64,000 nucleotides of DNA from an uncultured Armatimonadia bacterium. Its GTDB lineage: Bacteria > Armatimonadota > Zipacnadia > Zipacnadales > UBA11051. The notes beneath the pieces are model-generated. The model did not search any database. It was not told the DNA's origin and saw only the letters and a list, made by a program, of their open reading frames with translations. Location: contig CAYMIN010000013.1 of the NCBI GenBank assembly GCA_964390495.1, positions 28,081 to 92,080 of the forward strand, written 5' to 3'. This document shows, piece by piece, positions 1 to 64,000 of this stretch. The position numbers were made by a program, and so were the translations under genes. Numbering within the stretch: position 1 is the stretch's first letter; each line of letters starts with the position of its first letter.

Positions 1-866
1 GGGAGTTGCGCCAATTGGAGCAGAAGGCTGAAGACCTGGCCGGGGAGATCTGCTCGGACTTGAGCGCCTGGGACAAGGTGACGCTGGCCAGGCACGAGCG
101 GCGCCCCCATTCCTCCGACTACCTCAGAGCCGTCTTTGACGACTTCCTGGAGCTCCATGGCGACCGCCGCTTCGGTGACGACAGGGCGGTCACCACCGGC
201 CTGGGGTTCCTGGAGGGCCGCCCGGTGGCGATCATCGCCCAGGAGAAGGGCCGCACCGCCGCCGAGCGCCGCGAGCACAACTTCGGCATGTCCCGGCCGG
301 AAGGCTACCGCAAGACCATGCGGCTGATGCGGCTGGCCGCCCGCGTCAAGCGCCCCATCATCGCCCTGATTGACACCCCGGGCGCTGACTGCCTCGAAGC
401 GTCGGAAAGTCGCGGCATATCCGAGGCGATTGCCGCCAATCAGCGCGACATGTTCTCTCTGCCGGTGCCGATAGTCTGCGCCATAATCGGCGAAGGCGGC
501 AGTGGGGGCGCGATTGGGATCGGCGTCGGCGACCGGCTCTTGATGATGGAGCATGCCTACTATTCGGTGATTACTCCTGAGGCCTGTGCCGCGATCTTGT
601 GGCGCGATGCCTCGCTGCGCGAGGCAGCGGCCCAAGCCTTGAAGCTGACCGCCCAGAACGCCAAGCAGATGGGCGTCATTGATGCCATCATCCCGGAGCC
701 CGTCGGCGGTGCCCATCGCAATCCGCAGGCCGCCGCGGCCAATCTCAAGCTCGCCTTGCGGGAAGCCCTGGCCGCGCTTGCAGGCATTGCGCCCGAACAA
801 CTGCTGCAGCAGCGCTATGCCAAGTTCCGCCACATGGGTGCTCCTGAGGGCCTGGCGGAGAGCTGA
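1..866 (+). CDS. accA: acetyl-CoA carboxylase carboxyltransferase alpha subunit, 5'-truncated at window edge
   Basis: ORF 6..866 aligns to AccA from about residue 40 onward (ARHERRP...FLEGRPVAIIAQEKGR...GEGGSGGAIGIGVGD). The N-terminus lies upstream of the window. Confidence 0.9.
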   Translation, partial: ELRQLEQKAEDLAGEICSDLSAWDKVTLARHERRPHSSDYLRAVFDDFLELHGDRRFGDDRAVTTGLGFLEGRPVAIIAQEKGRTAAERREHNFGMSRPEGYRKTMRLMRLAARVKRPIIALIDTPGADCLEASESRGISEAIAANQRDMFSLPVPIVCAIIGEGGSGGAIGIGVGDRLLMMEHAYYSVITPEACAAILWRDASLREAAAQALKLTAQNAKQMGVIDAIIPEPVGGAHRNPQAAAANLKLALREALAALAGIAPEQLLQQRYAKFRHMGAPEGLAES

Positions 867-931
867 TACGGCGCCCCGCGGCAAAACCAAAGGACTGCAA
901 CTGACGCCGTCGCAGTCCTGAGTATTGATAC

Positions 932-1020
932 TGGTGCCGGAGGTCGGATTCGAACCGACACGGGGTTTGACCCCCGCTGGATTTTGAGTCCAGTGCGTCT
1001 GCCAATTCCGCCACTCCGGC
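932..1020 (-). tRNA. tRNA-Leu(CAA), type II with long variable arm
   Basis: The reverse complement folds as a tRNA. Acceptor GCCGGAG/CUCCGGC. Anticodon stem CUGGA/UCCAG with loop CUCAAAA, giving anticodon CAA. Variable arm CGGGGGUCAAACCCCG. T-arm GUCGG-UUCGAAU-CCGAC. Discriminator A and an encoded CCA. Confidence 0.9.
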
Positions 1021-1112
1021 AGTTGTGCCCGCGGCCCATCGGGGCACGCTACCAGTATATGGAGCCGAGCGGTGGATTGTCAAGCGCGCCACCGATCCGC
1101 CCAGTCGGTACT

Positions 1113-1141
1113 TGGCAGTATGGACATTGTCCGTTTTATTG
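1113..1141 (+). promoter_or_regulatory. candidate sigma70-like promoter upstream of sppA
   Basis: TTGGCA, a 17-nt spacer, then TTTATT about 35 nt upstream of the sppA start. An AAGGTG RBS sits 8 nt before the ATG at 1175. Hexamer matches are weak. Confidence 0.25.
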
Positions 1142-1174
1142 GGTTGACACACTCGGCAAAGGTGAAAAGCGATC

Positions 1175-2308
1175 ATGGGAACTGATAATACTACGCCACA
1201 ACCCGATCGGCCGGCAGCTCCGGACCGGGGCGCGCAGACCCCCCAGCCGCCTCAATCTCCAGCATCGTCCACCTCGCATTATGGTAGCGGCCAGCCGCCG
1301 CATGGCCCTCAGCCGCCCTCAGGAGGCGGTCGTGGCGTCATAACTGTGATAATCATCGTCCTGATCCTGGTGGGCCTGGGCCTGGCTAGCATTATCGGCC
1401 TGGCGCTGTTGGTCAGTTCGATCACGGATACCAAGTCCTCGGGCCTGGCGCTGGGTGACAAAGTCGGTGTGGTGATGGTGGAGGGCGTGATTATGTCCGG
1501 TGGCCGCGCCTCCCCGATATTCGGCGGGCCGGCGGGGTCCCGCGCGATCATGGCCGACATCCGCGCCGCCAAGCGCGAAAGCGACATCAAGGCCGTGGTG
1601 CTATATGTCAACAGCCCGGGCGGCTCCGCGGCCGCTTCACAGGCCATCTATAAAGAAGTCGCCGCCCTCGCCGAGAAGAAGCCGGTTATCGCCGCGATGG
1701 ACGATGTCGCGGCCTCGGGCGGCTACTATGTCGCCTGCGCCGCTGACAAGATCATGGCTAACGGCTCCACCATGACCGGCAGCATCGGTGTCATCATGTC
1801 CGGAATTGCCTACTACGGCTTGATGGACAATATTGGTGTGGACGACCACACCATCACCAGCGGCAAGTACAAGGACATCGGCTCGCCCTGGCGTCCAATG
1901 GAGCCGGATGAGAAAAGGCTGCTCCAGGGACTGGTGCAGGATGTTTATGACCAGTTTGTGGACGCGGTGGCTGAGGGCCGCGACATACCCCGGGAGAAGG
2001 CGCTCAAGCTTGCTGACGGCAGGATTTTCACCGGTCGCCAGGCCCTCGCCCTCGGCCTGGTGGACAAGCTGGGCTCCTATTATGATGCCGTCGAGTTAGC
2101 CGCCAAGGAAGCCGGCATCAAGGGCGAGCCGAAGGTCAAGACGTTCGGTGCCTCCAAGAGCATCTGGGGCGAGCTGTTCGGCACCGAAGAGCTTTTTCCC
2201 TTGCCTTCCCGGCGTAGTTTGCTGAATCTGACCGGACCGATGCTGATCGAGCCTTTCACTTACAATAATCTGGCCCTGCAAGCCCTCCCGTTGCGGCCCG
2301 TGCCCTAA
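1175..2308 (+). CDS. sppA: signal peptide peptidase SppA (36K type, S49 family) with Pro-rich N-terminal extension and one TM helix
   Basis: S49 motifs NSPGGSAAAS, AASGGYYVACAADKI and GSIGV. The N-terminus has the hydrophobic stretch VITVIIIVLILVGLGLASIIGLALLV. Confidence 0.85.
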   Translation: MGTDNTTPQPDRPAAPDRGAQTPQPPQSPASSTSHYGSGQPPHGPQPPSGGGRGVITVIIIVLILVGLGLASIIGLALLVSSITDTKSSGLALGDKVGVVMVEGVIMSGGRASPIFGGPAGSRAIMADIRAAKRESDIKAVVLYVNSPGGSAAASQAIYKEVAALAEKKPVIAAMDDVAASGGYYVACAADKIMANGSTMTGSIGVIMSGIAYYGLMDNIGVDDHTITSGKYKDIGSPWRPMEPDEKRLLQGLVQDVYDQFVDAVAEGRDIPREKALKLADGRIFTGRQALALGLVDKLGSYYDAVELAAKEAGIKGEPKVKTFGASKSIWGELFGTEELFPLPSRRSLLNLTGPMLIEPFTYNNLALQALPLRPVP

Positions 2309-2350
2309 GCTCACAAGCCACCCACCAGGTCCCGGCCAGGAGCCTTTGCT

Positions 2351-5014
2351 GTGGCGCACAAGTTGCTCTTAATAGACGCAAATAGCCTCATTCACCGGGC
2401 CTTCCACGCCCTGCCGCACCTGAGCACCGCCGACGGCCAGGCGACCAATGCCGCCTTCGGTCTCGCCCAGATGCTCCTGGCCCTGCTTGAGGAGCAAGCG
2501 CCCGATGAGGCCGTCATGGTCTTCGACGCTCCCGGCCCAACCTTCCGCCATGAGATGTACGACCAGTACAAGGCGAACCGTCCCGAGATGGACCAGGAGC
2601 TGGCCTCCCAGTTTCCCATCATCCGCCGCCTGGTACAGGCGATGGGCCTGGTAATGCTAGAGCAGGCCGGCTATGAGGCTGATGACCTTATTGGGGCCCT
2701 GGCCGCTCGCGCGCATAACGAAGGTTACGAAACCGTCATAGTCAGCGGCGACCGCGATCTGCTGCAACTGCTTGACGAAGGTGTCCAGGTCCTGATTACC
2801 ACGCGCGGCACCAAACAGGTGACCGCTTACGATGTGGACAAGTTCACCGAGCAATACGGCATAACACCGGCCCAACTGGTTGACCTCAAGGCCCTTGCCG
2901 GCGACACTTCCGACAACATCCCCGGCATTACCGGTATTGGCGACAAGACGGCCTCCGGTCTGCTGGCCGAATACGGCACCGTCGAGGCAGTGCTTGAGCA
3001 CACCGCCGACCTCCCCGAGGCTGTCCGCTCCAAGCTGGCCGGCAACGAACAGGAGGCCTTGTTGTGGAAGCGTCTGGCCTCCATCCAGTGTGACGTGCCG
3101 CTGGAGCAGCAGGCCGACGATTTGGCCTGGCGCGGCCTCGACGGCGAGGCCCTGCGCAAGCTCTTGGCCGAGCTGGAGTTCACCAGCCTGCTGAAGCGCT
3201 TGCCCGCTTCCCAGGCCTCGACCACCGAGGGCACTGTAGCCGCCGCCGATGCTGACAGTCTCGCCGGGATATGCGACCGCGCCGAGCAGGCCGGCGCCCT
3301 TTTTGTTGTGCCGACTGCGCATGGTGATGCCGAGGCCCTGGCGCTTGCTGCCGGCCCGGACCTCGCTGTCAGTCTCCTGCTTCCGTCGGCCTCCGCCGCA
3401 GATACCCAGCAGGCCGGCCTTTTCGCCGACGCAGACCAGGATAGCCCTCTGCCCGAGGCCTTGGTCCAAGTCCTGGGCGATCCGCAGCTAGCCATCAGCG
3501 GCTGCCGGCTTAAGGACCTGGACAATTCACTGCGCCGCCGCGAGGTTGGCGTCCGTAATCTGGCTTTCGACGCCGAGATCGCCTCTTACCTGCTGGCACC
3601 GCAGCGTTCCGACCACGGCATCGGCGTGTGGGCGGCCCAGTATCTCGGCTGGGACCTGCCCGAAACCGACGCCGCCGACGCCTACGGTATGCCCGCCTGG
3701 CAAGCCCGCGGCTGCATCGAGGCTCTGGCTACGGCGCAGTTGCAGGCCCGGCTGCAGCGCGACCTCAAGCAGCAGGGGATGCTGGAGCTGTTCACCGATG
3801 TCGAGATGCCGCTGGTATCGCTCTTGGCCAAGATGGAGCGGGCCGGTATCGGCGTGGACCGCGAGCGCCTGCAGGAGGCCGGTCGCGAGCTTTCCCGAAT
3901 GATGCAGGAGCTGTCCGCGCGCATCTTCGAGCTTGCCGGCGAGGAGTTCAACCTCGACTCCCCCAAGCAAGTCGGCGAGGTCCTATTCGAGCGCCTTGAG
4001 CTGCCCAAGGGCCGCAAAACCAAAACCGGCTGGTCAACCGCAGCTAGCGTCCTTGAGGACCTTGCCCACGAGCACGAAATCGTGGCATTGATCTTGGAGT
4101 ACCGCGAGTATGCCAAGCTGCGCAGTACCTATGTTGACGGCCTGGAGCGCCAGATTGACCCCGCCACCGGCCTGATTCACACCAGCTTCGAACAGACCGT
4201 CACCGCCACCGGCCGGCTCTCCAGCCGCAGCCCTAATCTCCAGAACATCCCCATCCGCACCGAGTGGGGCCGGCAGATCCGCAGTTGCTTCTGCAGCGGT
4301 GTCGCCGGCTACAGTTTCATCTGTGCCGACTATTCCCAGATCGAGTTGCGCATCTTGGCTCACCTCTCCCAGGACCCGACGCTCCTGGAGGCCTTCGCCA
4401 ACCACGAAGATATCCATACCTACACCGCCACTTTGATCTTCGACTGTGGCCGCGACGAGGTGGACTACCGGATGCGCAGTGCGGCCAAGACCGTCAACTA
4501 CGCCGTCTTGTACGGCATGGGTCCCAGGGCTCTGGCTGACGCGCTGGATATGAGTCTTCAGGAGGCCAGGGAGTTTATCGAGAGCTACCATCAACGCCTC
4601 CCGAAGGTCCAGGAGCTCTTGAGCGCCACGCTGGAGCAAGCCCGGCAGACCGGCTATGTGAGCACCATCATGGGGCGCCGCCGACCGGTTCCCGATCTCG
4701 ATGCAGCCAATGCCCGGGCCCGCAGCTATGCCGAACGCGCCGCAACCAATACCCCGATGCAGGGCAGCGCGGCCGATCTAGTCAAACTCGCTATGCTCAA
4801 GCTTGATGCCGCCTTGCAGGCCGATTTCCCCGAGGCCGAGATGCTCCTGCAGGTCCATGACGAGATCGTCTTGCGGGCGCCTGCTGAAAGCGTTCCCGAT
4901 CTGGCCGGCCTCGTCAAGGAGGTGATGGAGAGCGCCTACCCCCTCAGCGTACCGTTGACCGTGGATGTCTCCGTAGGTGACAACTGGCGTGACGTGCAAC
5001 CTTTGCAGGAGTGA
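2351..5014 (+). CDS. polA: DNA polymerase I
   Basis: 887-aa ORF with a GTG start. N-terminal 5'-3' exonuclease/FEN domain (LLLIDANSLIHRAFHAL, GDRDLLQL). C-terminal family A polymerase motifs (DYSQIELRILAHLS, RSAAKTVNYAVLYG, QVHDEIVL). Confidence 0.92.
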   Translation: MAHKLLLIDANSLIHRAFHALPHLSTADGQATNAAFGLAQMLLALLEEQAPDEAVMVFDAPGPTFRHEMYDQYKANRPEMDQELASQFPIIRRLVQAMGLVMLEQAGYEADDLIGALAARAHNEGYETVIVSGDRDLLQLLDEGVQVLITTRGTKQVTAYDVDKFTEQYGITPAQLVDLKALAGDTSDNIPGITGIGDKTASGLLAEYGTVEAVLEHTADLPEAVRSKLAGNEQEALLWKRLASIQCDVPLEQQADDLAWRGLDGEALRKLLAELEFTSLLKRLPASQASTTEGTVAAADADSLAGICDRAEQAGALFVVPTAHGDAEALALAAGPDLAVSLLLPSASAADTQQAGLFADADQDSPLPEALVQVLGDPQLAISGCRLKDLDNSLRRREVGVRNLAFDAEIASYLLAPQRSDHGIGVWAAQYLGWDLPETDAADAYGMPAWQARGCIEALATAQLQARLQRDLKQQGMLELFTDVEMPLVSLLAKMERAGIGVDRERLQEAGRELSRMMQELSARIFELAGEEFNLDSPKQVGEVLFERLELPKGRKTKTGWSTAASVLEDLAHEHEIVALILEYREYAKLRSTYVDGLERQIDPATGLIHTSFEQTVTATGRLSSRSPNLQNIPIRTEWGRQIRSCFCSGVAGYSFICADYSQIELRILAHLSQDPTLLEAFANHEDIHTYTATLIFDCGRDEVDYRMRSAAKTVNYAVLYGMGPRALADALDMSLQEAREFIESYHQRLPKVQELLSATLEQARQTGYVSTIMGRRRPVPDLDAANARARSYAERAATNTPMQGSAADLVKLAMLKLDAALQADFPEAEMLLQVHDEIVLRAPAESVPDLAGLVKEVMESAYPLSVPLTVDVSVGDNWRDVQPLQE

Positions 5015-5202
5015 CTGCGGACTCTGCTCAACTTGTGATGTGTGACCTTTTGTTTTCACCTTCCACATGCGTCGGGCTTTGCGCCGCCCTAGCTGACAGT
5101 TAATATAGCGAAGGCGGTTGTGCCCCGACCGAACACTGGACATCGCCTAGCTCAACTTGGCATGGTCGTCCCTCAGAGACGGCCGAAGGGAGATTCTTTC
5201 AC

Positions 5203-6846
5203 ATGACTTGGGACTTTGATAATACCGACAAGGCAAAGAAGCCGCAGCAAGTAGCTGAATCGTCGTCTGAAGAAGCCTCCGAAACAACCGGCGACGCTCT
5301 GGAAGCCGCCCTCGACCAGGCCTTGCCCGTTCACGTCGAGAAGGGCGATATCGTCACAGGCGTCGTCGCCGCGGTTGATGACCAGTTCGTCAGCGTTGAC
5401 ATCGGCACCAAGTACGAGGGCCTGATTCCCGCCTCCGAGTTTGCCGGTCCTGATGAGATGCCGGCCTTGGACGACAAGATTGAAGTTGCTGTTGTCAAAG
5501 TTGATGATAAAGAGAGCGTGGTCAGGCTGTCCAAGCGCAGGGCCGACTACGAGCGCGTCTGGAACCGCCTCACCGAGGCTGCCGAAAGTGGCGAAATCGT
5601 CGAGGGCATCGTCACCGAGCGCGTCAAGGGCGGATTGCGCGTGGACGTGGGCATGCCGGGTTTTGTGCCTGGCAAGCATGTAGCCACCCGCAACCTCCGT
5701 AACCTCGAGCGTTTTGTCGGCCAGTCGCTGCGCCTGCGCGTGCTCGAAGCCAACCGCGAGTCCAAGAAGCTGATCCTCTCCCACCGCGTGGCGGTCGAAG
5801 AAGAACGCGAACGCCGTCGCCAGGAGACCCTCGATCAGCTCGAAGAAGGCGTGGTCTGCGAAGGCAAAGTGCGCAGCCTCACCAGTTACGGCGCTTTTGT
5901 TGACCTCGGCGGCGTTGACGGGCTGCTCCACATCTCCGAAATGGCCTGGACACGTGTCAAGCACCCCTCCGAAGTGCTCAAGGTGGGGGATACGGTTCGC
6001 GTTGCCGTCCTGGACATTGACCGCGAGAACGACCGTATCTCACTTTCCAGGCGACAGATTCTGCCCGATCCCTGGAAGGCAGCTGCGCCCAATATCCGCG
6101 TCGGCAGTGTTCTCAAGGCGCGCGTCACCCGCGTGGTGCGCACCGGCGCCTTCGCGCAGTTGCTGGACCACGAAATCGAGGGCTTCATCCCCATATCCGA
6201 AATGAGCGCCAAACGCATCTCTGAGCCCTCCGACGCAGTCAGCGCCGGCCAGGAGGTTGATCTCAAGGTCATGGACATGCGCATCAAGGCCCGGCGGATG
6301 ACCTTGAGCCTCGTCGCCGCCGACCAGGAGAAGGAGCGCCGCGAGTACCAGCAATACATGGCCAACCAGGAACAGGCTAAGGTCACTCTCGGAGATCAGT
6401 TCGGTGACGTTCTGCAGCAGGCCGCCGTCGCCGCTGAAACCGAACCCGCGGCAGAACCACCATCCCAGCAAGAGCCCGAGCCGGAACCAGTCGCGGAGAC
6501 AGTGGAGCAACCGGCTGATCAAGAAACCACAGAAGAGCCCGACGCACCAGCGGAGCCAGAAGCGCCTGAAGAGCCAGCCGAGGAGCCCGAAAAGCCAGCC
6601 GAAGAACAGCCCGAAGAGGAGCCCGAAGAGGCAGCCGAAGAACAGCCCGAAGAACAGGCCGAAGAAGCAGCCGAAGAGCAGCCTCAAGAGGACCCTGAAG
6701 AAGCAGCCGAAAAGCCCAGAAAGGCCAAGCAAGCCGCCAAGCCGAAGAAAACCGCAGCCACCAAGAAAGCGAAAGAGCCCAAGAAAACCAAAAAGGCCAA
6801 GGCCGCGGCGGACAAATCAGACCAAGCCGAAGAGGCGGATGAGTAG
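5203..6846 (+). CDS. rpsA: 30S ribosomal protein S1 (four S1 domains) with ~150-aa acidic (EEQPEE repeats) then lysine-rich C-terminal tail
   Basis: Four S1 OB-fold repeats (GDIVTGVV..., GEIVEGIVTERVKGGLRVDVG, GVVCEGKVRSLTSYGAFVDLGG, GSVLKARVTRVVRTGAFAQL). A GAAGGGAG RBS lies upstream. The tail is low-complexity, P/E-rich then K-rich. Confidence 0.85.
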   Translation: MTWDFDNTDKAKKPQQVAESSSEEASETTGDALEAALDQALPVHVEKGDIVTGVVAAVDDQFVSVDIGTKYEGLIPASEFAGPDEMPALDDKIEVAVVKVDDKESVVRLSKRRADYERVWNRLTEAAESGEIVEGIVTERVKGGLRVDVGMPGFVPGKHVATRNLRNLERFVGQSLRLRVLEANRESKKLILSHRVAVEEERERRRQETLDQLEEGVVCEGKVRSLTSYGAFVDLGGVDGLLHISEMAWTRVKHPSEVLKVGDTVRVAVLDIDRENDRISLSRRQILPDPWKAAAPNIRVGSVLKARVTRVVRTGAFAQLLDHEIEGFIPISEMSAKRISEPSDAVSAGQEVDLKVMDMRIKARRMTLSLVAADQEKERREYQQYMANQEQAKVTLGDQFGDVLQQAAVAAETEPAAEPPSQQEPEPEPVAETVEQPADQETTEEPDAPAEPEAPEEPAEEPEKPAEEQPEEEPEEAAEEQPEEQAEEAAEEQPQEDPEEAAEKPRKAKQAAKPKKTAATKKAKEPKKTKKAKAAADKSDQAEEADE

Positions 6847-6879
6847 GCCGACTGTTGTAGCGACAGGGACGAAGCCGCC

Positions 6880-7476
6880 ATGACTGTTCTCGGCATAGTT
6901 GGGCCGATGGGCTCCGGCAAGACCTTCGTGCTGGAGGCGCTGCGGCGGCTCGGAGCCGTGACCATCAAGGCCGATGACCTATCCAGAGAGTTGCTGCAGC
7001 CGGGCGCCGAGCTGACGGCCAAGGTCAGGCAAGCCTTCGGCGACGAGTGCTTCGACAGCCAGGGCCACCTGCTGCGGGGTAAGTTGGCCGAGTTGATCTT
7101 TGCCAGCGAGCCGGCCCGCCAACGCCTCAACGCCATTATGTATCCGGCGATGCGGGGTCTGCTGCGGGAGCGCCTTGGGCAATTCCGCAAGCTAGCTACC
7201 CCGCCGGCGCTGGTGGCGGTGGAGGTCGCCAACCTCTACGAAATGGGCGCCGCCGGCCTGGTTGATTATGTCCTGAGTGTCACTGCTTCCCGGCCCGTGC
7301 GCGAACAGCGCATCCGCAGCCGCGACTATCTGAGTGCCGCCGAAGCCAGACGCCGTCTCGACGTTCATGCCGCCGCCGGCTTGGACGATAACCCGGCCGA
7401 TTTTGAGATCAGCACCGACAAAAATGGAGGCCAACTACAGGCGGAAGTAGAAGCCTTGTACCGACGCCTCACTTAG
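6880..7476 (+). CDS. coaE: dephospho-CoA kinase
   Basis: N-terminal P-loop GIVGPMGSGKT. Its length of about 198 aa and its CoaE-like sequence fit the usual position after S1 and PolA. Confidence 0.85.
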   Translation: MTVLGIVGPMGSGKTFVLEALRRLGAVTIKADDLSRELLQPGAELTAKVRQAFGDECFDSQGHLLRGKLAELIFASEPARQRLNAIMYPAMRGLLRERLGQFRKLATPPALVAVEVANLYEMGAAGLVDYVLSVTASRPVREQRIRSRDYLSAAEARRRLDVHAAAGLDDNPADFEISTDKNGGQLQAEVEALYRRLT

Positions 7477-7673
7477 CCTGCTGCTCAGCGCTTCCGGTGC
7501 CGGACAGCGGCATTCCGCCGAACTGAAATCGCTGGGTTCCTGTCTTAAGATATTGGGTATATACTAAAGCAAGCCGTCGTGGCTTTAGCGCCGGTACATT
7601 CGCGCCTTCCGGGGCTGTCTGACGGATTAGGCGCAGGCCCTCCCAACTTCTAGCTGGCCGCTGCTGTTGCCTC

Positions 7674-7703
7674 TTGGCAAGCCACAATCCGGTGTGATAT
7701 AAT
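7674..7703 (+). promoter_or_regulatory. candidate sigma70 promoter with extended -10 (TTGGCA-18-TGaTATAAT) driving the 7.8-26 kb cluster
   Basis: TTGGCA at 7674-7679 and TG-n-TATAAT at 7695-7703. It is the only strong consensus -10 in the 340-bp gap upstream of the first cargo gene and leaves a leader of about 113 nt. Confidence 0.4.
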
Positions 7704-7816
7704 GTCGAGGCCTTGGCGCTCAGCGAAGCCTGGCGGCGTCGCGGCTAGTGCCGGCCTTGTGCACGCCACGACGCGGTCGCGCCTTTGCTAGGTGACCGGG
7801 GGCGGAGCTATAGTGG

Positions 7817-10800
7817 TTGGCGCTGGCCGGTCAACATAGAGTGCATCATAGCACCTGCCGAGGAGTGATTGTCTTGCAGAAGGGCCACACCAGACCTCTG
7901 GCTTCACTACTGCTCTTCTGTGTGCTGGTCGCAGTCTTACTTATCATATCATCCGTCGCCTCCACGCAGTCCTCACGCCTAGGTGCTGCGGGGCCGCTGT
8001 TGTCCCTCGACCAAATGCAGCGCCAGCCTCTGCTGCCCGGCCAGACTCCCGAGTTCTTCCGCTGCGCTACCTGCCCGGACGGCCAGGTCACTACCCAGCA
8101 GACCCCCGGCCCGGACCCCGATCAGAATATTACCGCCAAGGCCACCGCCTCTCAAGAGTGGGAGCCGAACACCGCCCCGGTAGTTGGTCAGAACCGCATC
8201 GCCTTTGCCAGCAACGGCGAAGACCTCATCAACAACCAAACCGGAATCGAGGGGCCTGACGGCTTCATTGACCCGACCTTGCCCGAGAATCCCGACTTCG
8301 ACCTCTGGCTGATGCGCCCTGATGGCACCCAACAGCAGAAGGTCATTGACCTGCCCGGCGACCAGCGCGATCCGGCTTTCGATCCCGGCGGCCGCCTCCT
8401 CGCCTATGCCTCCAACCACAGCGGCACTTATCAGATCTATACCGTCGAGGTCAGTACAGGTGTCACCCGCAGGATCACCACTCCGGAGGGCGGCGCCGGC
8501 AACAAGCGCCACCCCACCTGGTCAGCCGACAGCAACTGGATCGCCTTCCAATGCGACCGCCGCGGCAATTGGGACATCTTCAAGATTCTCTCCAACGGCG
8601 CTAGCGCCGAAATCCCGCTGGCCTTCAGCTCTAATGACGAGGTCGCGCCGGCCTGGTCGCCGACAACTCCCTATATCGCCTACCAAGTAACCATCAACAA
8701 TGTCAGCCGCATCTTCTCCATGGACACTGAGGGCGGCAACAGGACCCAACTCAGCAACGGCGGCGGCAACCCCAATGCCAACGACATTGACCCCGCCTGG
8801 CAGCCGCTCGGCCAGTCCTTGGTATTCGCTTCCGACCGCCTCGTCCCCGATTCCGGTGACACTACCAATGACTACAATATCTGGACCATGTCAGCCACTG
8901 GCGAGATCATCACCGGCGCCGCCTCGCTGATAAGCTCTGATGATCCCAACGACGTCTATGACGATAAAGACCCCACCTGGACGCCTGATCTGACCCAGCG
9001 CGCCCAGACCCGCTTCGTTTTCGCCTCTAACCGCCCGGTAGATGCCAACGACACCAGTGAACCCGACATCTGGGCCACCTTCGAAGAGGACATCCTGCCG
9101 CCGGAGCTGACCAAGGCTCCCGGCCGCGAAAATGCCTTACCGTGGGTTGACATTCGCAATCCAGCCCCCGGGGCCGACATCACCATCTCTGTGAGCGTCT
9201 ATGACCGCGACTCCGGTGTCGCCTCGGTCGTCGCCCTGCTCAAAGATCCCGAGATGAAGCTCTATGACTGGTCGCTTGCTATATTCGAGCCTACCAATAA
9301 CCTCGGCTGGCAAGCACTCGAGCGTGACTGCGTAATAGTTGATGGCAAGGAGCTTCTCGATGACGGGGTGCCTCCGGACCAGACGGCGGGCGATGGCATC
9401 TTCACCGGCACTTACACCACGCTGCCCACCCCGCGCGATTACATCATAGACATCGCCACAGTAGATGTCGTCGGCAACGGGATGACCTATGATGACATCT
9501 ATGGTTTCAGCACAGTTACCTTCAATCCCAATGACCGTGTCCTGTTTGTTGATGACTACTGTGAGGGCCAGGCCTTCATCTACCTGACTGGTATCAATAA
9601 CGACTGGCCGGCGCAGTTCCCGGTGGAGAGTTACTACCGCTGCAACCCCGGCTATTACCCGGGTCTTGAGCGCACGATTGACTTTGACAGCATCATCGCC
9701 TGGGCGGTTGATTACGACACTTCGGGATTTGGCGATGGACCAGCCGAAGAGCATTGCACGAGCGTGGACATCGAGGGCCATTACGATGTCTGGCGCATCC
9801 TTTGTCGCGGCCCCATCCCGGACACCATTCTCCGCAACTATCTCCCGACCGTGGAGTACCAGTTGGTGCCCGAAGACGCGCTGGCCGACCCGACCTGGGC
9901 GCTGCCCACCCGCGAAGTGCTGGTGGCCAACCGCGCCGTCATCTGGGCCGCCCCGCATACCGGTGATGTCTGGATAGCTGACGGCACCATCATGGATGCC
10001 GCGGTGCAAGGCCAGCTCAAGAACTTCCTGAACCAGGGCGGACGCCTCTTTATCTCCGGCGAAGACCTCGCCTGGGCCCTGACGATGGCTGGACGCACGA
10101 GCAACGACTTCCTCAGCAGATACCTGCGCGCCCAGTACCTAAGTGACGTCGCCGGCGGCGACGGCTTCACCGTTGAGGGCAACAACGACCCCTACAGCCC
10201 GGTATCGTGGGATGCCTGGGTGGGAACCGGCGCAAGCCATCCGGGCGTCGCGCCCAACTGGTGGCCCGACTGCTGCAACCCAGTGGCTCTTCTTACACCT
10301 GTAGCCAGTACAGCAGGCTATAGCGACGCTGCCGACCACCTTGGCCGGGGACGGGGTGGCTCGGTCCGCGCCGACGGCATCGTGCCCAGCGGAGACGTCA
10401 AGCTCTACGGCTACGGCGGCTTTGGCGGCACCGGCGCTGCCACGTGGTATGCCGACCCCGCCACCGGGGCGCACGTTGTCTATCTGGCCTTCGGCTTTGA
10501 AGACATCCATCGCAGCTACCGGCTCAGTGGGACGAGTCCCCCTCCTCATTGCCATAACCACCGCAGCCACCTGTTCCACAATTTCTTGTGCTGGGCCCGC
10601 ACCGCCGCCTTCCAAGGACGAGTAGTCTCCATCAGCGAAGGCGGCCAGCCGGTCACCGACCCTGAGCCGATCGTCGTCATCACCCAGGGCAACAACCGCT
10701 ACGCCGTCCGCTGCCAGAAGGACGGCACCTATGTAATCCAGGGCGTCAAGTCCGGCCAGTATTCCATGCAGGTGATACGCGTCGGCTACGAGATTGACCA

Positions 10801-13072
10801 CGCCGAGGGCGAGCACGCTCACGGCGGCTGGGCTCCCGTACAGGTGGACTTCGCCATCAAAGAAGCCCAGCCCGGCGCCATCGCCGGAACCGTGGTTTCT
10901 GAGGCAAGTGGCGATCCCATCGCCAATGTCACCGTCACTGTGTATGCGAAACCTGAACCCGAACCCGAGCCGGAACCGGGGCAGGTCGTTGCGGCCCAGG
11001 ACGAAGGCGACATCCCGATTGAGGACCTGGGCGACCCCGTTGTTCCACCGGTGCACACGGGCGCTGACGGCACCTTCGTGATTCCCGAGGTCCCGGTCGG
11101 CGACTATATCGTGGTCGCTGACGGCACCGCTGCCGGCTACGGTACCCAGCAGCTCGAGACCACGGTCACCCCGGGCGACAGCGCCAACCTTGCCTTTGTG
11201 CTCGGCGCTGCCGCCGGAGCTCTTGAGGTCCATGTCACCGCCGCCGACACTGGCGACGACATTGAGAATGCCACCATTCAGGTGCTTGACGAGAATGGCC
11301 AGCAGGTGGTTGTGCCTGCTCCCATGACCGGCCCGTCCGGCATCGTCAATATTCCTTTGCCTGCCGGCGACTACCAGGTGCGCGCCGCCTCCGCCGGCTA
11401 CGAAGCCTCGACCCTGCAGGGCGTTGTGGTGGTCTCTCAGGAGACCACACATCTCGACATCGCCCTCAACCGCGTGGCCGACGGCGCTGTCTCCGGCAAG
11501 GTCACCTCCGCTACCACCGGCCAACCCGTTGGTGACGTGCTCATCAGAGTTCTCTCCGGCGGCACTGTCAGAGCCACAGGCTATACCAGCGATCAGTTCA
11601 CCGACCCCGGCGACGGTACGCCGTCGTACAATTACTTTATACCTGACGTGCCCGCCGGCGAGGTCACTGTCCAGCCGGTCGTCTCCGGCTACGACCCACA
11701 GCCCGACCAGCGCGTTGTCACCGTCGTCAGTGGTGAGACCATCACCGGCGTCAGCTTCGTGCTGGAAAGCCTGCACGTCTTCCCCCAGGGCCTGCAGCTC
11801 ATCTCGCTGCCCTGGGACTTCAGCAGTGGCCAGAGCGACAAAGACCCGGCCAACTTGCTCGGGATTCCCGCTAGCCAGTTCCTCATGGCGACTTGGGAGA
11901 CCAGCACCGCCCGCTACCGCATTTATCCCAACGCCCCTGCCGACCGCTTCCGCCTCGGCACCGGCTACTGGCTGAATCTGGCGAGTCCCGCCGACCTGGC
12001 TCAGGAGGGCACCCCGCCCCTAACCGTTCACCAGATCTCACTACTTGCCGGCTGGAACCTGATTGGGGACCCGTTCCTATCCACTATCGACTTCTACGCA
12101 ACCAATATCCGCGCCCAGAACGGCACTCTGTACTCGGTCCAGGAGGCCCTGGCCCAGAATCTGCTCGGCTCCGGCCTGTTCGCCTATATGCTGGGCGGCT
12201 ACCGCATCGTCTCTGCCTTGACGCCCTATGTCGGCTACTGGCTCTACGCCAACGATCCCTGCAAGTTGGTCATTGATGAAAGCACGGATACAATGGCGGT
12301 AGGCACCCAGGCCGCGGCACCGGCTGTACCCGTGCCTGCCGATGGTTGGCTGTTACAGTTGCAGACCACGGCTACCGTTGCCGGCCTGCAGGACACCGCA
12401 GCCTATTTGGGCACCGCTGCCGGCGCCTCCGACGATTTCGATCCCGGTCTCGACCAGGCCAAGCCGCCGGTGCCGATTAGTGGTGGCTATGTCTATCTGT
12501 CACTAGGGGGCGCTAGTGGTCCGGATATGGCAGTTGACATCCGTAGTCAGCAGTCCAGTCAACAGCAGTGGGACCTGGAGGTGCAGACCAACCTCAGCGG
12601 CCAGCCGATTGAGATATCCTGGCCCGACATGTCCGGCCTGCCGCCGGCGACACAGCCGATTTTGACCGATCTGGCCACCGGCAAGCGGCTATACATGCGC
12701 ACCAACCGCGCTTATAGCTTCGCGGCGGACGGCACCAACCGCAGACTGCGGGTGAGCACCTCAGCGGCGGGTGTCGGCCAGTTGGCGATAACTGCCGCAG
12801 CCGCCTCCACCACACCCGCCGCGGCCACTGTCAGCTACACCCTGTCGCGCAACGCTCAAGTCAGCATTGATGTGTACAATATCAGTGGTCGTCTCATCAG
12901 CCGCGTGCTCGAGGAGCAGACCCAGACCGCCGGTCTGCAGTCGGTGGCCTGGCATGGCCGCAACAATGCCGGCGTCAAGGTGCCCAATGGCCGCTATCTG
13001 GTCCGCATCACCGCCCGCACCGACGACGGTCAGCAGGCCCAGGCTCTGACCCAGATGGCGATAACTCGTTAA
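7817..13072 (+). CDS. giant secreted multidomain protein (1751 aa): signal peptide, TolB-like PD40 beta-propeller, GATase1-like region, CarboxypepD_reg-like beta-sandwich repeats, PEPEPEPEP linker, shared tripartite C-terminal tail ending in FlgD-Ig/T9SS-type CTD
   Basis: TTG start at 7817. An alternative TTG at 7874 follows a GAGGAG RBS and gives the canonical signal peptide MQKGHTRPLASLLLFCVLVAVLLIISSVAS. PD40-like repeats are present (LLAYASNHSGTYQIYTVEVSTG..., WIAFQCDRRGNWDIFKI). CarboxypepD_reg-like segments are present (DGTYVIQGVKSGQYSMQV, GTFVIPEVPVGDYIVVADGTAAGY). The C-terminal 430 aa are paralogous to the tails of the ORFs at 16470 and 19882. Confidence 0.8.
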   Translation: MALAGQHRVHHSTCRGVIVLQKGHTRPLASLLLFCVLVAVLLIISSVASTQSSRLGAAGPLLSLDQMQRQPLLPGQTPEFFRCATCPDGQVTTQQTPGPDPDQNITAKATASQEWEPNTAPVVGQNRIAFASNGEDLINNQTGIEGPDGFIDPTLPENPDFDLWLMRPDGTQQQKVIDLPGDQRDPAFDPGGRLLAYASNHSGTYQIYTVEVSTGVTRRITTPEGGAGNKRHPTWSADSNWIAFQCDRRGNWDIFKILSNGASAEIPLAFSSNDEVAPAWSPTTPYIAYQVTINNVSRIFSMDTEGGNRTQLSNGGGNPNANDIDPAWQPLGQSLVFASDRLVPDSGDTTNDYNIWTMSATGEIITGAASLISSDDPNDVYDDKDPTWTPDLTQRAQTRFVFASNRPVDANDTSEPDIWATFEEDILPPELTKAPGRENALPWVDIRNPAPGADITISVSVYDRDSGVASVVALLKDPEMKLYDWSLAIFEPTNNLGWQALERDCVIVDGKELLDDGVPPDQTAGDGIFTGTYTTLPTPRDYIIDIATVDVVGNGMTYDDIYGFSTVTFNPNDRVLFVDDYCEGQAFIYLTGINNDWPAQFPVESYYRCNPGYYPGLERTIDFDSIIAWAVDYDTSGFGDGPAEEHCTSVDIEGHYDVWRILCRGPIPDTILRNYLPTVEYQLVPEDALADPTWALPTREVLVANRAVIWAAPHTGDVWIADGTIMDAAVQGQLKNFLNQGGRLFISGEDLAWALTMAGRTSNDFLSRYLRAQYLSDVAGGDGFTVEGNNDPYSPVSWDAWVGTGASHPGVAPNWWPDCCNPVALLTPVASTAGYSDAADHLGRGRGGSVRADGIVPSGDVKLYGYGGFGGTGAATWYADPATGAHVVYLAFGFEDIHRSYRLSGTSPPPHCHNHRSHLFHNFLCWARTAAFQGRVVSISEGGQPVTDPEPIVVITQGNNRYAVRCQKDGTYVIQGVKSGQYSMQVIRVGYEIDHAEGEHAHGGWAPVQVDFAIKEAQPGAIAGTVVSEASGDPIANVTVTVYAKPEPEPEPEPGQVVAAQDEGDIPIEDLGDPVVPPVHTGADGTFVIPEVPVGDYIVVADGTAAGYGTQQLETTVTPGDSANLAFVLGAAAGALEVHVTAADTGDDIENATIQVLDENGQQVVVPAPMTGPSGIVNIPLPAGDYQVRAASAGYEASTLQGVVVVSQETTHLDIALNRVADGAVSGKVTSATTGQPVGDVLIRVLSGGTVRATGYTSDQFTDPGDGTPSYNYFIPDVPAGEVTVQPVVSGYDPQPDQRVVTVVSGETITGVSFVLESLHVFPQGLQLISLPWDFSSGQSDKDPANLLGIPASQFLMATWETSTARYRIYPNAPADRFRLGTGYWLNLASPADLAQEGTPPLTVHQISLLAGWNLIGDPFLSTIDFYATNIRAQNGTLYSVQEALAQNLLGSGLFAYMLGGYRIVSALTPYVGYWLYANDPCKLVIDESTDTMAVGTQAAAPAVPVPADGWLLQLQTTATVAGLQDTAAYLGTAAGASDDFDPGLDQAKPPVPISGGYVYLSLGGASGPDMAVDIRSQQSSQQQWDLEVQTNLSGQPIEISWPDMSGLPPATQPILTDLATGKRLYMRTNRAYSFAADGTNRRLRVSTSAAGVGQLAITAAAASTTPAAATVSYTLSRNAQVSIDVYNISGRLISRVLEEQTQTAGLQSVAWHGRNNAGVKVPNGRYLVRITARTDDGQQAQALTQMAITR

Positions 13073-13228
13073 CCGGCCGCACTAACGCGGCGAATCAGCC
13101 GCGATGCTCTTCACCAGTTGGTGCCGTTGAGTCCCGGGGGGCTTTTACAGACCAAATCACGTATGTTATACTGCCTCAGTGGCAGTAGTGGTCCATACCA
13201 TTTCTGCGTCGGAGGGAGAGCTATCTCG

Positions 13229-15151
13229 ATGCAGCACATCCGAAGAAGTTCGCTAGTCCGCAAGCTGGTTTACTTCCTGATCACAGCGATAATCCTTCCC
13301 TGCGGCATATCCTTCGGCCAGGGAACGATGTCATCAGGTGTGGGACGGACCGTCACCTCCTGTGTGGTCTTGCCCTTCACCAATGCCACCGGCCTCGATG
13401 ACCCTCTGCTGCCGGACAAAGCGGCCGCGGCCGTCGCGCTCTCCCTCGAGGACTCACGAGAGTTCGTGGTCACCTCCACCCTCGACCTCAACCGCGAGAT
13501 GGCCGCGCTCGGCATCCAGTCGCCGGTCACCAAGGGCGAGCAGGTCAGGCTTGGCGAGGCGCTGAGGGTCGAGAAAGTCCTTACCGGTACCATCACTGAA
13601 CTCTCTGTCAAGAAAGACAGCGGCCAGGCCCGCTGCAGCATGGAGATTAAGATGCTCAGCGTCAACGTTCAGGACTTCCTCGACGGCGCTTTGGCAACTG
13701 CAAGCACCAGCCCGATACCCGGCTGGAGCGGTGACATCACCAAGGTGGTCAACGACGCCATGCGCGCCGCCGCCGAGGCCGCCGTCAACCAGATGTTGGC
13801 CGGGCGCGTTCGCCGCGGCCATGTGGACCTCGTTACCGACCGTGGACAAGTCAACATCGGCCTCGGCATCGGGGACGGTATTGAGGTCGGCAGTGAGTTA
13901 CTGGTAATGCGTCCCACGTGGTCCGCGGACCTGGAAAAGGTAGTCATGCGCCGCGTTGGCACAATCTCCGTCGGCGAAGTGTACACGGATATGGCGTGGG
14001 CTGGTGTTGTTGATGGCTCGACCCCTCAGACCGGCGACCGGGTCTATAAGCTCTACAAGCCGCCGGTGCGCAAGAAGGCCGAACACCGGGCCAAGTCCAG
14101 AAAGAGCCTCACCCAGGCCGTCGCCGCTATCGCCCTACTCGTCGGCATCTACGCGGTGGGTACTGGCACTTCCATCGCCAGTGGCTCTGTGCTCAAAGGC
14201 AACCTCTCTCAGGCCACCTGCGGAGCCGACCCCACCGTGGTTCTGGAGTTGCACAGCAGCAATACCGAGCGCGAGAGAACCCACGGCTGGGTTATCTATC
14301 GGGGCAACAGCCCTTACTTCCCCCCGACCCCTTACAACATGATTGACGTCATCGAGATCAAGGATCTGCCCTCCAACCGCTACAGTGACGACCCCAATCT
14401 CACCGAGTACATTGAGGACTTTGAGTTCACATACTTCTATTTCGTCGAAGAAGGCGAACAGGAAGAAGCCGACGTTACCGCCTCCTGGAACCACCTGCCG
14501 ATGAGCCCGGGCACCAGGTACTACTACACCGTGCGCAGAATTATTGAGCCGCTGCGCCCGCCGGGGTACAACCCGCCGATAACCCCCCAGCAGGCGGAAG
14601 AGCCGGTGGAGCCGACTTTTGAGCTCGAGGTCGAAGGCGGCTCCGGCTTGTCCGAGGCCAGCAACCATTTCGGACCGGTTACATACTTCTTGCCGCCTCA
14701 GCTTTCCAGTCCCACTCACGGCGCTCCTAACCAGGATGTCTCCAATGTCCGCTTCACCTGGCAGGTGACCACCGGTGCGGACCTGTACAAGGTCGAGCTC
14801 TTTGGGCCTACCGATCCCAACGGCAGAGGCGGACGCTACTGGGAAAGCCCCGAACTCCGTGCCAGCGGTGGCGCCGCGACCATGAGCACATCATTCAGCG
14901 TCGCTAACCCGGCTGCCGGGCTTACTCCCGACACCACCTACTACTGGCGTGTCGGGGCCCGCGCTAGCGGCGACGCCGCCGACCCGCGTAACCAGGACCT
15001 GAACAAAGTCGGCTACCTGTACAGCCAGATGCGGGAGTTCCATACCGTCGTACAGCCTCCCGGCCCCTTGGAGGCTAAACAAGACAACGCCAAACCGGCC
15101 ACCCACAAGCCCGGCTTCTGGCGGGTCAAACGTGGTGGTGTTGGCCGCTGA
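13229..15151 (+). CDS. membrane protein: N-terminal signal/anchor, LpoB/CsgG/TolB-N-like periplasmic domain, central TM helix, C-terminal FN3-like domain(s)
   Basis: The likely start is the ATG at 13229 (MQHIRRSSLVRKLVYFLITAIILPCG) after GGAGGGAG; the ORF track begins at 13118. VLPFTNATGLDD...FVVTSTLDLNREMAALG...VEKVLTGTITE matches the VxVLPFxNxTG...F.VV.R..L...GAD.vltG.It signature of LpoB/CsgG-type domains. A TM helix follows (AVAAIALLVGIYAVGTG). An FN3-like region sits near the C-terminus (VRFTWQVTTGADLYKVELFGP...TTYYWRVGAR). It is a paralogue of the gene at 22847..23911. Confidence 0.6.
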   Translation: MQHIRRSSLVRKLVYFLITAIILPCGISFGQGTMSSGVGRTVTSCVVLPFTNATGLDDPLLPDKAAAAVALSLEDSREFVVTSTLDLNREMAALGIQSPVTKGEQVRLGEALRVEKVLTGTITELSVKKDSGQARCSMEIKMLSVNVQDFLDGALATASTSPIPGWSGDITKVVNDAMRAAAEAAVNQMLAGRVRRGHVDLVTDRGQVNIGLGIGDGIEVGSELLVMRPTWSADLEKVVMRRVGTISVGEVYTDMAWAGVVDGSTPQTGDRVYKLYKPPVRKKAEHRAKSRKSLTQAVAAIALLVGIYAVGTGTSIASGSVLKGNLSQATCGADPTVVLELHSSNTERERTHGWVIYRGNSPYFPPTPYNMIDVIEIKDLPSNRYSDDPNLTEYIEDFEFTYFYFVEEGEQEEADVTASWNHLPMSPGTRYYYTVRRIIEPLRPPGYNPPITPQQAEEPVEPTFELEVEGGSGLSEASNHFGPVTYFLPPQLSSPTHGAPNQDVSNVRFTWQVTTGADLYKVELFGPTDPNGRGGRYWESPELRASGGAATMSTSFSVANPAAGLTPDTTYYWRVGARASGDAADPRNQDLNKVGYLYSQMREFHTVVQPPGPLEAKQDNAKPATHKPGFWRVKRGGVGR

Positions 15152-15163
15152 CGCGGAGCCGAC

Positions 15164-16372
15164 ATGCAATGGCTATGGCCGCCCCGACAGGCGGCAATCG
15201 GATTCGTCGCAGTTGTTGTCGGGTCACTGCTGTTCCTTGACAATGCGTTCGCCGCTGCACGCCCCAAGTGGGCTGTGATGGCATACCTCAGCGGGCAGGG
15301 CGGCCTGGAGCAGGAAGCCGCGGCCTATTGGCAGACCCTAATCGAAGCCGCCGCCGAGGGCTACTGCGCCGCCGCCGTGCAGATTGACGGGCCACACCTC
15401 TGCGCCAGGTGGCTGGCCGTCCCCGGTAAGCGCTGCAAATACCAGCCGCTGGGGGTTGTCAATATGGGTGCCCAGCCGGCCCTGACGGAGTTCTTGCAGT
15501 GGGCGCGCCGCAGTCTCGCGGCGGACCGCTATCTGCTCATCGTCATGGGGCACGGTTCCGGTCTGGCCACCCTCGCGCCGCAGCTTAGTGGCGTGGCCTT
15601 TGATGGTGGCAGTAGCGATACCTTGAGCATCGCTGAGCTGTCCGCCGCCCTGGCCGAAACGCAACCTGCGGACCGGCCCATCGAGCTGGTATCTCTGCAG
15701 GCCTGCTACGCCGCCAGCCTTGAGGTGGCCTACAGCCTGCGGCAGACGGCCAATTACCTGGTGGCCTCGCCCGACCGGGTGGCCAGTCCGGGTTTGCCCT
15801 GGGCCCAACTGCTGCCGCGATTGAGCGGCTGCGAGGACGGCTATGCCGCCGTCCAGGTCCTGTATGGCGAATACGAGCACGCACTTGTCGGGTTTGATTT
15901 ACGGGCGGCGGCTGATGTCACAGCGCACTTGACGGCTTTAGTCGAGGCCTTGAGCGCGGATGTGCGCGCCAATGCGCCGGTCCTGCGTCTGATACGCAGC
16001 CGCAGTCCGAACTGGGGATATAGGGACGAGATGTGCGACCTGCTCTATCTGGCCCATGTGCTGCACCGGGTGGCCGGCAGCAGGCAAGTCGCTGAGTGTG
16101 CCGGCGAATTCGAGCTAAGCCTGGAGCGCGCGATGGTCCCGCGGCCCGGCCGTCGGACGGCGAACGCAGAGGCCCATGTGGGGAATCTGGGAATCTTCTT
16201 CCCGGCCACGTGGGAACCGGTCCCGACACACTATGGCAGCACTTATCGTCTGGCTGATGAAACCGGGTGGGCCGAGTTCCTGAAGGCCTACTACGACATC
16301 ACCGCCGGCCAGCTTATCGGCTCCGGCATCCAGGTGCCGCCGGCGCGGCCGGGCTCAACTGGCGTACTGTAG
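15164..16372 (+). CDS. clostripain-like (peptidase C11, clan CD) cysteine peptidase with N-terminal signal/anchor
   Basis: Caspase-fold catalytic dyad context: LLIVMGHGSG (His-Gly) and LVSLQACYAASLEVAYSL (Ala-Cys), spaced as in C11 clostripain. The N-terminus WAVMAYLSGQGGLEQEA resembles the C11 W.v.vY..gDNnLe block. N-terminal hydrophobic segment AAIGFVAVVVGSLLFL. The start is tightly coupled, 12 nt after the previous stop. Confidence 0.6.
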   Translation: MQWLWPPRQAAIGFVAVVVGSLLFLDNAFAAARPKWAVMAYLSGQGGLEQEAAAYWQTLIEAAAEGYCAAAVQIDGPHLCARWLAVPGKRCKYQPLGVVNMGAQPALTEFLQWARRSLAADRYLLIVMGHGSGLATLAPQLSGVAFDGGSSDTLSIAELSAALAETQPADRPIELVSLQACYAASLEVAYSLRQTANYLVASPDRVASPGLPWAQLLPRLSGCEDGYAAVQVLYGEYEHALVGFDLRAAADVTAHLTALVEALSADVRANAPVLRLIRSRSPNWGYRDEMCDLLYLAHVLHRVAGSRQVAECAGEFELSLERAMVPRPGRRTANAEAHVGNLGIFFPATWEPVPTHYGSTYRLADETGWAEFLKAYYDITAGQLIGSGIQVPPARPGSTGVL

Positions 16373-16469
16373 AGAACCAGTCATAATATCTACATAACAT
16401 ATCTGATGCCACCGCACTGTACTGCGCAGGGCCTGCACCGGCGCCTTACAGTGGGGAGGAGGAATCCCG

Positions 16470-19400
16470 TTGAGGCATCATGGCCGCCCTGCAAAAACTC
16501 GCCTGCGAACTGCCTTCGCAATCGCCCTGGTCGCCCTGCTCTTGGCGGGTGGTGCAGCGACCCAGGCAGCCCCCCAGGTCTCCGACGATCTGGCCGGACC
16601 GCTGCGCGCAGTTGCTGCTGCGGCGGCCTCGGGTCACACCGCGCCGGCCGCTGTCAGCCCCCTGGTGCGTATCCAGGGCGGGTTGGTGCAGGTTGAGATC
16701 ATCTTCCGCACTTCTTTGGCAGCCTTCTCCACCAATCTGGCTGCCTACGGTGGCCGCGTGGAGATTCGCTCAGGCAACCGCGTCCAGGCTTGGCTGCCTG
16801 CCGGCTCCCTCAATGCTGTTGCTGAGTTGCTCGAGGTGGCCCAGATCCGCCTACCGCGCTGCCCGGTGCCGCTCCAGGGCTACGGGGGGGCCTCTTCCGA
16901 GGGCGTCCAACTCACGGCCGCCACTGCCATGCACACCAATAGCATCACCGGCTCCGGCGTCAAGGTGGCGGTCATAGATACGGGCTTTGGCGGCTACGAC
17001 GAAGCGGAGATCCCGGGCGTCGGTGAGGGCTCCGGGCGCACGATATCATTCAGCAGCGGCGGCGGAATGGGTGGCTCGCAGCACGGCACAGCCGTGGCCG
17101 AGGTAGTCGCCGACATGGCTCCCGAGGCCGAGATCTATCTGCTTGCAGTTGACACCAACCTCGCCATCGAGCAGGCTATCAACTACGTGCGCGACAACGC
17201 TTTTGGCGTTGCGGTTATGTCGCTAGGGTCCTTCGATGGCCCCTACGACGGCACTCATTCGGTATCGCAGAAGGTGAATGTCGCGCGGGCCTCGGGCGTT
17301 TTCTGGGTGAATGCCGCCGGTAATCACGCCCAGCGCCACTACGAAGGTGACTGGACCGATCGCAACGGCAATCGCTTCCACGAGTGGGGCTTCGGTCACG
17401 AGGACATGGACCTGAGCCTGTCGCGCGGCACTTTCCAGGCCTTCCTCAGTTGGTATCAAACCGCCGGCGACACCACCAACCACGATTATGACTTGGTGCT
17501 CTTCGACGCCGGCGGCACGGAGGTCACCAGGTCCGCGGTGACCCAGAACGGCGACGACCCGCCGGACGAGGTGCTGGTGGCGTACGTGCCTGAGACGGCG
17601 AACTATTCCCTGCGTATTGAGCGCATGTCACCCGACGTAATCCCTGCCAATGATCGTTTCCAGCTCTTCCTTCCCGATGTTGATGTGGAGAGCATACACC
17701 GAGTACCCGAACATAGTCTGCCGGTTCCCGCCGAAGCCGCCGGTGCCTTCACCGTGGGCGCGACCCGCGGCTCCCTGCGCATTATCGAGGGTGATGCGGT
17801 GCTGCCGATAGATGCAATCGAGCAATACAGCTCCCGCGGCCCCTCACTTAGCGGGCTGCTCAAGCCCGATCTATGCGGACCCGATTACGTCACCACCAGC
17901 CTGGTCGGCACGGCCTATGATCCGTTCGCCGGAACCTCGGCGGCAGCACCGCACGTCGCCGGCGGCGCCGCCTTGCTGCTCTCTGAGGACAGCACCAGGA
18001 CCCCGGCGATGCTCACCACTATCCTGCAGAATCTGGCCGTCAAAGACATGCTGGTAACCGACCCGTCCACCGGCCAGAGGCTACCCGACAACACTTACGG
18101 TTACGGTCGGCTGAGACTGCGGGTCGGCACCGACACTATCCCTCCGGAGATTGGCATCAGCTTCCCGCACAATGGCAGCACCATCACTGACGCCACCCCA
18201 ACGATAGTCGCCACTATTACCGATATCGGCAGCGGCGTGGACCAGTCCACAATCGAAGTCGAACTGGACGGGAACCTGGTCGCGTGGAATTATGTGCCCA
18301 GCAACGGCTTGCTCACATATACGGTCCCGCCTGAGGCCGCGCTCACTCGCAGTCGCCACACCTTGACCATTGATGCGCAGGACTATGACGGCAATGCCGC
18401 CACCACCGCGGTAAGCAATTTCCGCGTCACTGCGCCCTCAATTGACGCCGGGTTGCACCTGATCAGCTTGCCCTACCCGGGTCTGGCCGCTGCCGACCCC
18501 TCAGTGGTATTCGGCATCCCATACGACCAGTTGCAGTTGGCACGCTGGGTACCCAGCGACGCCCGGCCGGTCAAGTACCATATCTACATGGACGAATATG
18601 CCACCTTCGACCCGCCGGATGCCCGCGGCACTAATGCCATAGTCAGCGACCCGCCTGCCGGCCTCGGATATTTCGTGCGCCTGCCCAAACAGTGCACCCT
18701 CAACACCGGCGCCGCCGGCCCCCTGATCGGCATCGACTCGTACCAGATCAAGCTCATCTACGGAACCGATGCCCCACGCGGCTGGAACCTTATCGGTAAC
18801 CCCTATGAGTCGGTGGTTGACTGGGGTACGGTTAGCTTCATTGCCGAGGGCCAGCGCTATGACCTCCGCGAAGCGATGTCTGAAGATGTCGAGCTCACGG
18901 AGGGGGTGCTGTTCGACTTCATCTCCACGGCCACCGGCGGCTATTACAGCTTCTCCTCCGATCCCTCCGCAGATGTCCTCGAGTACATGCGCGGCTACTG
19001 GGTGCATGTCTTGCGCGACGCAACCCTGGAGATGTATAACCCGGCAATCACTGCTAGCGTCGGCGCCAGGCCCGCTCGCGCCAGCTCAGCTAGCGCCCCG
19101 ACCAAGGACCAGTGGACGCTCAAGCTCTCTGCTGTCAGCGGCCAGCACCAGGACCCTGTCAACTATATCGGGGTACGCCCCGAAGCCAGCCAGGGCTACG
19201 ACATCGGTCTCGACATCAGTGAGCCGCCTGCGATCGCCCAGAGCCTGGCGCTTTACATGCCCCAGCCCGATTGGGGCAGCCGTGCCGGACATTATGTGCG
19301 CGATCTGCGCAGCAGCCTGAGTGCCCGCCAGGAGTGGGATGTTGAGGTCGCCTCCGCACTCGCCCAAGCTCCCGTCACCTTGACCTGGAGCGAGCTTAAC

Positions 19401-28394: not shown

Positions 28395-30320
28395 ATGAAC
28401 CACCAAGACCTCCTCGAAAAACTCGCTCAGGTCCCGGCCGAGCCCGGCGCCTACACGCTCATGGATGGCGCCGGCGAGGTCATCTATGTTGGCAAGGCCC
28501 GTTCCTTGGCGGCGCGCCTGCGCCAGCACGTCCGGGGCGATGCCGAGCGGATGGGCGGCTGGGCGCCGGTGATGCATGAGAAGCTGGCCGATTTCGACTA
28601 TATCATCACTCGCACCGAGGCCGAGGCTCTGATCCTGGAAGCCACCCTCATCAAGCAGCACCAGCCCCGCTTCAACATCCGCCTGCGCGATGACAAGAGC
28701 TATCCCTACCTGTGCCTGACCGCCGAGAAGTACCCGCGCCTGCTGGTAATCCGCGACCTGCCCAGTGATGCCCGCGTGCGCATACCCGGAGGCGGCGGCA
28801 AGTACCGGCGCGGCTTTCATGATCCCAAGCGCCACGAGGTGTACGGCTTCAGTGCCGGCGAGATTTTCGGCCCATACCCCACCGCGAGTGTCATGTGGCG
28901 CGCCCGCCGCATGGCCAGTCAGCTATTCGGCTTGCGCCAATGCCGCCGCAAGCTCGACGGCACGCCCAGCGGCAAGCCATGCCTCTACTACCATCTCGGT
29001 CACTGTCTGGGCCCATGCACGGGGGAGGTCAGTGAGGAGCAATACGGCGTGGTCGTCCAGCAGGTCATCAACTTCCTGGACGGGAAGACCGAGCAGATTG
29101 CCGAGCGGCTCAGGGGGGAAATGGAGCAGGCCGCGCGGGAGCTGGACTTCGAGCGGGCCGCGCGGCTTCGCGACAAGTTGCAGGTCATCGAGCGCAGCGG
29201 TGAAGACCAGCTTGTGGTGGCTGCCGAGAACCGCGAGCAGGACATCTTCGGCGCGGCCACCGAAGACCAGCGCGCCCTGGTCAAGCTGCTGGGCGTCCGC
29301 GGCGGCCGGCTGACTACCCAGGAGACCTATAGCCTCGCCCATATCGGCGGGCGCTCCCTCGGCGAGATTATCGAGGCGGCGATGACGCTGCACTATGGTG
29401 CCGGCAACCTCCCCGCCCGCCATGTGCTGATCGCCGCACCGCTGGCACAACAAGATGAGTGGCAGGAGTTGCTCTCACAGATGCGCGGAGGCCCCGTGGA
29501 CCTCGCAGTCCCTCAGCGTGGCGAGCGCCGCCGCCTCATCGAGCTGGCGCAGATCAATGCCAAGACCGCTCTCGAGGCCCTTGCCCACCAGGGCCGCAGC
29601 CGCGCTGCAGATAGTGATGCCGCCCTTGCCGACCTCGCTGCAGCTCTGGAGCTGGAGCGGCCGCCGTGCCGGATTGAGTGCTACGACGTATCCAACTTGC
29701 AGGGCGATCATGCTGTCGGCTCGATGGTCGTCTTTACTGACGGGGTGCCCGACAAGTCCGCCTACCGCCGCTTCCGCATTCGCACCGTCGCCGGCCAGGA
29801 CGATTATGCGATGCTGGCCGAGGTAGTGGCGCGTCGGCTGGCGGCGGCCCAGGCCGGCGGTGAAAAGTTCCTACCGCTGCCTGACTTGATTCTCGTGGAT
29901 GGTGGCAAGGGCCAGGTGAGTGCTGTCGCGCAGGTTGTGGACCGGACGGCGGGCGAGCATGACATTGCCCTGGCCGGTCTGGCTAAGGCTGAGGAAGAGG
30001 TCTTCGTGCGAGGCCGCCGCGCACCGCTGGACATGACGTCGCATCCCCGGGGGCAGTTCCTCCTGCAGCGGATGCGCAACGAGGCCCACCGCTTTGCGAT
30101 AACCTATCACCGGGGCCTGCGCGTCCGCAGCATGAGCAGCTCCCAGCTTGACGAGATCGCGGGCATCGGCCCCAAGCGCCGCGCCGAGTTGCTCAAGGCT
30201 TTCCCCTCGCTCCAGGCGATGCGCAACGCCTCACTGGAAGAATTAGCCGCCGTCCCGGGCATGAACCGCAAAGCCGCCCAGGCCGTGCACGACTATCTGA
30301 TACACAATACGTCCGACTAG
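28395..30320 (+). CDS. uvrC: excinuclease ABC subunit C
   Basis: GIY-YIG N-terminus (PGAYTLMDGAGEVIYVGKARSLAARL), a UvrBC-interaction region, an RNaseH-like endonuclease domain and a C-terminal HhH (GIGPKRRAELLKAF). Confidence 0.92.
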   Translation: MNHQDLLEKLAQVPAEPGAYTLMDGAGEVIYVGKARSLAARLRQHVRGDAERMGGWAPVMHEKLADFDYIITRTEAEALILEATLIKQHQPRFNIRLRDDKSYPYLCLTAEKYPRLLVIRDLPSDARVRIPGGGGKYRRGFHDPKRHEVYGFSAGEIFGPYPTASVMWRARRMASQLFGLRQCRRKLDGTPSGKPCLYYHLGHCLGPCTGEVSEEQYGVVVQQVINFLDGKTEQIAERLRGEMEQAARELDFERAARLRDKLQVIERSGEDQLVVAAENREQDIFGAATEDQRALVKLLGVRGGRLTTQETYSLAHIGGRSLGEIIEAAMTLHYGAGNLPARHVLIAAPLAQQDEWQELLSQMRGGPVDLAVPQRGERRRLIELAQINAKTALEALAHQGRSRAADSDAALADLAAALELERPPCRIECYDVSNLQGDHAVGSMVVFTDGVPDKSAYRRFRIRTVAGQDDYAMLAEVVARRLAAAQAGGEKFLPLPDLILVDGGKGQVSAVAQVVDRTAGEHDIALAGLAKAEEEVFVRGRRAPLDMTSHPRGQFLLQRMRNEAHRFAITYHRGLRVRSMSSSQLDEIAGIGPKRRAELLKAFPSLQAMRNASLEELAAVPGMNRKAAQAVHDYLIHNTSD

Positions 30321-30340
30321 TCACTGTCCGCGATGCACTA

Positions 30341-30502
30341 GTGTCGTGTCCCAGAAACAACTTCACATAATTCGAATAGCTCACCAAACGCGTGCCTCGA
30401 CCTGCCCTGAGCAACGTCGCAGGGCAGCCCGAGTCACCATCGGCAAGCTCCACGCTAAACACATACAATGCGACAGCATTCTCAGCTTCCAGCCCGAGGT
30501 CG
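30341..30502. repeat. ~160-bp intergenic repeat, copy 1 of a direct-repeat pair flanking the ilv operon (contains conserved-structure hairpin 30401-30428)
   Basis: Shares GTGTCGTGTCCCAG, TCACATAA, AATAGCTCAC-AAAC-CGTG-CTCG, a hairpin, and AATGCGACAGCATTCTCAGCTTCCAGCCCGAGGTC with 36817-36941. Confidence 0.6.
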
Positions 30503-30599
30503 TTCGAGCCGAACTCCCCAACTGAGCATCCTCAAGTTGCTCTGACGCCGTATCGAGGCCCTCTAAGAGATAACCATGCTTCTGCGACGCAACACTAGC

Positions 30600-31601
30600 T
30601 CAGTCGTCCCGAATCCACGGCATCATTGCCCGCAGCTCTTTGCCGACCTTCTCGATGAGGTGGTTGGCCGATTTCTCCAGTAACGCGTTGAAGACGGTGC
30701 GGCCGGCCTGGTTCTCGAGGATCCATTCTTTGGCAAACGAGCCGTCCTCCACTTCGCCCAGGATCTTTCTCATCTCCGCCCGCGTCTCGGCGTTGATGAT
30801 CCGTGGCCCACGGCTCAGGTCGCCGTAAGTCGCGGTGTCGGACACTCCGCGCCGCATGCCGATGATGCCCTTGTTATAGACCAGGTCCATAATCAGCTTG
30901 AGTTCGTGGAGCACCTCGAAGTACGCCATTTCGGGCGCATAGCCGCCCTCCACGAGCGTATCGAAAGCCGCCGTAATCAGTTCGGTCACTCCGCCGCACA
31001 GCACGACTTGCTCGCCGAACAGGTCGGTGATTGTTTCCTCGGCGAAGGTGGTCTCGATCAGCCCGGCCTTGGTGCCCTTGATCGCCTTGGCGTAGGCCAG
31101 GCCGTACTGCTTCGCCATTCCGCTGGCGTCCTGATACACCGCCAGCAGGCATGGCACTCCGGTGTCGGACAGATAGCACTCCCGCACCAGCGCGCCCGGG
31201 CCTTTGGGGGCTACCATGAACACATCCACGAACTTCGGCGGCATAATCTGCTTGTAGTGGATGTTGAACCCGTGCGAGAAGATCAGCGCATTGCCCTCGG
31301 CCAGATTCGGCTTGATCAGATTCTTATAGACCGCTGCCTGCACGTGGTCCTGGGTCAGGATCTGGATCAAGTCGGCCTCCTGGGCGGCATCGGCGGCATC
31401 GGTATATACCTCCCAGCCGTCTGCGACCGCCTTCTCGTAGTTGGGCGTCCCCTCCAGTTCCGACACTATCACATCCAGCCCCGAATCGCGCAAGCACATT
31501 GACTGCGCCGAGCCCTGGATGCCGTAGCCGATGATGGCGATCTTCTTGCCATCGAGTACGCCGAGGTCAGCATCATCGTCATAGTAGATGGTAACAGCCA
31601 T
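30600..31601 (-). CDS. ilvC: ketol-acid reductoisomerase
   Basis: [44 protein letters not shown] is the class I KARI Rossmann N-terminus. Length 333 aa. Confidence 0.92.
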
Positions 31602-31621
31602 GCCAGATTCCTCCTTAATGA

Positions 31622-32044
31622 CTAACTGCCAACGCTTTCCGCACTATTCTCTTCCTCTTCAGCCGGTCGCCGTCCTGCACCGCCAATCAGTTTGCCATAC
31701 AGCGCGCCTAACGCAATTCCGACAGCGGCGAAGATGCAGACATTTAGCACGAACACCGACAGCTTGTGCAGTCCCACATATCCTGTTGCCGGGTCATAGC
31801 GCACCATGTAGCGGTAGAGTCGCCACATCACCAGCACGATCGGCCCCAGCATCCCGAACGCCAGGCCGCGGCCCAGGCCCGTCAGCAAGCGCCCTTGCAC
31901 GCCGCCGGCGATGGCCCCGATCAGCAACCCCAGCACCGGCGCAGCGACAGCCAGATAGAGCATTACCGCATCCACCTGGGCCAAATCAACGATCTCTTTC
32001 AATTCCGCGCCCACCTTCCGCCTCCTGCCGCAGCCGTCACTCAA
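31622..32044 (-). CDS. small integral membrane protein, unknown function (3-4 TM), embedded in ilv operon
   Basis: Hydrophobic segments [32 protein letters not shown] and [21 protein letters not shown]. It lies 20 nt upstream of ilvC in the same orientation. Confidence 0.5.
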
Positions 32045-32051
32045 TATATAC

Positions 32052-32768
32052 CTAGTGTCCTGCTCGGCGCAACAGTTCCTCGATATTCACCCCGTCTATC
32101 TTCAGGCCGCGGATGTTGCAGCGCTCGATGGATACATCGGAAAGGTCCGAGTATCTAATGCTGGTACGCCGCAGGTCCGCGTTTTCCATCGTGCTGAATG
32201 AGAAGTCGGTGTTGGAGAAACGCCCCTGGCTGAATTCACAGTGGCTCCAACGCCCGTACTTGGCGGTGAGGTACTCGGCCCGCAGATTCCGCAGCTCGAC
32301 CCGCTCCAGATACCAGTCCGTGCCGCTGCAGCGCAGCAGATGCAGGTCATCGCTCTCGCTGTATTCCCAGATGATATCGTCCATTTCGCAGTCATAGAAC
32401 CGCGTGCCGTCGAAGTCTATCCGCTCGAAGCGGCCGTACTTGAAGCTACCGGTATGGAACGATGGGTAGTCGAAGGTCATCTGGCTGAAGCTGGGCTTGT
32501 GCATCTTTGACTGCGTGAAGCCGACCTCGGAGAAGCTGCAGTTCGTGAACTTTCCGTGCGTGAAGTTGCACCGCTCGAACAGAGCGTCCCGCAGGTTGAG
32601 GTCGCGGAACTCCGGGCTATTCATGGTCAGGTCCAAGAACTCCGGCTCAGTCAGGTCGGTGTCCTCGAAGTGCAGTGGCGCGCCCTCTGCGGTGCCCGGT
32701 CCGGCGCTGACTACAATGCCCATCATCATGACGCCCACGACCCACATGGCCTTCCGCAAAGCTGACAT
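32052..32768 (-). CDS. secreted pentapeptide-repeat protein, embedded in ilv operon
   Basis: Signal peptide MWVVGVMMMGIVVSAGPGTAEG, then tandem A(D/N)LxX pentapeptides (LNLRDALFERCNFTHGKFTNCSFSEVGFTQSK...). Confidence 0.7.
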   Translation of the reverse strand: MSALRKAMWVVGVMMMGIVVSAGPGTAEGAPLHFEDTDLTEPEFLDLTMNSPEFRDLNLRDALFERCNFTHGKFTNCSFSEVGFTQSKMHKPSFSQMTFDYPSFHTGSFKYGRFERIDFDGTRFYDCEMDDIIWEYSESDDLHLLRCSGTDWYLERVELRNLRAEYLTAKYGRWSHCEFSQGRFSNTDFSFSTMENADLRRTSIRYSDLSDVSIERCNIRGLKIDGVNIEELLRRAGH

Positions 32769-32801
32769 GATCTGCCTGCTCCTTTCGCCTCCGGTGACGG
32801 C

Positions 32802-33296
32802 TTAGGTTTTCTGGGAGCCGCGTGCTAGCACCACCTTGCCGGTACGCACCAGCTCGATGATGCCGTAGTCGGCGAAGTTTTCGATGAAAGCATCAATCTT
32901 GTCGGAGTTGCCGACGCACTGCACGATCAGCGCGCCGTTGCCGATGTCAATGATATCGCCCCGGAAGATCTCCACCAGGGCCGCGACTTCGGCTCGTTGG
33001 GACGCCTTCACTTTGACCTTGATCATGCACAACTCCCGCTCCACCACTGCGTGTTCGGTATGGTCTATCACCGTGACCACATCGTGGAGTTTCTCGAGCT
33101 GCTTGCGCACCTGTTCCAGCGGCGTTCCGGAAGCGTCCACGGCGATGGTCATACGTGACACCGCGGCGTCCTCGGTGGTGCTCACCGCCAGGCTCTCGAT
33201 ATTGAAATCGCGCCTGGCGAACAGCCCGGCCACCCGCGCCAGGACCCGCGGACGGTTCTTCACCAGTGCTGACAATGTATGGGTCATATTCGTCAC
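32802..33296 (-). CDS. ilvN: acetolactate synthase small (regulatory) subunit
   Basis: ACT-domain N-terminus HTLSALVKNRPRVLARVAGLFARRDFNIESLAV. Length 164 aa. It lies immediately downstream of the large subunit. Confidence 0.85.
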   Translation of the reverse strand: MTNMTHTLSALVKNRPRVLARVAGLFARRDFNIESLAVSTTEDAAVSRMTIAVDASGTPLEQVRKQLEKLHDVVTVIDHTEHAVVERELCMIKVKVKASQRAEVAALVEIFRGDIIDIGNGALIVQCVGNSDKIDAFIENFADYGIIELVRTGKVVLARGSQKT

Positions 33297-33339
33297 CTTC
33301 CCCAGTGCGAAATCTGGGCTCCCGCTGGACTCCAGCAGG

Positions 33340-35037
33340 TTATTTCTCCTGCTTCGGCTGCTCCATCATAATGTCGTCAACGCTCTTGCCGGCCGGTATG
33401 AACGGGAACACGTTCTCTTCCTTGTTGACCACGAAGTCCATGAACACCGGCTTATCCTTGACCTCCAGGCCCTGCTCCAAGGTCTCGCGGACCTTGTCCG
33501 GCTCGGCGCAGCGCAGGCCTACGCCTCCGTGCGCCTCGGCCATCCGCGCAAAGTCCGGGTTGCCGGTGAGGTCCACGCCCGAGAGCCGGTTGTCGAAGAA
33601 CAGCTCCTGCCACTGCCGCACCATACCCAGGTAGCTGTTGTTGAGAATCACCACCTTGACTGGCAGCTTATTGATGGTGGCGGTGGTCAGCTCCTGTTGG
33701 TTCATCTGGATGCTGCCGTCACCGGCAATGTCAACGACCAGGTCGTCCGGGTTGCCCACCTGCGCACCGATCGCTGCCGGAAAGCCGTAGCCCATAGTGC
33801 CCAGGCCTCCGGAGCTCAAGAACCGGCGCGGCTTCTCCAGTTTGTAGTACTGCGCCGCCCACATCTGATTCTGGCCCACCTCGGTGGCGATTATGGCACT
33901 ACCACCGGTCAGCTCATAGAGCTGCTCGACTATGTACTGGGGGGCGATGCCCTCATCAGGCATCGGGTAGCTTAGCGGGTGGGTGCGTCGCCACTCGAAA
34001 AGCTGCTGTTCCCACGGGCCCTTGTCGCGAGACTTGCAGGCCGCCACCAGTTTCTCCAGAGCAGCTCCGGCATCGGCGCAGATCCCCACCTTGACCGGGC
34101 GCAGCTTAGCAATCTCAGCCGCGTCAATATCAATATGAATCACCTGCGCCCCCGGCGCGAATTTCTCCAGGTCTCCGGTAATGCGGTCATCAAACCGCGC
34201 CCCGATCACGATCATCAGGTCGCTGTTTTGCAGCGCCGTCGAAGCGTAGGCCATCCCGTGCATCCCCGGCATCCCCATCGAGAGCTCGTGGCTTTCCGGA
34301 AAAGCCCCCTTGCCCATCAGCGTATGAATCACGCCGAGATTGCACTTGGTCGCCAACTCGATCAGCTTCTCCGCAGCGCCCGAGGCCACCACTCCGCCAC
34401 CAATCATCAGGATTGGCCGCTTGGCCTCCTCGATCATCTGCGCCGCCTGGCGGATCAGCTCATCATCAACCGGCTGCGGCTCCTCATAACCGTCCAGCCC
34501 CTCGATGTTGCGCTCGGTCCAGGGTACCTCACCGATGCTGACATCAAACGGCACATCCACCAGCACCGGCCCGGGACGCCCTGTCCGCGCCAGGTAGAAC
34601 GCCTCCCGGCAGATGTCCACCAGCTCGGCCGGATTCGTCACCAGGTAGTTATGCTTCGTGACTGGGATGGTGACGCCGGTGGTGTCGGCCTCCTGGAAGG
34701 AGTCCTTGCCGATCAGATTGCGCTTGACCTGGCCGGTGATCGCCACCATCGGCACCGAATCCATGTAGGCGTTGGCCAGGCCGGTGACCAGGTTCAGTGC
34801 CCCCGGACCGCTGGTAGCCATGCACACACCGACCCGGCCGGTCGAGCGCGCGTAGCCGTCGGCGGCGTGAGCCGCCCCCTGCTCGTGACGCGGCAGGATG
34901 TTTCTTATCTGCGAATCGTACAGCGCATCATAGATCGGTATCACAGACCCGCCCGGGTATCCGAAGATCACATCCACACCTTCCTCCGCGAACACCTCAA
35001 GCATGCCCTGAGCACCGTTGATCATCTTCTGACTCAT
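33340..35037 (-). CDS. ilvB: acetolactate synthase large subunit
   Basis: ThDP enzyme blocks (GYPGGSVIPIYDAL, GPGALNLVTGLANAYMDSVPMVAITGQV, the GDGS...N ThDP-binding motif GDGSIQMNQQEL). Length 565 aa. Confidence 0.92.
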   Translation of the reverse strand: MSQKMINGAQGMLEVFAEEGVDVIFGYPGGSVIPIYDALYDSQIRNILPRHEQGAAHAADGYARSTGRVGVCMATSGPGALNLVTGLANAYMDSVPMVAITGQVKRNLIGKDSFQEADTTGVTIPVTKHNYLVTNPAELVDICREAFYLARTGRPGPVLVDVPFDVSIGEVPWTERNIEGLDGYEEPQPVDDELIRQAAQMIEEAKRPILMIGGGVVASGAAEKLIELATKCNLGVIHTLMGKGAFPESHELSMGMPGMHGMAYASTALQNSDLMIVIGARFDDRITGDLEKFAPGAQVIHIDIDAAEIAKLRPVKVGICADAGAALEKLVAACKSRDKGPWEQQLFEWRRTHPLSYPMPDEGIAPQYIVEQLYELTGGSAIIATEVGQNQMWAAQYYKLEKPRRFLSSGGLGTMGYGFPAAIGAQVGNPDDLVVDIAGDGSIQMNQQELTTATINKLPVKVVILNNSYLGMVRQWQELFFDNRLSGVDLTGNPDFARMAEAHGGVGLRCAEPDKVRETLEQGLEVKDKPVFMDFVVNKEENVFPFIPAGKSVDDIMMEQPKQEK

Positions 35038-35098
35038 GGTACTACCTCCTTCGAACCGCCGGACTTCACCATACGGCTGTCGAAGCCCTCGGCTAGGC

Positions 35099-36802
35099 TC
35101 ATTTCATCACTGCCCCGGAAGCCGCCGACTGCACAGAGCGTGCATAGCGCGCCAGCCAGCCGGTTGTGATCTTCGGCTCCGGTGCTTGCCAGGTCTCGCG
35201 ACGCTTGGCCAGCTCTGCCTCATCCACCAGCAGTTCCAGGCTCCGGGCATCCAGGTCAATGGCTATCTCATCGCCGTCTTGGACCAGCGCCAGCGCACCA
35301 CCGGCCGCAGCCTCCGGCGAGATATGCCCGACGCAGGGCCCGCGCGTGCCGCCGGAAAAGCGCCCATCGGTGAGCAGGCCGACCGATTCCTCCTTGCCCA
35401 TGCCCGTCAGCGTCGCCGTCGGGTTGAGCATCTCCCGCATCCCCGGGCCGCCTCGCGGGCCCTCGTAGCGGATGATCGCCCAGGAGCCGTCGGGAATGGC
35501 GTCGGCCATGATCGCCTCCAGCGCCTCCTCCTCCGAATCGAAGCACACTGCCGTCCCCCGGAACTGGCGCATCTTCTCCGACACTGCCGACTGCTTGACG
35601 ACCGCACCGTCCGGGCATAGGTTGCCACGCAGGACGGCGATACCACCCTCTTTCCGATACGCGCTATCCAGCGAGCGGATCACATCGCTGTCGGTCACAC
35701 GGCCCTCGCCGGCGATCTCGGCGACCGTCTTGCCTGAGACCGTGATATTGTCATCCAGCAGCTCGGCCAGCACCGCGAAGGCCCCGGCTATACCTCCGGC
35801 CCAGTCGAAGTCCTCCATCATATAGTCGCCGCCCGGGCGCAGGTGAGCTATCTGCGGCGTCTGCTTGGATAGCTCGTCAAACACCTCCAGGTTTATGTCC
35901 ACACCGGCCTCGTAAGCGATGGCTGCGATGTGCAGGCACGAGTTGGTCGAGCCGCCTAGGCTCATATCCATGCGGATGGCGTTCCTGATGGCGGCCTCGT
36001 TGATGATCTGCCGCGCGTTGATCTGCTCCGCCACCAGCCGGCAGGCAGCCACACCCGTATCGTAGGCCAGCCGCTCCTTCTTGGCCATGCCGGCCAGCGC
36101 CGTTCCACAGCCCACCAGGCTCATGCCCATCGCCTCAGTCACGCACGCCATCGTGTTGGCCGTGTACAGGCCCTGACATGAGCCGACGCCCGGACAGGCC
36201 TCGATTTCCAGAGCGTGCAGTTCCGCCTCCGTGATTACGCCGCGCTCGGCCTTACTGAAGGCCTCGAAGGTATCCCGCACCAGCGACAGCGGCTTGCCGG
36301 CCAGTCGCCCCGAGTGCATCGGCCCGGCGGTGATGGCGATGGCCGGTATATCCAGCCGCCCCGCCGCCATCAGCATTCCCGGAGTGATCTTGTCGCAGTT
36401 GGTCAGCAAGACTAGGCCGTCGAAGCCGTGCGCGATCGCCATGCTCTCCACGGTATCGGCGATCAGTTCCCGGCTGGGCAGGCTGTAGAACATGCCCGCA
36501 TGGCCCATCGCCACACCGTCACAGATGGCAGGAATACCGAAGCTCATCGGCGTTCCGCCACCGGCGGCGATACCCAGCTCGACGCCGCGCAACAGCCGCT
36601 GCATCCCCACATGCCCTGGCACGATGTCGCTGTAGCTATTGGCGATGCCGATGAAGGGCTTATCCGCAAGCTGTTGGGGCGTGAAGCCGCAGGCGTGCAG
36701 CAAGGCCCGCGCCGGTGCCCGGCTGATGCCTTGTACGACTGGTCCGCTACGCTTTTTCATCTTCCTGCCTCCGTTCGTCATTTCACTGCGCGGCTGACTC
36801 AC
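35099..36802 (-). CDS. ilvD: dihydroxy-acid dehydratase
   Basis: ILVD_EDD signatures ([43 protein letters not shown]). The true start may be an internal Met (MKKRSG, about 36760). Confidence 0.9.
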
Positions 36803-36816
36803 TATACTACACCCAA

Positions 36817-36941
36817 GTGTCGTGTCCCAGGCATAACCTCACATAACCCCAATAGCTCACTAAACCCGTGGCTCGGCCTGACCTGCGTCTCGTGCAGGTC
36901 AGGTGAGAATGCGACAGCATTCTCAGCTTCCAGCCCGAGGT
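36817..36941. repeat. copy 2 of ilv-flanking direct repeat (hairpin 36876-36902 with compensatory substitutions relative to copy 1)
   Basis: See 30341-30502. It lies between the ilvD start and the stop of the DUF1028 gene. Confidence 0.6.
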
Positions 36942-36951
36942 CTTCCGCGAC

Positions 36952-37668
36952 TTACCACTCCCGCATGGCCTTGAGCATATCGAATATGCGGCGTAGTTCC
37001 GCGATAGGGTCTTGGTGGTCATCCACTCGCAGGTCCACTACCCGGTCGGTAAGCCCGGCGGTGCCGCCGCCCTGACGGACGACTAGCAGAGCCGCCGATT
37101 GCTGCCCTCTGGTGTCACCGCCGGCGGCCTGGCCTGCTTCCAGGGCCTGCATCAGCCGCTCGCCCAGTACCTGTCCCGCTGCGGCCTGGAAGCTTGCGGC
37201 CATAGCCTCAACTACTTGCGGCCCGGCCAAGATGTTGCCCTGGGCCGAGAAATCCTCCCCGCAGACGCCTCCGGCCCATTGGGTACATTCGCCGCCGGTA
37301 TGATTCGCCGTGCGGCTCTGGTGGTCAATGATTCCCACCTGGCGCAGTTCGGGCCTCTCATCTGCCGCCAATATCTGCTCCAGGGCCTCTTGCGGCGGCA
37401 CTCTCGTGCCCAGCAAGCGCAGGGCTTCCGGCCCCAATTCGGGATTCACCGCTGCCTGGGTCGCCACCGCTCCGACTCCGGCCGCAGCCCAGGGCACGAC
37501 GCTGCCGACCGCGAAGTACTTGGACTGCACGGCCACTCCCAAGTCGCGGGTCTCGCCGTCACGTGCTACTATCGAGAAGGTTCCGGTAGGCGCCATCTCC
37601 ATGCCAGGGGCCTCGCCCATGAAGCGGATAGGATACTCGTTGGGTACAAAAAAGCCTCGTGTCCACAA
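36952..37668 (-). CDS. DUF1028-family protein (Ntn-hydrolase-like)
   Basis: GTFSIVARDGETRDLGVAVQSKYFAVGSVVPWAAAGVGAVATQA is the characteristic DUF1028 N-terminus, with Thr as the putative nucleophile after processing. The start may be MEMAPTG. Confidence 0.65.
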   Translation of the reverse strand: MWTRGFFVPNEYPIRFMGEAPGMEMAPTGTFSIVARDGETRDLGVAVQSKYFAVGSVVPWAAAGVGAVATQAAVNPELGPEALRLLGTRVPPQEALEQILAADERPELRQVGIIDHQSRTANHTGGECTQWAGGVCGEDFSAQGNILAGPQVVEAMAASFQAAAGQVLGERLMQALEAGQAAGGDTRGQQSAALLVVRQGGGTAGLTDRVVDLRVDDHQDPIAELRRIFDMLKAMREW

Positions 37669-38039
37669 TGGGACAAGAGGCTTGTTAGCTCCTGCGGTAC
37701 CACCCAGATTCCCGGCGCACGCTTGAGTTGCACCGGACTCTTTGGCGCAATAACGGGCGCACCCGGTCGGGCCTATTGCTATATGTTCGGCCCGACGGCT
37801 CGGGGGCGACCTTCGGCGGTCCGCTGGTACCGTCTCTCAGCACGACGACGGCTCTCTGTTCCTGGCGGAGTCCGCTTACTCCTCCCCTTCTTCGCCGTAA
37901 GCAGTATTCAGATTGTCTCCAGTATAGTACACCGCCTCAGATTCGTCAAGCGCCCCTTGCTTCGAGCCGCATTATTGCCCAACGCACCGGCGGGGTTTTG
38001 TTGAGCAGTCACGCAAATCTTCGGCGACTGGAGCTCCAG

Positions 38040-38230
38040 CGCGACAGGTTGTGTCGTTAGTAATGGCGGGGCCGGTCCAGCCGTTGTCGTGGTTTTTCGT
38101 GCCATTGTAGGGGCGCACGGTGTGCGCCCGCGCCGTTGCCGTTGTTCCCTCTCCCCCTGGAAGAAGGCTAGGGTGAGGGCTGCCGTTGTGTTGCCCCTGC
38201 CTTTGGTGTCCCTTTTTTCCCTGGCAGCAG
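38040..38230. repeat. composite repeat copy D (TGTGTCGT, GGGCGCAC-GGT-GTGCGCCC hairpin, CCCTCTCCCCC...GGGTGAGGG)
   Basis: A perfect 8-bp hairpin at 38112-38130. CCGTTGCC flanks as in copies A and B. It lies in a 630-bp ORF-free gap. Confidence 0.5.
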
Positions 38231-38301
38231 GAAACACCCCGGCTTGAGGCGAATATCCCAACTAGCGGCTCAATTCAGCTCTGAGAAAGGCAGGCTGGCA
38301 C

Positions 38302-38826
38302 ATGGCAGATATGCGCGACCGCATTACAGGCGATGAAAACGCATTTCAGAAGCTGGCCGAGGCCATTCCCGGCTTCGACGGCTATCGCGAACGAGAGATC
38401 CGCCGCACTGCTGACAGGCTGCTGCGGGATCATCTGGCCAAGCTCCTGGACGCGACCCGCGGCAAGCTGGAGAAGCTGATGCGCGACTGCGGCACTGCGG
38501 AGGTTGAGCTCACCTCCAAGATTGGCCGCACTCAGAGGCGCATGACCACTCTACACGACCGGATTGACCATGCCAGCTACGGCTATACCGGGTTTTTCGA
38601 CGCAGTCAAGATTGGGGAAGAAGAGCTCGACCGCATGTACGACTATGACATGTCGCTGATGCAGCACATTGCCGATATGGACGTTACGGTGGCCGAGCTG
38701 GCGGCGGCCGACAGCGCGGGCTATGACGAACTGCTGCCCGAGCTCGAAGCCCAGATGGACTATTTCGAGCAGATGCTTGACGACCGCGACGAAGTCATCA
38801 GCTCTGTCGTCCCCGGCGATGCCTGA
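38302..38826 (+). CDS. hypothetical cytoplasmic protein (predicted helical), first gene of SPFH cluster
   Basis: 174-aa ORF with consistent codon usage and no recognised motif. It is co-directional with and close to the two downstream genes. Confidence 0.45.
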   Translation: MADMRDRITGDENAFQKLAEAIPGFDGYREREIRRTADRLLRDHLAKLLDATRGKLEKLMRDCGTAEVELTSKIGRTQRRMTTLHDRIDHASYGYTGFFDAVKIGEEELDRMYDYDMSLMQHIADMDVTVAELAAADSAGYDELLPELEAQMDYFEQMLDDRDEVISSVVPGDA

Positions 38827-38880
38827 GCCGACTTCGCCGCCCACGGCCGCTCTGGTGCGTATCTGCAAGCAGGGGGCTTC

Positions 38881-39312
38881 ATGTCCGACACCAAAAACGT
38901 CAAGGCAGGCGATGAGATTACCTGGCGCGGGCTGGACGGGAAGATAGTTGCTGTTGACAGGTACGCCAGCCCGGGCCTCAACTGGGCCGTCTGGGAAGTG
39001 CAGTTAAAGGGACAGCGACAGCGCCGCTGGATTACGCGGGTAAAGGGGCGCCTCTACGAGACTAGTCCGGGTCAGCCCGAGGCCGAAGACCCGGCAGCCG
39101 AACTGCGTGACCAGGGCTACCGTTTGGCCCGCCAGGGCGGCGTCCAGCGCGAGATGGCGACGCTTGCCGGACGCGACTTCAGCCGCTGCCAGTTCGCCTA
39201 TTATCTGGCGGATGACGGCGGCATCGCCCTGGCGATCACAGACCGCGGCCACACCCAGATATTCAAAGGCCACCCTCTTGACAGCGCGCTTGTCGAGATA
39301 TTCCCGGCCTGA
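38881..39312 (+). CDS. DUF4178-like small protein
   Basis: The N-terminus (VKAGDEITWRGLDGKIVAVDRYASPGLNWAVWEVQL) fits DUF4178 (GD.i.l.g..y.V.g...y...g..W.E.Ll). It lies immediately upstream of the SPFH gene. Confidence 0.4.
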   Translation: MSDTKNVKAGDEITWRGLDGKIVAVDRYASPGLNWAVWEVQLKGQRQRRWITRVKGRLYETSPGQPEAEDPAAELRDQGYRLARQGGVQREMATLAGRDFSRCQFAYYLADDGGIALAITDRGHTQIFKGHPLDSALVEIFPA

Positions 39313-39402
39313 TCGCCGCCGGCGGCAATGTAGCCTTCGGCGTGGATCAGGCTTACCATCCTGACCGAATCACGGACTCGCGATTACTAGGAGGACCCCA
39401 AC

Positions 39403-40386
39403 ATGGCTGCGATAGATGTGATCGAATGGCGAGATGTGACCGGTAATGAGATTGTCCACCGCTGGCCGGAGTATGGGCCCGGTACCGTCAAGCTTGGTGC
39501 CCAGTTGACCGTGCGCGAAAGCCAGGAGGCCATCTTCTTCCGCGACGGCAAGGCGCTGGATGTCTTCCGCGTGGGACGCCATACCCTCACCACGGCCAAC
39601 CTCCCGCTGCTGCAGGCTATCATTAACATCCCCTTCGGCGGCGCGACGCCCTTCCAGGCCGAGGTCTATTTCGTCAACATGCGCACCTTCACCGATCTCA
39701 AGTGGGGCACCGCCTCGCCGGTGATATTCCGCGATTCGGAGCTGGACATGGTGCGCCTGCGCGCCTTTGGTGCCTATACTTGCCGCGTGGCCGACTCTCA
39801 GCTTTTCGTCAACGAGGTGGTCGGCACCCAGCACATGTACGACACCGACTTGGTGGCCTCCTGGCTCCGCGATTTCATCGTCGCGCGCCTCAACGATGTG
39901 CTCGGCGAGGTCATGGACACGGTACTGGACCTGCCCAAGCACTACGACGAGCTCGGCGAGGTGATGCGCGCGCGGGTCGGCCAGGACTTCAACAACTACG
40001 GCCTCGAGCTGATTGACTTCCTCATCGAGGCCATTGCGCCGCCCGAGGCCGTTCTCGAGATGATTGATGCCCGCTCCGGCATGGGGGCGGTCGGCGACAT
40101 GCAGCGCTTCATGCAGTTCCGCACTGCCCAGGCGATTGGCGACATACCCAGCGCCGAGGGCGGAGGCGGCGCTGCCGGTGTCGGCATGGGCCTCGGCGCG
40201 GGAGCCGGCATGGGCGCGGCGATGATGGGCGCTATGCAGCAGGCCATGCAGCAGCAGTCCCAGGCTCCGGCTGCCGGCGCCAGCGTTGAGGAGCGTCTTG
40301 AGAAGCTGGCCGACCTCAAAGAAAAGGGCCTCATCACCGACGACGAATTCGCCGCCCGCAAGGCCGAAATCCTCAAAGAGATCTAG
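39403..40386 (+). CDS. SPFH/Band-7 family protein (Band_7_1 type) with Gly/Ala/Met-rich linker and C-terminal SHOCT domain
   Basis: The N-terminus IDVIEWRDVTGNEIVHRWPEYG...QLTVRESQEAIFFRDGKALDVF...HTLTTANLP matches the Band_7_1 signature. The C-terminus EERLEKLADLKEKGLITDDEFAARKAEIL is a SHOCT motif. Confidence 0.75.
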   Translation: MAAIDVIEWRDVTGNEIVHRWPEYGPGTVKLGAQLTVRESQEAIFFRDGKALDVFRVGRHTLTTANLPLLQAIINIPFGGATPFQAEVYFVNMRTFTDLKWGTASPVIFRDSELDMVRLRAFGAYTCRVADSQLFVNEVVGTQHMYDTDLVASWLRDFIVARLNDVLGEVMDTVLDLPKHYDELGEVMRARVGQDFNNYGLELIDFLIEAIAPPEAVLEMIDARSGMGAVGDMQRFMQFRTAQAIGDIPSAEGGGGAAGVGMGLGAGAGMGAAMMGAMQQAMQQQSQAPAAGASVEERLEKLADLKEKGLITDDEFAARKAEILKEI

Positions 40387-40536
40387 GACTGGCGGCTGTG
40401 GCTTCTCATTGACAGCCGGTCAGGACAATCCACCTGACGCGTGGCTCGGGCTTCCAGCCCCAGGCGGTTGCCATCCAGCGCTATTACATATTCCCTCTCA
40501 CTCACCAACAATGCAATCTGACAACTTGCTACCGAG

Positions 40537-41109
40537 GTGATTTCCTTGAAAGCTCTAGCTCTTATCGGTAGCCCCCGCAAGGGCGGTAATACCGACTGCC
40601 TGGCCGACGCCTTTCTGGAGGGGGCTGCCGAGGCCGGCGCTGAGACCGCCAAGATCTATCTGGACGACTTCAACATCCGCCCCATCGCCGAGGTCTGCGA
40701 CGAGTTCAGTATGCGGGTGGACCTGCGCGCTGACGATGACTGGCGCAAGATCATGAGCCAGGTCCTGCAGGCCGATGTCCTGGTCTGGGCCGCCCCCGTC
40801 TATTGGCAAGGCGTTCCGGCCCAGATGAAGTGCTTTGTGGACCGCTGGTCAGCCTATTATTCGGCCGAGTGGCTCAATCAAGGCTTCGCCGGCAAGGTCT
40901 GGGCCGTAGTCTGCGCTTACGGCGACCCCAGTCAGGACCAGAGCAAGTGGGTCACCGAGCCGATTGCTCTCTGGGCCAAGCGTTGGCGCTGTGACTACCT
41001 CGGCGATGTTTGTATCGGGGTGGCGAAGAAGGCCGCTGTCGCGGAGATGGAAGATGTGATGGCCGCGGCCAGGGAGCTGGGCAAGCGCGCGGTCGCCGCC
41101 GCCGAATAG
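40537..41109 (+). CDS. NAD(P)H-dependent FMN reductase-like flavoprotein (flavodoxin fold)
   Basis: KALALIGSPRKGGNTDCLADAF...VLVWAAPVYWQGVPAQMKCFVDR is the NADPH_dep_FMN_reductase pattern. Confidence 0.7.
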   Translation: MISLKALALIGSPRKGGNTDCLADAFLEGAAEAGAETAKIYLDDFNIRPIAEVCDEFSMRVDLRADDDWRKIMSQVLQADVLVWAAPVYWQGVPAQMKCFVDRWSAYYSAEWLNQGFAGKVWAVVCAYGDPSQDQSKWVTEPIALWAKRWRCDYLGDVCIGVAKKAAVAEMEDVMAAARELGKRAVAAAE

Positions 41110-41223
41110 CACCATGACCGAGGACCACGACAGCGCAGCGGGGATAGACTCACCGGCTGCGTTTTTTTATTTGGTCGCTTGTGGCGTCACATTCTCTGCT
41201 TGGAGCCGCGCAACGGAGACCTG

Positions 41224-43974
41224 ATGACCATGCTCAAAGCCGCCCTGACCCTGTTACTTTCTTTGGTGACGCTGGCCGGTCTGTCCGCCCTAGGTTCCGC
41301 CCAGCCGAAGCAGCGCCCCTTTCTCACCAAGCCGCCCTTTGACGTATTGACCACCGCCGACCCGGACGGACTGTACCAGGCCCGCAAGAGCGATTTTGCC
41401 AAGGGCGCGGAGGCGCTAGCGGCTAGCTACCAGCCCGGCGGCCGCATCAATCCCGATAACCGCGACTTCTACTACTATCTCACCAACGCCATCAAGGTCT
41501 TCGAGGGCAACGGTAGCCGCGAATGCCTGGACATCGCCGTCGCCATGCTCAAGGCCGCTACCGCCGAGCACTATAGCATGTCCGAGACGCGCCTCCGCGG
41601 GCTGATGGACGAAGAGGGCGCCTTCAACCCGCTCAACATCGAGATGAAGGAGCATGCTTACGATCTAGCGCTGCTGTATCATCTCACCGGCGACAAACAG
41701 GCCGCGCGCCAGGCGGCGATAATTCTCGACCGCTACAATCAGGTCATTCGCAAGTGGCCGCTGAGGGAGCGCGAGGGCGAAAAGCGCTTCTCCCAGGATG
41801 ATGAGCGCTTCAAGTGGCGCTGGGACGCCACCGGCTTCTACGGAGCCTGGATTCCCGGCTTTGTCGGCCGCGCCTTCCCCCTGCTTTACGCCTATGACCT
41901 CATCTACAACAGTGGCATGATGGAGGAGATCAGTTCCCCCGAGAGCATCGCCAGCATGTTGCGCCACCACATTGATTTCAATGAGACCTTCGTGCCCGAG
42001 TATGGCAATCTCGACCACTACGACCTCAGGAGCTATTCCCAATTCGGCCTGCTGCTGCCCGAGCCCGAATACATCCATCACGTTGTCCAGTGGCTCGACA
42101 ACCTCTTGCACTATGGCTTCTATGTCAGCGGATTCTGGCACGAGGGAAGTCCATCTTATCACAAAGACATTACCGTGGGCATCACCCGGTCCGTGCCGGC
42201 ACTGCTTAACGGCTATTCCGATCCCCCGGGCTTTATCAGCAAGCAGGGTGGCACCCGCTTTGACGATCTCAACCTCACCGCGAAGTTCGCCACTCAGTTC
42301 CGCCGCATGTGGGACTCCCTGGGCAAGGTCACTTTGCCCAACCGCATCTGCACGGTCATCCACGATACCGCCTTTGTGCAGCAGGCCTGGTGGATGCCGC
42401 CCAAGACTCATTCCAACCCCAAGCTCTTGGGCTGCATGGGCCATGTGATTATGGCCAAGGGCGAGGGCCCCGACCAGCAGCAGGCCCATTTGCATTTCTC
42501 GGGCATGCACGGTCACGAGCACTCCGATTCGCTGCATATCATCGCCTGGAGCCAGGGCCAGGAGATGATCAGTTCCACCCGCTACCGGCCCATCCCGGAC
42601 GATGTCTCCACCCGCGAGTGGCATAGCATGGCCGCCGGCCAGAACACAGTCGTCATAGACGAGACCAACCAGTTGAGCCGCCTCAGCAGCCACCGCCGCA
42701 AGATCACCGAAGTTGACGCCTTCCCCTTTCCCAATCCGCGCTACCGGGCCTACGGTCACGGTGACAGCCTCACCGACGGCAAGCTCCGTTTCTTCGCCGC
42801 CCAGTACGCCCCGGTGCAGATCTCGGAAGCCCAGGGCGAGGAGGCCTACCACGACCTCGCCAACCTCTACCGCCGCACTCTGGCGATGATCGAGATAGAT
42901 GAGCAGCACATCTATCTGCTGGACGTTTTTCGGGTACGCGGCGGCCAGCAGCACGATTGGATGCTGCACGGCTGCCTCGAGTTCCCCTGTACCGTAGCGA
43001 CCGATCTGCCTCTGACCGATGAGCCGGGCACCCAACACAAGTACCTTGACCAACTCAAGGTGGCCGCCTTACCCGCCGTAGCCGATTTCCGGTTCATCTA
43101 CGAGGATGGTAAGCAGAGCCGCCACTGGCTGCTGATGCCTGAGGGTAGTCGGCTTTATCTGGGCCGCGGGCCGGCCATGCGCCGCAAAGGCTACAACCCC
43201 TTCACCTTCGTTCGCCACCGCGCTTACAGCTCGCTGTTTGTCGCAGTCCACGAGTTCTGGGGCGCGGACGAGCAGCCCAAAATCGCCTCGGTCGCCCCCC
43301 TGCAGATGGTCACTGCTGATGTCATGGATGCGGGCGTGCAGGTCAACCTCGCCGACGGCACCACCGATCTGTTCATAAGCTGCTTTGACCCGCAGGCCGA
43401 CAGCGCCATCTTGGCCGTGGGAGCGGGCATGCCGCTGCAGGTGCGGGGCCGGGCCGTCCACATCCGCACCGCTCCCGACGGCGCCATCACCCGTGCCTTC
43501 GGCGTTGGCCTGGCCTATCTCGAAACCGGCGACCTCACTATCACCGACAGCATCCCCGCCTATACCGGCCTGATTGCCGCTACCCAGCGCAAAGAGAGCG
43601 GCGACCAACTCGACGCCCTCCAGACCGCCGCCGACCTGCCCACTGACGGTAGCCTGAACGGCGTGCCGGTGATTCTGCACTATGGCGACGAGCTGGTGCA
43701 GAGCTTCCTGATAGACCGCATCGAAGCGCTTGCTGAGGGCGGCTCACTGATCGTGCTCCGGGAAGACGCGGGCATCACCATCGAGGCCGACGGCGCTTTG
43801 ACCAAGCTGCACTACTATCCCGGCTGGGGAATCTCCGGCCCATGCAGCTTCACCATCGTCAATCCGGTCCTGGCCGAGCGCACCGCGGCCGGAAAGTACC
43901 GCGTGCAGTCCCATCCCAAATCCCAATGGCCGGAGCCGGTCGAAAATGGCATCACATACTGGAAGCTCGACTAG
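41224..43974 (+). CDS. secreted heparinase II/III-like polysaccharide lyase family protein
   Basis: Start at the RBS-preceded ATG 41224 (MTMLKAALTLLLSLVTLAGLSALGSAQ signal peptide). Alpha/alpha-toroid N-half. GMHGHEHSDSLHIIAWSQGQEMISSTRY fits the Hepar_II_III GHaH.D.lsf motif. Confidence 0.65.
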   Translation: MTMLKAALTLLLSLVTLAGLSALGSAQPKQRPFLTKPPFDVLTTADPDGLYQARKSDFAKGAEALAASYQPGGRINPDNRDFYYYLTNAIKVFEGNGSRECLDIAVAMLKAATAEHYSMSETRLRGLMDEEGAFNPLNIEMKEHAYDLALLYHLTGDKQAARQAAIILDRYNQVIRKWPLREREGEKRFSQDDERFKWRWDATGFYGAWIPGFVGRAFPLLYAYDLIYNSGMMEEISSPESIASMLRHHIDFNETFVPEYGNLDHYDLRSYSQFGLLLPEPEYIHHVVQWLDNLLHYGFYVSGFWHEGSPSYHKDITVGITRSVPALLNGYSDPPGFISKQGGTRFDDLNLTAKFATQFRRMWDSLGKVTLPNRICTVIHDTAFVQQAWWMPPKTHSNPKLLGCMGHVIMAKGEGPDQQQAHLHFSGMHGHEHSDSLHIIAWSQGQEMISSTRYRPIPDDVSTREWHSMAAGQNTVVIDETNQLSRLSSHRRKITEVDAFPFPNPRYRAYGHGDSLTDGKLRFFAAQYAPVQISEAQGEEAYHDLANLYRRTLAMIEIDEQHIYLLDVFRVRGGQQHDWMLHGCLEFPCTVATDLPLTDEPGTQHKYLDQLKVAALPAVADFRFIYEDGKQSRHWLLMPEGSRLYLGRGPAMRRKGYNPFTFVRHRAYSSLFVAVHEFWGADEQPKIASVAPLQMVTADVMDAGVQVNLADGTTDLFISCFDPQADSAILAVGAGMPLQVRGRAVHIRTAPDGAITRAFGVGLAYLETGDLTITDSIPAYTGLIAATQRKESGDQLDALQTAADLPTDGSLNGVPVILHYGDELVQSFLIDRIEALAEGGSLIVLREDAGITIEADGALTKLHYYPGWGISGPCSFTIVNPVLAERTAAGKYRVQSHPKSQWPEPVENGITYWKLD

Positions 43975-43982
43975 GGGAAGCG

Positions 43983-44867
43983 ATGAAGAATCCGAAGCCC
44001 GGCTGCCGCTTTGTAGTCTTTGCCGACGTGCATTATGTGGTTCCGCCCCATCCGCGGCTGTCATGGCCGCAATTGGTCGAGAAGCTCCCTGAGCAGCCGC
44101 GCGTGACCGAGCTGATTGACACGATGCTGCCGATGGCTCTGGAGCAGGTCCATGCCGAGTTGCGGCCTGACTTCATTGTCTATGCGGGCGACCAGGTCAA
44201 CGTCGGCTGGGACGAGGAGGGCCTCGCCAACCAGCACGGCTTCCGCAACCTACTGGCCGAGGCTAGCTCTGCATCTTTCCCTCAATCCCGTGGGTCGGGG
44301 TTCCAGCCCGACAGTGATGAAGTGCCTGTCTATCTGGTCTATGGCAACCACGACCGCCCTCGCGAGCGCTATCTGGAGTTCTATGGCGAGACTATCTACA
44401 GCTTCACCTGCAACGGCTGCCATTTCGCCGTGCTCGACAGCGGCGTCATGCACCCGGAGGACGACTACGACCCTCCGGAAATCTTCACGACCGGGCTGGA
44501 CGAATTGCAGAACATGCTCGATCGAGCCGCCGGAGCGCCGGCAGCGGTCCTGCTGCATTTCTACATCTACCCGACCGACATAGTGGGCTACAGCTATCCG
44601 GCCGCGGCGGAGGCCATCGCGATGATCGAGAGCTATTCCCGCCCCGTACCGGTGCTCAACGGCCATTTGCACGATGGCCGTGTGGACATCGCCAACGGCC
44701 AGCTCTATTTCACTGCCCGCTCCTTCATCGAGTCGCCATTCTGCTTCTACCTGCACGAGTTGAGCGAAGACAGCCTGCAGATTGACGAATATATGCTCGA
44801 TTTCAACACCGGCAGATGGTCGCGATATCGCATGTGTGCTTTCGATCTCAGTCCGGCTTCGGCGTAG
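43983..44867 (+). CDS. calcineurin-like metallophosphoesterase, carrying an in-frame REP-like insertion
   Basis: FVVFADVHYV, YAGDQVN, VYGNHDRPRE, LLHFYIYP and NGHLHDG are the metallophosphatase motifs. Start at the ATG 43983; the ORF track's 43842 start overlaps the upstream gene. Confidence 0.75.
   Translation: MKNPKPGCRFVVFADVHYVVPPHPRLSWPQLVEKLPEQPRVTELIDTMLPMALEQVHAELRPDFIVYAGDQVNVGWDEEGLANQHGFRNLLAEASSASFPQSRGSGFQPDSDEVPVYLVYGNHDRPRERYLEFYGETIYSFTCNGCHFAVLDSGVMHPEDDYDPPEIFTTGLDELQNMLDRAAGAPAAVLLHFYIYPTDIVGYSYPAAAEAIAMIESYSRPVPVLNGHLHDGRVDIANGQLYFTARSFIESPFCFYLHELSEDSLQIDEYMLDFNTGRWSRYRMCAFDLSPASA
44268..44315. repeat. REP-family element (AATCCCGTGGGTCGGGGTTCCAGCCCGACAG) inserted in-frame inside metallophosphoesterase CDS
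   Basis: Near-identical to the intergenic copies at 45063-45098 and 46165-46198. It encodes the extra peptide SFPQSRGSGFQPDS between conserved blocks. Confidence 0.5.
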
Positions 44868-44929
44868 TTGACGTTCTTGGGCATCTTCTTGTCGTTGCCG
44901 TTGAATCGTGTTTGGGGGCCGGCGTACCC

Positions 44930-45170
44930 GCTGCGAAGCAGTGGATGAAAACGCTTCGCAAGGCGAAGCGTTGAGGGCTGGCCCAGCCGTTATCCTTAAG
45001 TCTTCTGGAGGGGCCGCATACGAGGCGGAAGCCCTAGCTTCCGCCGAGAATCCAGCCCAGCCGTTATCTCGCGTGGGTCGGGCTTTCCAGCCCGACAGCC
45101 GTTGCTGCTTTGCCTTTGCCCTTTCTCCCTTTGGGAAAGGGGGCGGGGGTGAGGGGGCCGTTGCCTCAGG
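44930..45170. repeat. composite repeat copy B (REP hairpin 45077-45096 + CCCTTTCTCCCTTTGGGAAAGGGGG + CGGGGGTGAGGGGG)
   Basis: It fills the gap downstream of the metallophosphoesterase gene. An artefactual ORF (44908..) reads through it. Confidence 0.5.
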
Positions 45171-45306
45171 ACCGGCCCGCGCCCAATCCCAGCCCCCAAC
45201 TTATCTAGACCCTAACTTCCAATCACAACGGTCCGCAGCTTCGTTTGTCCAAATATCTACATGCCCACAGGCCCAGCCTAGCGCCACACCAAAACCGCCC
45301 AAGGAG

Positions 45307-46023
45307 ATGGTATTCTTGCATTGCCGACTCAATCCGGCCCTCTTGGCCCTGGCTCTTGGCTTGTGCTTGGCCGCCTGCAGCGGCGCGGCGGAAACCGAGA
45401 AGCTGAAGATCACACTTAGCCTGACGAGTAAGAGCGGCGACTCCGGCAGCAGCACCGACACCGCCTGGGCCATGGACGGAACCTGGGCCTTCAGTCCAGC
45501 GCCGCGGCAGTTCTCCCTGCAGGTCAATTCCAGGTACACCAGGTCCGACGACGGCGCCAAGTTCGACCGCCTCAAAACCTGGTGGCGCTACCTCTGGGAG
45601 GACGTGCCCGAGACCGAGTGGCGACCGCTGTTTCTGGTCTCGACTGAAGGCGATCATGGCCTTGACCAGTTGCACACCCTAGCTGCTTTCGGGTATCGCA
45701 AGAGCCACGATTGCGGCTTCATCGAACTGACTGCGGGGGTTTCCAAGGACCTGCAGACCTCGGAGGCGTGGGTTGGCGACATCGGTGCGCTGGTCAGTTA
45801 CGAGCGCCAGTGGGGCAAGCTGTCGTGGGGGCTGAATCCACAAGGCGAGCTGGGCGTTCTGGGGGATGTGCGTTACCGCGACGACCGTTTCCGCTACAAC
45901 GTGGACACGGATTTGGGCTACAAGATTGGCGACCGTTTGCGCGCGACGTACCAGCTTACTTTCGGCAACACCACCGCGGATTCCCGTCGCACGCAGTTCA
46001 TCGGCATAACCTACGAGCGCTGA
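45307..46023 (+). CDS. lipoprotein / small outer-membrane beta-barrel-like protein (DUF481-like?), unknown function
   Basis: The AAGGAG-adjacent ATG at 45307 gives MVFLHCRLNPALLALALGLCLAACSG (lipobox LAAC). The protein is beta-rich with alternating aromatics. The longer 44908 start traverses repeat DNA and is rejected. Confidence 0.5.
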   Translation: MVFLHCRLNPALLALALGLCLAACSGAAETEKLKITLSLTSKSGDSGSSTDTAWAMDGTWAFSPAPRQFSLQVNSRYTRSDDGAKFDRLKTWWRYLWEDVPETEWRPLFLVSTEGDHGLDQLHTLAAFGYRKSHDCGFIELTAGVSKDLQTSEAWVGDIGALVSYERQWGKLSWGLNPQGELGVLGDVRYRDDRFRYNVDTDLGYKIGDRLRATYQLTFGNTTADSRRTQFIGITYER

Positions 46024-46029
46024 GGCCGA

Positions 46030-46232
46030 CCTGTCGTGTCTCGCTCAAAGACATGCCCGTAGCTCCGGCTTTCTTCGTCCACCTATCCCTCTTTGGATTC
46101 CCCCTTCCCTACCAGGCAAGGGGGTTAGGGGGTTAGGCGCCTTTGGCGTTGCCGTGCCCTTGCCAAGAATCCCGGGGGGCGGGCTTCCAGCCCGACGCCA
46201 TTGCCCTCGTAGGGGCGTCAGCCTGCCCAGCC
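46030..46232. repeat. composite repeat copy C between convergent genes (TGTCGTGTC, CCCTTCCC...GGGGGTTAGGGGGTTAGG, REP hairpin 46174-46198)
   Basis: Same modules as copies A, B and D but in a different order. It ends at the rel stop codon. Confidence 0.5.
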
Positions 46233-48425
46233 CTAACTGCCCGAGGTGGCTTTCCCGCTCAGCAGCCGCACATTGACCACGTCAATAAGCTGCGCGATGC
46301 GCTCCAGCACATGGTCGAGATCCTGGCGGCGGCTGATTTCGAGGGTAAGCTCCAGCCGCGCCAGGTGCGAGGCGGCTTGTTCGGCCCGCGCCACGGCGAT
46401 ATTGATATCGGCGTCACTGATGATGGCGGTGATATGTGACAGCAGCCCGACCCGGTCCACCGCTACGACCTCGATGTCCTGCCGAAAGAGAGCCTCTTGA
46501 TCCCCCGCTGACCAGGTCAGCTCCACGATCCGTTCCGGCTCCAACTGCGCCCGATAAGCCAGGTTCTTGCAGTCGGCCCGATGGATCGCCAGCCCCGACC
46601 CCCGCGTGATATAGCCGCGGATCGGGTCACCCGGCAGCGGGTTGCAGCATTTGGAGATGCGCGAGTGGAACCCATTCACCCCGCCGGCCGATACCGGCAG
46701 CGGCCCGGTCCCGCGTGCTAGCTGCTCCGGCGACACCTCGGTAGGCAGCAGCCGCTGCGCCTCCTCGACTAGGCTGTCGGGCTTGGCCGTTTTCTCCAGC
46801 ATGTGGTCAACCACGGTCTGCGCCTCGATGACGCCGTAGCCGATGGCGGCCAGCAGCGAGGCCTCATCCTGGTAGTCCAGATGCGCCGCGACTTCGGCCC
46901 GGTCCACCGCCTGCACCTGGTCGCGCGCGGCCGGACTTAGCCGCGCAATCGCCCGCTGCAGCCGCTCGCTGCCGATGGCGATATTCTCCTGCCGGCTCTT
47001 CTCGCGCAGGTAGCGACGCACCTTGGCCTTAGCATGCGAGCTTTGCACCAGCCGCAGCCAGTCGTGCCGCGGCTGGCCGCTGGGTGAGGTGATGATCTTG
47101 GCGATGTCGCCGTTTTTTAGCTCGTAGTCCAGCCCCACCTGCTGGCCGTTGACGATCGCTCCCACGCACTGGTGTCCGACCTCGGTGTGGATGCGGTAGG
47201 CGAAGTCCAGCGGCCCGGCCCCGCGCGGCAGGTCAATCACATCACCATCGGGCGTGAAGACGAATACCTGGTCCTTGAACAGGTCCACCTGCAAAAGCTC
47301 CAGGAACTCGTGGCTTTCCGACAGGTCGGTTTCTAGTTCCAGCACCTGCCGCAGCCAGGCCACCTGCTCGTCGAGCTGCCGGTCGGTCTCGCCCTCCTTG
47401 TAGCGCCAGTGCGAGGCCACACCATACTCGGCGGTCCGGTGCATGTCGTAGGTGCGGATCTGCAGCTCCATCGGCGCATGGTCCGGCCCCAGCACGGTGG
47501 TGTGCAGGGACTGATATTCATTGGACTTGGGCATGGCGATGTGGTCGGCGAAGGTATCGGGCACCGGCACCCACAAATCATGCACGATGCCCAGTACCGT
47601 GTAGCACTGCGTGACATCGTTGACGATCACGCGCAGGGCGTTGAGGTCGCGCAGTTGGCTGAAGTCAACATTCTGGCTTCTCATCTTCTGGTAGATGCTG
47701 TAGATGTGTTTGGCGCGGCCCTGCACGGTGGCCGCGAGGCCGCCCTCGGCCAGTTGCTGCTCCATCTCCCGCCGCGCCCGCTCGATGATCTTCTGCCGCT
47801 CCTGCTGCGTCAGGCCGAGTTTATGGACGATCTCGCGGAAGGCCTCCGGCTCCAGGTGCCGCAGCGCCAGGTCCTCCATCTCGGCTCGCAGCTTCTGGAT
47901 GCCCAGCCGGTGGCACAGCGGCGCGAAGATCTGCAGCGTCTCCTCGGCGGTGCGCAGCCGATTCTCCGGCGGCAGGTAGTCCAGGGTCCGCATATTGTGC
48001 AGCCGGTCGCTCAGCTTGATGAGCATCACGCGGATGTCCTCAGCCATTGCCAAAAACATCTTCCGCAAGTTCCGTGCCTGCTCTTCGCGATGCGAGGCGA
48101 AATCGAGCTTGCGTAGATTGGTGACGCCCTCCACCAGCCCGGCCACGGTATCGCCGAAGCGCTCCTGAATGTCAGCGGTGGATATGTCGGTGTCTTCAAC
48201 GGTATCGTGGAGGAAGCCGCCGGCGATGGACATCTGGTCGCTCTCGATGTCCGCCAGCACGCCGCCCACCTCCAGAGGGTGGACTATGTAGGGGTCGCCG
48301 CTCAAGCGCTTCTGGCCACGGTGGGCTTTGGCGGCGAAATCGTAGGCATCCACCAGCAGCTCGCGATCTACTCCCGGCCAGTAGCCTGATACGCGCTGGA
48401 TTACCTGCTCGACGGTGGTTGGCAT
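46233..48425 (-). CDS. rel: bifunctional (p)ppGpp synthetase/hydrolase Rel/SpoT
   Basis: HD hydrolase (HRGQKRLSGDPYIVHPLEV...FLHDTVEDT), synthetase (RAKHIYSIYQKMRSQ, RVIV), TGS and ACT C-terminal domains. Length 730 aa. Confidence 0.92.
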   Translation of the reverse strand: MPTTVEQVIQRVSGYWPGVDRELLVDAYDFAAKAHRGQKRLSGDPYIVHPLEVGGVLADIESDQMSIAGGFLHDTVEDTDISTADIQERFGDTVAGLVEGVTNLRKLDFASHREEQARNLRKMFLAMAEDIRVMLIKLSDRLHNMRTLDYLPPENRLRTAEETLQIFAPLCHRLGIQKLRAEMEDLALRHLEPEAFREIVHKLGLTQQERQKIIERARREMEQQLAEGGLAATVQGRAKHIYSIYQKMRSQNVDFSQLRDLNALRVIVNDVTQCYTVLGIVHDLWVPVPDTFADHIAMPKSNEYQSLHTTVLGPDHAPMELQIRTYDMHRTAEYGVASHWRYKEGETDRQLDEQVAWLRQVLELETDLSESHEFLELLQVDLFKDQVFVFTPDGDVIDLPRGAGPLDFAYRIHTEVGHQCVGAIVNGQQVGLDYELKNGDIAKIITSPSGQPRHDWLRLVQSSHAKAKVRRYLREKSRQENIAIGSERLQRAIARLSPAARDQVQAVDRAEVAAHLDYQDEASLLAAIGYGVIEAQTVVDHMLEKTAKPDSLVEEAQRLLPTEVSPEQLARGTGPLPVSAGGVNGFHSRISKCCNPLPGDPIRGYITRGSGLAIHRADCKNLAYRAQLEPERIVELTWSAGDQEALFRQDIEVVAVDRVGLLSHITAIISDADINIAVARAEQAASHLARLELTLEISRRQDLDHVLERIAQLIDVVNVRLLSGKATSGS

Positions 48426-48806
48426 ATTCCCATCTCGCTACGCTTCCAATGCCGTCCGGGCCGGACCTGCAGCCCGACGGCGCGCGCCTCACAACAGACG
48501 CCCAGTGCGGCTTGCTTGTTCAGGTCAATATACCACACAAAACGCCCGCGCTCAATAAGCCCCGCATCGCGGTGTGAGAACCACGGCGGCGGCCAAGGCG
48601 TCGGGCAGGCGTTCAGATGTTGACCAGACGTAGCTGCCGCGGCGCGCCAGCTTGACCTGCCAGGCCTCGGCGTGGTATTCTGCATCTGGCCTTGACCAAT
48701 TCCGCAATGAGGTCTCCTGGGCGCAAGCCCCGGCTCCTGGGAGCGGGCTTGCGTTCGCGTGTCACCGATTGTAGCAACTGACCCCTGGCTGTGGAGAGAT
48801 GAGGCC

Positions 48807-50342
48807 ATGTCGCCGAGCAGCGCCAATAGTCTCGCTGAGGCGGGCATGCGGGCAGCCGCCTGCTGGGCCGAGCGACCGGCGCTGAGCTTCGGGGACCAGA
48901 CCAGCACCTACCAGGAGCTGCATCAGCAGACTTGTCGCCTGGCCGGCGGTTTCAGAGAGCTTGGCCTCGGTGAGGGCAGCCGGCTGGCTGTCATGATACC
49001 GAATTGCCCCGAGTTCGTACTCACATACATGGCCGCGAGCCATGTCGGGGCCACTGTGGTGCCGGTACCGGCTCTCTTGGGGGCCGAGGAGGTCGCCTAT
49101 ATCCTCAACGATGTCGGCGCCCAGGCGATGGTCGTGGCGGAGGAGCTCGCGGCTATCGGCCACGGCGCGGCGCAACAGGCTGACACGGTCGAAGCCCTGG
49201 TGGTTTGCGGCGATACTCCGGAGCCTGACGCGGCTTGCTTCGGCGAGCTGATGGAGGCTACCGAGCCATTGGTTGAGCCGGCTGCGGTGTCCGCCGAGAT
49301 GCCGGCGGTTATCATCTACACTTCCGGCACCACCGGCAAACCCAAGGGCGCAGTGCTGACACACCGGAACCTGCTGGCTAATGTGGAGGCTTGCCGGCAG
49401 GCTATCAGCATATCCGAAGAGGACGTTTTCGTCACCGTGCTGCCGCTGTTTCATTCCTTCGGGGCGACGGTATCCATGTTGCTGCCGATGTTCTGCGGCT
49501 GCCACAATGTGCTTCTGCCGGGATTCTCGGCGCTGCATACGGTGGAGGCGATCCAACAGAACCGCGCCACCCTGGTCGCCGGCGTGCCGACGATGTACGC
49601 GCTGATGATGCAGGTGACGGATGCCGGCGGCTATGACCTGAGCTCGCTGCGCTTCGCCGTCAGCGGCGGCGCAGCTTTGCCGGATGAGGTGTGTGTCAGC
49701 TTCGAGCAGACCTATGGTGTGCCGATAATCGAAGGCTACGGACCGACCGAGGCCTCGCCGGTGGTCAGTGTGAACCCGATTGACGGGCGGCGCAAGCTCG
49801 GCAGTGTCGGGCTGCCGCTGCCGGGTGTGGAGACTGTGATCGCCGATGACGACATGGCCGAGCTGCCTGTGGGTGCAATCGGCGAGATCTGCGTGCGCGG
49901 GCCGAATGTCATGACCAGGTATCACAACGCCGAGGAGCTGACCAATGAGACGCTTGTCAACGGCTGGCTGCGAACCGGCGATATGGGGAAGCTGGATGAA
50001 GACGGCTACCTCTATATCGTGGACCGCAAGAAGGACCTGATTATAGTCGGCGGCATCAACGTCTATCCACGTGAGGTGGAGGATTGCATAGCCGGGATGG
50101 CACAAGTGGCGGAGGTAGCGGTGGTGGGCGCACCCAGCAAGCTGCGCGGCGAAGTCGTGGCCGCCTATGTGGTGCTGAGAGAGGGCGCCGAAGCCAGCGC
50201 CCAGCAGATTATTGACCACTGCCGGCGGCATCTGGCCCCGTACAAGGTGCCGAAACAGGTGCGCTTTGCCGATGGGTTGCCCAAGTCGCCGATCGGCAAG
50301 GTGCTGAAGCAGATGTTGAGATCGGCTAGCTCAATCGAATAA
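48807..50342 (+). CDS. AMP-dependent synthetase/ligase (long-chain fatty acid-CoA ligase-like)
   Basis: IIYTSGTTGKPKGAVLTHRNL (AMP-binding motif I), GYGPTEASP, WLRTGDMG and the P-loop-like PIGK lysine. RBS-preceded start at 48807. Confidence 0.8.
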   Translation: MSPSSANSLAEAGMRAAACWAERPALSFGDQTSTYQELHQQTCRLAGGFRELGLGEGSRLAVMIPNCPEFVLTYMAASHVGATVVPVPALLGAEEVAYILNDVGAQAMVVAEELAAIGHGAAQQADTVEALVVCGDTPEPDAACFGELMEATEPLVEPAAVSAEMPAVIIYTSGTTGKPKGAVLTHRNLLANVEACRQAISISEEDVFVTVLPLFHSFGATVSMLLPMFCGCHNVLLPGFSALHTVEAIQQNRATLVAGVPTMYALMMQVTDAGGYDLSSLRFAVSGGAALPDEVCVSFEQTYGVPIIEGYGPTEASPVVSVNPIDGRRKLGSVGLPLPGVETVIADDDMAELPVGAIGEICVRGPNVMTRYHNAEELTNETLVNGWLRTGDMGKLDEDGYLYIVDRKKDLIIVGGINVYPREVEDCIAGMAQVAEVAVVGAPSKLRGEVVAAYVVLREGAEASAQQIIDHCRRHLAPYKVPKQVRFADGLPKSPIGKVLKQMLRSASSIE

Positions 50343-50363
50343 GAAAAAGCAGGGAAAGAAGCG

Positions 50364-51737
50364 ATGAGTTCACGCAGAGTTGCCATCCTGATCGGGATTG
50401 CCGTAGCGGTTATATGGGCGGCCGGGGTGCAGGCGGCGCCGGTGCTCGACGGCGCTAATGTGAAGCTGAAGGTCCTGGACAACGGCCTGCGGGTGGTGGT
50501 CAAGGAGGAGCGCACCTGGCCGGTCGTGACTATGGGGATGTATATCAAGGCCGGCAGCTTGCACGAGGCCGCCGACCAGGTCGGAGCCGCGCATCTGGTC
50601 GAGCATCTGCTGTTCGAGGCCGAGCCGGCCGACGGCGAAGCTAAGGTGGCCGGGTATATCGAGGGGATCGGCGGGCGGATGGTCGCCCACACCGGCCGCG
50701 ACTTCACCCATGTGGACATCACCGTCGCGAGCAATTACGTGGAGACGGCGCTCGAGCGCCTGATCAAGACGGTGTTGGCGGCCGAGTTTGATGAGGCGGC
50801 GGTGGTGCACGAACAGCAGGTGGTGTCTCGTGAGATCGCCGACATCACCGAGGGGGCCACCGGGACGATGGAGTTTGCGCTGTGGGACCTGGCCTTCGCG
50901 AACCACCCCTATGGGCGTCCCATCGGCGGCACGGTCGAGGATGTGCGTAAGCTGACGGTGGCAAAGCTGCGGGAGTTCTATAACCGCTGCTACGTGCCGA
51001 ACAACATGTCGCTGGTGGTGGCAGGCCGGGTTGATCGGGACTGGCTGTGCAATCGGGTCCAGCAGCTTGTGGCGAACTATCCGGCCAAGCCCCTAGACTG
51101 GACCGAGCCGCCTCGGGAGACGGCCCAGAGCGAGGTGCGCAAGCATATCACCACGCGGGACAGTGAGATAACGGCGCTGGCTTACGCCTGGCATGCGCCG
51201 GGGATGCCGGACAAGCGCGATATCTGCGCGACCGACCTGATCTACATCATCCTGGGGCAGACGAGAACGGGCCGGCTTCAGCAGGTGCTGGTGAAAGAGA
51301 ACCAATGGGCCTCCAATGTTGATATAACCTATCTGACCCAGCGCCATCCCGGACTGTTCATCATTCGGGTGGCGGTGCTGGAGAAGAACGAGCCGGTAGT
51401 GCGCAAGACGATCCTGGAGCAGGTTGAGCGGCTGGCAAATGAGAGAATCAGCGAGCAGGAACTGGCGCGCGCCAAGCTGCTTTTGCGCACCGAATACGCC
51501 TTCGGCAACGAAAGCTACAGCGGCCAGGTCACCTCGATGGGCTTCTACGAGGGGATTGACACCTACCAGTTCGCGATTGAGTACATTGACCAAGTGAATG
51601 CAGTAACCGCTGAGGATATCCAGGCGGTTGCGCGCAAGGTCTTCCAGCCGGACAGCTACAGCCTGGTGATACTGCGCCGGGAGAAGGATGCGCCGCCGAC
51701 CCGGGAGGTGAAGCTGCTTTGTCCCGCCGCTTCCTGA
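50364..51737 (+). CDS. M16 family zinc peptidase (active subunit, HxxEH present), secreted
   Basis: Signal peptide. GAAHLVEHLLFE carries the inverted zincin HxxEH. Typical two-lobe M16 length of 457 aa. Confidence 0.8.
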   Translation: MSSRRVAILIGIAVAVIWAAGVQAAPVLDGANVKLKVLDNGLRVVVKEERTWPVVTMGMYIKAGSLHEAADQVGAAHLVEHLLFEAEPADGEAKVAGYIEGIGGRMVAHTGRDFTHVDITVASNYVETALERLIKTVLAAEFDEAAVVHEQQVVSREIADITEGATGTMEFALWDLAFANHPYGRPIGGTVEDVRKLTVAKLREFYNRCYVPNNMSLVVAGRVDRDWLCNRVQQLVANYPAKPLDWTEPPRETAQSEVRKHITTRDSEITALAYAWHAPGMPDKRDICATDLIYIILGQTRTGRLQQVLVKENQWASNVDITYLTQRHPGLFIIRVAVLEKNEPVVRKTILEQVERLANERISEQELARAKLLLRTEYAFGNESYSGQVTSMGFYEGIDTYQFAIEYIDQVNAVTAEDIQAVARKVFQPDSYSLVILRREKDAPPTREVKLLCPAAS

Positions 51738-53074
51738 CAACAGTGGCTCTACTAGGGCTGATTATCGCACCGGCACTGAAGGTACAGGCCGCCGAGCAGG
51801 ACCTGGTTACCCGCCGCACGCTCGCCAACGGCCTGCATCTGAGCGTGGTTGTGGACCCGCTGACCGACCTGGCAGCTTGCCATCTGGCGCTGGACATCAG
51901 CGCCGCAGACTTCCCGGAACAGCAGGCCGGCATCACCGAAATCATCCAGCAGTTGATGCTCGATAAGCTCAGGGCGCGGGTCACGGCTTCAGGAGAGCTA
52001 GCCGAGATCTACGATGCGGTCAGCGCCGGCGGCAGCTTTGCAGTCGGGGCTGATGACGAATACGTCGAGGCCCAGGCGGCGCTGCCCTGCGAACTGCTGT
52101 CCGAGGCGCTGCAAACCACCGGCGACCTGTTCTTCGGCTCCCAGGAGTTCACTGACGAGCAGCTTGGGGAGGCCAAGGCCGCCATCGTCAAAACCTACGA
52201 GGGCTCGCTCAACGCCGTCGGCCAGCGGACCTTTAGGCTGTTCAGACGGGCGCTGCTGGGCAAGTCGCCGCTTGCCTATGATGTGTCAACGATCCTGACA
52301 GGCATTGCAGGCGTGACTACCAAGGACATCAGCGGCTGCCGGGCGCGGCTGTACGTTCCGTCGCGAGCCTACCTCACCGTAGTGTCGGCGCTGCCCGCCG
52401 AGCGTGTCATCGCCATCGCGGAGCAGGCCTTCGGCGACTATCCGGGGACCGCCGAGGCGCATGTGAGGCGAGCTATGAGCCGGCCCGCGGCGTCAGTCGT
52501 GCGGGTGGGAAGCGGCGAGGGCATGGCTCATGCCTCGCTGATTATCGGCGTGCCCCTGGCGCCCTATGGCACACGGGAGTTTGCCGCCGGCCAGGTCGCG
52601 TATATGCTGCTGGCGGGCCGCGATGGGCGGCTGACCAGCGACCAGATGCTGCAGCGAGGCTTCGGGCTGATGCTGCCGCGCAGCCTCTATGAGGAGCAGC
52701 CGGCCTTCCAGGTCATCCCTCCCGGTCCGATGAGCGTGCCGGTGATCGCGGTGCATGTAGTGGCCAATCCGGCGTTCATCGAGGACGCGCGGCTGCAGGT
52801 GCTGGGCCATGTGGAGGCGATACGGCAGGGGCAATTCAGCGAAGAGGAGCTGCAGGCGGCCAAGGACCAGCTCACCAACCAGTACGCGCTGGCCTACAAT
52901 ACTTATCTGTCGCGGGCGCAGTTGATCAACCTCAACGCCCTGTTCGGTGGCGATCCGCAACTCAACGGCGATTTTCCGGAGCTAATCGCCTCCATCTCGG
53001 CTGAGGAGGTCGTCAAAGCCGCGCAAAAGTATTTCGCATACCACGCGATCGGGGTGCAAATGCCGGCCAACTAG
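51719..53074 (+). CDS. M16 family peptidase-like protein (non-catalytic partner, no HxxEH), secreted
   Basis: Overlaps the upstream M16 gene by 19 nt. Signal peptide LLGLIIAPALKVQA. M16 fold blocks are present but the zinc motif is replaced (AACHLALDIS). Confidence 0.7.
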   Translation: MSRRFLTTVALLGLIIAPALKVQAAEQDLVTRRTLANGLHLSVVVDPLTDLAACHLALDISAADFPEQQAGITEIIQQLMLDKLRARVTASGELAEIYDAVSAGGSFAVGADDEYVEAQAALPCELLSEALQTTGDLFFGSQEFTDEQLGEAKAAIVKTYEGSLNAVGQRTFRLFRRALLGKSPLAYDVSTILTGIAGVTTKDISGCRARLYVPSRAYLTVVSALPAERVIAIAEQAFGDYPGTAEAHVRRAMSRPAASVVRVGSGEGMAHASLIIGVPLAPYGTREFAAGQVAYMLLAGRDGRLTSDQMLQRGFGLMLPRSLYEEQPAFQVIPPGPMSVPVIAVHVVANPAFIEDARLQVLGHVEAIRQGQFSEEELQAAKDQLTNQYALAYNTYLSRAQLINLNALFGGDPQLNGDFPELIASISAEEVVKAAQKYFAYHAIGVQMPAN

Positions 53075-53147
53075 GCCCCAGGTAACGACCTCGGGCAGGA
53101 TGCCCGAGCTGCGCAGTTCCAGTGGATCATTCGGGCTGATTCCATAA

Positions 53148-53618
53148 ATGGTGGTGATGGCGGTGATAGAAGGAGTACGTATCAAGCCACTGACTCGCCA
53201 CGTTGACGAGCGCGGATACGTGATGGAGATACTGCGCCGCGATGATGAGGAGTTTATGGAGTTCGGCCAGGCCTATATCTCGGCCTGCTTTCCCGGAATC
53301 GTCAAGGCATGGCACTGCCACGAGAAACAGTGGGACCACTTCTGCTGCCTGCGGGGTAATGCGAAGATCGGCCTGTTCGATGACCGGCCGGCCAGTAGCA
53401 CTTGCGGCCAGGCGGAAGGTATCGTCATCGGCGAGCTTAACCCGGTGCTGATCCAGATCCCGCCGCTGGTATGGCACGGCATGGCCGCGCTGGGTGGCGA
53501 GCTGGCCGTGGTGCTGAATATCCCCACCGAGACCTATGAGCGCGAGAGTCCCGACGAACTACGCCGCGAGCCGTTCGACCCCGAAATCCCCTTCGAGTGG
53601 CATACCAAGGGCGGCTAG
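53148..53618 (+). CDS. RmlC-like cupin (dTDP-4-dehydrorhamnose 3,5-epimerase family)
   Basis: GVRIKPLTRHVDERGYVMEI...QAYISACFPGIVKAWHCHEKQWDHFCCLRGNAKIGLFDDR...PPLVWHGMAAL matches the RmlC core, with His and Lys in catalytic positions. Confidence 0.65.
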   Translation: MVVMAVIEGVRIKPLTRHVDERGYVMEILRRDDEEFMEFGQAYISACFPGIVKAWHCHEKQWDHFCCLRGNAKIGLFDDRPASSTCGQAEGIVIGELNPVLIQIPPLVWHGMAALGGELAVVLNIPTETYERESPDELRREPFDPEIPFEWHTKGG

Positions 53619-53635
53619 CCAAAGGCGCGGAGGCT

Positions 53636-54478
53636 TCAATCCACGCTTGAGAGCGGATAGACTGCTACCTCGTAGGTGCCCGCCTTCACCGTCACCAGCA
53701 GGTAATGGTAAAATCCGCCGTTCTCGGGCTTTGCGTAGAGCGGTGCTCCTCCCCCAGCCGTAATGAAGTAGTCGATCTCGTCGCGCCGTGAGTGGTTATA
53801 GAGATGCTCGTGGCCCATGAATACCGCGCTCACCTTGTGCTTGGCAAACAAGGCGTGGAGGCGGTCGCGCAAGGGGATGTCCACATCCATGGAGGAGCCG
53901 CGGTGGCCGTCCACCGGAAACAGCGGTCGGTGCAGAGCCACAAAGATGAAGTCGGCATCCTTGGCCTGTGTCAGGTCATCCATCAGCCACTGCCACTGCT
54001 CCCCCTTGATGGTCCCTTCCTGGCCGGGGATCTCGCTGTCCAGGATGATGAAATGGCAGTTGGCGCGGTCGAAGGAGTAGCGGCGGGACTGGAAGTACTC
54101 CTCGAATATCCTCGCATTGGCGGTGGACCCCCGGATGTCGTGGTTGCCGGTGCTGAACGCCACGGGGATGTCACCGGCCATCTTCAGCGGCATCAAGGCC
54201 TCGAAGAAGCGGTAGTATTGCTGGCGGACGACCTGGGGATCGGTGCTGCCCTCGATGTAGTCACCGGTGCCGATCACGAAGGCCGGGTTATGCTGCACCA
54301 TGTTCTCCACCAGCCGGCGGGTGATGCCGAGGCGCTCATAGTTCGGGCCGGGGCGGCTGTCGCCGAATACCGCGAAGACCAGCTCATCATCCGCCGCCAG
54401 ACAGTAGGCGCTGCCAACAACCGCGACGAATGCCAGCAGTAAGACCAACGCCTGTGCTACCCGTGCGCGATTCATCAT
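53636..54478 (-). CDS. secreted calcineurin-like metallophosphoesterase
   Basis: Signal peptide. GDSRPG, GDYIEG, GNHD, the VALHRPLFP region and GHEHLY. Confidence 0.75.
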   Translation of the reverse strand: MMNRARVAQALVLLLAFVAVVGSAYCLAADDELVFAVFGDSRPGPNYERLGITRRLVENMVQHNPAFVIGTGDYIEGSTDPQVVRQQYYRFFEALMPLKMAGDIPVAFSTGNHDIRGSTANARIFEEYFQSRRYSFDRANCHFIILDSEIPGQEGTIKGEQWQWLMDDLTQAKDADFIFVALHRPLFPVDGHRGSSMDVDIPLRDRLHALFAKHKVSAVFMGHEHLYNHSRRDEIDYFITAGGGAPLYAKPENGGFYHYLLVTVKAGTYEVAVYPLSSVD

Positions 54479-54527
54479 ATCAGCACCCTCCTGAATTGGA
54501 GGCCCGTGTGAGGTTAGCGGGCGCGCC

Positions 54528-55547
54528 TCAGATGATCTTGGTCAATTCGTCCTGGTCATAGCGCGGCATCTCGTGGGCCCGGCCGCCTCGGTGCAAGTTG
54601 ACGCCCTGGTCCGCCGGCACCGCTTCACCGATGATGGCGGCCGCTATCTTCGCCTGGTGCAGCGCCTCGGCAATCGCCCCAGCATCCTCCGGCGCACAGG
54701 CCACCAAGAGGCTGCCTGAGGCGATCAGCCCGAGTGGGTCCAGGCTGAATAGCTTGCAAATGTGGCGAGCTTCCTCCAGAAGTGGAATCGCCTCTTCGTC
54801 AATCCTCAGACCGACCCCGCCGGCTTCGGCCATCTCCCATAGTCCGGTCGCCAGTCCGCCCTCGGTGGGATCGTGCATGGCATGGACCTGGCCGTTGGCG
54901 ATCGCGGTCCGGGCCTCGGTGAGTACCGATATGCCGGGATCGAAAAGCATCCGCGCACAGCGCTGCAGCGTTGCCTCGGAGAAGCCGGCCTGCCGCAGTT
55001 CGTCGGGCTTCTCTCGAGCGATCAGCGCCGTAGCCTCGACCGGAGCCTGCTTGGTGAGAATGATAGCGTCACCAACCTGCAGGCCCTCCGGCGTAATCAG
55101 GCGGTCTTTGGGCACCTGGCCGAGCATCTGGCCGACCACAATCGGCCGCGCCAGGTCATAGGTGATTTCGGTATGGCCGCCGACCAGGGTAATCTGCAGC
55201 TCTTGGCAGGCGGCACTGATCTGCTCGAATATATCGGCGACCATCTCCTCGGTCGCCGCGTTATCGGGCAGCAGCGCGGTGGCCAAAAACCAACGCGGCG
55301 CACCACCGCTGGTGGCGATGTCGTTGGCATTGACGTTGACGACGTAATAGCCGATAGCATCGGTGGCGAAGGTGACCGGGTCGGCCTTGGCGAGCAGGTA
55401 GGTATCAGCACCGTTGTCGAGCACGGCGACATCGCGGCCGATGCCCGGCCCTAGAATCACGCTGGGATCGCTGCAAGGGATCACTCCCAGCAGTCGGCGC
55501 AAGGTCGCGGCGTCCAGCTTGCCGACCGGCAGCAGACTTTGGCTCAT
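54528..55547 (-). CDS. AIR synthase-related (PurM-like) protein, HypE/ThiL-like
   Basis: The PurM N-domain pattern (DVAVLDNG...ATDAIGYYVVNVNANDIATSGGAPRWFL) and C-domain are present. It lacks the HypE C-terminal Cys, so the specific function is unclear. Confidence 0.55.
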   Translation of the reverse strand: MSQSLLPVGKLDAATLRRLLGVIPCSDPSVILGPGIGRDVAVLDNGADTYLLAKADPVTFATDAIGYYVVNVNANDIATSGGAPRWFLATALLPDNAATEEMVADIFEQISAACQELQITLVGGHTEITYDLARPIVVGQMLGQVPKDRLITPEGLQVGDAIILTKQAPVEATALIAREKPDELRQAGFSEATLQRCARMLFDPGISVLTEARTAIANGQVHAMHDPTEGGLATGLWEMAEAGGVGLRIDEEAIPLLEEARHICKLFSLDPLGLIASGSLLVACAPEDAGAIAEALHQAKIAAAIIGEAVPADQGVNLHRGGRAHEMPRYDQDELTKII

Positions 55548-56233
55548 GATCGCGGCCTCGCGGCGACTATCGCTGCAACTACGGACGGCACGTCGGGGAA
55601 TACCGCATCGGCGCCCATCTGCTCGAACTCCTGGCGGGTGGTCTTCTGGGTAAGCACGCCGATGGTCATGACGCCGAGACCCTCTGCGCCCTGGACGTCG
55701 GTGATGTGGTCGCCGACCATCACCGCGTGCTGCGGCGCGACACCGATTCGCTTGAGCGCCTGGGCCAGGTGGTCCGGGTCAGGTTTGACGCGGGTGACAT
55801 CATCGCGGGTCAGCAGCAGGTCGTGGTGGAGATGGTGGCGGGAGGTCACCGAGGCCACTCCGTTGCGGCAGTTCCTAGTGACAATGCCGACCTTGAGGCC
55901 GTGCTGGTGGAGTTGGCGGAGGGCCTCAACCACGCCGGGGAAAGGCTCGGCGGTGGCGCAGGTCTCCAGCTCGACCTGCTCGAGGACCGCGTCGGCCTCG
56001 GCCTGGAATTGCGCGATTTTCTGGGCGTCGGAGCCCAGCTTCTCGCGGCCTGCCTTGATGATGTCCAGCACGTACCTGCCGTGGTCGGCTCCCTCTTCCC
56101 AAAGGCCCCAGCGCTGCAACAGCTCGATAATCAGGCGGCGCATCTTGGCAAAGTCAATCCTGGTCTCGGCCAGCGTGCCGTCGAAATCAAAGATGACAGC
56201 CTCAAGTTGGCTCAAGTCAATGGCTCTATTCAT
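55544..56233 (-). CDS. HAD-superfamily hydrolase (phosphoglycolate phosphatase-like)
   Basis: AVIFDFDGTLAET (motif I DxDGT), VTRNCRN and GDHITDVQGAEGLG (motif IV). Overlaps the PurM-like gene by 4 nt. Confidence 0.75.
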   Translation of the reverse strand: MNRAIDLSQLEAVIFDFDGTLAETRIDFAKMRRLIIELLQRWGLWEEGADHGRYVLDIIKAGREKLGSDAQKIAQFQAEADAVLEQVELETCATAEPFPGVVEALRQLHQHGLKVGIVTRNCRNGVASVTSRHHLHHDLLLTRDDVTRVKPDPDHLAQALKRIGVAPQHAVMVGDHITDVQGAEGLGVMTIGVLTQKTTRQEFEQMGADAVFPDVPSVVAAIVAARPRS

Positions 56234-56276
56234 AGCGGTGCCTGCGTTTGTGGTGGTAGCTACCCGGGTACTGAAA

Positions 56277-56302
56277 GGGCGACAATATCATAATTGTCGC
56301 CC
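56277..56302 (-). terminator. perfect 10-bp hairpin GGGCGACAAT-ATCAT-ATTGTCGCCC downstream of UPF0182 gene
   Basis: It lies 33 nt after the UPF0182 stop and is followed on the minus strand by a CTTTC run (a weak U-tract). It could also insulate the HAD/PurM operon. Confidence 0.3.
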
Positions 56303-56334
56303 GGGACGGTGTTTTCCTGCAAGCCTGAGCCGGC

Positions 56335-59328
56335 TTATTGCTCCAAGTCTTGCCGGGCCTTCTCCAGCAGTTCCCGCTGCTGCTGCTGGGTCTCGCGGTA
56401 TTTGCCGAGGTCTCCGTGAGTGAGGTGGGCCTCGGCTTGCTGTTCCAGGTCAATGGCCTGCTTGAGCAGGCTGCGCAGAGCGTCGAGCTGGTCGGCGGAT
56501 AGTGGCGCGCCGGTTGGCGGCGTGGTGGGCGTAACCTCCGCCTCGACTGCCGGCTCGACGCCTGGCACAGGGCGCTTCCTCACACCGTCGCGACCGAGCA
56601 ACTGCGTCAGGGCCTCATCCAGTGTCGGAGCAAACACCAGCCTGTGGTTTGACTCATCGCCCTGCATAAGCACTAGCAGCTTCAGCTCAGGCAGCGGGCT
56701 GTCAGTTGACTCGAGATAGATTGGCTCCACGTAGAGCAGAGTGTCGGCCACCGGGATGACCAGCGTATTCCCGCGAATTACCCGCGAGCCGCTCTGGCCC
56801 CATAGGGTGAACAACTCGGAGAGTTTGGGGTCATTGTCCACAAGTGCCTCAAATTGCATCGGCCCGAAGACCAGTTTCTTTTTGGGGAAGCGATAGACAA
56901 TCAGTTGGCCGTAATTCTCGGCGTCACAACGTGCCGCCATCCATGCCACCATGTTCTTGCGCTCAAACTTGGCCAGAACAAGGGGCAGCATAAGCAGGAA
57001 TTCTTCCTTCTTCTCTCTCGGGAGCTTCATGACCTGGTAGTAGGCCTCGACCTCGCGATAGCTGTCGGCATATATTTCCGGCGGGACCGCCCACTCGTCT
57101 TCGGCCTGGTAAAAGGTCTGCGGGTCCTTCTGGTGATACTTGGCGTAGATGCCGGCCTGGATGCGGAATAGCAACTGCGGGTAGCGCAGATGGTCCTTGA
57201 CTGAAGACTCCATCTGGCTGAAGTCCCTAAACAGAGTGGGGAAGATCTTCTGATAGCACTGCACCATCGGGTCTTGCGGGTCCACGATGTAGTATTGCGG
57301 CCTGCCCTCATAAGCGTCAACAATAACCTTCACCGAGTTGCGCACGTAGTTACCGGACCATGTGATACGGGCCGAATACGGGTGCATGTTTGACGCGGTG
57401 TAGGCGTCGCAAATCCACTTCAGCTCGCCGGCGTCGTCGAGCATCAGATACGGATCGGGGTCATACATGAGGAACGGGGCCAGGGCTGTGAGCCGCTCCG
57501 GCAACTCGCGGTACATCATCAAGCGGCTTTCGGGTGTAATGGAGTCGGTGAACAGTATCTGATAGTGGCGGCTGATGCCGAAGCGGATGGCAAAGGCCAG
57601 CTTGCGCCAAAACCCCGTCAACTGCACGCCGCCGCTCCCGGAGTAATGGGTATAGACGTTCTCCTCCCCGACGCCGGCTTCGCCGCTGACTTGCGGATAG
57701 TCAAGCTCGTTAGCCTTGGTATTGCCCAGGACGAAGACCGGAGTGCTTCCTGGATCTGTGCCGTGCCACTGGGCCGCGGCCGGCCGACGCTGCGGGGCGC
57801 CCTGACCGGCGCTTGGCTGTCCTGGGGCTCCTTCAGCCTCTTCAGGCGGGCGCGCCGACGCTCGTTGCTGTGCCTCATCGCGGATGAATTCCGGCGGAGC
57901 GATTCGTTCGATAAGCCTGGGGTGCCAACTGGCCGTGTAATAGATGGCCGGTCGTTTGACATCAAGGCCGGCCGGCGAGACCGGCGGCAGGTCCTTGATC
58001 CAATAGACCGGCTGTCCCTTGTCGGTCACCTCAGCCACCGGCGACATCGCCAGACCGTAGCCGTGTGTGTAGAGGAGATGGCGGTTGACCCAGGTGGGGC
58101 TGAGGCGGTCGTAGGCCAACTGCCTGGCCGCCAACATCACCTGCCGGGTCTCGCCGTCAATCGCGTAACGGTCAACGTCCACATCGGCGAACTGGTAGTA
58201 CTGACGCAGCGCCTGCATCTGCTGATAGGAGGTCTCCAGCGGACGATGATCCCAGAGCCTGATATTGTAGATAGTCGGAACGTTGTCGTTGATGTCATCC
58301 CAGTTCATGTCGGAGGTAACGGTATGCGGCTTGTCAACCACCTCGGCGGTCTTATAGGCCAGATTCGTGGCCTCGATGTTGTATTCAATGAAGGGCCGCT
58401 CGCGCTCGAGCTCGTTGGGGCCGACAATTAGCTTCTGGATGGTCAGCGGGTACGCCCACCCGCCCAGGATTGACACCAGTAGCACGGCCGCCAGCGCCCC
58501 TCCCGGCACCGTTATCGAGCGGCCGCGGAAACTCAGCAGACAGGCAAGGCCGGCCAAAGCGCACATTATCATCAGTACCGTCATCAGCGGCAGTCGAGCG
58601 TGCACATCCGCGTAGGAGGCGCCGAAGAAGTCCTTGCCATGGGTCGAATAGACCAGACTGTACTGCATCAGCCGATAGGAGTATATCTTGACAAAAAATG
58701 CCAGAGCCAAGAGCGAAAGCACGTGAATGCGGGCCCGGGGTATCGCCTGCACCATGTTACCAACTATCCTGATGGCTTCCTGATACAGGTGGATGAGCAC
58801 GCTGACGATCAAGGCAATGACGATGGCATACAGGACCGAGCGCCACGCGTACAGTATGAACGAGAGCTTAAAGACATAAAAGCCGGCATTTTTCTCAAAC
58901 AGCGGGTCGTTGTGCGCTTCGGGAAACGGGACAGCGTTGAGGAATTGCAGCCATTCACGCCACTGCGCAGCGGCAACTGCGGCGGCCATCAACGCACCGA
59001 TCAGACAGAAGATGAGGATGGCGCGGTCGGCGTACTGCTCGATCTGCTCGCGCTCTTCGTCCGGCAACAGGCGTCTGCCGATGAGAGTTACGTCCTTGGG
59101 CAAGGGCCTGCGGGCCAGGCGAGCGTTGCCGTAGAGCCAGACGAAGAAAATCACGCCGAACAGCACGGCCAGCAGTATCCGTGACTTGAGGATGGTCATG
59201 AACACCGGGCCCTGCTCCAGAGACTGGAACCATAGGTAATCGGTGTAGAAGACAAACAGCTTCTGGATCACGACCAGGCCGATGATGACGGCAATACCGT
59301 ACCAAACCCTCTTGGATGGCTGTGTCAC
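56335..59328 (-). CDS. UPF0182 family polytopic membrane protein (~1000 aa)
   Basis: The N-terminus YGIAVIIGLVVIQKLFVFYTDYLWFQSLEQGPVF with about 7 TM helices, and a large extracytoplasmic C-terminal domain, are typical of UPF0182. Confidence 0.85.
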   Translation of the reverse strand: MTQPSKRVWYGIAVIIGLVVIQKLFVFYTDYLWFQSLEQGPVFMTILKSRILLAVLFGVIFFVWLYGNARLARRPLPKDVTLIGRRLLPDEEREQIEQYADRAILIFCLIGALMAAAVAAAQWREWLQFLNAVPFPEAHNDPLFEKNAGFYVFKLSFILYAWRSVLYAIVIALIVSVLIHLYQEAIRIVGNMVQAIPRARIHVLSLLALAFFVKIYSYRLMQYSLVYSTHGKDFFGASYADVHARLPLMTVLMIMCALAGLACLLSFRGRSITVPGGALAAVLLVSILGGWAYPLTIQKLIVGPNELERERPFIEYNIEATNLAYKTAEVVDKPHTVTSDMNWDDINDNVPTIYNIRLWDHRPLETSYQQMQALRQYYQFADVDVDRYAIDGETRQVMLAARQLAYDRLSPTWVNRHLLYTHGYGLAMSPVAEVTDKGQPVYWIKDLPPVSPAGLDVKRPAIYYTASWHPRLIERIAPPEFIRDEAQQRASARPPEEAEGAPGQPSAGQGAPQRRPAAAQWHGTDPGSTPVFVLGNTKANELDYPQVSGEAGVGEENVYTHYSGSGGVQLTGFWRKLAFAIRFGISRHYQILFTDSITPESRLMMYRELPERLTALAPFLMYDPDPYLMLDDAGELKWICDAYTASNMHPYSARITWSGNYVRNSVKVIVDAYEGRPQYYIVDPQDPMVQCYQKIFPTLFRDFSQMESSVKDHLRYPQLLFRIQAGIYAKYHQKDPQTFYQAEDEWAVPPEIYADSYREVEAYYQVMKLPREKKEEFLLMLPLVLAKFERKNMVAWMAARCDAENYGQLIVYRFPKKKLVFGPMQFEALVDNDPKLSELFTLWGQSGSRVIRGNTLVIPVADTLLYVEPIYLESTDSPLPELKLLVLMQGDESNHRLVFAPTLDEALTQLLGRDGVRKRPVPGVEPAVEAEVTPTTPPTGAPLSADQLDALRSLLKQAIDLEQQAEAHLTHGDLGKYRETQQQQRELLEKARQDLEQ

Positions 59329-59361
59329 TTGGGAGAGCCTCCTATGCTGTTGGGGACCGGC

Positions 59362-59841
59362 TTAGCTGGTTTCGTCGGGTGCGTCATCATCCGAAAAGAG
59401 TCCGGAAAGCAGGTCGCGGAATTGGTCTTTCTCTTCTTCCTCGGCTTCGGCGCTGAGTACTACGGCCCCATCGAGAACCTCCTCGGCGACAAAGATGGGG
59501 GCGTCGGCGTAGAGCGCCAGGGCAATGGCATCGCTGGGCCGGGCGTCCACCTCATAGCTGCCATCGCTCGCCTGCAGCCGCAGGAGCGCGTAAAAGACCT
59601 GGTCCTTGAGGTCAATTATCTCGATGCGGGTCAGCGTACATCCGGTGGTTCGGATCACCGACCCGAGCAGCTCATGGGTCATCGGCCGTTCGCCGGGCGC
59701 CTGAGTGGCCATGGCAATCGCGCGGGCCTCGAAAGGGCCGATGAGTATCGGCAGGAAGCGTTGCTGCTCGGCATCGGCAAGTACCACAAAGGCTCGTTTC
59801 TCTAGGTCCAATCCCACTCTGTTGACAAACATCTGTACCAT
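59362..59841 (-). CDS. bifunctional nuclease (BFN/DUF151) family protein
   Basis: FVVLADAEQQRFLPILIGPFEARAI...HELLGSVI...IIDLKDQVFYALLRL...VDARPSDAIALAL is the BFN-domain pattern. Confidence 0.7.
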   Translation of the reverse strand: MVQMFVNRVGLDLEKRAFVVLADAEQQRFLPILIGPFEARAIAMATQAPGERPMTHELLGSVIRTTGCTLTRIEIIDLKDQVFYALLRLQASDGSYEVDARPSDAIALALYADAPIFVAEEVLDGAVVLSAEAEEEEKDQFRDLLSGLFSDDDAPDETS

Positions 59842-60097
59842 ACGAGTTGTACTCCCACGGTCGGTGATGCTAGGTTGGGTTGTCCATTGCTAACAGCGCG
59901 AGATGATGGGGCCGAATGCCGCCAGCACCCTCGGGCTGCAAGCCCGAGACACACGCCGGTGGGCTTTGCGTGGAGGCTGTCAACTGCGCAGGCGAAACAT
60001 CAGGTCACGTGGCCGGGTTAGGCCGCGCATGCCGCCAACCTATCGCGGCTGAGCACGCCTGAGCTGCTAGCCGGTGACTGGGTGCCGTCGGCTCGGA

Positions 60098-60886
60098 CTA
60101 GGACTTGCGGATCGCGTCATAGTCAAGGCCGGCAGCGGCGACAGCGGCAGCCCAACTGCCGAAATTGCTCTCACGACTGGCCGCCTCCATCATCCCGCGG
60201 TAGCCCATGCGGCGCATGTTGCTATTATTGACCGACTTGCCCTGAGCGTGCAGGTTGCGGATGGTCGCGACGATTTTGTCCTGCGTCCAACGGTTGATTT
60301 TCCGGATTTTGGCGTAGTCAAGGCCGGCGGCTTCGATAGCGGCGCGCCAACTGCCGAAGTAGCGCTTGCTGCTGGCGGCCGAGACCAAAGCGCCGTGACT
60401 GTTTTTGGCCGCCTCGTGGCTCAGGTCCTCACCTTGGGCGTGGAGCTCCTGAATTTCCTCGATGATGCGCTGTTTGCTCCAGAAGCGGTGCTTGCTGATT
60501 CTCTCGTAATCGAGGCCGGCGGCGGCAATGGCATTGCGCCAACTGCCGAACATGCGGTCGTCAACGGCCACGACTACCAGATACTGGTGATTACGCTTGG
60601 CGGCGCTGTGAGAAAGGTCTTCGCCCTGGCGGTGGAGCCGCTGGATCTCCTGAATGATGCGTTCTTCCGTCCACTTGCGCTTGCGCTTGCAGACTTCTTT
60701 GGGGTCGAGGCCGGCTGCCCTGATAGCATCGCGCCAACTGCCGAAGAACTCGTCCTTGTAGGCGGTCGTCACCATGCCGCTGTAGCCGAGCTCGGCCATC
60801 CTGCGGGTGCTGAGGGAGTGGCCTGCCGTGTGCAGGTCTTCGATTGTCTGGATGATCTTTTCTCTCGTCCACTTCCGACGACTCAT
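60098..60886 (-). CDS. protein composed of four tandem ~65-aa 'homing endonuclease-associated repeat' (HNH_repeat-like) units; no nuclease domain
   Basis: Four repeats of (K/R)W(T/S).E.II..I..LH..GEDLS......N...L..AA....FGSW..AI.AAGLDY. The DNA shows about 198-bp periodicity (60106, 60304, 60502, 60700). The likely start is the ATG at 60886 after AAGGAG; the longer 60943 start overlaps the RBS. Confidence 0.65.
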   Translation of the reverse strand: MSRRKWTREKIIQTIEDLHTAGHSLSTRRMAELGYSGMVTTAYKDEFFGSWRDAIRAAGLDPKEVCKRKRKWTEERIIQEIQRLHRQGEDLSHSAAKRNHQYLVVVAVDDRMFGSWRNAIAAAGLDYERISKHRFWSKQRIIEEIQELHAQGEDLSHEAAKNSHGALVSAASSKRYFGSWRAAIEAAGLDYAKIRKINRWTQDKIVATIRNLHAQGKSVNNSNMRRMGYRGMMEAASRESNFGSWAAAVAAAGLDYDAIRKS

Positions 60887-61181
60887 TTTCTCTCTCGCTC
60901 CTTGTGGGCCTGCTAATTGACCATTAGAGTTAGAATGGCTCAAAAAACGCCTGCTGTCAAAGTAGGCGCTGCTCAGGGGGCGGCTCTGGGTCTTTGGCTC
61001 AAATTAAAAGGCCTGCCGATAGGCTGCCGACAGGCAACGCATCCCAACTGCCGATTCCGTCGCACCGACCCCGGACGGCACCAATAATATGATAGCAGTA
61101 CTGCACGTCACTGTCAAATCAAAGTGCGTAGATTCTTTTTGGTTAGACGCGCCGGCCTCGACATAGTTCGACGGTTTGGCA

Positions 61182-61661
61182 CTAGTTGCTGCGGCGGCCG
61201 GCATAGCGCCTGACGGCCGCCTCCTGAGCTGCCGTCTGTACCGACCCCGGCCGCCGGGCTCGTACGTAGGCAATGGCTTGATCAGCGCCCATACCCCGGT
61301 GGACCAGGTAACAGGCTAGCAAGGTTCCGCTGCGCCCCAGCCCGGCCATGCAATGCACCGCCACCTTCTCACCTTTGGCAAGCGCCGCCTCGACCAGGGC
61401 TACGAACTCCGTGATGAGGTCCTCCCCAGGCGGGGTCATGTCATGATAGGTCAGGTGCTGATAGTTGATCCCGTGACGCAGGGCCGCGGCGTGTGGAGGC
61501 GGGGATTCGAGCAGGGCGATGAGAGTGGTTATGCCCAGCTCGGCCAGTCGCGCCATCTCGGCCTCGCTAGGCTGGGCCGTAGCCAGGAGCTGACCGGGAA
61601 TGATCCAGTTGGCGGACCTGAGGCCCTCAACTTTCTCGCTCATGGCTGGCTTTCTCCGCAC
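61182..61661 (-). CDS. dual-specificity / tyrosine protein phosphatase
   Basis: The CX5R P-loop VHCMAGLGRSG, with an upstream Asp-containing general-acid region. Overlaps rnhA by 35 nt. Confidence 0.75.
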   Translation of the reverse strand: MRRKPAMSEKVEGLRSANWIIPGQLLATAQPSEAEMARLAELGITTLIALLESPPPHAAALRHGINYQHLTYHDMTPPGEDLITEFVALVEAALAKGEKVAVHCMAGLGRSGTLLACYLVHRGMGADQAIAYVRARRPGSVQTAAQEAAVRRYAGRRSN

Positions 61662-62067
61662 GCTTGGCGGCCTCGCCGGCCAGGCGGTCGGCCTCGAGAT
61701 TCTCCTCGCGCGGTATATGCTGAATCTGGATGGTCTCGAACTGCCGCATCAAACGCCGGGCCCATTCGTAGAGCGGGCGGAGATTGGCGGACTTGACGCG
61801 ATACCGGCCGTTGAGTTGACGGGACACCAGCTCGCTGTCAGTTCGGACTAACAGGTGCTTGATGCCGATGGCCCTGGCCTCGTGCAGGCCGGCGATGAGG
61901 GCGCGGTACTCGGCCACATTGTTGGTCGCCTCGCCCAAGGGGATGCCCCGCTGTGTTAGTGCGCCTCCCTGCGGGTCGCAGAGGACAAAGCCGGCGCCGG
62001 CAGGCCCCGGGTTGCCCCGGGCTGCACCGTCAGTGTAAAGGACAGCCGGTCGTTGTGATGTCTCCAT
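61627..62067 (-). CDS. rnhA: ribonuclease HI
   Basis: YTDGAARGNPGPAGAG (Asp1), NNVAEYRALIAGL (Glu), LVRTDSELV (Asp) and REENLEADRLA (Asp) are the RNase H DEDD residues. Length 146 aa. Confidence 0.85.
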   Translation of the reverse strand: METSQRPAVLYTDGAARGNPGPAGAGFVLCDPQGGALTQRGIPLGEATNNVAEYRALIAGLHEARAIGIKHLLVRTDSELVSRQLNGRYRVKSANLRPLYEWARRLMRQFETIQIQHIPREENLEADRLAGEAAKRAEKASHERES

Positions 62068-62121
62068 AGCTCTGATTCACACCGGATGGTTCGACAGTCG
62101 TTTCAGAAATGGCGGCATTGA

Positions 62122-63039
62122 TCATTGCTCATGGCCGCGGTCTAGCTTCGGTGGCAGCGGCGGCGTATCCTCGGCCAGTAAGCTCGGCGGCGGCTGGACA
62201 GCAACTGCGGCCCCCTCCTTGTCCACCGCTTCAGCCAGCAGTTGAATGTCGAAGCCTTCTTTGCGGATGCGCAGATCATAATACAGCAGGATGGTCCCGA
62301 CGATCTGCACCGGCTGCAAGACCACCTGGATCAGACCACGGATGCCGCCGATAAGCGTGTAGAGCAGTATCATCTTGTCCTGGGGCACCGGTATCAAGGT
62401 CAGGAACTGAAACGGCGCGCCCAAAGCTCCGCCGATTATTGCCACCAGCAGGCCCAACACTAACAGCGTCAGCACCACTTTCCAGAAGTCGTAGCCGGCC
62501 AACTCCCAACTCCGCCGCATGGCACTGATGGCGTCGCGATTCCCCAGCACCACCTCGGGGATGGTGAAGGCGAACATGAAGCCCAAGACCAGCCCCGGAA
62601 TGAGGCAAGCCAGCGTCCCGACGCCGACGACCAACCCGGTCACCACGATGGCCAGGATGATGTGGCCGAGCTTGTCCAGCACCACGCGATAGGCCTGGGT
62701 GATGCCGATCGGCTGCTGCAGGTAGGTCTTTGAGATCGCCCAGATCAGCGCGCCCTGGGCCAGCGGGACGGCCACCAAATAGACCACGGCGGAGGCCAGT
62801 CCCAGCATCATTCCCCCGCCGGCCAGGGACAGTAAATCAACTTCCGAGGCCTGCCCGCCCATGAAAATCCGCAGGTACCAGTAGGTCGCGTAAAGCTGGA
62901 TCGCCAAAGCCGGTATCCAGGCGATGGCGACAATGCCGAGAAACGGCCCGAAATTGCGGCGGTACAGGCGTATGGAACTGTCGAGGATGTCGGCAAGTCC
63001 CATCGGTCGGATGTCGAACTGACCGGCGCTGGCAGTCAC
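62122..63039 (-). CDS. polytopic membrane protein, unknown function (~6 TM)
   Basis: 305-aa ORF with multiple hydrophobic helices (FLGIVAIAWIPALAIQLYATYWYL, GMMLGLASAVVYLVAVPLAQGALIWAI, ...) and a Pro-rich C-terminus. No catalytic motif recognised. Confidence 0.5.
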   Translation of the reverse strand: MTASAGQFDIRPMGLADILDSSIRLYRRNFGPFLGIVAIAWIPALAIQLYATYWYLRIFMGGQASEVDLLSLAGGGMMLGLASAVVYLVAVPLAQGALIWAISKTYLQQPIGITQAYRVVLDKLGHIILAIVVTGLVVGVGTLACLIPGLVLGFMFAFTIPEVVLGNRDAISAMRRSWELAGYDFWKVVLTLLVLGLLVAIIGGALGAPFQFLTLIPVPQDKMILLYTLIGGIRGLIQVVLQPVQIVGTILLYYDLRIRKEGFDIQLLAEAVDKEGAAVAVQPPPSLLAEDTPPLPPKLDRGHEQ

Positions 63040-63289
63040 GGCTCACCTCCACAAAGCGCGAGCTTTGCTCAAGTTGTGGCCGGTGTTGGCCGATATAGCT
63101 AGATGGATGGAAGGCGATTGTTAGAAAGGCGGCTGCCACATGCTCTACGTAATCTACGGCGTGCTGGCCGTATGGCTGATTCTGAGTGCCTGCGCTGTAG
63201 CGGCCTGCGCTGTGGCCGGGAAGGCCGACAGGCGGCAGGCTGAGCTAGCCTCGCTGCGGCCTTGGGCCCGGCGTAAGGCCTCGTAGCGC

Positions 63290-64000
63290 TCAGACGGCTT
63301 CGCGGCGGCTCAGTTTAGCGCGCCAAGCCCGGCTGCTCCAGGCCACCACCTGTACCAGGACCACTAGGAATATGACCGTTGCCACCGCCAGATAAGGCGC
63401 GTGGAGGTTGAGGCAACGCGTCGCCACCTCGCCGCTGATAAGCCCGCCGGCCAGCGAGCCCAAGCCCAGCGTCGCCTCGTGAAATCCGGTGCGCCTGCTG
63501 CAGTTGGCCAGAGGGCCGGTAATACTATAGAACAGACTGCTGACATAAGTCACTCCCGCCGCCGTCCCCGATATCGCAAAGCAGATGCAAAAGGCTGCCG
63601 CCGAATTGGCGTAAAGACCGGCCAAGAGCATCCCCAGCAGTGAAAGGATTTCCGCCATGATCAGGGGCCAGATCTTGAACTGCCAGCGCTGGGTGGTGCG
63701 GGCCAAGAAGAAGGCGGCCATCAGCGCGGCCCAATAGCAGAATATCACGATGCCGACCAGTTGGTGGCCCAGGGCCAACTCCGGGCTCAAGCCCAGCTTG
63801 GGGAACATCGTCTGGATAGTGGCGCCAGCAAACCAACTGGAGAAGTTGCCCGCCCAGGCCAGCTTCATGAAAAGCGGCCACCAGGTATGTTCGTCGGTGG
63901 TCGCCGCCTCGTCAACGCCACTTTGTTGCTGCTGGCGCAGACCGGGTCCGCCGCCCGGCGTCAGCAGCAGCACCACTATTGTCACGGCCGCGATACCCGC
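63290..64000 (-). CDS. MFS-type transporter, C-terminal portion (N-terminus beyond window end)
   Basis: The ORF runs to the window edge. It has multiple TM helices and MFS-like loops (WFAGATIQTMFPKLGLSPELALGHQLVGIVIFCYWAALMAAFF). Confidence 0.55.
   Translation of the reverse strand, partial: AGIAAVTIVVLLLTPGGGPGLRQQQQSGVDEAATTDEHTWWPLFMKLAWAGNFSSWFAGATIQTMFPKLGLSPELALGHQLVGIVIFCYWAALMAAFFLARTTQRWQFKIWPLIMAEILSLLGMLLAGLYANSAAAFCICFAISGTAAGVTYVSSLFYSITGPLANCSRRTGFHEATLGLGSLAGGLISGEVATRCLNLHAPYLAVATVIFLVVLVQVVAWSSRAWRAKLSRREAV

Follow-up and report, generated by a model that had tools for sequence, protein, structure and literature searches.

A FlgD_ig-like domain closes a shared three-domain tail on three proteins of a conserved Armatimonadota gene cluster

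The Ig domain of FlgD, solved in several structures (PDB 7eh9, 7bhq, 3osv and 3c12), is a 7-strand Ig/Fn3-like sandwich, and the type A C-terminal domain (CTD) of T9SS cargo, described by TIGR04183 and PF18962, belongs to the same fold class. T9SS-type CTDs are used for secretome prediction, and annotation pipelines label proteins accordingly. A Pro-x-Pro motif (PNP or PNPF) is general at the start of the type A CTD. The CTDs of PorU, a clan CD peptidase, and of PorZ are kept on the protein and bind the barrels PorV and PorQ. To our knowledge the T9SS is confined to the FCB group, to which Armatimonadota do not belong, and we know of no T9SS described in Armatimonadota. C-terminal beta-sandwich extensions of secreted subtilases are known from Bacillus Vpr (PDB 8jmw) and the pre-peptidase C-terminal domains. 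Here we compare with these systems the ends of three proteins from Armatimonadota, a little-studied diderm lineage of Terrabacteria. In a phylum that is not part of the group known for T9SS, they carry a FlgD_ig domain that is CTD-like and locked into a larger tail with two further domains of no described family, in a gene cluster conserved phylum-wide.

The window, a 64 kb stretch of DNA from an uncultured Armatimonadia bacterium, carries genes A (7817-13072), D (16470-19850) and E (19882-22737) on its forward strand. The final ~95 amino acids of each protein match the Pfam family FlgD_ig (PF13860), with full-protein scores of 47.1 bits for A, 37.4 bits for D and 26.0 bits for E; the gathering score is 27 bits, so that E is 1 bit short. 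Isolated orthologous tails match this family in 71 of 71 cases at E<=1e-3, the best at 2e-14. When only the last 92 residues are compared by blastp, A and D are 51% identical (E 2e-28), A and E 39% (2e-17) and D and E 41% (2e-19), a similarity far above chance. The first-pass annotation had proposed that one pattern ends all three proteins and that it marks the FlgD Ig-like fold, and both proposals are borne out. The translations carry the pattern (xVSYTLS..VSIDVYNISGRLI..WHGRNNAGVKVPNGRYLVRITAR.. etc.), and each segment stops exactly at the final sense codon of a long plus-strand ORF. The starts given for it at 12820, 19600 and 22482 miss the reading frame by 1-2 nt; corrected to it, the segments span 12821-13069, 19602-19847 and 22483-22734, with the stop codons TAA, TGA and TAG directly after them.

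We call this terminal domain d3. With boundaries drawn from local HMMs, it covers aa 1658-1751 of A (12788-13069, plus strand, directly before the stop codon; PF13860 at aa 1668-1736), aa 1032-1126 of D (19563-19847, plus strand; PF13860 at aa 1037-1111) and aa 856-951 of E (22447-22734, plus strand; the match just under threshold at aa 866-932). In an AF2 model of the tail of A, d3 is a 7-strand beta-sandwich at residues 336-427, an Ig/Fn3-like fold resembling the solved FlgD domains. FlgD chains are also its nearest solved relatives by sequence (24-28% identity, E ~3e-9), and the tails share with them the motif W-x-G-x(4-6)-G-x-x-V-x-x-G-x-Y. The ends of A, D and E are thus a genuine FlgD_ig-family Ig-like beta-sandwich. 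In 71 of 71 complete orthologue tails d3 ends at the C-terminus or at most ~10 residues from it, and in 63 of these the final residue is Arg. We searched all six-frame ORFs of at least 60 aa from the window and 37 related loci (579 kb) with an HMM of the three ends. It gave 74 matches, each at the extreme C-terminus of an A-, D- or E-orthologue, with no other match in the window. We rejected the possibility that A, D or E is the flagellar hook-cap protein FlgD itself: matches to the equivalog models cover the Ig part only (18-44 vs 230-383 bits), FlgD regions outside the Ig domain have no Pfam or NCBIfam match in the three proteins, and the neighbouring genes are not flagellar. Unlike in FlgD, the domain is the last part of large, predicted exported proteins and is preceded by two further beta domains.

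These two domains are part of the similarity between the three proteins, which had been placed in the last ~80 residues and is indeed shared there, but extends over 430-460 aa (A aa 1323-1751, D 661-1123, E 502-951; 29-34% pairwise identity, E 1e-44 to 1e-56). The whole tail is all-beta and consists of three domains in the order d1-d2-d3. In A, d1 is a beta domain of ~170 aa with LISLP, GWNLIGxPF and GYW motifs (aa 1323-1494; 11783-12298, plus strand), and d2 is a beta-sandwich of ~145 aa (aa 1509-1652; 12341-12772, plus strand). By local HMMs, d1 and d2 lie at aa 659-863 and 880-1026 in D (18444-19547, plus strand) and at aa 502-685 and 702-850 in E (21385-22431, plus strand). Neither domain matched any Pfam family, d1 of A having no match at E<1.

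The order d1-d2-d3, ending at the C-terminus, is kept in 134 of the 147 top database relatives. Elsewhere the tail is found behind LGFP repeats, a PHP domain, Big_1, or S8 and cadherin-like heads, which shows that it is portable and has been recombined with unrelated heads. In the related DNA searched (579 kb), d3 is confined to the A-, D- and E-orthologues and is always preceded by d1 and d2. The conserved unit is the whole three-domain tail and not the final 80 aa, and A, D and E carry it as paralogous copies. Orthologues are 44-55% identical in each of d1, d2 and d3, and the heads are conserved too. Conservation of every tail domain like that of the heads is unlike what a throw-away tag would show. 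The equal conservation of d3 and the heads is a suggestive, although not decisive, sign that d3 is retained on the protein.

The genes with this tail belong to a cluster of seven, all on the plus strand. Gene A codes for a signal peptide, a PD40/TolB/tricorn-like beta-propeller and four CarboxypepD_reg domains ahead of the tail. In D a signal peptide is followed by a Peptidase_S8 subtilase, a Big_7 Ig domain and the tail, and in E by a head of 500 aa without family or PDB match and the tail. Between A and D lie gene B (13229-15151), with an N-terminal hydrophobic signal, an N-terminal domain without family match, one internal TM helix and Fn3-like domains, and gene C (15164-16372), an exported cysteine peptidase of the clostripain family (C11, clan CD; PF03415 79.9 bits) with His (MGHGSG) and Cys (LQACY) motifs. 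Gene F (22847-23911) has a signal, an N-terminal domain without family match, a TM helix and a C-terminal Fn3 domain. B and F have the same architecture, but their blastp similarity is not significant, and we do not treat them as paralogues. Gene G (24062-26044) codes for an outer-membrane protein with an Ig domain (Big_1/invasin-like), an LptA-like beta-jellyroll and a beta-barrel of ~21-22 strands. All seven proteins have N-terminal signals, those of A, D and E being recognised by hydropathy only.

The string coaE-A-B-C-D-E-F-G-uvrB is syntenic in ~25 Armatimonadota MAGs, in which A, D and E always co-occur, their position between coaE and uvrB being constant. B and F accompany them in every locus that reaches far enough, and so does G where the contig extends. 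Clusters of the Chthonomonadaceae type have retained A, D and E, together with a B-like and an F-like protein, but not the C11 gene C. The term cargo, used for A, D and E in the first-pass annotation, does not suit them, as they are fixed members of a phylum-wide seven-gene cluster and not arbitrary cargo. Armatimonadota are diderm by cryo-EM (PMC11535203). With its Ig domain, LptA-like jellyroll and ~22-strand barrel, G is neither PorV nor SprA; it looks LptD- or TBDT-like rather than PorV- or PorQ-like, and it could be no more than a neighbouring LPS-assembly barrel of the lineage.

Three ways of understanding the tail have to be weighed, and the first follows from its relatives in T9SS-bearing bacteria. 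A Calditrichia protein (L033) aligns with the whole tail in hhalign (99.6%, E 6e-24, 376 columns), is matched by the local HMMs of d1 (1e-12), d2 (3e-17) and d3 (3e-5), and ends in FPNPFNP...LLIK with 39.2 bits for TIGR04183, a bona fide T9SS type A CTD. The same tail order ending in a T9SS CTD is also found in Bacteroidia. This homology to tails with a real, presumably cleaved, T9SS signal makes a T9SS-like export role possible. Here d3 would be recognised by an outer-membrane translocon after Sec export and removed by a sortase-like clan CD peptidase, with the protein released or covalently attached; C might take the role of PorU, and Armatimonadota would possess an undescribed T9SS or an analogue. 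The profile tests give a divided answer. A scores 26.6 bits with TIGR04183, above the curated cutoff of 23 bits, and 32 of the 71 orthologous tails match it at E<=1e-3, whereas D and E have no match at E<1. PF18962, with a gathering score of 27 bits, is missed by all three, A reaching 14.7 bits as a full protein and 19.9 bits as a tail alone, and one of the 71 tails matches at E<=1e-3. The best T9SS-family matches of the tails are the retained CTDs of PorU (55/71) and PorZ (18/71). A PNP or P[NS]P motif in the relevant stretch occurs in 0 of 71 tails, and in the hhalign alignment the FPNPFNP motif of the Calditrichia protein stands opposite an Ala/Thr-rich linker. The A, D and E chains end in Arg, and the FCB comparison proteins in ...LLIK or ...IVVK. 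In favour of a signal, d3 has the size of a type A CTD and is found at the extreme C-terminus of multidomain proteins with putative Sec-type signals, the chain ends a few residues past the last d3 strand, and a short low-confidence linker (pLDDT 67) precedes d3 in the AF2 model. Against it, d3 is never without d1-d2 in the DNA of this lineage that we examined, unlike a free-standing signal; no T9SS component was found among the proteins scanned in the window and 9 kb upstream of it on the 157 kb contig; and in the literature on Armatimonadota we found reports of T2SS and flagella only, and none of a T9SS. The exported peptidase C lies among the A, D and E genes and belongs to clan CD like PorU, but we downgraded it as an obligatory one because it is absent where Chthonomonadaceae-type clusters keep A, D and E. 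On the sequence evidence, then, the tail is homologous to T9SS-cargo tails, and membership of d3 in the T9SS type A CTD, which the first-pass annotation had suggested, is only partly supported. We regard a true T9SS-type or T9SS-like secretion signal as somewhat unlikely.

The second possibility is that d1-d2-d3 forms an ordinary Ig-like stalk on secreted enzymes, acting as a structural spacer or binding substrates or glycans without any targeting role, and that three genes share it only through duplication of the tail. Other large proteins (for example P0024, P0027, P0060 and P0077) indeed contain 9-15 internal copies of a d3-type domain in tandem, which makes it a general building block, and the columns that never vary over the 71 tails hold Gly, Trp and Tyr, residues typical of a core. 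The constant terminal position of d3 and its closing Arg are not what would be expected of a mere stalk. The same can be said of the unrelated heads with which the tail has been recombined, of the specific resemblance of d3 to T9SS CTDs, and of the three side-by-side copies kept across the phylum together with membrane proteins. This makes a stalk without targeting function unlikely in our view. We tentatively lean towards a third reading, which we would call possible rather than probable: that the tail is a retained module for cell-surface targeting and anchoring or for assembly. The earlier suggestion of a sorting or attachment signal is plausible in this form, with the three-domain tail and not its last 80 aa as the unit. 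A, D and E would be exported by Sec through their N-terminal hydrophobic signals, and the tail would anchor their three distinct heads to the outer membrane of the diderm cell: a beta-propeller with a CarboxypepD_reg stalk in A, an S8 subtilase in D and the 500 aa head without match in E. By analogy with the CTDs of PorU and PorZ on their barrels, d3 may dock on an outer-membrane partner, and the three proteins would probably share a single complex with the co-conserved proteins B, F and G.

The analogy with PorU and PorZ (PDB 6za2 and 5m11) concerns the CTDs and does not extend to the rest of the proteins. The heads are not homologous, being an S8 subtilase against the C25 peptidase and a PD40/tricorn-like propeller against the PorZ propellers. 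In addition, no PorV- or PorQ-like 14-strand barrel was found, G being the only barrel in the cluster. A fold search with the tail model as a whole matched Vpr. In contrast to the Vpr-type extensions of subtilases, the tail is also present on the non-protease proteins A and E, and no sequence-level relation was found. A more far-reaching version of the anchoring reading would see in the A-G cluster a machine of the cell envelope, so far undescribed, in a diderm phylum of Terrabacteria; it would be evolutionarily related to the T9SS attachment complex, or its precursor, and lie outside the FCB group. In such a machine the tail would do without a canonical T9SS in sorting and docking three proteins on the outer membrane, namely a protease, a protein with a beta-propeller and a further enzyme. 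The scaffolds in the membrane might be B and F, and the outer-membrane barrel might be G, with the clan CD peptidase C taking part as an optional processing enzyme. We consider this quite improbable.

As an anchoring module, the tail would be the means by which Armatimonadota present an S8 protease and two more large proteins at the cell surface. As a real export signal, it would imply that T9SS-like secretion has a wider distribution among bacteria than is currently accepted. In both cases, a label such as 'T9SS sorting domain' on proteins of this kind should not count as evidence of a T9SS.

The start of gene A offers two minor observations. The public call for this gene is a protein of 1732 aa with a start near 7874, and upstream of the gene a promoter-like site is present at 7674-7703 on the plus strand, a consensus match only, in which TTGGCA and TATAAT are separated by an 18 nt spacer with TG (11 of 12 matches).

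Three of the seven neighbouring plus strand genes A to G encode proteins that end in the same domain, here called d3: A (7817-13072, 1751 aa), D (16470-19850, 1126 aa) and E (19882-22737, 951 aa). The first-pass annotation had placed a common segment at the 3' end of each gene. Its segment ends fall on the last sense codons (13067-13069 in A, 19845-19847 in D and 22732-22734 in E), but its starts were 1-2 nt out of frame, and the in-frame segments are 12821-13069, 19602-19847 and 22483-22734. In-frame translation bears out the residue pattern it described (..VSYTLS..VSIDVYNISGRLI..WHGRNNAGVKVPNGRYLVRITAR.. plus two variants). The presence of a common terminal domain is confirmed both by blastp, with pairwise identities of 39-51% across the last 92 aa (E 2e-17 to 2e-28), and by an HMM made from the three ends, which matches only the C-termini of A, D and E orthologues when every ORF in the six frames of the window plus 37 related loci (579 kb) is searched. 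In A, a Pro-Glu repeat linker (KPEPEPEPEPGQ, around aa 1030-1045, ~10900-10960) lies between CarboxypepD_reg domains.

The assignment of d3 to the FlgD Ig-like fold stands on three lines of evidence. PF13860 (FlgD_ig) scores 47.1 bits in A, 37.4 in D and 26.0 in E, the last being marginal against the gathering score of 27 bits, and all 71 orthologous tails match it when scanned in isolation. The top PDB sequence matches of the tail profile are the FlgD chains 7eh9 and 7bhq (E about 3e-9), followed by the P. gingivalis PorU CTD (E 0.01). For the A tail (429 aa), AlphaFold2 (16-sequence alignment; pLDDT 85, pTM 0.77) predicts three all-beta domains, the last with seven strands. As a domain, d3 adds a new member to a known family.

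The similarity between A, D and E reaches much further than the terminal stretch that was first noticed. It spans 430-460 aa (29-34% identity, E 1e-44 to 1e-56), of which d3 is only the tip. It is preceded by d1 (~170 aa, marked by LISLP, GWNLIGxPF and GYW motifs) and d2 (~145 aa), for which no Pfam or PDB sequence family was matched. Among 1.84 billion representative proteins, a full HMMER search recovered 1746 tail matches at E<=1e-30, and in 134 of the best 147 the order d1-d2-d3 closes at the protein C-terminus. Most d1-d2-d3 proteins among these 147 carry A-, D- or E-like heads, and some carry LGFP repeats, a PHP domain, Big_1/invasin D3, or S8 with cadherin-like domains, so the tail is a portable C-terminal unit. 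The three-domain tail, with two domains lacking a family, appears to be undescribed in the sources searched. With its GWNLIGNP and GYW motifs and no match in Pfam, d1 seems to represent a broadly distributed domain family that has yet to be named. It is also found alone at the end of a 1671 aa Capsulimonadaceae ORF (L029 5522-10534), in pieces in a Bathyarchaeota protein (L034 9290-10678), and before T9SS CTDs in Bacteroidia (L035-L037).

The first-pass annotation had also likened d3 to the type A T9SS tail, and this comparison holds in part. A exceeds the TIGR04183 cut-off of 23 (26.6 bits), but D and E miss it, and no tail reaches the PF18962 threshold. At E<=1e-3, 32 of the 71 tails match TIGR04183, and the CTD ends of the PorU and PorZ models are matched by 55 and 18 tails. 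In a Calditrichia protein of 2417 aa, the C-terminal 420 aa align colinearly with the whole tail profile (hhalign 99.6%, E 6e-24, 376 columns), and the final domain of this protein is a genuine type A CTD (TIGR04183 39.2 bits; FPNPFNP...LLIK). In two Bacteroidia proteins, d1 and a weak d2 are followed by a TIGR04183 CTD. Together with the CTD model matches, these tails make d3 the positional homologue of a T9SS CTD. Further findings speak against membership in the type A family. None of the 71 tails (orthologues in L001-L030) has the PNP motif, the final residue is Arg in 63, Pro in 6 and Gln in 2, and no d3 without d1-d2 was seen in the DNA examined from this lineage. No T9SS family was matched by any protein scanned in the window and 9 kb upstream. 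The T9SS is not known outside the FCB group, to which Armatimonadota do not belong. That a tail homologous to those of T9SS cargo occurs in a phylum with no known T9SS appears to be undescribed in the sources searched. Armatimonadota are diderm (PMC11535203), and a paper on Zipacnadia reports only T2SS and flagellar systems (PMC10290634).

The window is a piece of a 157 kb metagenomic contig, and the A-G block (7817-26044) lies between coaE and uvrB within housekeeping flanks (polA, rpsA and coaE upstream; uvrB, uvrC, ilv genes and relA downstream). The order coaE-A-B-C-D-E-F-G-uvrB-uvrC is kept in ~25 MAGs (synteny in L001-L026), with orthologue identity down to 25-45%. When one genome per GTDB species was scanned, the tail turned up in 31 Armatimonadota MAGs, the closest 76-78% identical, including Armatimonadia, 'Ca. 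Zipacnadia', 'WS1', Chthonomonadales and one Capsulimonadaceae MAG; weak partial matches occur in Calditrichia, Bacteroidia and one Bathyarchaeota genome. Each of the seven proteins carries a hydrophobic signal at its N-terminus, a strong promoter-like site lies upstream of A, and no convincing plus strand terminators were found between the genes. A-G represents an envelope gene cluster conserved at the level of the phylum, with no function described so far, and the triplication of the tail within it appears to be undescribed in the sources searched.

We tentatively favour d1-d2-d3 as a retained anchoring or assembly module, because conservation embraces the whole tail as a unit rather than just d3, its domains are conserved among orthologues like the heads (44-55%), the A/D/E trio is always accompanied by the same membrane proteins, and the strongest T9SS matches are to CTDs that stay on the protein, those of PorU and PorZ. 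A, D and E would first be exported by Sec; the tail would then keep their heads attached to the outer membrane, probably as a single complex that includes B, F and G, and d3 may dock on a membrane partner by analogy with PorU and PorZ. We are more doubtful that d3 is a real T9SS-like cleavable signal. The Calditrichia homology would fit, as would the adjoining C (15164-16372), an exported clostripain-family (C11, clan CD) peptidase with His and Cys motifs located among the tail-bearing genes, but the PNP motif is missing, D and E fall short of both CTD models, A passes only TIGR04183, and C is lost from the Chthonomonadaceae-type cluster (L023, L028, L030), which has A, B-like, D, E and F-like genes.

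It is unlikely that the tail serves as an ordinary Ig-like stalk or binding module, given its strictly terminal position and its reuse on different heads, although generic fold matches point that way, as do large public proteins with 9-15 tandem internal d3-type FlgD_ig copies recovered by the HMMER search (P0024, P0027, P0060, P0077, P0079, P0088, P0113, P0121, P0122). These copies do indicate that the d3 fold is not intrinsically a terminal tag. It seems improbable to us that A-G works on its own as a machine for surface display, related to the T9SS attachment complex.

Among the remaining cluster proteins, G (24062-26044, ending ...GGFTTF) is an outer-membrane protein predicted to comprise an invasin-like Ig domain, an LptA-like beta-jellyroll and a ~22-strand barrel; its modelled architecture resembles LptD, but LptD/OstA families are unmatched by sequence. 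B (13229-15151) and F (22847-23911) each have a signal, a family-less N-terminal domain, one internal TM helix and Fn3-like domains, and show no significant similarity to each other by blastp. Their N-terminal domain has a VLPFxN-like start and is followed by a Lys/Arg-rich stretch, the single hydrophobic helix and the Fn3-like domains; an Fn3 domain past a second membrane pass poses a topology puzzle. In a Chthonomonadaceae B-like protein (L028 6892-9240), long Gly-rich runs (GGGAGGG / GGFGGIGGG) lie between the TM helix and the C-terminal domain. Downstream in the window, a pentapeptide-repeat protein gene (32052-32768, minus strand) lies between ilvC and acetolactate synthase genes.

What the first reader, a model, noticed from the sequence alone, without database searches (positions are those of the whole stretch)
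13229..15151. Paired paralogous membrane proteins with LpoB/CsgG-like periplasmic domain, a single internal TM helix and FN3 module (second copy 22847-23911), each following a cargo gene
Both start with a hydrophobic signal or anchor. They then show the V(L/V)(P/F)(F/P)xNxTG ... F-VV ... L ... G(A/M)D(Y/K)V(L/I)TG-I(T/S) signature of the LpoB/CsgG/TolB-N lipoprotein fold. A TM helix and FN3 follow.
The topology is odd: FN3 lies after the TM, predicted cytoplasmic if the N-terminal domain is periplasmic.
Duplication alongside each cargo block suggests dedicated chaperone, anchor or assembly partners.
Basis: partly seen in the sequence, partly recalled or inferred. Interest (0 to 1): 0.6.

Follow-up and report, generated by a model that had tools for sequence, protein, structure and literature searches.

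The report
Helix-anchored LpoB-fold envelope proteins, Armatimonadota
Two distantly related genes encode exported proteins in which a domain that other bacteria attach to the outer membrane by a lipid is instead followed by a basic stretch, one hydrophobic helix and fibronectin-type domains. Both are fixed parts of a conserved cell-envelope gene cluster in a phylum that lacks outer-membrane lipoproteins.

Summary
A (13229-15151, 640 aa) and B (22847-23911, 354 aa) each have a signal peptide, an LpoB/PelC/CsgG-fold domain, one later hydrophobic helix and FN3 module(s). AF2 models of both hit PelC, CT253, GNA1162, CsgG, FlgT and LpoB. BLASTP finds no similarity between A and B, but profile comparison does (Prob 96-97%), so they are ancient paralogues in the N-domain only.

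The "one chaperone per cargo" reading is only partly supported. In all 16 Armatimonadota loci with B and downstream sequence, B lies directly upstream of a 640-690-aa Big_1 plus putative beta-barrel gene. A- and B-type genes persist in a relative that has no tail-bearing cargo genes.

The same N-module heads about 250-aa proteins and giants of up to 6605 aa made of FN3/Big_1 arrays. Lys/Arg residues always precede the helix and never follow it. I therefore argue the FN3 side is not cytoplasmic.

Best reading: these are helix-anchored substitutes for outer-membrane lipoproteins in a Lol-less diderm. They probably partner the co-encoded barrel and present FN3 domains to the tail-bearing proteases. 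Which membrane the helix sits in is unresolved. No family model or paper describes this architecture.

The parts
13229..15151 (+). Gene A, 640 aa: signal peptide, LpoB/PelC-fold domain, beta-rich insert, basic stretch, hydrophobic helix, two FN3-like domains, basic C-terminal tail
13229..13318 (+). A signal peptide (aa 1-30). Basic n-region MQHIRRSSLVRK; probable signal peptidase I site SFG|QG; Cys25 not conserved, so not a lipobox
   Evidence: n-region pattern shared across the superfamily
13355..13807 (+). A N-domain (aa 43-193), LpoB/PelC/CsgG/TolB-N-like alpha/beta fold
   Evidence: AF2 pLDDT 76-89; Foldseek PelC 1e-7, GNA1162, CsgG, LpoB 4q6z 9.5e-6; hhalign to B
13814..14053 (+). A-specific beta-rich insert (aa 196-275), absent from B. 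Low model confidence. A weak MreC-barrel-like Pfam hit in the Abditibacteriota orthologue P0184
14054..14176 (+). A polybasic stretch (aa 276-295, 7 K/R in the 20 aa before the helix) plus a Gly/Ala-rich hydrophobic helix (aa 296-316)
14186..15058 (+). A post-helix region: FN3-like sandwich 1 (about aa 320-440, low confidence) and FN3-like sandwich 2 (aa 485-610)
   Evidence: Pfam Pur_ac_phosph_N / Ig_Rha78A_N sub-threshold; AF2 strands; tandem-FN3 Foldseek hits
15092..15148 (+). A conserved basic C-terminal tail (consensus KPGFFG.VRRG.VGR)
   Evidence: function unknown
22847..23911 (+). Gene B, 354 aa: signal peptide, LpoB/PelC-fold domain, basic stretch, hydrophobic helix, Gly/Ser/Asn linker, one FN3
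22958..23470 (+). B N-domain (aa 38-208), LpoB/PelC/CsgG-like fold
   Evidence: AF2 pLDDT about 90; Foldseek FlgT, CT253, PelC, GNA1162, CsgG, E 1e-6 to 5e-5
23471..23575 (+). B basic stretch (aa 209-224) plus hydrophobic helix (aa 225-243, SWKWLLYGLAIGALIIAVN)
23621..23908 (+). B FN3 domain (aa 259-354)
   Evidence: profile hits to gp130 5e-6, titin and others; Foldseek FN3 hits, TMt 0.7-0.8
24062..26044 (+). Partner gene, 660 aa: signal peptide, one invasin-type Big_1 domain, then about 520 aa rich in Gly, Tyr, Trp and Ser, with no Cys and no TM helix, ending in an invariant Phe. Putative outer-membrane beta-barrel. Always directly downstream of B
7817..13072 (+). Tail-bearing protein 1 (1751 aa): PD40/TolB-like propeller, CarboxypepD_reg repeats, choice-of-anchor X, shared 500-aa tail ending in a FlgD_ig / T9SS type-A-like CTD. 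Directly upstream of A
15164..16372 (+). Exported clostripain-family (C11, clan CD) peptidase, 12 nt after A
16470..19850 (+). Tail-bearing protein 2 (1126 aa): subtilase S8 plus the shared tail
19882..22737 (+). Tail-bearing protein 3 (951 aa): unknown N-part plus the shared tail. Directly upstream of B

Best explanation
A and B are two anciently diverged paralogues of a family restricted to Armatimonadota and Abditibacteriota. I call its defining unit the N-module: a family-specific basic signal peptide, an LpoB/PelC/CsgG-fold domain, a polybasic stretch, one Gly/Ala-rich hydrophobic helix and a Gly/Ser/Asn linker.

Shown:
- The architecture, the fold and the remote homology between A and B.
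- Membership in a conserved same-strand locus with the order tail-protein / A / C11 peptidase / S8-tail / tail-protein / B / barrel-like protein.
- B lies next to the barrel-like gene in every locus.
- The same N-module carries anything from nothing to 6300 residues of FN3/Big_1 arrays.

Inferred mechanism:
1. The proteins are exported by Sec.
2. The LpoB-fold domain sits in the periplasm. In other bacteria this fold belongs to outer-membrane lipoproteins, several of which (PelC, CsgG, FlgT) form rings.
3. Diderm Terrabacteria have no Lol pathway and no outer-membrane lipoproteins. Here the basic stretch plus helix replaces the lipid anchor.
4. B works with the co-encoded barrel, as PelC works with PelB.
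5. The FN3 module(s) lie on the far, non-cytoplasmic side of the helix, most likely at the cell surface.
6. There they serve as docking stalks for the three secreted proteins that share the 500-aa tail: a propeller giant, a subtilase and a 951-aa protein. The C11 peptidase possibly processes those tails.
For: - Fold. Pfam LpoB is above its cut-off in relatives P0098, P0184 and P0158.
- Homology of A and B.
- Signal peptides and non-conserved Cys.
- Synteny. B is followed by the barrel gene in 16 of 16 loci. The gene order is invariant across the loci that cover the whole cluster (the window, L001, L003/L004, L009-L011 and L017), and the partial loci are consistent with it.
- Barrel-like features of the partner: invariant terminal Phe, no TM helix, no Cys, and enriched amphipathic beta periodicity (z 1.5-6.3).
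- Superfamily architecture: 237 hits. 107 of 147 inspected have a signal peptide plus a later helix. C-terminal payloads run from 0 to 6300 aa of FN3, Big_1 and Invasin_D3, which are domains of extracytoplasmic proteins.
- Charge asymmetry: 6.6 K/R before the helix versus 0.3 after in family A, and 4.2 versus 1.0 in family B.
- The helix is only marginally hydrophobic (a crude scale).
- Armatimonadetes are diderm Terrabacteria with OmpM. Lol and outer-membrane lipoproteins are absent from Terrabacteria (bioRxiv 10.1101/2021.05.31.446380; PMC11784454).
- Tails shared by the three large proteins.
Against: - No oligomer or complex could be modelled. Ring formation, contact between B and the barrel, and FN3-tail docking are all inference.
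- The barrel assignment rests on sequence features only. There is no hit to any known OMP family.
- The simplest Sec logic (signal peptide plus a later hydrophobic helix) predicts an inner-membrane span with a cytoplasmic C-terminus.
- A has a basic C-terminal tail, which would suit a cytoplasmic end.
- The FN3 domains are strongly conserved, which is unusual for surface-exposed domains.
- The Abditibacteriota locus L008 has an A-type gene and the barrel but no B. The P0149 locus has B but no barrel downstream. So the parts list is not absolute.
Confidence: 0.5

Rival explanations
1. Ordinary type I inner-membrane proteins. The signal peptide is cleaved, the LpoB-fold domain sits in the periplasm, the helix is a stop-transfer anchor in the inner membrane, and the FN3 module(s) are cytoplasmic.
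For: - This is the simplest outcome of Sec translocation for a signal peptide followed by a 19-21-residue hydrophobic helix.
- A's conserved basic C-terminus fits a cytoplasmic end.
- High conservation of the FN3 domains.
Against: - The charge bias is inverted and conserved. K/R cluster before the helix and are almost absent after it, in both families and across 107 superfamily members.
- The post-helix segment is Gly/Ser/Asn/Asp-rich.
- Homologues carry 800-6300 aa of FN3/Big_1/Invasin_D3 arrays at that position. These domains are known from extracytoplasmic proteins.
- Helix hydrophobicity is marginal.
Confidence: 0.25
2. Per-cargo chaperones or assembly factors. A serves the 1751-aa protein and B serves the 951-aa protein, each binding the tail of its upstream neighbour.
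For: A follows a tail-bearing giant and B follows a tail-bearing protein in the window and in most relatives.
Against: - There are three tail-bearing proteins but two A/B genes.
- L005 keeps A, B and the barrel with no tail-bearing genes.
- Short B forms have no FN3 at all yet keep the barrel neighbour.
- Membrane-anchored, ring-type folds are not typical chaperones.
Confidence: 0.1
3. A lipoprotein-free LptE/LptD-like, or more generally plug-and-barrel, outer-membrane biogenesis pair. B is a helix-anchored analogue of LptE and the 660-aa protein is a divergent LptD-like barrel.
For: - B-barrel adjacency in 16 of 16 loci.
- The core locus lies between housekeeping genes (coaE and uvrB).
- Terrabacteria lack LptE and other outer-membrane lipoproteins.
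- One relative gives a weak Pfam LptE hit, E 0.006.
Against: - No OstA_N or LptD signature in six family members or in the profile.
- The partner carries an invasin-type Big_1 domain.
- B homologues carry adhesin-like passengers.
- Foldseek's best 50 matches for A and B contain no LptE.
Confidence: 0.05
4. Tail-anchored-like topology. The LpoB-fold domain is cytoplasmic and the helix is an N-in/C-out anchor, which satisfies the positive-inside rule. The FN3 is periplasmic. The N-terminal hydrophobic stretch is not a functional export signal.
For: The pattern K/R, then helix, then a short polar tail is exactly that of tail-anchored proteins.
Against: - The N-terminus is a textbook Sec signal: basic n-region, 15-20-residue h-region and a small-x-small site.
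- Every structural relative of the N-domain among the top Foldseek matches is described as a periplasmic or outer-membrane-associated protein (my own knowledge of those families).
Confidence: 0.07

Closest known systems
PelC (Pel exopolysaccharide export; PDB 5t10, 5t11, 5t0z; PelBC complex 9h80)
   Same: Among the best structural matches for both N-domains (E 1e-7 to 5e-5, TMt 0.53-0.70). A periplasmic domain encoded next to an outer-membrane barrel gene, as pelB sits next to pelC.
   Different: PelC is a small lipoprotein that ends after the domain. A and B have no lipobox and instead carry a basic stretch, a helix and FN3. There is no pel gene context. A 12-mer ring was not tested here.
LpoB (Pfam PF13036), GNA1162 (DUF799), CT253, CsgG periplasmic domain, FlgT N-domain, TolB N-domain
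   Same: The same alpha/beta fold. Pfam LpoB scores above its cut-off in three superfamily relatives.
   Different: A and B themselves do not reach any Pfam or NCBIfam model. No PBP-activator, curli or flagellar context. The anchoring differs and C-terminal FN3/Big_1 payloads are added.
Inverse autotransporters (intimin/invasin, type Ve secretion)
   Same: An N-terminal periplasmic domain, an outer-membrane element, then a C-terminal passenger of Big_1/Invasin_D3 repeats. The giant homologues P0085, P0091 and P0093 have exactly such passengers, and the partner protein has a Big_1 domain.
   Different: No beta-barrel lies within the same polypeptide. A single hydrophobic helix stands where intimin has its barrel, and the candidate barrel is a separate gene. 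No LysM domain.
Thermotoga Omp-alpha and Wza-type alpha-helical outer-membrane anchors
   Same: Precedents for an exported protein held in an outer membrane by an alpha-helix. Omp-alpha is from a Lol-less diderm Terrabacterial lineage (mentioned in 10.1101/2021.05.31.446380; details from my own knowledge).
   Different: No sequence or fold relationship. Omp-alpha's helix is C-terminal and follows a coiled coil. Outer-membrane location of the A/B helix is not shown.
Type IX secretion cargo CTDs and the PorU sortase
   Same: The three neighbouring large proteins end in a FlgD_ig / Por_Secre_tail-like domain (TIGR04183 at 26.6 bits against a cut-off of 23 for the giant). A clan CD cysteine peptidase (C11) is encoded in the locus, and by my recollection PorU is also a clan CD cysteine peptidase (not tested here).
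   Different: No T9SS core component was found in the locus. Armatimonadota are outside the phyla known to have T9SS (my own knowledge). A and B have no T9SS counterpart.

Membership tests
LpoB / PelC / CsgG / TolB-N-like fold superfamily | Two-layer alpha/beta sandwich fold of about 130-170 residues | tested here: met
   AF2 models and Foldseek PDB hits with probability 1.0, E 1e-7 to 5e-5, TMt 0.5-0.7, for both A and B
LpoB / PelC / CsgG / TolB-N-like fold superfamily | Sequence-level match to a curated family model (Pfam LpoB PF13036, CsgG, TolB_N) | tested here: inconclusive
   A and B give no hit at E<=1. Relatives reached by profile search score above the LpoB cut-off: P0098 24.7, P0184 30.1, P0158 23.1, against 22.3
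Outer-membrane lipoproteins of this fold (LpoB, PelC, CsgG, GNA1162) | Lipobox with invariant Cys at the signal peptidase II site | tested here: not met
   Cys25 of A is not conserved (Y, S or A in homologues) and B has no lipobox. The sites look like SFG|Q and SFA|G signal peptidase I sites
PelC | Dodecameric ring mounted on the PelB barrel, within a pel operon | not testable with these tools
   No multimer prediction was available. No pel genes in the window. Only the adjacency to a putative barrel is analogous
FN3 domain | Seven-stranded beta-sandwich with conserved Trp/Tyr core | tested here: met
   B aa 259-354: profile hits to gp130 at 5e-6 and to titin and sidekick; Foldseek TMt 0.7-0.8. 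A aa 485-610: sub-threshold Pfam FN3-like hits and tandem-FN3 Foldseek hits
Inverse autotransporter (type Ve) | 12-stranded beta-barrel in the same chain, N-terminal to the Big_1 passenger | tested here: not met
   There is no beta-barrel segment between the N-domain and FN3, only one alpha-helix
LptE / LptD | LptE fold or family match, and a partner with OstA_N jellyroll plus LptD barrel signature | tested here: not met
   No LptE among the best 50 Foldseek matches. No OstA or LptD hit for the partner family. Only one weak LptE hit, E 0.006, in a relative
Type I inner-membrane protein | Stop-transfer helix followed by cytoplasmic positive charges (positive-inside rule) | tested here: not met
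   K/R before versus after the helix: 6.6 versus 0.3 (A family) and 4.2 versus 1.0 (B family). The same holds across the superfamily

The most novel reading that the evidence does not exclude
The basic stretch plus Gly/Ala-rich helix is an alpha-helical outer-membrane anchor or stalk. It lets a Lol-less diderm phylum place LpoB/PelC-fold 'lipoprotein-type' domains under the outer membrane while displaying C-terminal passengers on the cell surface, from one FN3 up to 6300-aa FN3/Big_1 fibres. It would work with a dedicated, previously undescribed barrel protein. In effect this would be a new surface-display or secretion route, an inverse-autotransporter-like system split over two genes with a helix in place of the barrel linker.
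Probability: 0.3. Interest if true: 0.85.

Novelty: new variant of a known kind. Interest (0 to 1): 0.62.

Why it matters
Recent reviews stress that diderm Terrabacteria build an outer membrane without any outer-membrane lipoproteins and without Lol, and that it is unclear how (PMC11784454; 10.1101/2021.05.31.446380).

Here a domain that in Proteobacteria is carried by outer-membrane lipoproteins (LpoB, PelC, CsgG, GNA1162) appears in such a phylum with a protein-based anchor. It sits in a core, syntenic locus next to a putative barrel.

- If the helix is in the outer membrane, this is a concrete and testable example of how lipoprotein functions are replaced, and of a new way to display giant adhesin-like proteins.
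- If the helix is in the inner membrane, the family still defines an unannotated module that heads hundreds of large Armatimonadota/Abditibacteriota proteins, and it links them to a conserved cluster of tail-bearing proteases.

Tried and rejected
- BLASTP of A against B found nothing. The relationship appears only with profiles.
- Pfam and NCBIfam on A and B gave no family for the N-domains.
- A PDB sequence-profile search with the A family gave no hit.
- The LptD idea for the 660-aa partner was tested three ways: a PDB profile search, Pfam on six members, and the last large homologue search. All returned only Big_1/invasin matches and close Armatimonadota relatives. I rejected it as the main reading.
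- A Tat signal was considered. Twin arginines are not conserved in the alignments, so I rejected it.
- A lipoprotein signal was rejected because the Cys is not conserved.
- A PGF-CTERM-like reading of A's C-terminus (KPGFF...RRG) was rejected because no hydrophobic helix follows.
- Literature searches for Armatimonadota/Abditibacteriota combined with FlgD, T9SS or FN3 found nothing relevant.
- The A model is poor outside aa 43-190 and 500-610 (pLDDT below 50). The insert and the first FN3-like domain therefore remain tentative.
Full report
**What is there.** The window (62% G+C) carries a run of same-strand genes between coaE (6880-7476) and uvrB (26095-28110):
- a 1751-aa protein (7817-13072)
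- A (13229-15151)
- a C11 peptidase (15164-16372)
- an S8 peptidase of 1126 aa (16470-19850)
- a 951-aa protein (19882-22737)
- B (22847-23911)
- a 660-aa protein (24062-26044)

Intergenic gaps are 12-157 nt.

A and B both start with a basic n-region, a hydrophobic stretch and a small-x-small site (SFG|QG in A, SFA|G in B).

**Fold and homology.** BLASTP finds no similarity between A and B. Neither matches a Pfam or NCBIfam family in its N-terminal half.

Each has its own set of close homologues, where named from Armatimonadota: 16 proteins for A and 39 for B. Profile-profile comparison of the two family alignments gives Prob 97.2%, E 3.9e-11 over the first ~190 (A) to ~205 (B) residues. With signal peptides removed it gives Prob 96.2%, E 2.8e-9. 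Plain HMMs of one family also pick up members of the other.

AlphaFold2 models were built on these alignments. The B model has mean pLDDT 84. The A model has mean pLDDT 54, but about 80 over aa 43-190. Foldseek against the PDB matches both N-domains to PelC, CT253, GNA1162, CsgG, FlgT and, for A, LpoB. E-values are 1e-7 to 5e-5 and target TM-scores 0.5-0.7. Pfam LpoB scores above its gathering cut-off in three more distant relatives. The LpoB/CsgG-like fold call is therefore confirmed, and 'paralogous' holds for the N-domain only. The post-helix parts are not demonstrably related (Prob 26).

B ends in a clear FN3 domain. A has two FN3-like sandwiches after the helix, the second being the better supported. 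A also has an extra beta-rich insert between the N-domain and the helix.

**Context across genomes.** I fetched loci around homologues and scored all ORFs with four HMMs: the A N-domain, the B N-domain, the shared tail and the 660-aa family.
- The order tail-giant / A / (C11) / S8-tail / tail-950 / B / 660-like is invariant in the Armatimonadota loci.
- It is flanked by polA-rpsA-coaE on one side and uvrB on the other.
- B is directly followed by the 640-690-aa gene in 16 of 16 loci that contain B and downstream DNA.
- The three large proteins share a tail of about 500 aa (32-36% identity). It ends in a FlgD_ig / T9SS type-A-like domain.

Three variants are informative:
- **L005:** coaE / A-like (704 aa; 24% identity, E 1e-24) / B-like (1595 aa with FN3 plus Big_1 arrays) / 672-aa partner / uvrB, with no tail-bearing gene.
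- **L006 and L007:** a protein with the first tail domain, then a 248-aa B that stops about 10 residues after the helix, then the partner.
- **L008 (Abditibacteriota):** A-like, two proteins with the first tail domain, and the partner, but no B.

It is not obligatory, however. The tightest pairing is between B and the downstream gene.

**The partner.** The 660-aa family has a signal peptide and one invasin-type Big_1 domain (E 7e-14 to invasin). About 520 residues follow, rich in Gly, Tyr, Trp and Ser. That region has essentially no Cys (none in four of the six sequences analysed) and no hydrophobic helix, shows enriched amphipathic beta periodicity, and ends in an invariant Phe. These features fit an outer-membrane beta-barrel, but no known OMP family matches, LptD included.

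**The wider family and the topology problem.** I searched 1.84 billion representative proteins with a profile of B residues 1-250. It found 237 proteins at E<=1e-3 and 74 at E<=1e-10. Of 147 inspected, 107 have the same layout: signal peptide, domain, Lys/Arg cluster, Gly/Ala-rich helix, then a Gly/Ser/Asn/Asp-rich stretch.

What follows the helix varies widely:
- Nothing: about 250-aa proteins, 54 of 88 of which end in a ...DNPPPPP[F/Y]-type tail.
- One FN3, as in B.
- Several FN3 domains.
- 800-6300 residues of FN3, Big_1 and Invasin_D3 repeats, as in P0085, P0091, P0093, P0149 and P0159.

The signal peptide's n-region is unusually conserved across the family, roughly M-x-x-[IFLM]-R-x-x-R-x-x-R. 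The other exported proteins of the locus do not share it.

The charge distribution is the reverse of a stop-transfer anchor. Counting K/R in the 20 residues before versus after the helix gives 6.6 versus 0.3 in family A and 4.2 versus 1.0 in family B. A crude Hessa-type sum, with scale values taken from memory, puts the helix at about +2 kcal/mol, which is marginal for membrane insertion.

Three points are hard to reconcile with an inner-membrane span:
- The N-domain is exported. It has a signal peptide, and all its fold relatives are periplasmic (the latter from my own knowledge of those families).
- The C-terminal payloads are of a kind known only outside the cytoplasm.
- The positive charges sit on the 'wrong' side of the helix.

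The helix may instead sit in, or pass through, the outer membrane or the partner barrel. This is inference, not demonstration.

**Why the phylum matters.** Armatimonadetes are diderm Terrabacteria with OmpM tethers. Lol and outer-membrane lipoproteins are reported as practically absent from Terrabacteria (10.1101/2021.05.31.446380; PMC11784454). All close structural relatives of the N-domain are outer-membrane lipoproteins in Gracilicutes. A basic stretch plus a helix is a plausible protein-based replacement for the lipid anchor.

**Most likely mechanism.**
- Shown: the architecture, the fold, the remote paralogy, the conserved locus, the B-partner adjacency and the variable passenger.
- Inferred: A and B are exported and their LpoB-fold domains sit in the periplasm. 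B works with the co-encoded barrel, as PelC works with PelB. The helix replaces the lipid anchor. The FN3 modules lie on the non-cytoplasmic far side and act as docking stalks for the tail-bearing propeller protein, the subtilase and the 951-aa protein. The C11 peptidase is a candidate tail processor.

I put about 0.5 on this overall picture and about 0.3 on the specific claim that the helix spans the outer membrane. The main rival, at about 0.25, is the ordinary type I inner-membrane topology with a cytoplasmic FN3. The per-cargo-chaperone, LptE/LptD-like and tail-anchored readings are less likely, for the reasons given in their entries.

**Novelty.** No curated family model covers the module. 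No paper in the searchable library describes it. The parts are known (LpoB fold, FN3); the combination, the anchoring and the locus are not. I rate it a new variant of a known kind, with a non-negligible chance of being a new outer-membrane anchoring or display principle.

Noticed in passing
window 11567-13069, 18348-19847, 21235-22734: The three large proteins share a C-terminal tail of about 500 aa (32-36% identity). It has a first domain (LISLPY...GWNLIGNPF...GYWL) with no Pfam match, a second conserved region, and a FlgD_ig / T9SS type-A-like CTD. The first domain alone also ends proteins in the Abditibacteriota locus L008 and in L006/L007.
   Followed up: partly
window 24062-26044: A 660-aa protein with a signal peptide, an invasin-type Big_1 domain and a putative beta-barrel ending in an invariant Phe. 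The family is known only from Armatimonadota and Abditibacteriota, matches no known OMP family, and always lies directly after the B-type gene.
   Followed up: partly
window 15164-16372: An exported clostripain-family (C11, clan CD) peptidase 12 nt downstream of A. It is present in most but not all related loci: no gene was called between A and the S8 gene in L001. It is a possible processing enzyme for the FlgD_ig-type tails, by analogy with PorU.
   Followed up: no
window 15092-15148 (A aa 622-640): A conserved basic C-terminal motif, KPGFFG.VRRG.VGR, in the A family. It recalls a PGF-type sorting motif but has no hydrophobic helix after it. Function unknown.
   Followed up: no
P0098, P0102, P0109, P0125, P0090, P0095 and about 50 other short superfamily members: Short forms of about 250 aa end 11-47 residues after the helix, with a Gly/Ser-rich stretch and a conserved ...D-N-P-P-P-P-P-[F/Y] C-terminus. 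This may be a vestige of the FN3 start (PPxNL) or a docking motif.
   Followed up: partly
N-termini of A, B and the superfamily (window 13229-13265, 22847-22883): The signal-peptide n-region is semi-conserved across very distant family members: hydrophobic at position 4, Arg at positions 5, 8 and 11. The other exported proteins of the locus do not share it. It may be a family-specific targeting signal, comparable to extended signal peptides of autotransporters.
   Followed up: partly
window 7817-13072 (protein aa about 1005-1015 and 512-536): The giant protein contains an (EP)n linker (PEPEPEPEP) and a choice-of-anchor X domain (NF041940, 30.2 bits against a cut-off of 25). It also has PD40/TolB-like propeller repeats and four CarboxypepD_reg domains.
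   Followed up: no
window 1175-7476 and 26095-30320: The locus is embedded in conserved housekeeping synteny. Upstream lie an S49 (SppA-like) peptidase, polA, an S1-domain protein (rpsA-like) and coaE. Downstream lie uvrB and uvrC. The same flanks occur in distant relatives L001, L005 and L008, so the locus is core rather than a mobile island.
   Followed up: partly

Follow-up and report, generated by a model that had tools for sequence, protein, structure and literature searches.

REP-like repeats and IS630-type MITEs around the ilv operon of an uncultured Armatimonadia bacterium

Bacterial MITEs that derive from insertion sequences of the IS630/Tc1-mariner type include the Correia elements of Neisseria and the Nezha family of cyanobacteria. 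Another kind of small repeat is the GTAG-tagged REP, and mobilisation of these REPs and of their mosaic clusters (BIMEs) has been attributed to RAYT/TnpA-REP (Di Nocera 2013, PMC3733652; Nunvar 2010, PMC2817692). Degenerate tags, GTGG among them, have been accepted in REPs, and some REPs are described as having complex loops in which as much as 27 bp is paired internally (PMC3733652). Here we analyzed a 64-kb stretch of DNA from an uncultured Armatimonadia bacterium (the window) in which two repeats enclose an ilv operon. The original prediction offered two readings of them, either a pair of ilv leader and terminator RNAs or the footprint of a recombination or mobilisation event that brought in the ilv block. 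Our analysis indicates that the repeats are, with high probability, not a matched pair linked to ilv but members of one abundant family of small mobile repeats that were acquired separately.

Two unlike repeats at the ends of the ilv block

Both repeats were found on the + strand in one orientation, as had been claimed, so that, read as written, they are antisense to the ilv operon, which is encoded on the - strand. They share an identical 35-nt block (AATGCGACAGCATTCTCAGCTTCCAGCCCGAGGTC; 30467-30501 and 36908-36942), for which there are two matches in the window against 0.00 expected (100 shuffles), and their first 70 nt are 83% identical (30340-30409 versus 36816-36885). The hairpin reads CTGCCCTG...CAGGGCAG in copy 1 and CCTGACCTGC...GCAGGTCAGG in copy 2, so that the two are set apart by a single C-G to A-T double change, which bears out the compensatory change proposed earlier. 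Copy 2 is nearer to copies in foreign genomes (92% to L028, 90% to L002) than to copy 1 (about 80-83%), and the two copies are unlike in architecture and age.

Copy 1 lies between the stop codons of uvrC (30320) and ilvC (30600-30602) and is made up as follows:

30338-30598, + strand: copy 1 as a whole, a complete but decayed IS630-type MITE running from CTAG to CTAG, identified by full-length homology to other elements
30338-30358, + strand: left end, CTAG and the 5' terminal inverted repeat TGTCGTGTCCCAGAAAC, identified by alignment with the IS630-family ends of L051 and L050 and with other MITE ends
30372-30433, + strand: REP-like module with the 5' arm TCGAATAGCTCACCAAACGC, a degenerate tag GTGC, CTCGA, hairpin P2 (30401-30427) and CCCGAG
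30434-30466, + strand: 33-nt insert TCACCATCGGCAAGCTCCACGCTAAACACATAC in place of the left arm of P3, absent from copy 2
30467-30501, + strand: the 35-nt block, comprising the right arm of P3, the junction AGCTTCCAGC and the 3' strand of P1, an exact match to copy 2
30502-30598, + strand: 3' arm and degenerate 3' inverted repeat, with no counterpart in copy 2

The extent first given for this copy (30341-30502) does hold the repeat but falls short of its length, as homology with family members spans 30338-30598 and stops one base before the ilvC stop codon; as a miniature transposon it measures 257 bp. Full-length homologues of 224-229 bp with unrelated flanks are present at four other loci (L022, L002, L020 and L025). 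The REP-like module, in which P2 is the variable hairpin, scored 40.4 bits against covariance model R1. The left arm of the second hairpin (P3) has been lost, and the 80-nt stretch that contains the insert has a 100% identical counterpart in L016, a locus from a Ca. Zipacnadia genome bin. The 3' inverted repeat (GCGACGCAACACTAG, 30584-30598) differs from GGGACACGACACTAG at 3 of 15 positions.

Copy 2 lies in the DUF1028-ilvD spacer:

36814-36942, + strand: copy 2 as a whole, a 5' inverted repeat and an intact core, antisense to the operon
36868-36942, + strand: core, a three-way junction, identified by covariation counts on two family alignments
36868-36871, + strand: tag GTGG
36872-36876 and 36935-36939, + strand: the paired strands of P1, CTCGG and CCGAG
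36877-36903, + strand: P2
36905-36924, + strand: P3, GAGAATGC-GACA-GCATTCTC
36925-36934, + strand: junction strand AGCTTCCAGC

Copy 2 scored 109 bits against model R1. Its 5' inverted repeat (CAAGTGTCGTGTCCCAGG, 36814-36831) shows CAAG where CTAG is expected, and it has neither a 3' arm nor a 3' inverted repeat, family homology ending at 36942, which is 9 nt from the DUF1028 stop codon (just past the stop in the operon sense). Translation of ilvD most likely starts at an ATG (36760) that has GGAGG ahead of it, and copy 2 therefore ends ~55 nt upstream of ilvD. With an inverted repeat at its 5' end only, where an IS630-family MITE has one at both ends, copy 2 is a half-element or hybrid and not a MITE, and for want of the 3' repeat it cannot transpose as one.

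A folded core and its REP-like family

Alignment of 34 members showed that the family core is a three-way junction of ~75 nt, in which two extra hairpins sit within the loop of a REP-type hairpin. Across alignments of 27-34 copies 98% of the paired cells were indeed paired and double changes were seen in 13 of 25 pairs, a level of covariation reached by none of 500 shuffled controls, while slid controls gave pairing of only 23-44%. The proposal that the hairpin is under selection for pairing, made originally from two copies, is thus supported with many more. The second hairpin covaries freely, and the invariant features are the 10-nt junction AGCTTCCAGC and the P3 base GAGAA/TTCTC; the junction has 0, 1 and 10 unpaired nucleotides. 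On one strand G-T mismatches exceed A-C mismatches by 14 to 3, which suggests that the folded strand is the one antisense to the ilv operon. Folding of single sequences on both strands (z of -1.5 to -3.9) did not decide the strand. By eye, we dropped readings of the core as an integron attC site or as a hammerhead-type structure because the consensus motifs do not fit.

The family to which the core belongs is REP-like and carries a GT[AG]G tag. A 20-mer from the 35-nt block was found as an exact match at 26 loci with unrelated flanks in four Armatimonadota or unclassified genome bins, and a search with model R1 returned 34 strong complex copies together with many simple ones. The simple members outnumber the complex ones, lack two of the three helices and follow the pattern GT[AG]G-GTCGGGC-TTCCA-GCCCGAC. 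Dozens of further copies in Armatimonadota genome bins are every one intergenic or in frame, and four copies are present in the 14 kb of L032. The window holds at least nine (2 complex and 7 simple), any copy number per genome being an extrapolation from these 64 kb and from fragmentary bins, and the hairpin motif occurs in it at 6 sites, where chance alone would give 0.48 matches. The simple members of the window are:

22742-22797, + strand: tag and 7-bp GC-rich hairpin with a TTCCG loop
40419-40474, + strand: ACGCGTGG-CTCGGGC-TTCCA-GCCCCAG, with co-directional genes on either side (27.5 bits to R1)
44267-44323, + strand: member inside the metallophosphatase gene (43983-44867), in frame
45051-45107, + strand: CGCGTGG-GTCGGGC-TTTCCA-GCCCGAC
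46152-46207, + strand: member with convergent genes on either side
53079-53136, - strand: member with the 5' arm GCCCGAATGATCCAC and the tail GGTCGTT
59919-59973, - strand: a further simple member

The in-frame member amounts to a 15-aa insertion relative to the metallophosphatase ortholog of L033. Family copies lie between co-directional genes in 34 cases (20 sense, 14 antisense) and between convergent genes in 5, with none between divergent genes, and this placement matches the gene-context pattern of REPs, in which divergent spacers are avoided (PMC3733652). The tag is GT[AG]G in the simple members, GTGG in copy 2 (GTGG-CTCGG...CCGAG) and the degenerate GTGC in copy 1; only the simple members have the form of a 20-40 bp simple palindrome, which copies 1 and 2 do not. 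It had been foreseen that the repeats might prove to be two of many REP-type copies with no positional specificity, and this is essentially what we found.

A HUH transposase of the RAYT type would be the obvious candidate for the enzyme that spreads the simple forms and those with the core alone. A tblastn search with an approximate E. coli RAYT query over about 0.3 Mb of relevant genomes gave nothing below E = 0.1, and the ORF behind a weak match in L009 is an M48 peptidase. We also considered as a RAYT candidate the ORF at 44250-44756 on the - strand, which is flanked by REP-like hairpins. It matched nothing in Pfam, and the real gene is the + strand metallophosphatase that reads through the hairpin.

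A structure this well conserved might instead mark a multi-copy non-coding RNA gene or ribozyme-like module with its own function, its mobility as DNA being secondary. The covariation of the three-way junction and the excess of G-T mismatches would suit such an RNA, as would the invariant junction and P3 base, which recur in copies found without the 20-mer as bait. However, the copies carry no conserved accompanying promoter or terminator, their orientation to neighbour genes is mixed (20:14), the simple forms that lack two helices are the more numerous, and one copy is translated in frame. The 0/1/10 junction layout is also unlike the hammerhead core. Rfam searches of both copies with E up to 10 returned no match save a meaningless mir-33 at E = 4.5, and at the gathering threshold the whole window gave a T-box and one tRNA only; a literature text search for the hairpin sequence yielded irrelevant matches only. 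An RNA gene with its own function is on this evidence highly unlikely.

IS630-family ends and the MITEs that share them

Full-length MITE copies of 224-261 bp start with CTAGTGTCGTGTCCC and finish with GGGACACGACACTAG, and 5 of them have CTAG at both ends. The 18-nt MITE end is present in at least 120 metagenome stretches. Inverted pairs of these ends fall into two size classes, one of 62-365 bp (38 pairs) and one of 1149-1218 bp. The 1149-bp element of L051, which splits an RtcB gene at a single CTAG, encodes a 362-aa protein that matches NCBIfam NF033545, the IS630 family transposase (263 bits, cut-off 100), and also Pfam DDE_3. The IS and the MITEs can be aligned at their ends, and the MITE end shares CTAGTGTCGTGTCCC[A/T]GA with the 1149-bp elements of L051 and L050. 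Whether TA or CTAG is the duplicated target cannot be told from these sites because CTAG is palindromic. Copy 1 conforms to this picture in its IS630-matching terminal repeats, the target site at both ends, its small size without a transposase and its several full-length relatives. Among the metagenome loci with these inverted repeats only 1 of 80 carries the core, and none of the loci examined holds an autonomous element with ends of the CCGAATAATTCAC type.

The ilv operon, its relatives and the origin of the repeats

The operon has a leader of its own:

37666-37949, - strand: promoter-like TTGACG-17-TATACT and T-box leader, outside the repeat family

The T-box (37901-37666) matches Rfam RF00230 with 112.4 bits against a gathering score of 93. 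It lies upstream of the DUF1028 gene, 0.8 kb further upstream than the repeat, and is the actual leader of the DUF1028-ilvDBN-pentapeptide-ORF-ilvC operon. Copy 2 is located inside this operon, downstream of T-box and DUF1028, and so does not bound the transcription unit. A terminator scan of either strand of both copies found no terminator-like site, that is, no GC hairpin followed by a U-tract.

Comparison with two relatives, L032 and L033, shows how the repeats are distributed around an unchanging locus. In both, gene order is identical to that of the window, pentapeptide and small-ORF genes and outer neighbours included. The ilvC-uvrC spacer of L032 is empty, with 22 nt that read gcgCTGGCTCA where the window reads gcaCTAG[element]CTAGCTCA. 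CTAG is known as an IS630 target, in line with the empty sites seen here. The DUF1028-ilvD spacer of L032 holds an orthologous core with the same right-hand boundary and without the inverted-repeat arm. L033 has a DUF1028-ilvD spacer of 43 nt with no element and, downstream of ilvC, an independent core that is oriented the other way.

These observations bear on both of the options offered originally. That the copies form an ilv-specific pair of regulatory RNAs, a leader before ilvD and a terminator after ilvC, was suggested by their position next to these genes and by the conserved hairpin. The T-box and its promoter already serve as leader from upstream of DUF1028, neither copy ends in a U-run and neither has an Rfam match. 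Moreover, copy 1 is missing in L032 and copy 2 in L033, where an ilv leader should have been kept upstream, and family copies stand beside dozens of unrelated genes, so that the repeats are not an ilv-specific control element; we judge this option extremely improbable. As to a mobilisation footprint, the repeats do derive from mobile DNA and do stand in direct orientation at both ends of the block. The further notion that they are att-like or composite-transposon remnants from the delivery of the 6.5-kb ilv block, with its pentapeptide and small-ORF genes, deserves hardly any credence at all, since block and flanks are syntenic in L032 and L033 with or without the repeats and the two copies differ from one another in architecture and age, copy 2 being nearer to those of other genomes.

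The preferred explanation, separate acquisition, can be outlined as follows. Copy 1 would be a non-autonomous MITE that a DDE transposase of the IS630 family brought to a CTAG site, with uvrC and ilvC converging on it from either side, and that has since undergone decay of its 3' inverted repeat and its interior. Copy 2 would go back to an older event in which the hairpin core entered the spacer between DUF1028 and ilvD, and in the window it also bears the MITE 5' arm. The shared core consists of a tag, GT[AG]G, and a hairpin rich in GC (CTCGG...GCTTCCAGC...CCGAG) whose loop has two extra hairpins inserted in it, which gives the three-way junction. Covariation would then reflect family-wide selection to keep the hairpins, probably because what is recognised for spread, or tolerated by the host, is a folded single strand of DNA or RNA that has the sense of the window + strand. 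That the copies flank ilv would be due only to the build-up of such elements in spacers at gene ends.

Any effect of the repeats on ilv expression is something we infer. It is compatible with separate acquisition that copy 2 arrived as a mobile repeat and may now modulate the operon, which we regard as unlikely. The hairpins in the DUF1028-ilvD spacer could stabilise the upstream mRNA or give a processing or partial-pause site, as has been described for some REPs within operons; in operon sense copy 2 has a predicted RNA fold of -60.2 kcal/mol (z = -3.2). Alternatively, the inverted repeat could supply the -35-like hexamer of a hybrid promoter into ilvD, since the - strand has a weak promoter-like GGGACA-16-TATAGT at 36828-36801, the first hexamer of which falls within the copy 2 inverted repeat. 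Between window and L032 the stems and 3' block of the core are nearly identical while fourfold-degenerate sites are 61% identical, and the 16-nt block CTGACTCACTATACTA is kept in both lineages. Such conservation could reflect a local function rather than neutral retention, but gene conversion among the many family copies would yield the same result. L033 runs the same operon with its short spacer, L032 without the inverted repeat has no convincing -35, and the lack of a terminator-like site and a folded strand that appears to be antisense to the operon also speak against modulation.

A more far-reaching version is speculative and distinctly improbable. Here the core would be a functional folded single strand recognised by a dedicated enzyme or host factor, which as cargo of IS630-type MITEs gained a second, DDE-transposase route between species and was co-opted at the DUF1028-ilvD site to tune the T-box operon. 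Such spread as MITE cargo would account for the 100% identity of 80-nt stretches between different Armatimonadota genomes.

Separate acquisition removes a false lead, namely a dedicated regulatory RNA pair around the ilv operon or delivery of a cassette, and the results are of use mainly for annotating uncultured Armatimonadota genomes. They add a REP-like family of repeats that had not been catalogued before, including a three-way-junction variant with good support, and an IS630-family element with many MITE derivatives. The two kinds of element form chimeras, enter operon spacers and occasionally lie in frame inside genes. The direct copies could furthermore allow the 6.5-kb ilv block to be deleted or amplified.

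Taken together, we consider the repeats to be ordinary mobile repeats of already known kinds. In common with T-box leaders and ilv leaders or attenuators they are RNA-like structured sequences adjoining branched-chain amino acid genes, but they have no T-box or attenuator features. As in GTAG-tagged REPs, a GT[AG]G tag stands immediately 5' to a GC-rich stem of 7 bp and its short loop, copies are dense and occasionally lie in frame within genes, arrangements are tandem or mosaic, and subfamilies have complementary stem changes and G-T pairs. In contrast to those REPs of 20-40 nt, copies 1 and 2 have a core of ~75 nt with a two-hairpin loop and conserved arms of ~25 nt, and the host phylum, Armatimonadota, lies outside the published survey (PMC3733652). 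The MITEs resemble those of IS630/Tc1-mariner origin in being non-coding, intergenic elements of 224-261 bp that have identical ends to an autonomous element of the IS630 family, and in their insertion at TA within CTAG, with the site at both ends, many copies and unrelated flanks. They differ in that the interior is not a simply deleted IS but a REP-like three-way-junction module that is also free-standing in the same genomes.

Position of the two repeats in the ilv locus

The original prediction placed two direct repeats on either side of an ilv operon. Both repeats are present and point the same way on the + strand. Over the first 70 nt they agree at 83% of positions, and they share a 35-nt block without any difference (2 matches in the window versus 0.00 expected from shuffles). 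The reported hairpin difference, a single C-G to A-T double change, is also as described. Copy 1 has its 3' end at 30598 rather than 30502; the left arm of its second hairpin is gone and a 33-nt insert is present. With the ilv genes encoded on the - strand, the repeats run antisense to the operon in the orientation given.

Features of the locus (window positions)
30338-30598, +: copy 1, between the stops of uvrC and ilvC
31622-32768, -: pentapeptide-repeat gene and the next ORF of 130-140 aa (no Pfam match), between ilvN and ilvC
36790-36806 (L032 4486-4501): 16-nt block CTGACTCACTATACTA between repeat and ilvD ribosome-binding site, identical in both
36814-36942, +: copy 2, with a 5' inverted repeat and a core (a three-way junction of helices P1, P2 and P3 behind a GT[AG]G tag)
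37666-37949, -: sigma-70-like promoter TTGACG-17-TATACT plus T-box leader, at the head of the operon starting with DUF1028
37901-37666, -: T-box leader (Rfam, 112 bits)

The window is part of a metagenome contig of 157 kb. Pfam and Rfam matches give the operon order, 5' to 3', as promoter-like site, T-box, DUF1028 (Ntn-hydrolase-like), copy 2, ilvD, ilvB, ilvN, pentapeptide-repeat gene, 130-140-aa ORF and ilvC. Lying between DUF1028 and ilvD, copy 2 is an internal part of the transcription unit and not one of its borders. Copy 1 sits beyond ilvC, facing the end of uvrC, a + strand gene. The operon leader is the T-box. By eye, its specifier looks like GUC (Val) in GAAG-GUC-G.

Through the DUF1028 protein we found two relatives with the same operon, L032 (75% identity) and L033 (67% identity). 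Both keep the neighbourhood and operon order of the window, the pentapeptide and small-ORF genes included (L032 8569-9712; L033 14693-15858), and on this comparison these two genes are a stable component of the operon and no recent insertion. The ilvC-uvrC spacer of L032 is 22 nt long, with gcgCTGGCTCA in place of the window's gcaCTAG[257 bp]CTCA, which marks copy 1 as an insertion specific to one lineage, at a site resembling CTAG. The DUF1028-ilvD spacer of L033 is 43 nt and is without the element, while the L032 core shares the right-hand boundary of copy 2 but lacks the inverted-repeat arm and differs at the top of P3. Immediately 3' of ilvC, L033 has an independent core of its own (16904-16983, +), in the orientation opposite to copy 1 and cut off by the contig end. 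Given these empty sites and differing relatives, copies 1 and 2 arrived separately, at different times, after the ilv block was in place. Copies from other genomes also resemble copy 2 more closely (90-92%) than copy 1 does, and this argues against local duplication as the origin of the pair.

These observations dispose of both explanations first offered for the repeats. They are not the footprint of an event that delivered the ilv block, as gene order is kept in both relatives and the block predates the copies. Nor do they act as ilv leader or terminator RNAs, since the leader is a T-box, no U-tract was found at copy 2, L033 lacks the copy 2 element and L032 lacks copy 1.

The polycistronic RNA gains ~130 nt of stable hairpins from copy 2 (-60 kcal/mol, z = -3.2); by analogy with REPs (repetitive extragenic palindromes) within operons, copy 2 could alter mRNA stability or processing. 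A promoter-like GGGACA-16-TATAGT takes its -35 from the inverted repeat. The CTGACTCACTATACTA block is absent in L033, itself without the repeat. This block includes TATAGT, a -10-like hexamer in the operon sense. Between the window and L032, conservation of the core at the copy 2 site far exceeds that of fourfold-degenerate sites (61%), a difference that local constraint would explain, as would gene conversion among copies. Because the L033 operon has no element, we consider a local function of copy 2 unlikely. The ilv block could also be deleted or amplified through the two direct copies.

A dispersed family with a covarying core

Thirty loci in a collection of species-representative genomes contain an exact match to a 20-mer of the shared block. 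True family copies account for 26, with mutually unrelated flanks, spread over two Ca. Zipacnadia bins, one Armatimonadia bin and one unclassified bin. The other four, in other phyla, were set aside as chance matches. The family shares a core of the form ACGCGT[AG]G-CTCGG-[CCTG-variable hairpin-CAGG]-T-[GAGAATGC-NNCA-GCATTCTC]-AGCTTCCAGC-CCGAG-GTCGTT. Copies 1 and 2 are thus two among many members of a repeat family that is REP-like and MITE-like (MITE, miniature inverted-repeat element).

Selection on the hairpin structure had been proposed from one double change, and the larger family bears this out. The three-helix junction is 98% paired both in 27 hand-aligned copies and in 34 copies aligned by a covariance model, with double changes at 13 of 25 pairs; none of 500 shuffles reached any measure, and pairing falls to 23-44% when partner columns are slid. 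P1 alternates between CTCGG/CCGAG and CGCGG/CCGCG, and P2 exists in at least five mutually complementary versions. P3 varies at its top among copies detected without the 20-mer bait; the GAGAA/TTCTC base of P3 is invariant, and so is the 10-nt junction strand. The excess of G-T over A-C mismatches on the strand shown (14 versus 3, p = 0.013, the copies not being independent) suggests folding of this strand rather than its complement.

Within copy 1, 80 nt at 30422-30501, the 33-nt insert included, are 100% identical to about 5742-5821 of L016, a locus in Ca. Zipacnadia bin Meg22_1012_Bin_300. Orthologous genes of the closest relative are only about 83% identical in DNA, and the comparison hints at recent exchange or strong homogenisation of that variant.

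IS630-type ends of copy 1

Full-length relatives of copy 1 (L002, L020, L022 and L025) measure 224-229 bp, start with CTAGTGTCGTGTCCC and finish with GGGACACGACACTAG, and homology stops exactly at these ends. Searching metagenomes with the 18-nt end gave at least 120 stretches, the inverted pairs falling into two size classes, 62-365 bp and 1149-1218 bp. The longer class includes a complete element.

L051 751-1899: complete IS630-family insertion sequence, 1149 bp, splitting a gene for the RNA ligase RtcB at a single CTAG

Its 362-aa product scores 263 bits against the NCBIfam model for IS630 family transposase (cut-off 100) and has Pfam DDE_3 and HTH domains, and alignment between its ends and those of the MITEs continues past the inverted repeat. 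The transposase reading frame ends in the terminal CTAG, whose TAG serves as stop codon. IS630/Tc1-mariner elements duplicate a TA target, and IS630 prefers CTAG. Copy 1 is an IS630-type MITE, which has probably lost its mobility because its 3' repeat carries 3 mismatches in 15 positions.

Only 1 of 80 metagenome loci bearing IS630-type ends contains the core, and the MITE-plus-core chimera is therefore specific to this lineage. The same core occurs in a second CTAG-flanked element of ~250 bp (L004, L006, L014 and L026; e.g. L014 2700-2990), spanning CTAG-CCGAATAATTCAC... to ...TCATGAATAATACAGG-CTAG; its termini show weak inverted symmetry, and no autonomous partner for it was found among the loci examined. 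These genomes thus contain a mosaic of repeat modules.

The REP-like module

The covariance model also detects short forms of ~56 nt, consisting of an arm (CCGAATAATTCAC-like), ACGCGT[AG]G and the 7-bp hairpin GTCGGGC-TTCCA-GCCCGAC. Seven lie in the window and many in other loci (e.g. 7 in the 8-kb L018); the short hairpin motif has 6 window sites against 0.48 matches expected by chance. The complex core is the short-form hairpin into which P2 and P3 have been inserted, 5' within the loop. By a crude tally, copies in co-directional spacers number 20 sense and 14 antisense, with 5 in convergent spacers and 0 in divergent ones. One simple hairpin lies in frame within a gene.

44267-44323, +: insert in a metallophosphatase gene (43983-44867), lengthening the protein by 15 aa directly ahead of the GNHD motif

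These 15 aa are missing from the L033 ortholog (2565-3392, -), which is otherwise 59% identical.

The core is a REP-like module; a tblastn search of about 0.3 Mb from the relevant genomes with an E. coli RAYT (the candidate transposase for REPs) gave no hit below E = 0.1. Novelty here stops at the repeat family, which is new and comes from an uncultured phylum, and at its chimeric build. L011 1-80 holds 24-nt hairpin units (CTTTCCAGCCCCGCGTGGCACGGG) in tandem arrays, and L008 3970-4220 holds partial cores in tandem; both resemble the mosaic REP clusters known as BIMEs. Published GTAG-tagged REPs show degenerate GTRG/GTGG tags, complementary stem variants, G-T pairs, complex loops and intragenic copies, and prefer spacers between unidirectional and convergent genes, in a survey whose phyla did not include Armatimonadota (PMC3733652). 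The family described here matches them in tags, stem variants, G-T pairs, loops, an in-frame copy and spacer preference.

Follow-up and report, generated by a model that had tools for sequence, protein, structure and literature searches.

The forward strand of the 64-kb stretch of DNA analysed here (the window) encodes, at positions 43983–44867, a 294-aa metallophosphoesterase containing a segment that closely resembles repeats in the intergenic spacers nearby, raising the question of whether a palindromic element has entered a working gene, has damaged it, or only appears to lie there. A preliminary description took the segment for an in-frame REP-family element and left two outcomes side by side, a recent insertion tolerated in a surface loop and a sign of gene decay. 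The comparisons presented below make it very probable that a REP-like repeat was inserted in frame and tolerated, leaving the gene intact with a passenger loop.

A search of ~5.8 billion proteins returned 16 relatives of the phosphoesterase. In the protein alignment, all 15 non-identical homologues (45–79% identity) show a gap of exactly 15 residues opposite ASFPQSRGSGFQPDS (A97–S111), and there are no other large indels nearby. These residues are encoded by 45 nt at positions 44270–44314 (+ strand), of which 44292–44314 read GGGTCGGGGTTCCAGCCCGACAG. The closest homologue (P0002) comes from the metagenome-assembled genome (MAG) CSMAG_1176 (GCA_030604405.1) and lies inside a syntenic block, the gene order heparinase-like, phosphoesterase, porin-like, RelA/SpoT being common to the window and CSMAG_1176. 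The orthologue DNA (L001 and L002) is without the segment, and its alignment with the window gives a clean 45-nt insert at 44270–44314, with a boundary ambiguity of 1–2 nt. Excision of 44270–44314 restores ...AEAS-SDEVP..., which is the homologue consensus. The two boundaries have at most 'TG' in common, and there is no meaningful target-site duplication. Thus, the 14–16 additional residues estimated in the preliminary description amount to 15 codons exactly, they lie where it had placed them, between the GDQVN motif (44187–44201, + strand) and the GNHD motif (44343–44354, + strand), and the comparison with orthologues that it had called for finds the segment missing from every homologous protein as well as from the syntenic DNA.

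The reading frame across the insert is continuous and free of in-frame stops, so recoding is unneeded, and we dropped translational bypass and frameshifting as candidate explanations. A tryptic peptide covering the insert would be GSGFQPDSDEVPVYLVYGNHDRPR.

Insert-free relatives in the protein search do not exceed 79% identity, and a degenerate pattern encoding AEASSDEVPVYLVYGNHD minus the insert gave 0 matches in the metagenome contigs, so that no empty-site allele, which would show mobility directly, was recovered. A second pattern, joining the 3′ arm of the repeat to the right flank in the phosphoesterase gene, gave 65 metagenome matches, none of which encodes a phosphoesterase homologue or has an upstream hairpin; this pattern is too loose, and we attribute its matches to chance.

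Gene calls on contigs of five samples give the 294-aa protein without a single difference; three sources are represented, ENA (ERZ27256770, ERZ27256773), Logan (SRR14699969, SRR14699967) and JGI (3300017991), and the insert is present on every sampled contig. Over the 20.9 kb compared, the window and ENA contig k141_826336 (ERZ27256770) are identical. The preliminary description had raised the concern of a chimeric assembly at this position; because five separate samples carry the identical protein, an assembly error or chimera is unlikely as the origin of the insert.

The window contains six copies of the repeat, all in the + orientation, five of which are intergenic and each located 3′ of a + strand gene. 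A direct-repeat search places 44275–44312, 46159–46196, 40426–40463 and 22749–22786 in one family (D5), the first two being 82% identical over 38 nt. The copy 3′ of the phosphoesterase gene, at 45055–45108 (+ strand; covariance model, 37.6 bits; nhmmer, 45060–45101, E = 1e-7), lies in a 449-nt mosaic spacer, and its portion at 45063–45098 departs from the family core at one mismatched base and a single 1-nt indel. The copy at 46156–46208 (+ strand), where the porin-like and RelA/SpoT genes converge, scores 34.2 bits with the covariance model and E = 1.2e-7 with nhmmer (46160–46206). Two copies are degenerate, one at 40423–40475 (+ strand; covariance model, 28.4 bits, E = 4e-4; nhmmer, 40429–40460, E = 2.8e-4) and the other, a weak match, at 22768–22793 (+ strand; nhmmer, E = 9e-3). 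The remaining copy, at 28201–28305 (+ strand), is split, with nhmmer half-matches at 28201–28227 (E = 3.7e-3) and 28293–28305; its arms are ~65 nt apart, with another repeat module lodged in the loop, an architecture that recurs in the CSMAG_1176 locus L001 at ~6870–6930.

The mosaic spacer, 44868–45315, contains several repeat modules and is 449 nt long versus 119 nt in the CSMAG_1176 orthologue (L001). Since the orthologous spacers of CSMAG_1176 also hold copies of the family, the intergenic copies appear to be older than the split from CSMAG_1176, and the gene copy appears to be confined to the window lineage. A terminator reading of the repeats was rejected: no T-run follows the copies, and terminator-like sites are no commoner than in shuffled sequences. 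An Rfam scan of the window returned a T-box leader and tRNA only, with no family covering the hairpin.

Outside the window, an exact 21-mer core of the repeat, GGGTCGGGCTTCCAGCCCGAC, occurs in 74 stretches of a species-representative genome collection, of which ~33 belong to CSMAG_1176 and ~28 to Candidatus Zipacnadia MAGs (Armatimonadota). The remaining matches are scattered, with some in Planctomycetota and Poribacteria among other groups; a handful of single ones may be chance. The copies share flanks of the form ...GGC(T/A)TCC-CCAAAGAATCCCGT-[core]-TCCGTTGCC and are often preceded by a direct half-copy, which often reads GCGTAGGTCGGGC. No paper carrying the exact core sequence was found in the literature searched.

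An nhmmer profile was built from 57 copies from other genomes and zero from the window, these being the 57 of 76 exact-core copies that passed a filter requiring CGT before the core. The best match of this profile in the window is the gene insert itself (44271–44319, E = 1e-9, 33.9 bits), and it spans both the 5′ flank (CTTTCCCTCAATCCCGT) and the hairpin. Consistent with the profile, a covariance model matches the insert at 44272–44324 with 41.6 bits (E = 3.6e-7 over 444 kb). Sequence similarity far beyond chance groups the insert with the intergenic repeats, a membership on which the direct-repeat search, nhmmer and the covariance model agree and which bears out the likeness to 45063–45098 and 46165–46198 pointed out in the preliminary description.

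These results also bear on the reading in which the segment is a loop native to the lineage, or an assembly artefact, with a coincidental resemblance to the repeat. The genome is GC-rich and the core 21-mer has single matches in unrelated phyla, which would speak for such a coincidence, but a match at E = 1e-9 to a profile from other genomes, extending through the 5′ flank and the hairpin, together with extra sequence of exactly 45 nt relative to all homologues and the agreement of five separate samples, makes this reading scarcely credible.

The family consensus, GTCGGGCT-TCC-AGCCCGAC, folds into an 8-bp GC-rich stem. Across the 93 covariance-model matches in 444 kb, a set of loci chosen for carrying the core, 93.6% of stem cells are paired and five of ten pairs show changes on both sides, a level reached by 0 of 500 shuffles; the alignment used here was fitted to the covariance model and so leans towards structure. 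Directly 5′ of the stem, CGTGG is present in 57 of 57 aligned copies and in the gene copy, a regularity partly built in by the CGT filter. The hairpin core of the insert, GGGTCGGGGTTCCAGCCCGAC, occupies 44292–44312 (+ strand), with arms at 44294–44299 and 44307–44312. Its stem has 6 bp, and because of one C>G change from the consensus in the 5′ arm it forms a weaker hairpin, with a predicted RNA folding energy of −12.0 kcal/mol, whereas the consensus and the copies between genes fold at −15.1 to −19.7 kcal/mol.

The host gene appears intact. The product of 43983–44867 matches Pfam Metallophos (PF00149) with E = 1.3e-9, over the gathering score, and shows both the motifs (DxH, GD, GNH(D/E), H and GHxH) and the fold of a calcineurin-like metallophosphoesterase. 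Specifically, the metal-binding residues D15/H17, G69-D70, G121-N122-H123-D124, H192, H228 and H230, which are invariant or nearly so, are kept; in the two motifs that flank the insert, G69, D70, Q71 and V72 and, after strand 116–119, G121, N122, H123 and D124 are invariant in the homologue alignment. Indeed, the window protein keeps all residues that are invariant across homologues. The best Foldseek matches in the PDB are purple acid phosphatase, Lmo2642, Rv0805 and GpdQ (E ~1e-10). A second Metallophos gene in the window (53636–54478, − strand) aligns only in part, at 28% identity, and tells nothing as an internal paralogue control.

Comparison with the syntenic orthologue gives a Nei-Gojobori dN/dS of 0.19 (dS 0.68), a value that integrates the whole divergence and so covers more than the period after insertion; for both neighbours, the porin-like and the RelA gene, the value is 0.11. 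The description of the insertion as recent holds in a relative sense only: it postdates the split from CSMAG_1176 (dS ~0.68), and all sampled contigs carry it.

The AlphaFold2 model of the phosphoesterase, computed from an input alignment of 16 sequences only, has a mean pLDDT of 87.2 and a pTM of 0.89. The sole segment with pLDDT <50, residues 103–110, lies within the insert, which is positioned between helix 78–93 and strand 116–119, the strand that ends in GNHD. The modelling suggested in the preliminary description thus puts the insert in a loop of low confidence that joins a helix to the GNHD strand. In the calcineurin-like fold, the metal ligands are located at the C-terminal ends of strands. 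Because the insert adjoins the N-terminal end of the GNHD strand, it should face away from the dimetal centre and be far from the active site, a placement derived from fold topology and the order of secondary structure rather than from coordinates.

Under gene decay, the phosphoesterase would have lost its activity to the insertion or be losing it, and the ORF would be a young pseudogene caught before stop codons have accumulated. Its dN/dS is indeed somewhat above that of its neighbours, and disorder is predicted for the insert region, as such a reading would have it. Set against these points are an intact 294-codon ORF that keeps GD, GNHD, H192, H228, H230 and every invariant residue, a dN/dS far below 1, a model that is confident outside the insert and places it at a strand end away from the catalytic motif, and an identical protein on every sampled contig. 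We consider gene decay highly improbable. It is the intact ORF, the retained invariant residues and the dN/dS of 0.19 that favour a tolerated insertion, and of the two outcomes considered in the preliminary description the tolerated loop is the better supported.

The same family also occurs inside other genes. Loci carrying the exact core were screened for long ORFs spanning the repeat, followed by a Pfam check. MoaA (Radical_SAM and Mob_synth_C domains) of three related assemblies contains the family in frame, always at the same position immediately ahead of the VKINVV strand, with inserts of 13 aa (P0017), 53 aa (P0018) and 25 aa (P0019, locus L148). In CSMAG_1176 (L073) the repeat is read as RGSGFQPD, and in a Zipacnadia MAG (L013) there are three tandem 39-nt units. 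The next-closest homologues (up to 68% identity) carry no insert there, and the inserted residues are likewise extra relative to the solved structure of S. aureus MoaA. The inserts in L013 and L148, the latter from the same ENA assembly series as the window, add a second module, PLPVGEGPGVRA, which matches an intergenic family of the window found at 28308, 38136 and 45110. On a reading of the sequence, pairing in the L148 copy is preserved by one double change together with two G-U changes.

Three further ORFs are candidates. A heparinase-like ORF (L015/L020) spans the repeat, apparently in frame, as ...ALSEVEGQPD..SRGSGFQPDS...; a glycogen-debranching (GDE) ORF (L028) carries two copies in reverse orientation, apparently in frame and read as ESGWKPDPRE; and a methylase-like ORF of Planctomycetota (L052/L081) spans the repeat in the RGSGFQPD frame. 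The core 21-mer inside a flavin reductase domain of Streptosporangiaceae is a single match and may be chance. In the Armatimonadota clade, ~5 of ~57 exact-core copies are intragenic, in three genes. The RGSGFQPD frame is used in all three same-orientation genes of the clade (phosphoesterase, MoaA and heparinase-like; p of ~0.1), and other frames or the reverse orientation also occur (EamA, L035 and GDE). Both mapped insertion sites, in the phosphoesterase and in MoaA, are helix-to-strand connections.

This distribution raises the possibility that the insert is kept for a function, for instance as an intra-operon RNA hairpin acting on mRNA stability or translation, or through a new peptide interaction, in a family that may be adapted to a life in genes. 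The RGSGFQPD frame common to the phosphoesterase, MoaA, the heparinase-like ORF and the Planctomycetota methylase-like ORF, the variation of MoaA arrays by whole in-frame 39-nt units, the pairing kept by the L148 copy and the family-wide covariation of the stem could all be expected of such an exaptation. However, the agreement in frame within the clade amounts to three genes of three and is accompanied by other frames and orientations in EamA, L035 and GDE, covariation among copies can come from subfamily structure, and the loop is predicted to be disordered. Furthermore, the phosphoesterase copy has a weakened rather than a preserved stem, and no T-run or terminator-like feature follows it. 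We found nothing specific in support of a functional role for the phosphoesterase copy, and we consider exaptation highly improbable. A broader version, in which the family as a whole is adapted to persist in genes as a coding-competent REP lineage under selection on both peptide and RNA structure, is suggested by the shared RGSGFQPD frame, the helix-to-strand sites, the 39-nt MoaA units and the pairing in L148; we regard it as improbable. Most likely, the element in the phosphoesterase is without a role in the protein and is a tolerated passenger.

A tolerated insertion suggests the following course of events. The host is an uncultured bacterium akin to MAG CSMAG_1176 and Candidatus Zipacnadia (Armatimonadota), in which a ~45-nt 3′ part of a REP-like repeat probably entered the phosphoesterase gene after the CSMAG_1176 lineage had split off. 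The gene would have survived because the piece is 45 nt long, is stop-free in the frame in which it is read, and fell into a permissive helix-to-strand loop. The insert is predicted to be read as a disordered 15-residue loop in an enzyme that is intact and under purifying selection, and erosion of the stem seems to have begun with the one C>G change.

The route of entry is a more tentative matter. Mobilisation as a single-stranded hairpin, with a RAYT-type HUH tyrosine transposase as the agent, would fit the GT(G/A)G head and the missing target-site duplication, and we put it forward as the best, though somewhat doubtful, guess at the mechanism. RAYT-like ORFs were sought with phmmer among all ORFs of ≥70 aa in ~640 kb, with E. 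coli RayT and the L081 and L074 ORFs as queries; matches came only from the Planctomycetota/Poribacteria loci L035, L081 and L074, and neither the window nor the sampled CSMAG_1176 and Zipacnadia loci, which represent part of those genomes, gave one. In the core-bearing Planctomycetota loci L035 and L081, the RAYT-like ORFs are flanked by repeats with the same stem. Alternatively, template switching may have brought the piece in, or ectopic recombination with another copy close by, such as that lying 750 nt downstream.

As to class, the sequence features of the repeat match the description of GTAG-type REPs, and we call it REP-like. It is a short imperfect palindrome, as are REPs (~20–40 nt), within the REP range of 6–9 bp of stem (8 bp in the consensus and 6 bp in the gene copy), it has a GT(G/A)G head of the GTAG/GTRG/GTGG type, and its many copies, in the window and in the sampled loci, are mostly intergenic and 3′ of unidirectional or convergent genes. 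Inverted doublets (REPINs) are not typical of it: one adjacent inverted pair, at 3826–3878 (+ strand) and 3883–3932 (− strand) of L033, is found among the 93 covariance-model matches, and the copies of a locus lie mostly on one strand. The features of a MITE are also lacking, the insert being 45 nt long, with a boundary identity of 'TG' at most and no IS-like terminal inverted repeats besides the hairpin.

With this case, the in-frame colonisation of genes by palindromic repeats, known first from Rickettsia and since then from Opitutus, Thauera, Xanthomonas and others, extends to an uncultured Armatimonadota-like lineage, and the phosphoesterase is a further example of it. The locus also offers a natural experiment, with syntenic phosphoesterases that carry or lack the 15-residue loop and a MoaA series with 0, 13, 25 and 53 added residues. 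In annotation, such inserts may pass for assembly errors or pseudogenes, and they inflate the count of lineage-specific 'novel loops' in predicted structures. Only a specific adaptation of the family to coding sequence, if it were demonstrated, would alter the view of REP biology; a coding-adapted REP lineage, if real, could have a role in the evolution of mRNAs or proteins.

Several known systems invite comparison. The presence of REPs within ORFs, either singly or in groups and coding for ~15–30 residues, is already on record, and the GTAG-20 family of Opitutus terrae has a head that is mostly GTGG (Di Nocera et al. 2013, PMC3733652). The present family resembles the GTAG/CGTC REPs of that survey (PMC3733652) in its stem of 6–9 bp, its GT(G/A)G head and its mostly intergenic distribution with a minority of copies in ORFs; it differs from them in stem and loop sequence, in an Armatimonadota-like host that lies outside the survey, and in copies that are mostly single or repeated directly as half-copies rather than arranged as inverted dimers. 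With the REP-BIME elements of E. coli and Pseudomonas it shares the GTAG-type head, the GC-rich hairpin, mosaic arrays (44868–45315) and the lack of target-site duplication. Unlike in those systems, REPINs are rare and a RAYT went undetected in DNA sampled from the present lineage, and the REPs of E. coli are essentially extragenic.

Bacterial MITEs, including ERIC, Nezha, BOX and others, are non-autonomous and can fuse in frame with host ORFs (PMC10969869). The present repeat is similar to them as a small, non-autonomous element that gives in-frame fusions, but MITEs are 70–300 bp long, share terminal inverted repeats with their parent IS and make target-site duplications, whereas the insert is 45 nt. 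The Rickettsia palindromic elements (RPEs), which the preliminary description had cited as a parallel, are found in frame in unrelated housekeeping genes and are translated (PMC10969869; PMC3733652), and their peptides are predicted to be compatible with protein conformation and function, as cited in a review (PMC10969869). The parallel holds for behaviour, both being selfish palindromes that lie in frame in genes, and does not extend to family membership. RPE-1-type elements are ~100–150 bp long, encode longer peptides and are specific to Rickettsia, an obligate intracellular alphaproteobacterium, whereas the present unit is ~45 nt long and its host is Armatimonadota-like; nearly half of the copies in some RPE families are intragenic, versus ~5% of the sampled exact-core copies here.

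In MoaA of three related assemblies, repeat-derived in-frame inserts occupy one common insertion site, which precedes the VKINVV strand. The insert comprises 13 residues in MAG CSMAG_1176 (locus L073, 2612–2664, minus strand), 53 residues in a Zipacnadia MAG (L013, 4353–4483, plus strand) and 25 residues in an assembly of the same ENA series as the window (L148, 1994–2046, plus strand), with the L013 gene containing three 39-nt units in tandem. In our reading, the changes in the hairpin of the L148 MoaA gene (a T-A to C-G double change and two of the G-U type) keep its arms paired.

The L013 and L148 MoaA genes also contain a module of a second repeat family, there read as PLPVGEGPGVRA. This family, TTGCC..CTCTCCC-NNNN-GGGAGAGG..GGGGTGAGGG, is present in the window at 28308–28353, 38136–38181 and 45110–45155. 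The spacer that follows the phosphoesterase gene (44868–45315) is 449 nt long, as compared with 119 nt for the orthologue, and has a mosaic structure: GCCGTTGCC-like linkers separate several distinct palindromic modules, namely CGCTTCGC-AAG-GCGAAGCG, GGAGGGGCCGCATACGAGGCGGAAGC..GCTTCCGCC, the GTCGGGC hairpin and CTTTCTCCCTTTGGGAAAGGGGGCGGGGGTGAGGG. A longer repeat of ~130–170 nt has two copies in the window (30340–30506 and 36816–36947, 83–95% identical), with hairpins of its own; it is unrelated to the GTCGGGC-stem family, except for the TTCCAGCCCGAG motif that the two have in common.

In split copies of the hairpin, located at window positions 28201–28305 and at about 6870–6930 of L001, a locus with the syntenic phosphoesterase orthologue, the two arms are separated by 40–65 nt of another module (..CCTGAGC..GTCGAAGGG..), suggesting nested insertion with the hairpin loop as the target. 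All six GTCGGGC-stem copies in the window (22768–46208) lie on the plus strand, and family copies within one locus of related MAGs (L028, L037 and L051) usually share a strand, which suggests an orientation bias with respect to transcription or replication.

Elsewhere in the window, a T-box leader (37666–37901, minus strand; Rfam RF00230, 112 bits) lies directly upstream of the minus-strand ORF 36952–37668, and a tRNA gene is located at 935–1020 (minus strand; RF00005, 60 bits). A 12-nt periodic repeat (6532–6711) within ORF 5203–6846 is abundant in GAA and CCN codons and encodes an acidic Pro/Glu/Ala-rich segment. Four diverged ~195-nt repeats (60105–60783) fall in overlapping ORFs at 60074–60943, which probably encode a repeat-domain protein.

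Planctomycetota MAGs contain a RAYT-like HUH transposase (MPNHVHVL ... YI) that is flanked by GTCGGGC-stem repeat arrays and shares a single continuous open frame with a large methylase-like ORF, in locus L035 at positions 763–4431 of the reverse complement (minus strand, ~1223 codons) and in locus L081 from 1659 (plus strand). This arrangement looks like a REPtron, a RAYT gene flanked by REP repeats, inserted in a gene with the frame unbroken.

Follow-up and report, generated by a model that had tools for sequence, protein, structure and literature searches.

A GT[G/A]G-tagged hairpin repeat of the REP class in an uncultured Armatimonadota-like lineage related to Ca. Zipacnadia

A short GC-rich hairpin recurs at several places in the window (the whole 64,000-nt stretch of DNA analyzed here), and the question that it raises is what kind of repeat it represents and what, if anything, moves it. 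That there is a family at all, as the first-pass annotation had proposed, is borne out by simple counts: with up to 3 mismatches allowed, the 19-mer core GTCGGGCTTCCAGCCCGAC is matched 5 times where 0.05 matches are expected, and the prefix CSCGTGGSTCGG occurs 5 times without mismatch where 0.10 are expected, each time on the forward strand. The repeat unit is about 35 nt long and reads ATCC-CGTGG-GTCGGGC-TTCC-AGCCCGAC-TCC. In it, an unpaired GT[G/A]G tag stands on the 5' side of a GC stem of 7 to 8 bp, which has a loop of 3 to 5 nt; the limits of the unit (ATCC...TCC) are those of a consensus from 144 copies, in which the GTGG tag is present. Folded as single-stranded DNA, short-form copies reach -7 to -10 kcal/mol (z = -2.2 to -3.6), the exception being the copy at 40.4 kb, which has a mutated right arm (-8.2 kcal/mol, z = -1.3). 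Stem pairing is perfect in 125 of 134 tagged hairpins, and there are nine stem variants, every one perfectly paired, among them GTCGGGC/GCCCGAC (80 copies), CTCGGGC/GCCCGAG (22) and CACAGGC/GCCTGTG (6). The stem changes among variants are compensatory. The GTGG tag lies directly 5' of the stem in five of the eight window copies, and some copies of the same hairpin carry GTAG in its place; such an unpaired tag ahead of a short GC stem is the signature of GTAG-tagged REPs. A full-text literature search with the core sequence matched unrelated primers only, and Rfam at gathering thresholds matched only a T-box and tRNA in the window, with no match at the repeats. A phage feature was considered and rejected, the viral-contig scan having given a single match.

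The eight clear copies of the window all lie on the forward strand between 22.7 and 46.2 kb, and they come in short and long forms. The first, at 22765-22786 in a gap between two forward-strand genes, is a short form with a truncated tag (CGCG-TCGGGC-TTCCG-GCCCGAC) that differs from the 19-mer at 1 position and folds as DNA at -8.9 kcal/mol (z = -2.3). Three stretches previously listed as degenerate (28212-28245, 30481-30502 and 36920-36941) turned out to be halves of long forms, in which the head and a basal stem enclose extra nested hairpins over 75 to 110 nt. In the uvrB/uvrC gap, the long form at 28212-28301 reads CGCGTGG-GTCGGGC-TTTTCC, a 61-nt quasi-palindromic insert and GCAGCCCGAC, its predicted fold pairing the basal stem around the insert; a degenerate half unit, CGCGGCTCGGGCTTGC, that fits the half-unit pattern lies upstream at 28154-28169. 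The copy at 30389-30498, recognized from repeat families D9 and D16 and from its fold, is a composite: 30389-30433 holds the tag and a basal stem (CTCG...CGAG) around a nested hairpin, 30467-30498 corresponds to the right-hand portion of another long form, and the 70-nt leader ahead of it (30340-30409) is paralogous to 36816-36885. The third long form, CCCGTGG-CTCGG followed by two nested hairpins and GCTTCCAGCCCGAG, occupies 36865-36939, within the reverse-strand ilv operon between the DUF1028 gene and ilvD, and is predicted to fold into a three-way junction (-27.2 kcal/mol, z = -6.6).

The remaining clear copies lie further downstream. A short form whose core and prefix both match (CGCGTGG-CTCGGGC-TTCC-AGCCCCAG) sits at 40438-40463 in the Band7/FMN_red gap, with a degenerate half unit at 40391-40407. 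The copy that had been placed inside a coding sequence at 44291 is indeed there, in a metallophosphoesterase gene (Metallophos, 43983-44867). The proposed hotspot also holds its two good copies, which flank the gene at 45316-46023: a short form with a TTTCC loop at 45070-45096 (-9.8 kcal/mol, z = -3.6), within a 448-nt mosaic gap (44868-45315), and the pair at 46152-46196 in the convergent gap between hyp235 and relA, recognized from its core match and from repeat family D5, which joins a degenerate half unit (46152-46172) to a full unit (CGGGGGG-CGGGC-TTCC-AGCCCGAC, 46173-46196). Two other candidates fared less well. The GC hairpin at 48454-48478, taken earlier for a variant at 48451-48480, has a different loop and no tag and is therefore probably not a member, and the reverse-strand sequence at 59930-59948 (CTCGGGC-TTGC-AGCCCGAG, listed earlier as 59925-59948) has 3 mismatches to the 19-mer and a degraded tag, so that a copy may well be present there but its membership is doubtful. 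Besides the eight clear copies of the window, the 81-kb extended contig holds up to three diverged ones on the reverse strand. By the gene calls of that contig, copies stand in 7 of 54 intergenic gaps, and the earlier statement that they occupy most gaps was therefore too strong.

Comparison with two related genomes, the syntenic CSMAG_1176 (GCA_030604405.1, about 85% nucleotide identity) and a Ca. Zipacnadia MAG, shows how widespread the family is. The exact composite pattern occurs in at least 93 blocks of 8 kb, most of them, among the matches listed, in these two MAGs, and the retrieved blocks contain at least 67 copies in CSMAG_1176 and at least 39 in Zipacnadia at up to 2 mismatches. About 90% of the copies listed in the two genomes are intergenic; predicted coding sequence, which makes up 81% of the sequence, holds 6 of 67 listed copies, and the other 61 lie outside it. 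The family is thus dispersed, multi-copy and almost wholly intergenic, and its hairpin is conserved through compensatory variants.

One rival explanation is that the hairpins are RNA elements, terminators or mRNA 3'-end stabilizers held in place by host selection rather than by mobility. In its favor, 7 to 8 of 9 window copies follow a stop codon and point the same way as the gene upstream of them, a copy is kept downstream of clpX at the orthologous site of CSMAG_1176 as in the window, and REPs elsewhere can stabilize mRNA according to PMC3733652; in addition, the hairpin is nearly palindromic and could therefore fold in transcripts of either strand. The related genomes speak against this explanation. 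Orientation relative to flanking genes is random among the 106 copies listed there, with 16 co-oriented against 19 anti-oriented copies in CSMAG_1176 and 10 against 11 in Zipacnadia, and no bias in either; element orientation is unrelated to transcription. The annotated placement downstream of genes or between convergent genes holds within the window and breaks down in the sister genomes, where copies occupy every type of gap, divergent ones included, as well as coding sequences. No copy is followed by a T/U tract, and scanning for terminators and promoters picked up nothing at the copies; with random orientation in addition, an intrinsic terminator was rejected. An RNA role would further leave the unpaired GTGG tag and the half-unit arrays described below without a function, and it sits poorly with the fast turnover between sister species. 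We therefore consider host-selected RNA elements quite unlikely and do not retain termination or mRNA stability, the roles first suggested, as the reason for the family, given also the copies in divergent, promoter-side gaps; any effect on mRNA ends would be secondary.

The turnover itself can be followed at orthologous sites. The ilvB/ilvD gap has a copy in CSMAG_1176 and none in the window, a 230-nt mosaic (37980-38210) is present in the window alone of the two, and the site at 40.4 kb holds a short form in the window and a long form in CSMAG_1176, the latter sharing its architecture with the copy at 36865-36939. The gaps of the hotspot have been rebuilt between the window and the orthologous regions, with modules shuffled. 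A further case is the coding copy, a 45-nt in-frame insertion at 44268-44312 made up of a headless half-unit remnant and a full unit, and encoding 15 residues (SASFPQSRGSGFQPD) within the metallophosphoesterase. It is missing from all 11 homologues compared, including an orthologue of 79% identity, and in the DNA alignment it stands against a clean gap of 45 nt, with at most an ambiguous 2-nt AG repeat at its borders. Intragenic copies (about 9%) are always read in the frame RGSGFQPD or, on the opposite strand, SGWKPDPR. Taken together, these alignments indicate that the family has been gained, lost and remodelled within the divergence of two species at about 85% identity.

The insertion also bears on the suggestion that the repeats are MITEs, deletion derivatives of a DDE-type IS that are bounded by terminal inverted repeats and flanked by target-site duplications. 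In favor of that class are the small size of the element, its lack of coding capacity, its dispersed, intergenic placement and its long forms of 75 to 110 nt. Against this, the sole inverted repeat is the 7 to 8 bp stem of a unit of about 35 nt, the one datable insertion shows no clear target-site duplication, and in the 93 listed copy-bearing blocks (about 0.7 Mb, searched with two RAYT queries) the only RAYT or transposase homologue was one Y1 transposase. The MITE-like part of the first-pass annotation was accordingly dropped, and we regard a MITE origin as highly improbable.

That Y1 transposase belongs to the type associated with REPs. The CSMAG_1176 gene (Y1_Tnp/RAYT, positions 6055-6540 of L014) is supported by a Pfam match (E = 3.9e-10) and by a phmmer match to E. 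coli RayT (1e-8), and two copies of the repeat lie 60 to 150 nt upstream of it. Its nearest flanks carry a different REP, GTAG-GGCG(C/G)GG...CC(G/C)CGCC, and REPs of the GTAG-GGCG(C/G)GG type likewise flank its closest relatives (P0001, P0002 and P0005). For the proposed association with a RAYT the picture is ambiguous: one such gene was found with copies upstream, and that gene is mainly flanked by a different GTAG REP. The repeat occurs at 0 of 80 metagenomic RAYT loci, and no RAYT immediately flanked by it was found among these loci or the closest protein relatives. Searches with the E. coli and CSMAG_1176 proteins found no RAYT in the 81-kb contig, and for the window organism there was no close orthologue of the sister protein, the best matches having 66% identity in the protein collection and 55% in the metagenome contigs. 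As the immediate flanks of the RAYT carry a different REP, its mobilization of the GTGG family is something that we infer. By analogy with other GTAG-tagged REPs, the repeat would not be autonomous, and a HUH/Y1 transposase of the RAYT type, reading both tag and hairpin, would process it in the form of single-stranded DNA. The REP-like reading of the first-pass annotation is in line with the GT[G/A]G-tagged hairpin, the compensatory stems, the intergenic bias, the dozens of copies in relatives and their presence/absence differences, and gains further support from the RAYT gene adjoining copies in the sister genome. We therefore favor, with a probability of roughly 0.7, a GT[G/A]G-tagged REP family of an uncultured Armatimonadota-like lineage related to Ca. 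Zipacnadia, presumably processed by a RAYT.

A competing explanation arises from the way in which units are arranged. Copies are single or in head-to-tail tandem, in contrast to the inverted dimers (REPINs, BIMEs) that many REP families typically form, the close pairs seen being direct repeats with 39 to 175 nt spacing and none of them inverted. About half of the copies in the related genomes are preceded by arrays of half units, consisting of the left arm only, with a sharp period of 27 to 28 nt and 1 to 9 units. Such minisatellites, together with short and long forms at one orthologous site, modules shuffled within gaps and no cognate RAYT among those found, might suggest a self-propagating palindromic satellite that needs no transposase of its own and spreads and grows when replication slips, when templates are switched and when copies recombine with one another. 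Slippage leaves the dispersal to dozens of unlinked gaps unexplained, however, as it does the clean 45-nt insertion in a conserved coding sequence and the conserved unpaired GT[G/A]G tag, which is identical to the tag by which RAYTs recognize known REPs (PMC3333891), and we judge a satellite of this kind to be rather unlikely. Under the favored reading of a tagged REP, tandem half units and nested forms may have arisen as side products when cleavage and rejoining were imprecise, or through amplification of a rolling-circle-like kind.

Orientation, while unrelated to transcription, does follow base composition. Local GC skew can be predicted from it regardless of how the genes are oriented (beta = -0.027, p = 5e-5), and all 8 forward-strand copies of the contig lie in its negative-skew part; the bias in the Zipacnadia MAG is not significant, and DnaA boxes are not enriched near the skew switch. 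The GTGG-headed strand is the C-rich strand, which a simple analogy with IS608 would not predict if that strand is the active one. These observations leave some room for a separate subclass of REPs whose spread involves no inverted dimers, in which a site-specific single-strand nuclease or transposase would cut both at the foot of the hairpin and inside its left arm (near CGG^GC). Such cuts would yield both the 28-nt left-arm minisatellites and nested hairpin insertions at the same point, and dispersed copies would be oriented by replication strand and not by transcription. The half-unit arrays, the breakpoint that the long forms have in common, the edges of the 45-nt insertion and the skew-linked orientation are all consistent with this proposal, to which we nevertheless assign a low probability.

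Among known systems, the closest is the GTAG-tagged REP super-family, which includes the GTGG-tagged GTAG-20 of Opitutus terrae. As described in the text of PMC3733652, its members share the length of 20 to 40 nt, the GC stem of 6 to 9 bp, the short loop, the unpaired GT[A/G]G tag at one foot and sub-families with compensatory stems; GTGG variants, clusters, tandem reiteration, long self-complementary loops and in-frame intragenic copies are likewise reported there, as is presence in PVC and Chloroflexi-type phyla, which we also count as a likeness. The stem and loop sequence of our family is absent from the text and supplementary files of that paper, figures aside, and Armatimonadota- or Zipacnadia-like hosts are not among the phyla that its text names. 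Moreover, singletons and head-to-tail copies dominate here, versus head-to-head dimers in the super-family, and left-arm-only half-unit arrays are described neither in the text of PMC3733652 nor in PMC3333891. With the E. coli REP/BIME system (PMC3333891), the family shares a hairpin whose foot is preceded by a tetranucleotide tag, clusters in which different modules are joined into mosaics by linkers, a variable tandem number per locus, and a Y1/HUH transposase gene among such repeats, here in the sister genome; TnpA-REP requires the tag, and a tandem-amplification model exists (PMC3333891). It differs in that BIMEs are inverted pairs, in that a mismatch in the stem is required by the E. coli enzyme and is lacking from most GTGG-family copies, which pair perfectly, and in that the sister-genome RAYT is immediately flanked by another REP type. 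REPINs (PMC3116915) are similar as a REP-derived, RAYT-associated and vertically persisting repeat population within genomes, but they consist of two inverted REPs and a spacer; our copies, being single or in direct tandem, are not REPINs. Finally, Rickettsia palindromic elements (RPEs) and other intragenic REPs also insert in frame, in a restricted frame, into conserved proteins, although RPEs are longer and carry a CGTC tag, and the GTGG family is intragenic in only about 9% of copies. The GTGG hairpin family is thus an additional family within the known REP class, and neither a terminator nor a MITE.

For the Zipacnadia-related lineage, the result extends the tagged REPs by a GT[G/A]G family in Armatimonadota, a phylum that the text of PMC3733652 does not name. 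It also offers a clean natural case of how REPs turn over between two species that remain syntenic, one of the events being a datable in-frame insertion in a conserved enzyme. In the orientation data, effects of transcription can be told apart from those of the replication strand, a distinction relevant to the way in which REPs move. For annotation, repeat-bearing gaps should be masked, and the 15-residue insert of the phosphoesterase should be treated as repeat-derived.

The repeat family described in the first-pass annotation is real: at up to 3 mismatches, its 19-mer core has 5 matches in the window against 0.05 expected, and 5 exact occurrences of the prefix CSCGTGGSTCGG, every one on the + strand, compare with 0.10 expected. 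By reading every gap, we identified eight clear copies in the window, all on the + strand and all within 22.7-46.2 kb. Three are short forms (22765-22786, with a truncated tag, 40438-40463 and 45070-45096), two are long forms (28212-28301 and 36865-36939), and one is a composite long form (30389-30498); the others are a copy within a coding sequence (44268-44312) and a half unit followed by a full unit (46152-46196). In the long forms, the tag and basal stem surround one or two more hairpins, and the copy at 36.9 kb folds into a three-way junction (-27.2 kcal/mol, z = -6.6). The copies at 28212, 30481 and 36920 that had been called degenerate are indeed family members, but they are halves of such long forms rather than decayed units. 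A copy claimed at 48451 is without the tag and is probably unrelated, while the one claimed at 59925, on the - strand, is diverged and a doubtful member. Just beyond the window, a further degenerate - strand copy follows clpX (window coordinate 70258) and is kept at the orthologous site in the sister genome CSMAG_1176.

The window lies within a 157-kb metagenome contig (JGI 3300029258 Ga0309772_1000161, ENA ERZ27256770 k141_826336) and has a G+C content of about 62%. Gene calls obtained by looking up four window proteins, covering the whole window and about 8 kb past each end (80.9 kb), comprise 59 protein genes and 54 gaps, with 6.6 kb of intergenic DNA in total; copies occur in 7 of these gaps, so that the earlier statement that they occupy most intergenic gaps was overstated. 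The region is syntenic with the metagenome-assembled genome (MAG) "bacterium CSMAG_1176" (JAUVVY01, GCA_030604405.1) at 79-86% nucleotide identity, and repeats of the same family are abundant in MAGs of Candidatus Zipacnadia, a class of Armatimonadota; the source label Armatimonadota was found on one homologue of a window protein and on one homologue of the transposase discussed below. A near-identical protein segment, containing an "LSEVEG"-type module and a REP copy read as SRGSGFQPDS, is common to CSMAG_1176 and the Zipacnadia MAG (blocks L026, ~7272, and L033, ~6580), which are therefore close relatives or share the gene. The ENA and JGI contig versions differ in length by 18 nt, 12 of which form a 4-codon indel in the gene for a 1732/1736-aa Tricorn-like protein (window 7874-13072). 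A ribosomal protein S1-like gene has an internal 12-nt periodic repeat (6568-6711) encoding a Glu/Pro/Ala-rich C-terminal tail, and a gene at 60105-60783 (-) has four internal repeats of ~195 nt with weak HNH_repeat Pfam matches.

Profiling 144 copies, drawn from the window and from related genomes, delimits a conserved span of ATCC, CGTGG, the stem arm GTCGGGC, a loop TT(T)CC, the stem arm AGCCCGAC and TCC, with no conservation outside these limits. The tag is GTGG in the majority of copies and GTAG in some. At least nine stem variants are found, each perfectly self-complementary (GTCGGGC/GCCCGAC in 80 copies, CTCGGGC/GCCCGAG in 22, CACAGGC/GCCTGTG in 6, GTCAGGC/GCCTGAC in 5, others in fewer), indicating that pairing has been kept through double changes. 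In the two related MAGs, about half of the full units follow a run of one to nine half units (nine in block L060), each made up of the tag, left arm, loop and an A-rich tail of ~11 nt, the right arm being absent; their spacing peaks sharply at 27-28 nt. Degenerate half units lie ahead of window copies at 28154, 40391 and 46152.

Three further modules recur alongside the copies, making up mosaics whose parts are often connected through GCCGTTGCC-like linkers: CTCTCCC...GGGAGAGGG...GGGGTGAGGG, GGAGGGGCC-variable hairpin-GGCCC, and a GTAG-GGGCGCAC hairpin. The first, as CTCTCCC-TGTG-GGAGAGGG..GGGGTGAGGG, is dispersed over the same gaps as the REP copies (28318-28354, 38147-38180 and 45119-45157, and degenerate at ~46085-46140), and its long forms in CSMAG_1176 have an inserted hairpin GGGTACCCAC..GTGGGTGAG. 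The second occurs at 45007-45065 as GGAGGGGCC-hairpin-GGCCCAGCCGTT, with inner hairpin GGCGGAAGC-CCTA-GCTTCCGCC and near-identical copies in CSMAG_1176 (blocks L060 and L098); other GGAGGGGCC...GGCCC copies keep the frame and have quite different inner hairpins. The third is a separate GTAG-tagged REP type (38107-38129 and 46209-46228, GTAG-GGGCGCAC-GGTG-TGCGCCC). Two copies of a 70-nt leader, AGTGTCGTGTCCCAG...AATAGCTCAC, 83% identical, each precede a long-form copy (30340-30409 and 36816-36885), one of them at the ilv operon's 3' end and the other within it; the second leader is overlapped by a promoter-like - strand sequence, GGGACA-16-TATAGT. A DUF1028 gene and the ilvD-ilvB-ilvN-(two unnamed genes)-ilvC operon are preceded by a T-box leader (Rfam, 112 bits; 37666-37901, -); judging from an alignment gap across the start of its region, the DUF1028 gene may be absent from CSMAG_1176.

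Among species-representative genomes, the composite pattern CGTGGSTCGGGSTTN{0,2}CCRGCCC matched at least 93 8-kb blocks, a few of which are probably chance matches. CSMAG_1176 supplies 42 of the blocks listed and Zipacnadia Meg22_1012_Bin_300 another 22; the remainder are scattered over other Armatimonadota, Phycisphaerae, Planctomycetia, Gemmataceae, Verrucomicrobiota, Poribacteria and Chloroflexota, with tandem arrays among them (L023, L028, L062 and L077). At up to 2 mismatches, the retrieved blocks contain at least 67 copies in CSMAG_1176 (311 kb) and at least 39 in Zipacnadia (144 kb). Coding sequences were predicted by codon usage with a gene caller trained on the window genes, which recovered 57 of 59 with zero false calls on this same training set; only 6 of the 67 copies and 6 of the 39 fall within them, although they make up 81% and 75% of the respective sequence.

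Alignment of the window with the orthologous regions of CSMAG_1176 reveals turnover. The ilvB|ilvD gap holds a copy in CSMAG_1176 and none recognisable in the window, and a 230-nt mosaic at 37980-38210 is present only in the window. The Band7|FMN_red gap has a short form in the window and a long form with two nested hairpins in CSMAG_1176, the extra DNA lying exactly between CTCGG and GCTTCC, as in the window copy at 36865. In the window, the Metallophos|hyp235 gap of the hotspot at 44.9-46.2 kb spans 448 nt and holds a short form; its CSMAG_1176 counterpart spans 118 nt and holds a long form. The hyp235|relA gap is assembled from the same module types in another order, and in CSMAG_1176 it has the right half of the hairpin alone. 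Within the phosphoesterase gene, the copy is a clean, in-frame insertion of 45 nt (44268-44312, SASFPQSRGSGFQPD), absent from 11 of 11 homologues, including an orthologue of 79% identity. On the right, the insertion ends with the final base of the right arm; on the left, it begins 21 nt before CGTGG, inside an apparent headless half unit; no convincing target duplication was found. Intragenic copies in the related MAGs almost always read RGSGFQPD, or SGWKPDPR on the other strand, as would follow if insertions in intolerable frames were lost.

E. coli TnpA-REP requires GTAG 5' of the hairpin foot, and a rolling circle-like model has been proposed for tandem amplification (Ton-Hoang et al., PMC3333891). 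Searching every ORF of the contig and the 93 blocks by phmmer with E. coli RayT (from NC_000913.3), we found a single gene for a REP-associated Y1/HUH transposase (RAYT), in CSMAG_1176 (block L014, 6055-6540; E = 1e-8), with the HUH motif and a Pfam Y1_Tnp match (E = 3.9e-10). Within 150 nt on its 5' side are two copies of the family, interleaved head-to-tail with another hairpin, GTAG-(G)CGCGCGGGC-TT(A/G)(C/T)A-CC(C/G)CGC; on its 3' side, at least seven tandem units of GTAG-GGCGCGGGC-TTGTA-CCGCGCC reach the contig end. This latter sequence (L014 5820-6766) is the CSMAG_1176 version of the separate GTAG-tagged type of the window, and directly flanks the RAYT gene and its homologues. The closest relatives among the homologues listed in the protein collection (60-66% identity; JGI names many of at least 120 RayT) carry inverted pairs of this same GTAG-tagged type in their flanks, their stop codon overlapping GTAG. 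At 80 further metagenomic RAYT loci (46-55% identity), the hairpins are GTAG-CCGGGATC or GTAG-GGCGGGG, and none of the 80 carries the family. A RAYT, a candidate for the cognate enzyme, thus occurs alongside the family and amid its copies, but the nearest hairpins differ. As both hairpin types share GT[A/G]G-G..CGGGCTT, recognition of both by the RAYT is conceivable. We infer that a RAYT mobilises the family.

A directional role in termination, as suggested earlier, is unsupported. No copy is followed by a T tract, and a terminator scan picked up none of them. In gaps between tandem genes, copies co-oriented and anti-oriented with transcription number 16 versus 19 in CSMAG_1176 and 10 versus 11 in Zipacnadia, so that the apparent co-orientation in the window does not generalise; convergent and divergent gaps are both occupied, and copies with and without half units behave alike. 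Regressing GC skew over the 42 CSMAG_1176 blocks gave an effect of gene orientation (beta = +0.037) and an independent one of element orientation (beta = -0.027, p = 5e-5), the two orientations being uncorrelated (r = -0.006); the effect in the Zipacnadia MAG has the same sign and is not significant (p = 0.12). Along the extended contig, skew is negative at 7-47 kb and positive afterwards irrespective of gene strand; the eight + copies all fall where it is negative, and the two or three degenerate - copies where it is positive (Fisher p = 0.02). The sign change, at ~47000-49000, may mark an origin or terminus of replication; DnaA boxes are not enriched in the relA|AMP-ligase gap (48426-48806). 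Replication-strand asymmetry is described, in the parts of PMC3333891 and PMC6006769 drawn on here, as a product of single-strand DNA transposition in the IS200/IS605 family. Here, however, the GTGG-headed strand is the C-rich strand, which a naive analogy would not predict.

The GTAG super-family, according to the portions of Di Nocera et al. (PMC3733652) used here, comprises 20-40-bp palindromes with a stem of 5-13 bp and an unpaired GTAG tag; some families relax the tag to GTRG, and in Opitutus terrae GTAG-20 it is mostly GTGG. Compensatory changes are seen between sub-families. Members of the super-family form clusters and tandem reiterations that carry flanking DNA, some have long self-complementary inserts in their loops, and intragenic in-frame copies occur; families are described from PVC bacteria and Chloroflexi, and RAYT genes are flanked by some and not by others. 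Our family shows all of the defining features that could be tested, and the earlier REP reading was right in outline. The definition of MITEs, the other identity suggested, does not fit, nor do those of REPINs (inverted dimers) or intrinsic terminators. The core sequence was not found in the searchable literature, nor in the text and supplements of PMC3733652. We conclude that this is a real, new GT[G/A]G-tagged REP family, in a lineage outside the phyla named in the consulted portions of that paper. What takes it slightly beyond the routine are the 28-nt arrays of left arms only, the recurrent breakpoint for nested hairpins, and an orientation that is linked to skew and independent of transcription.
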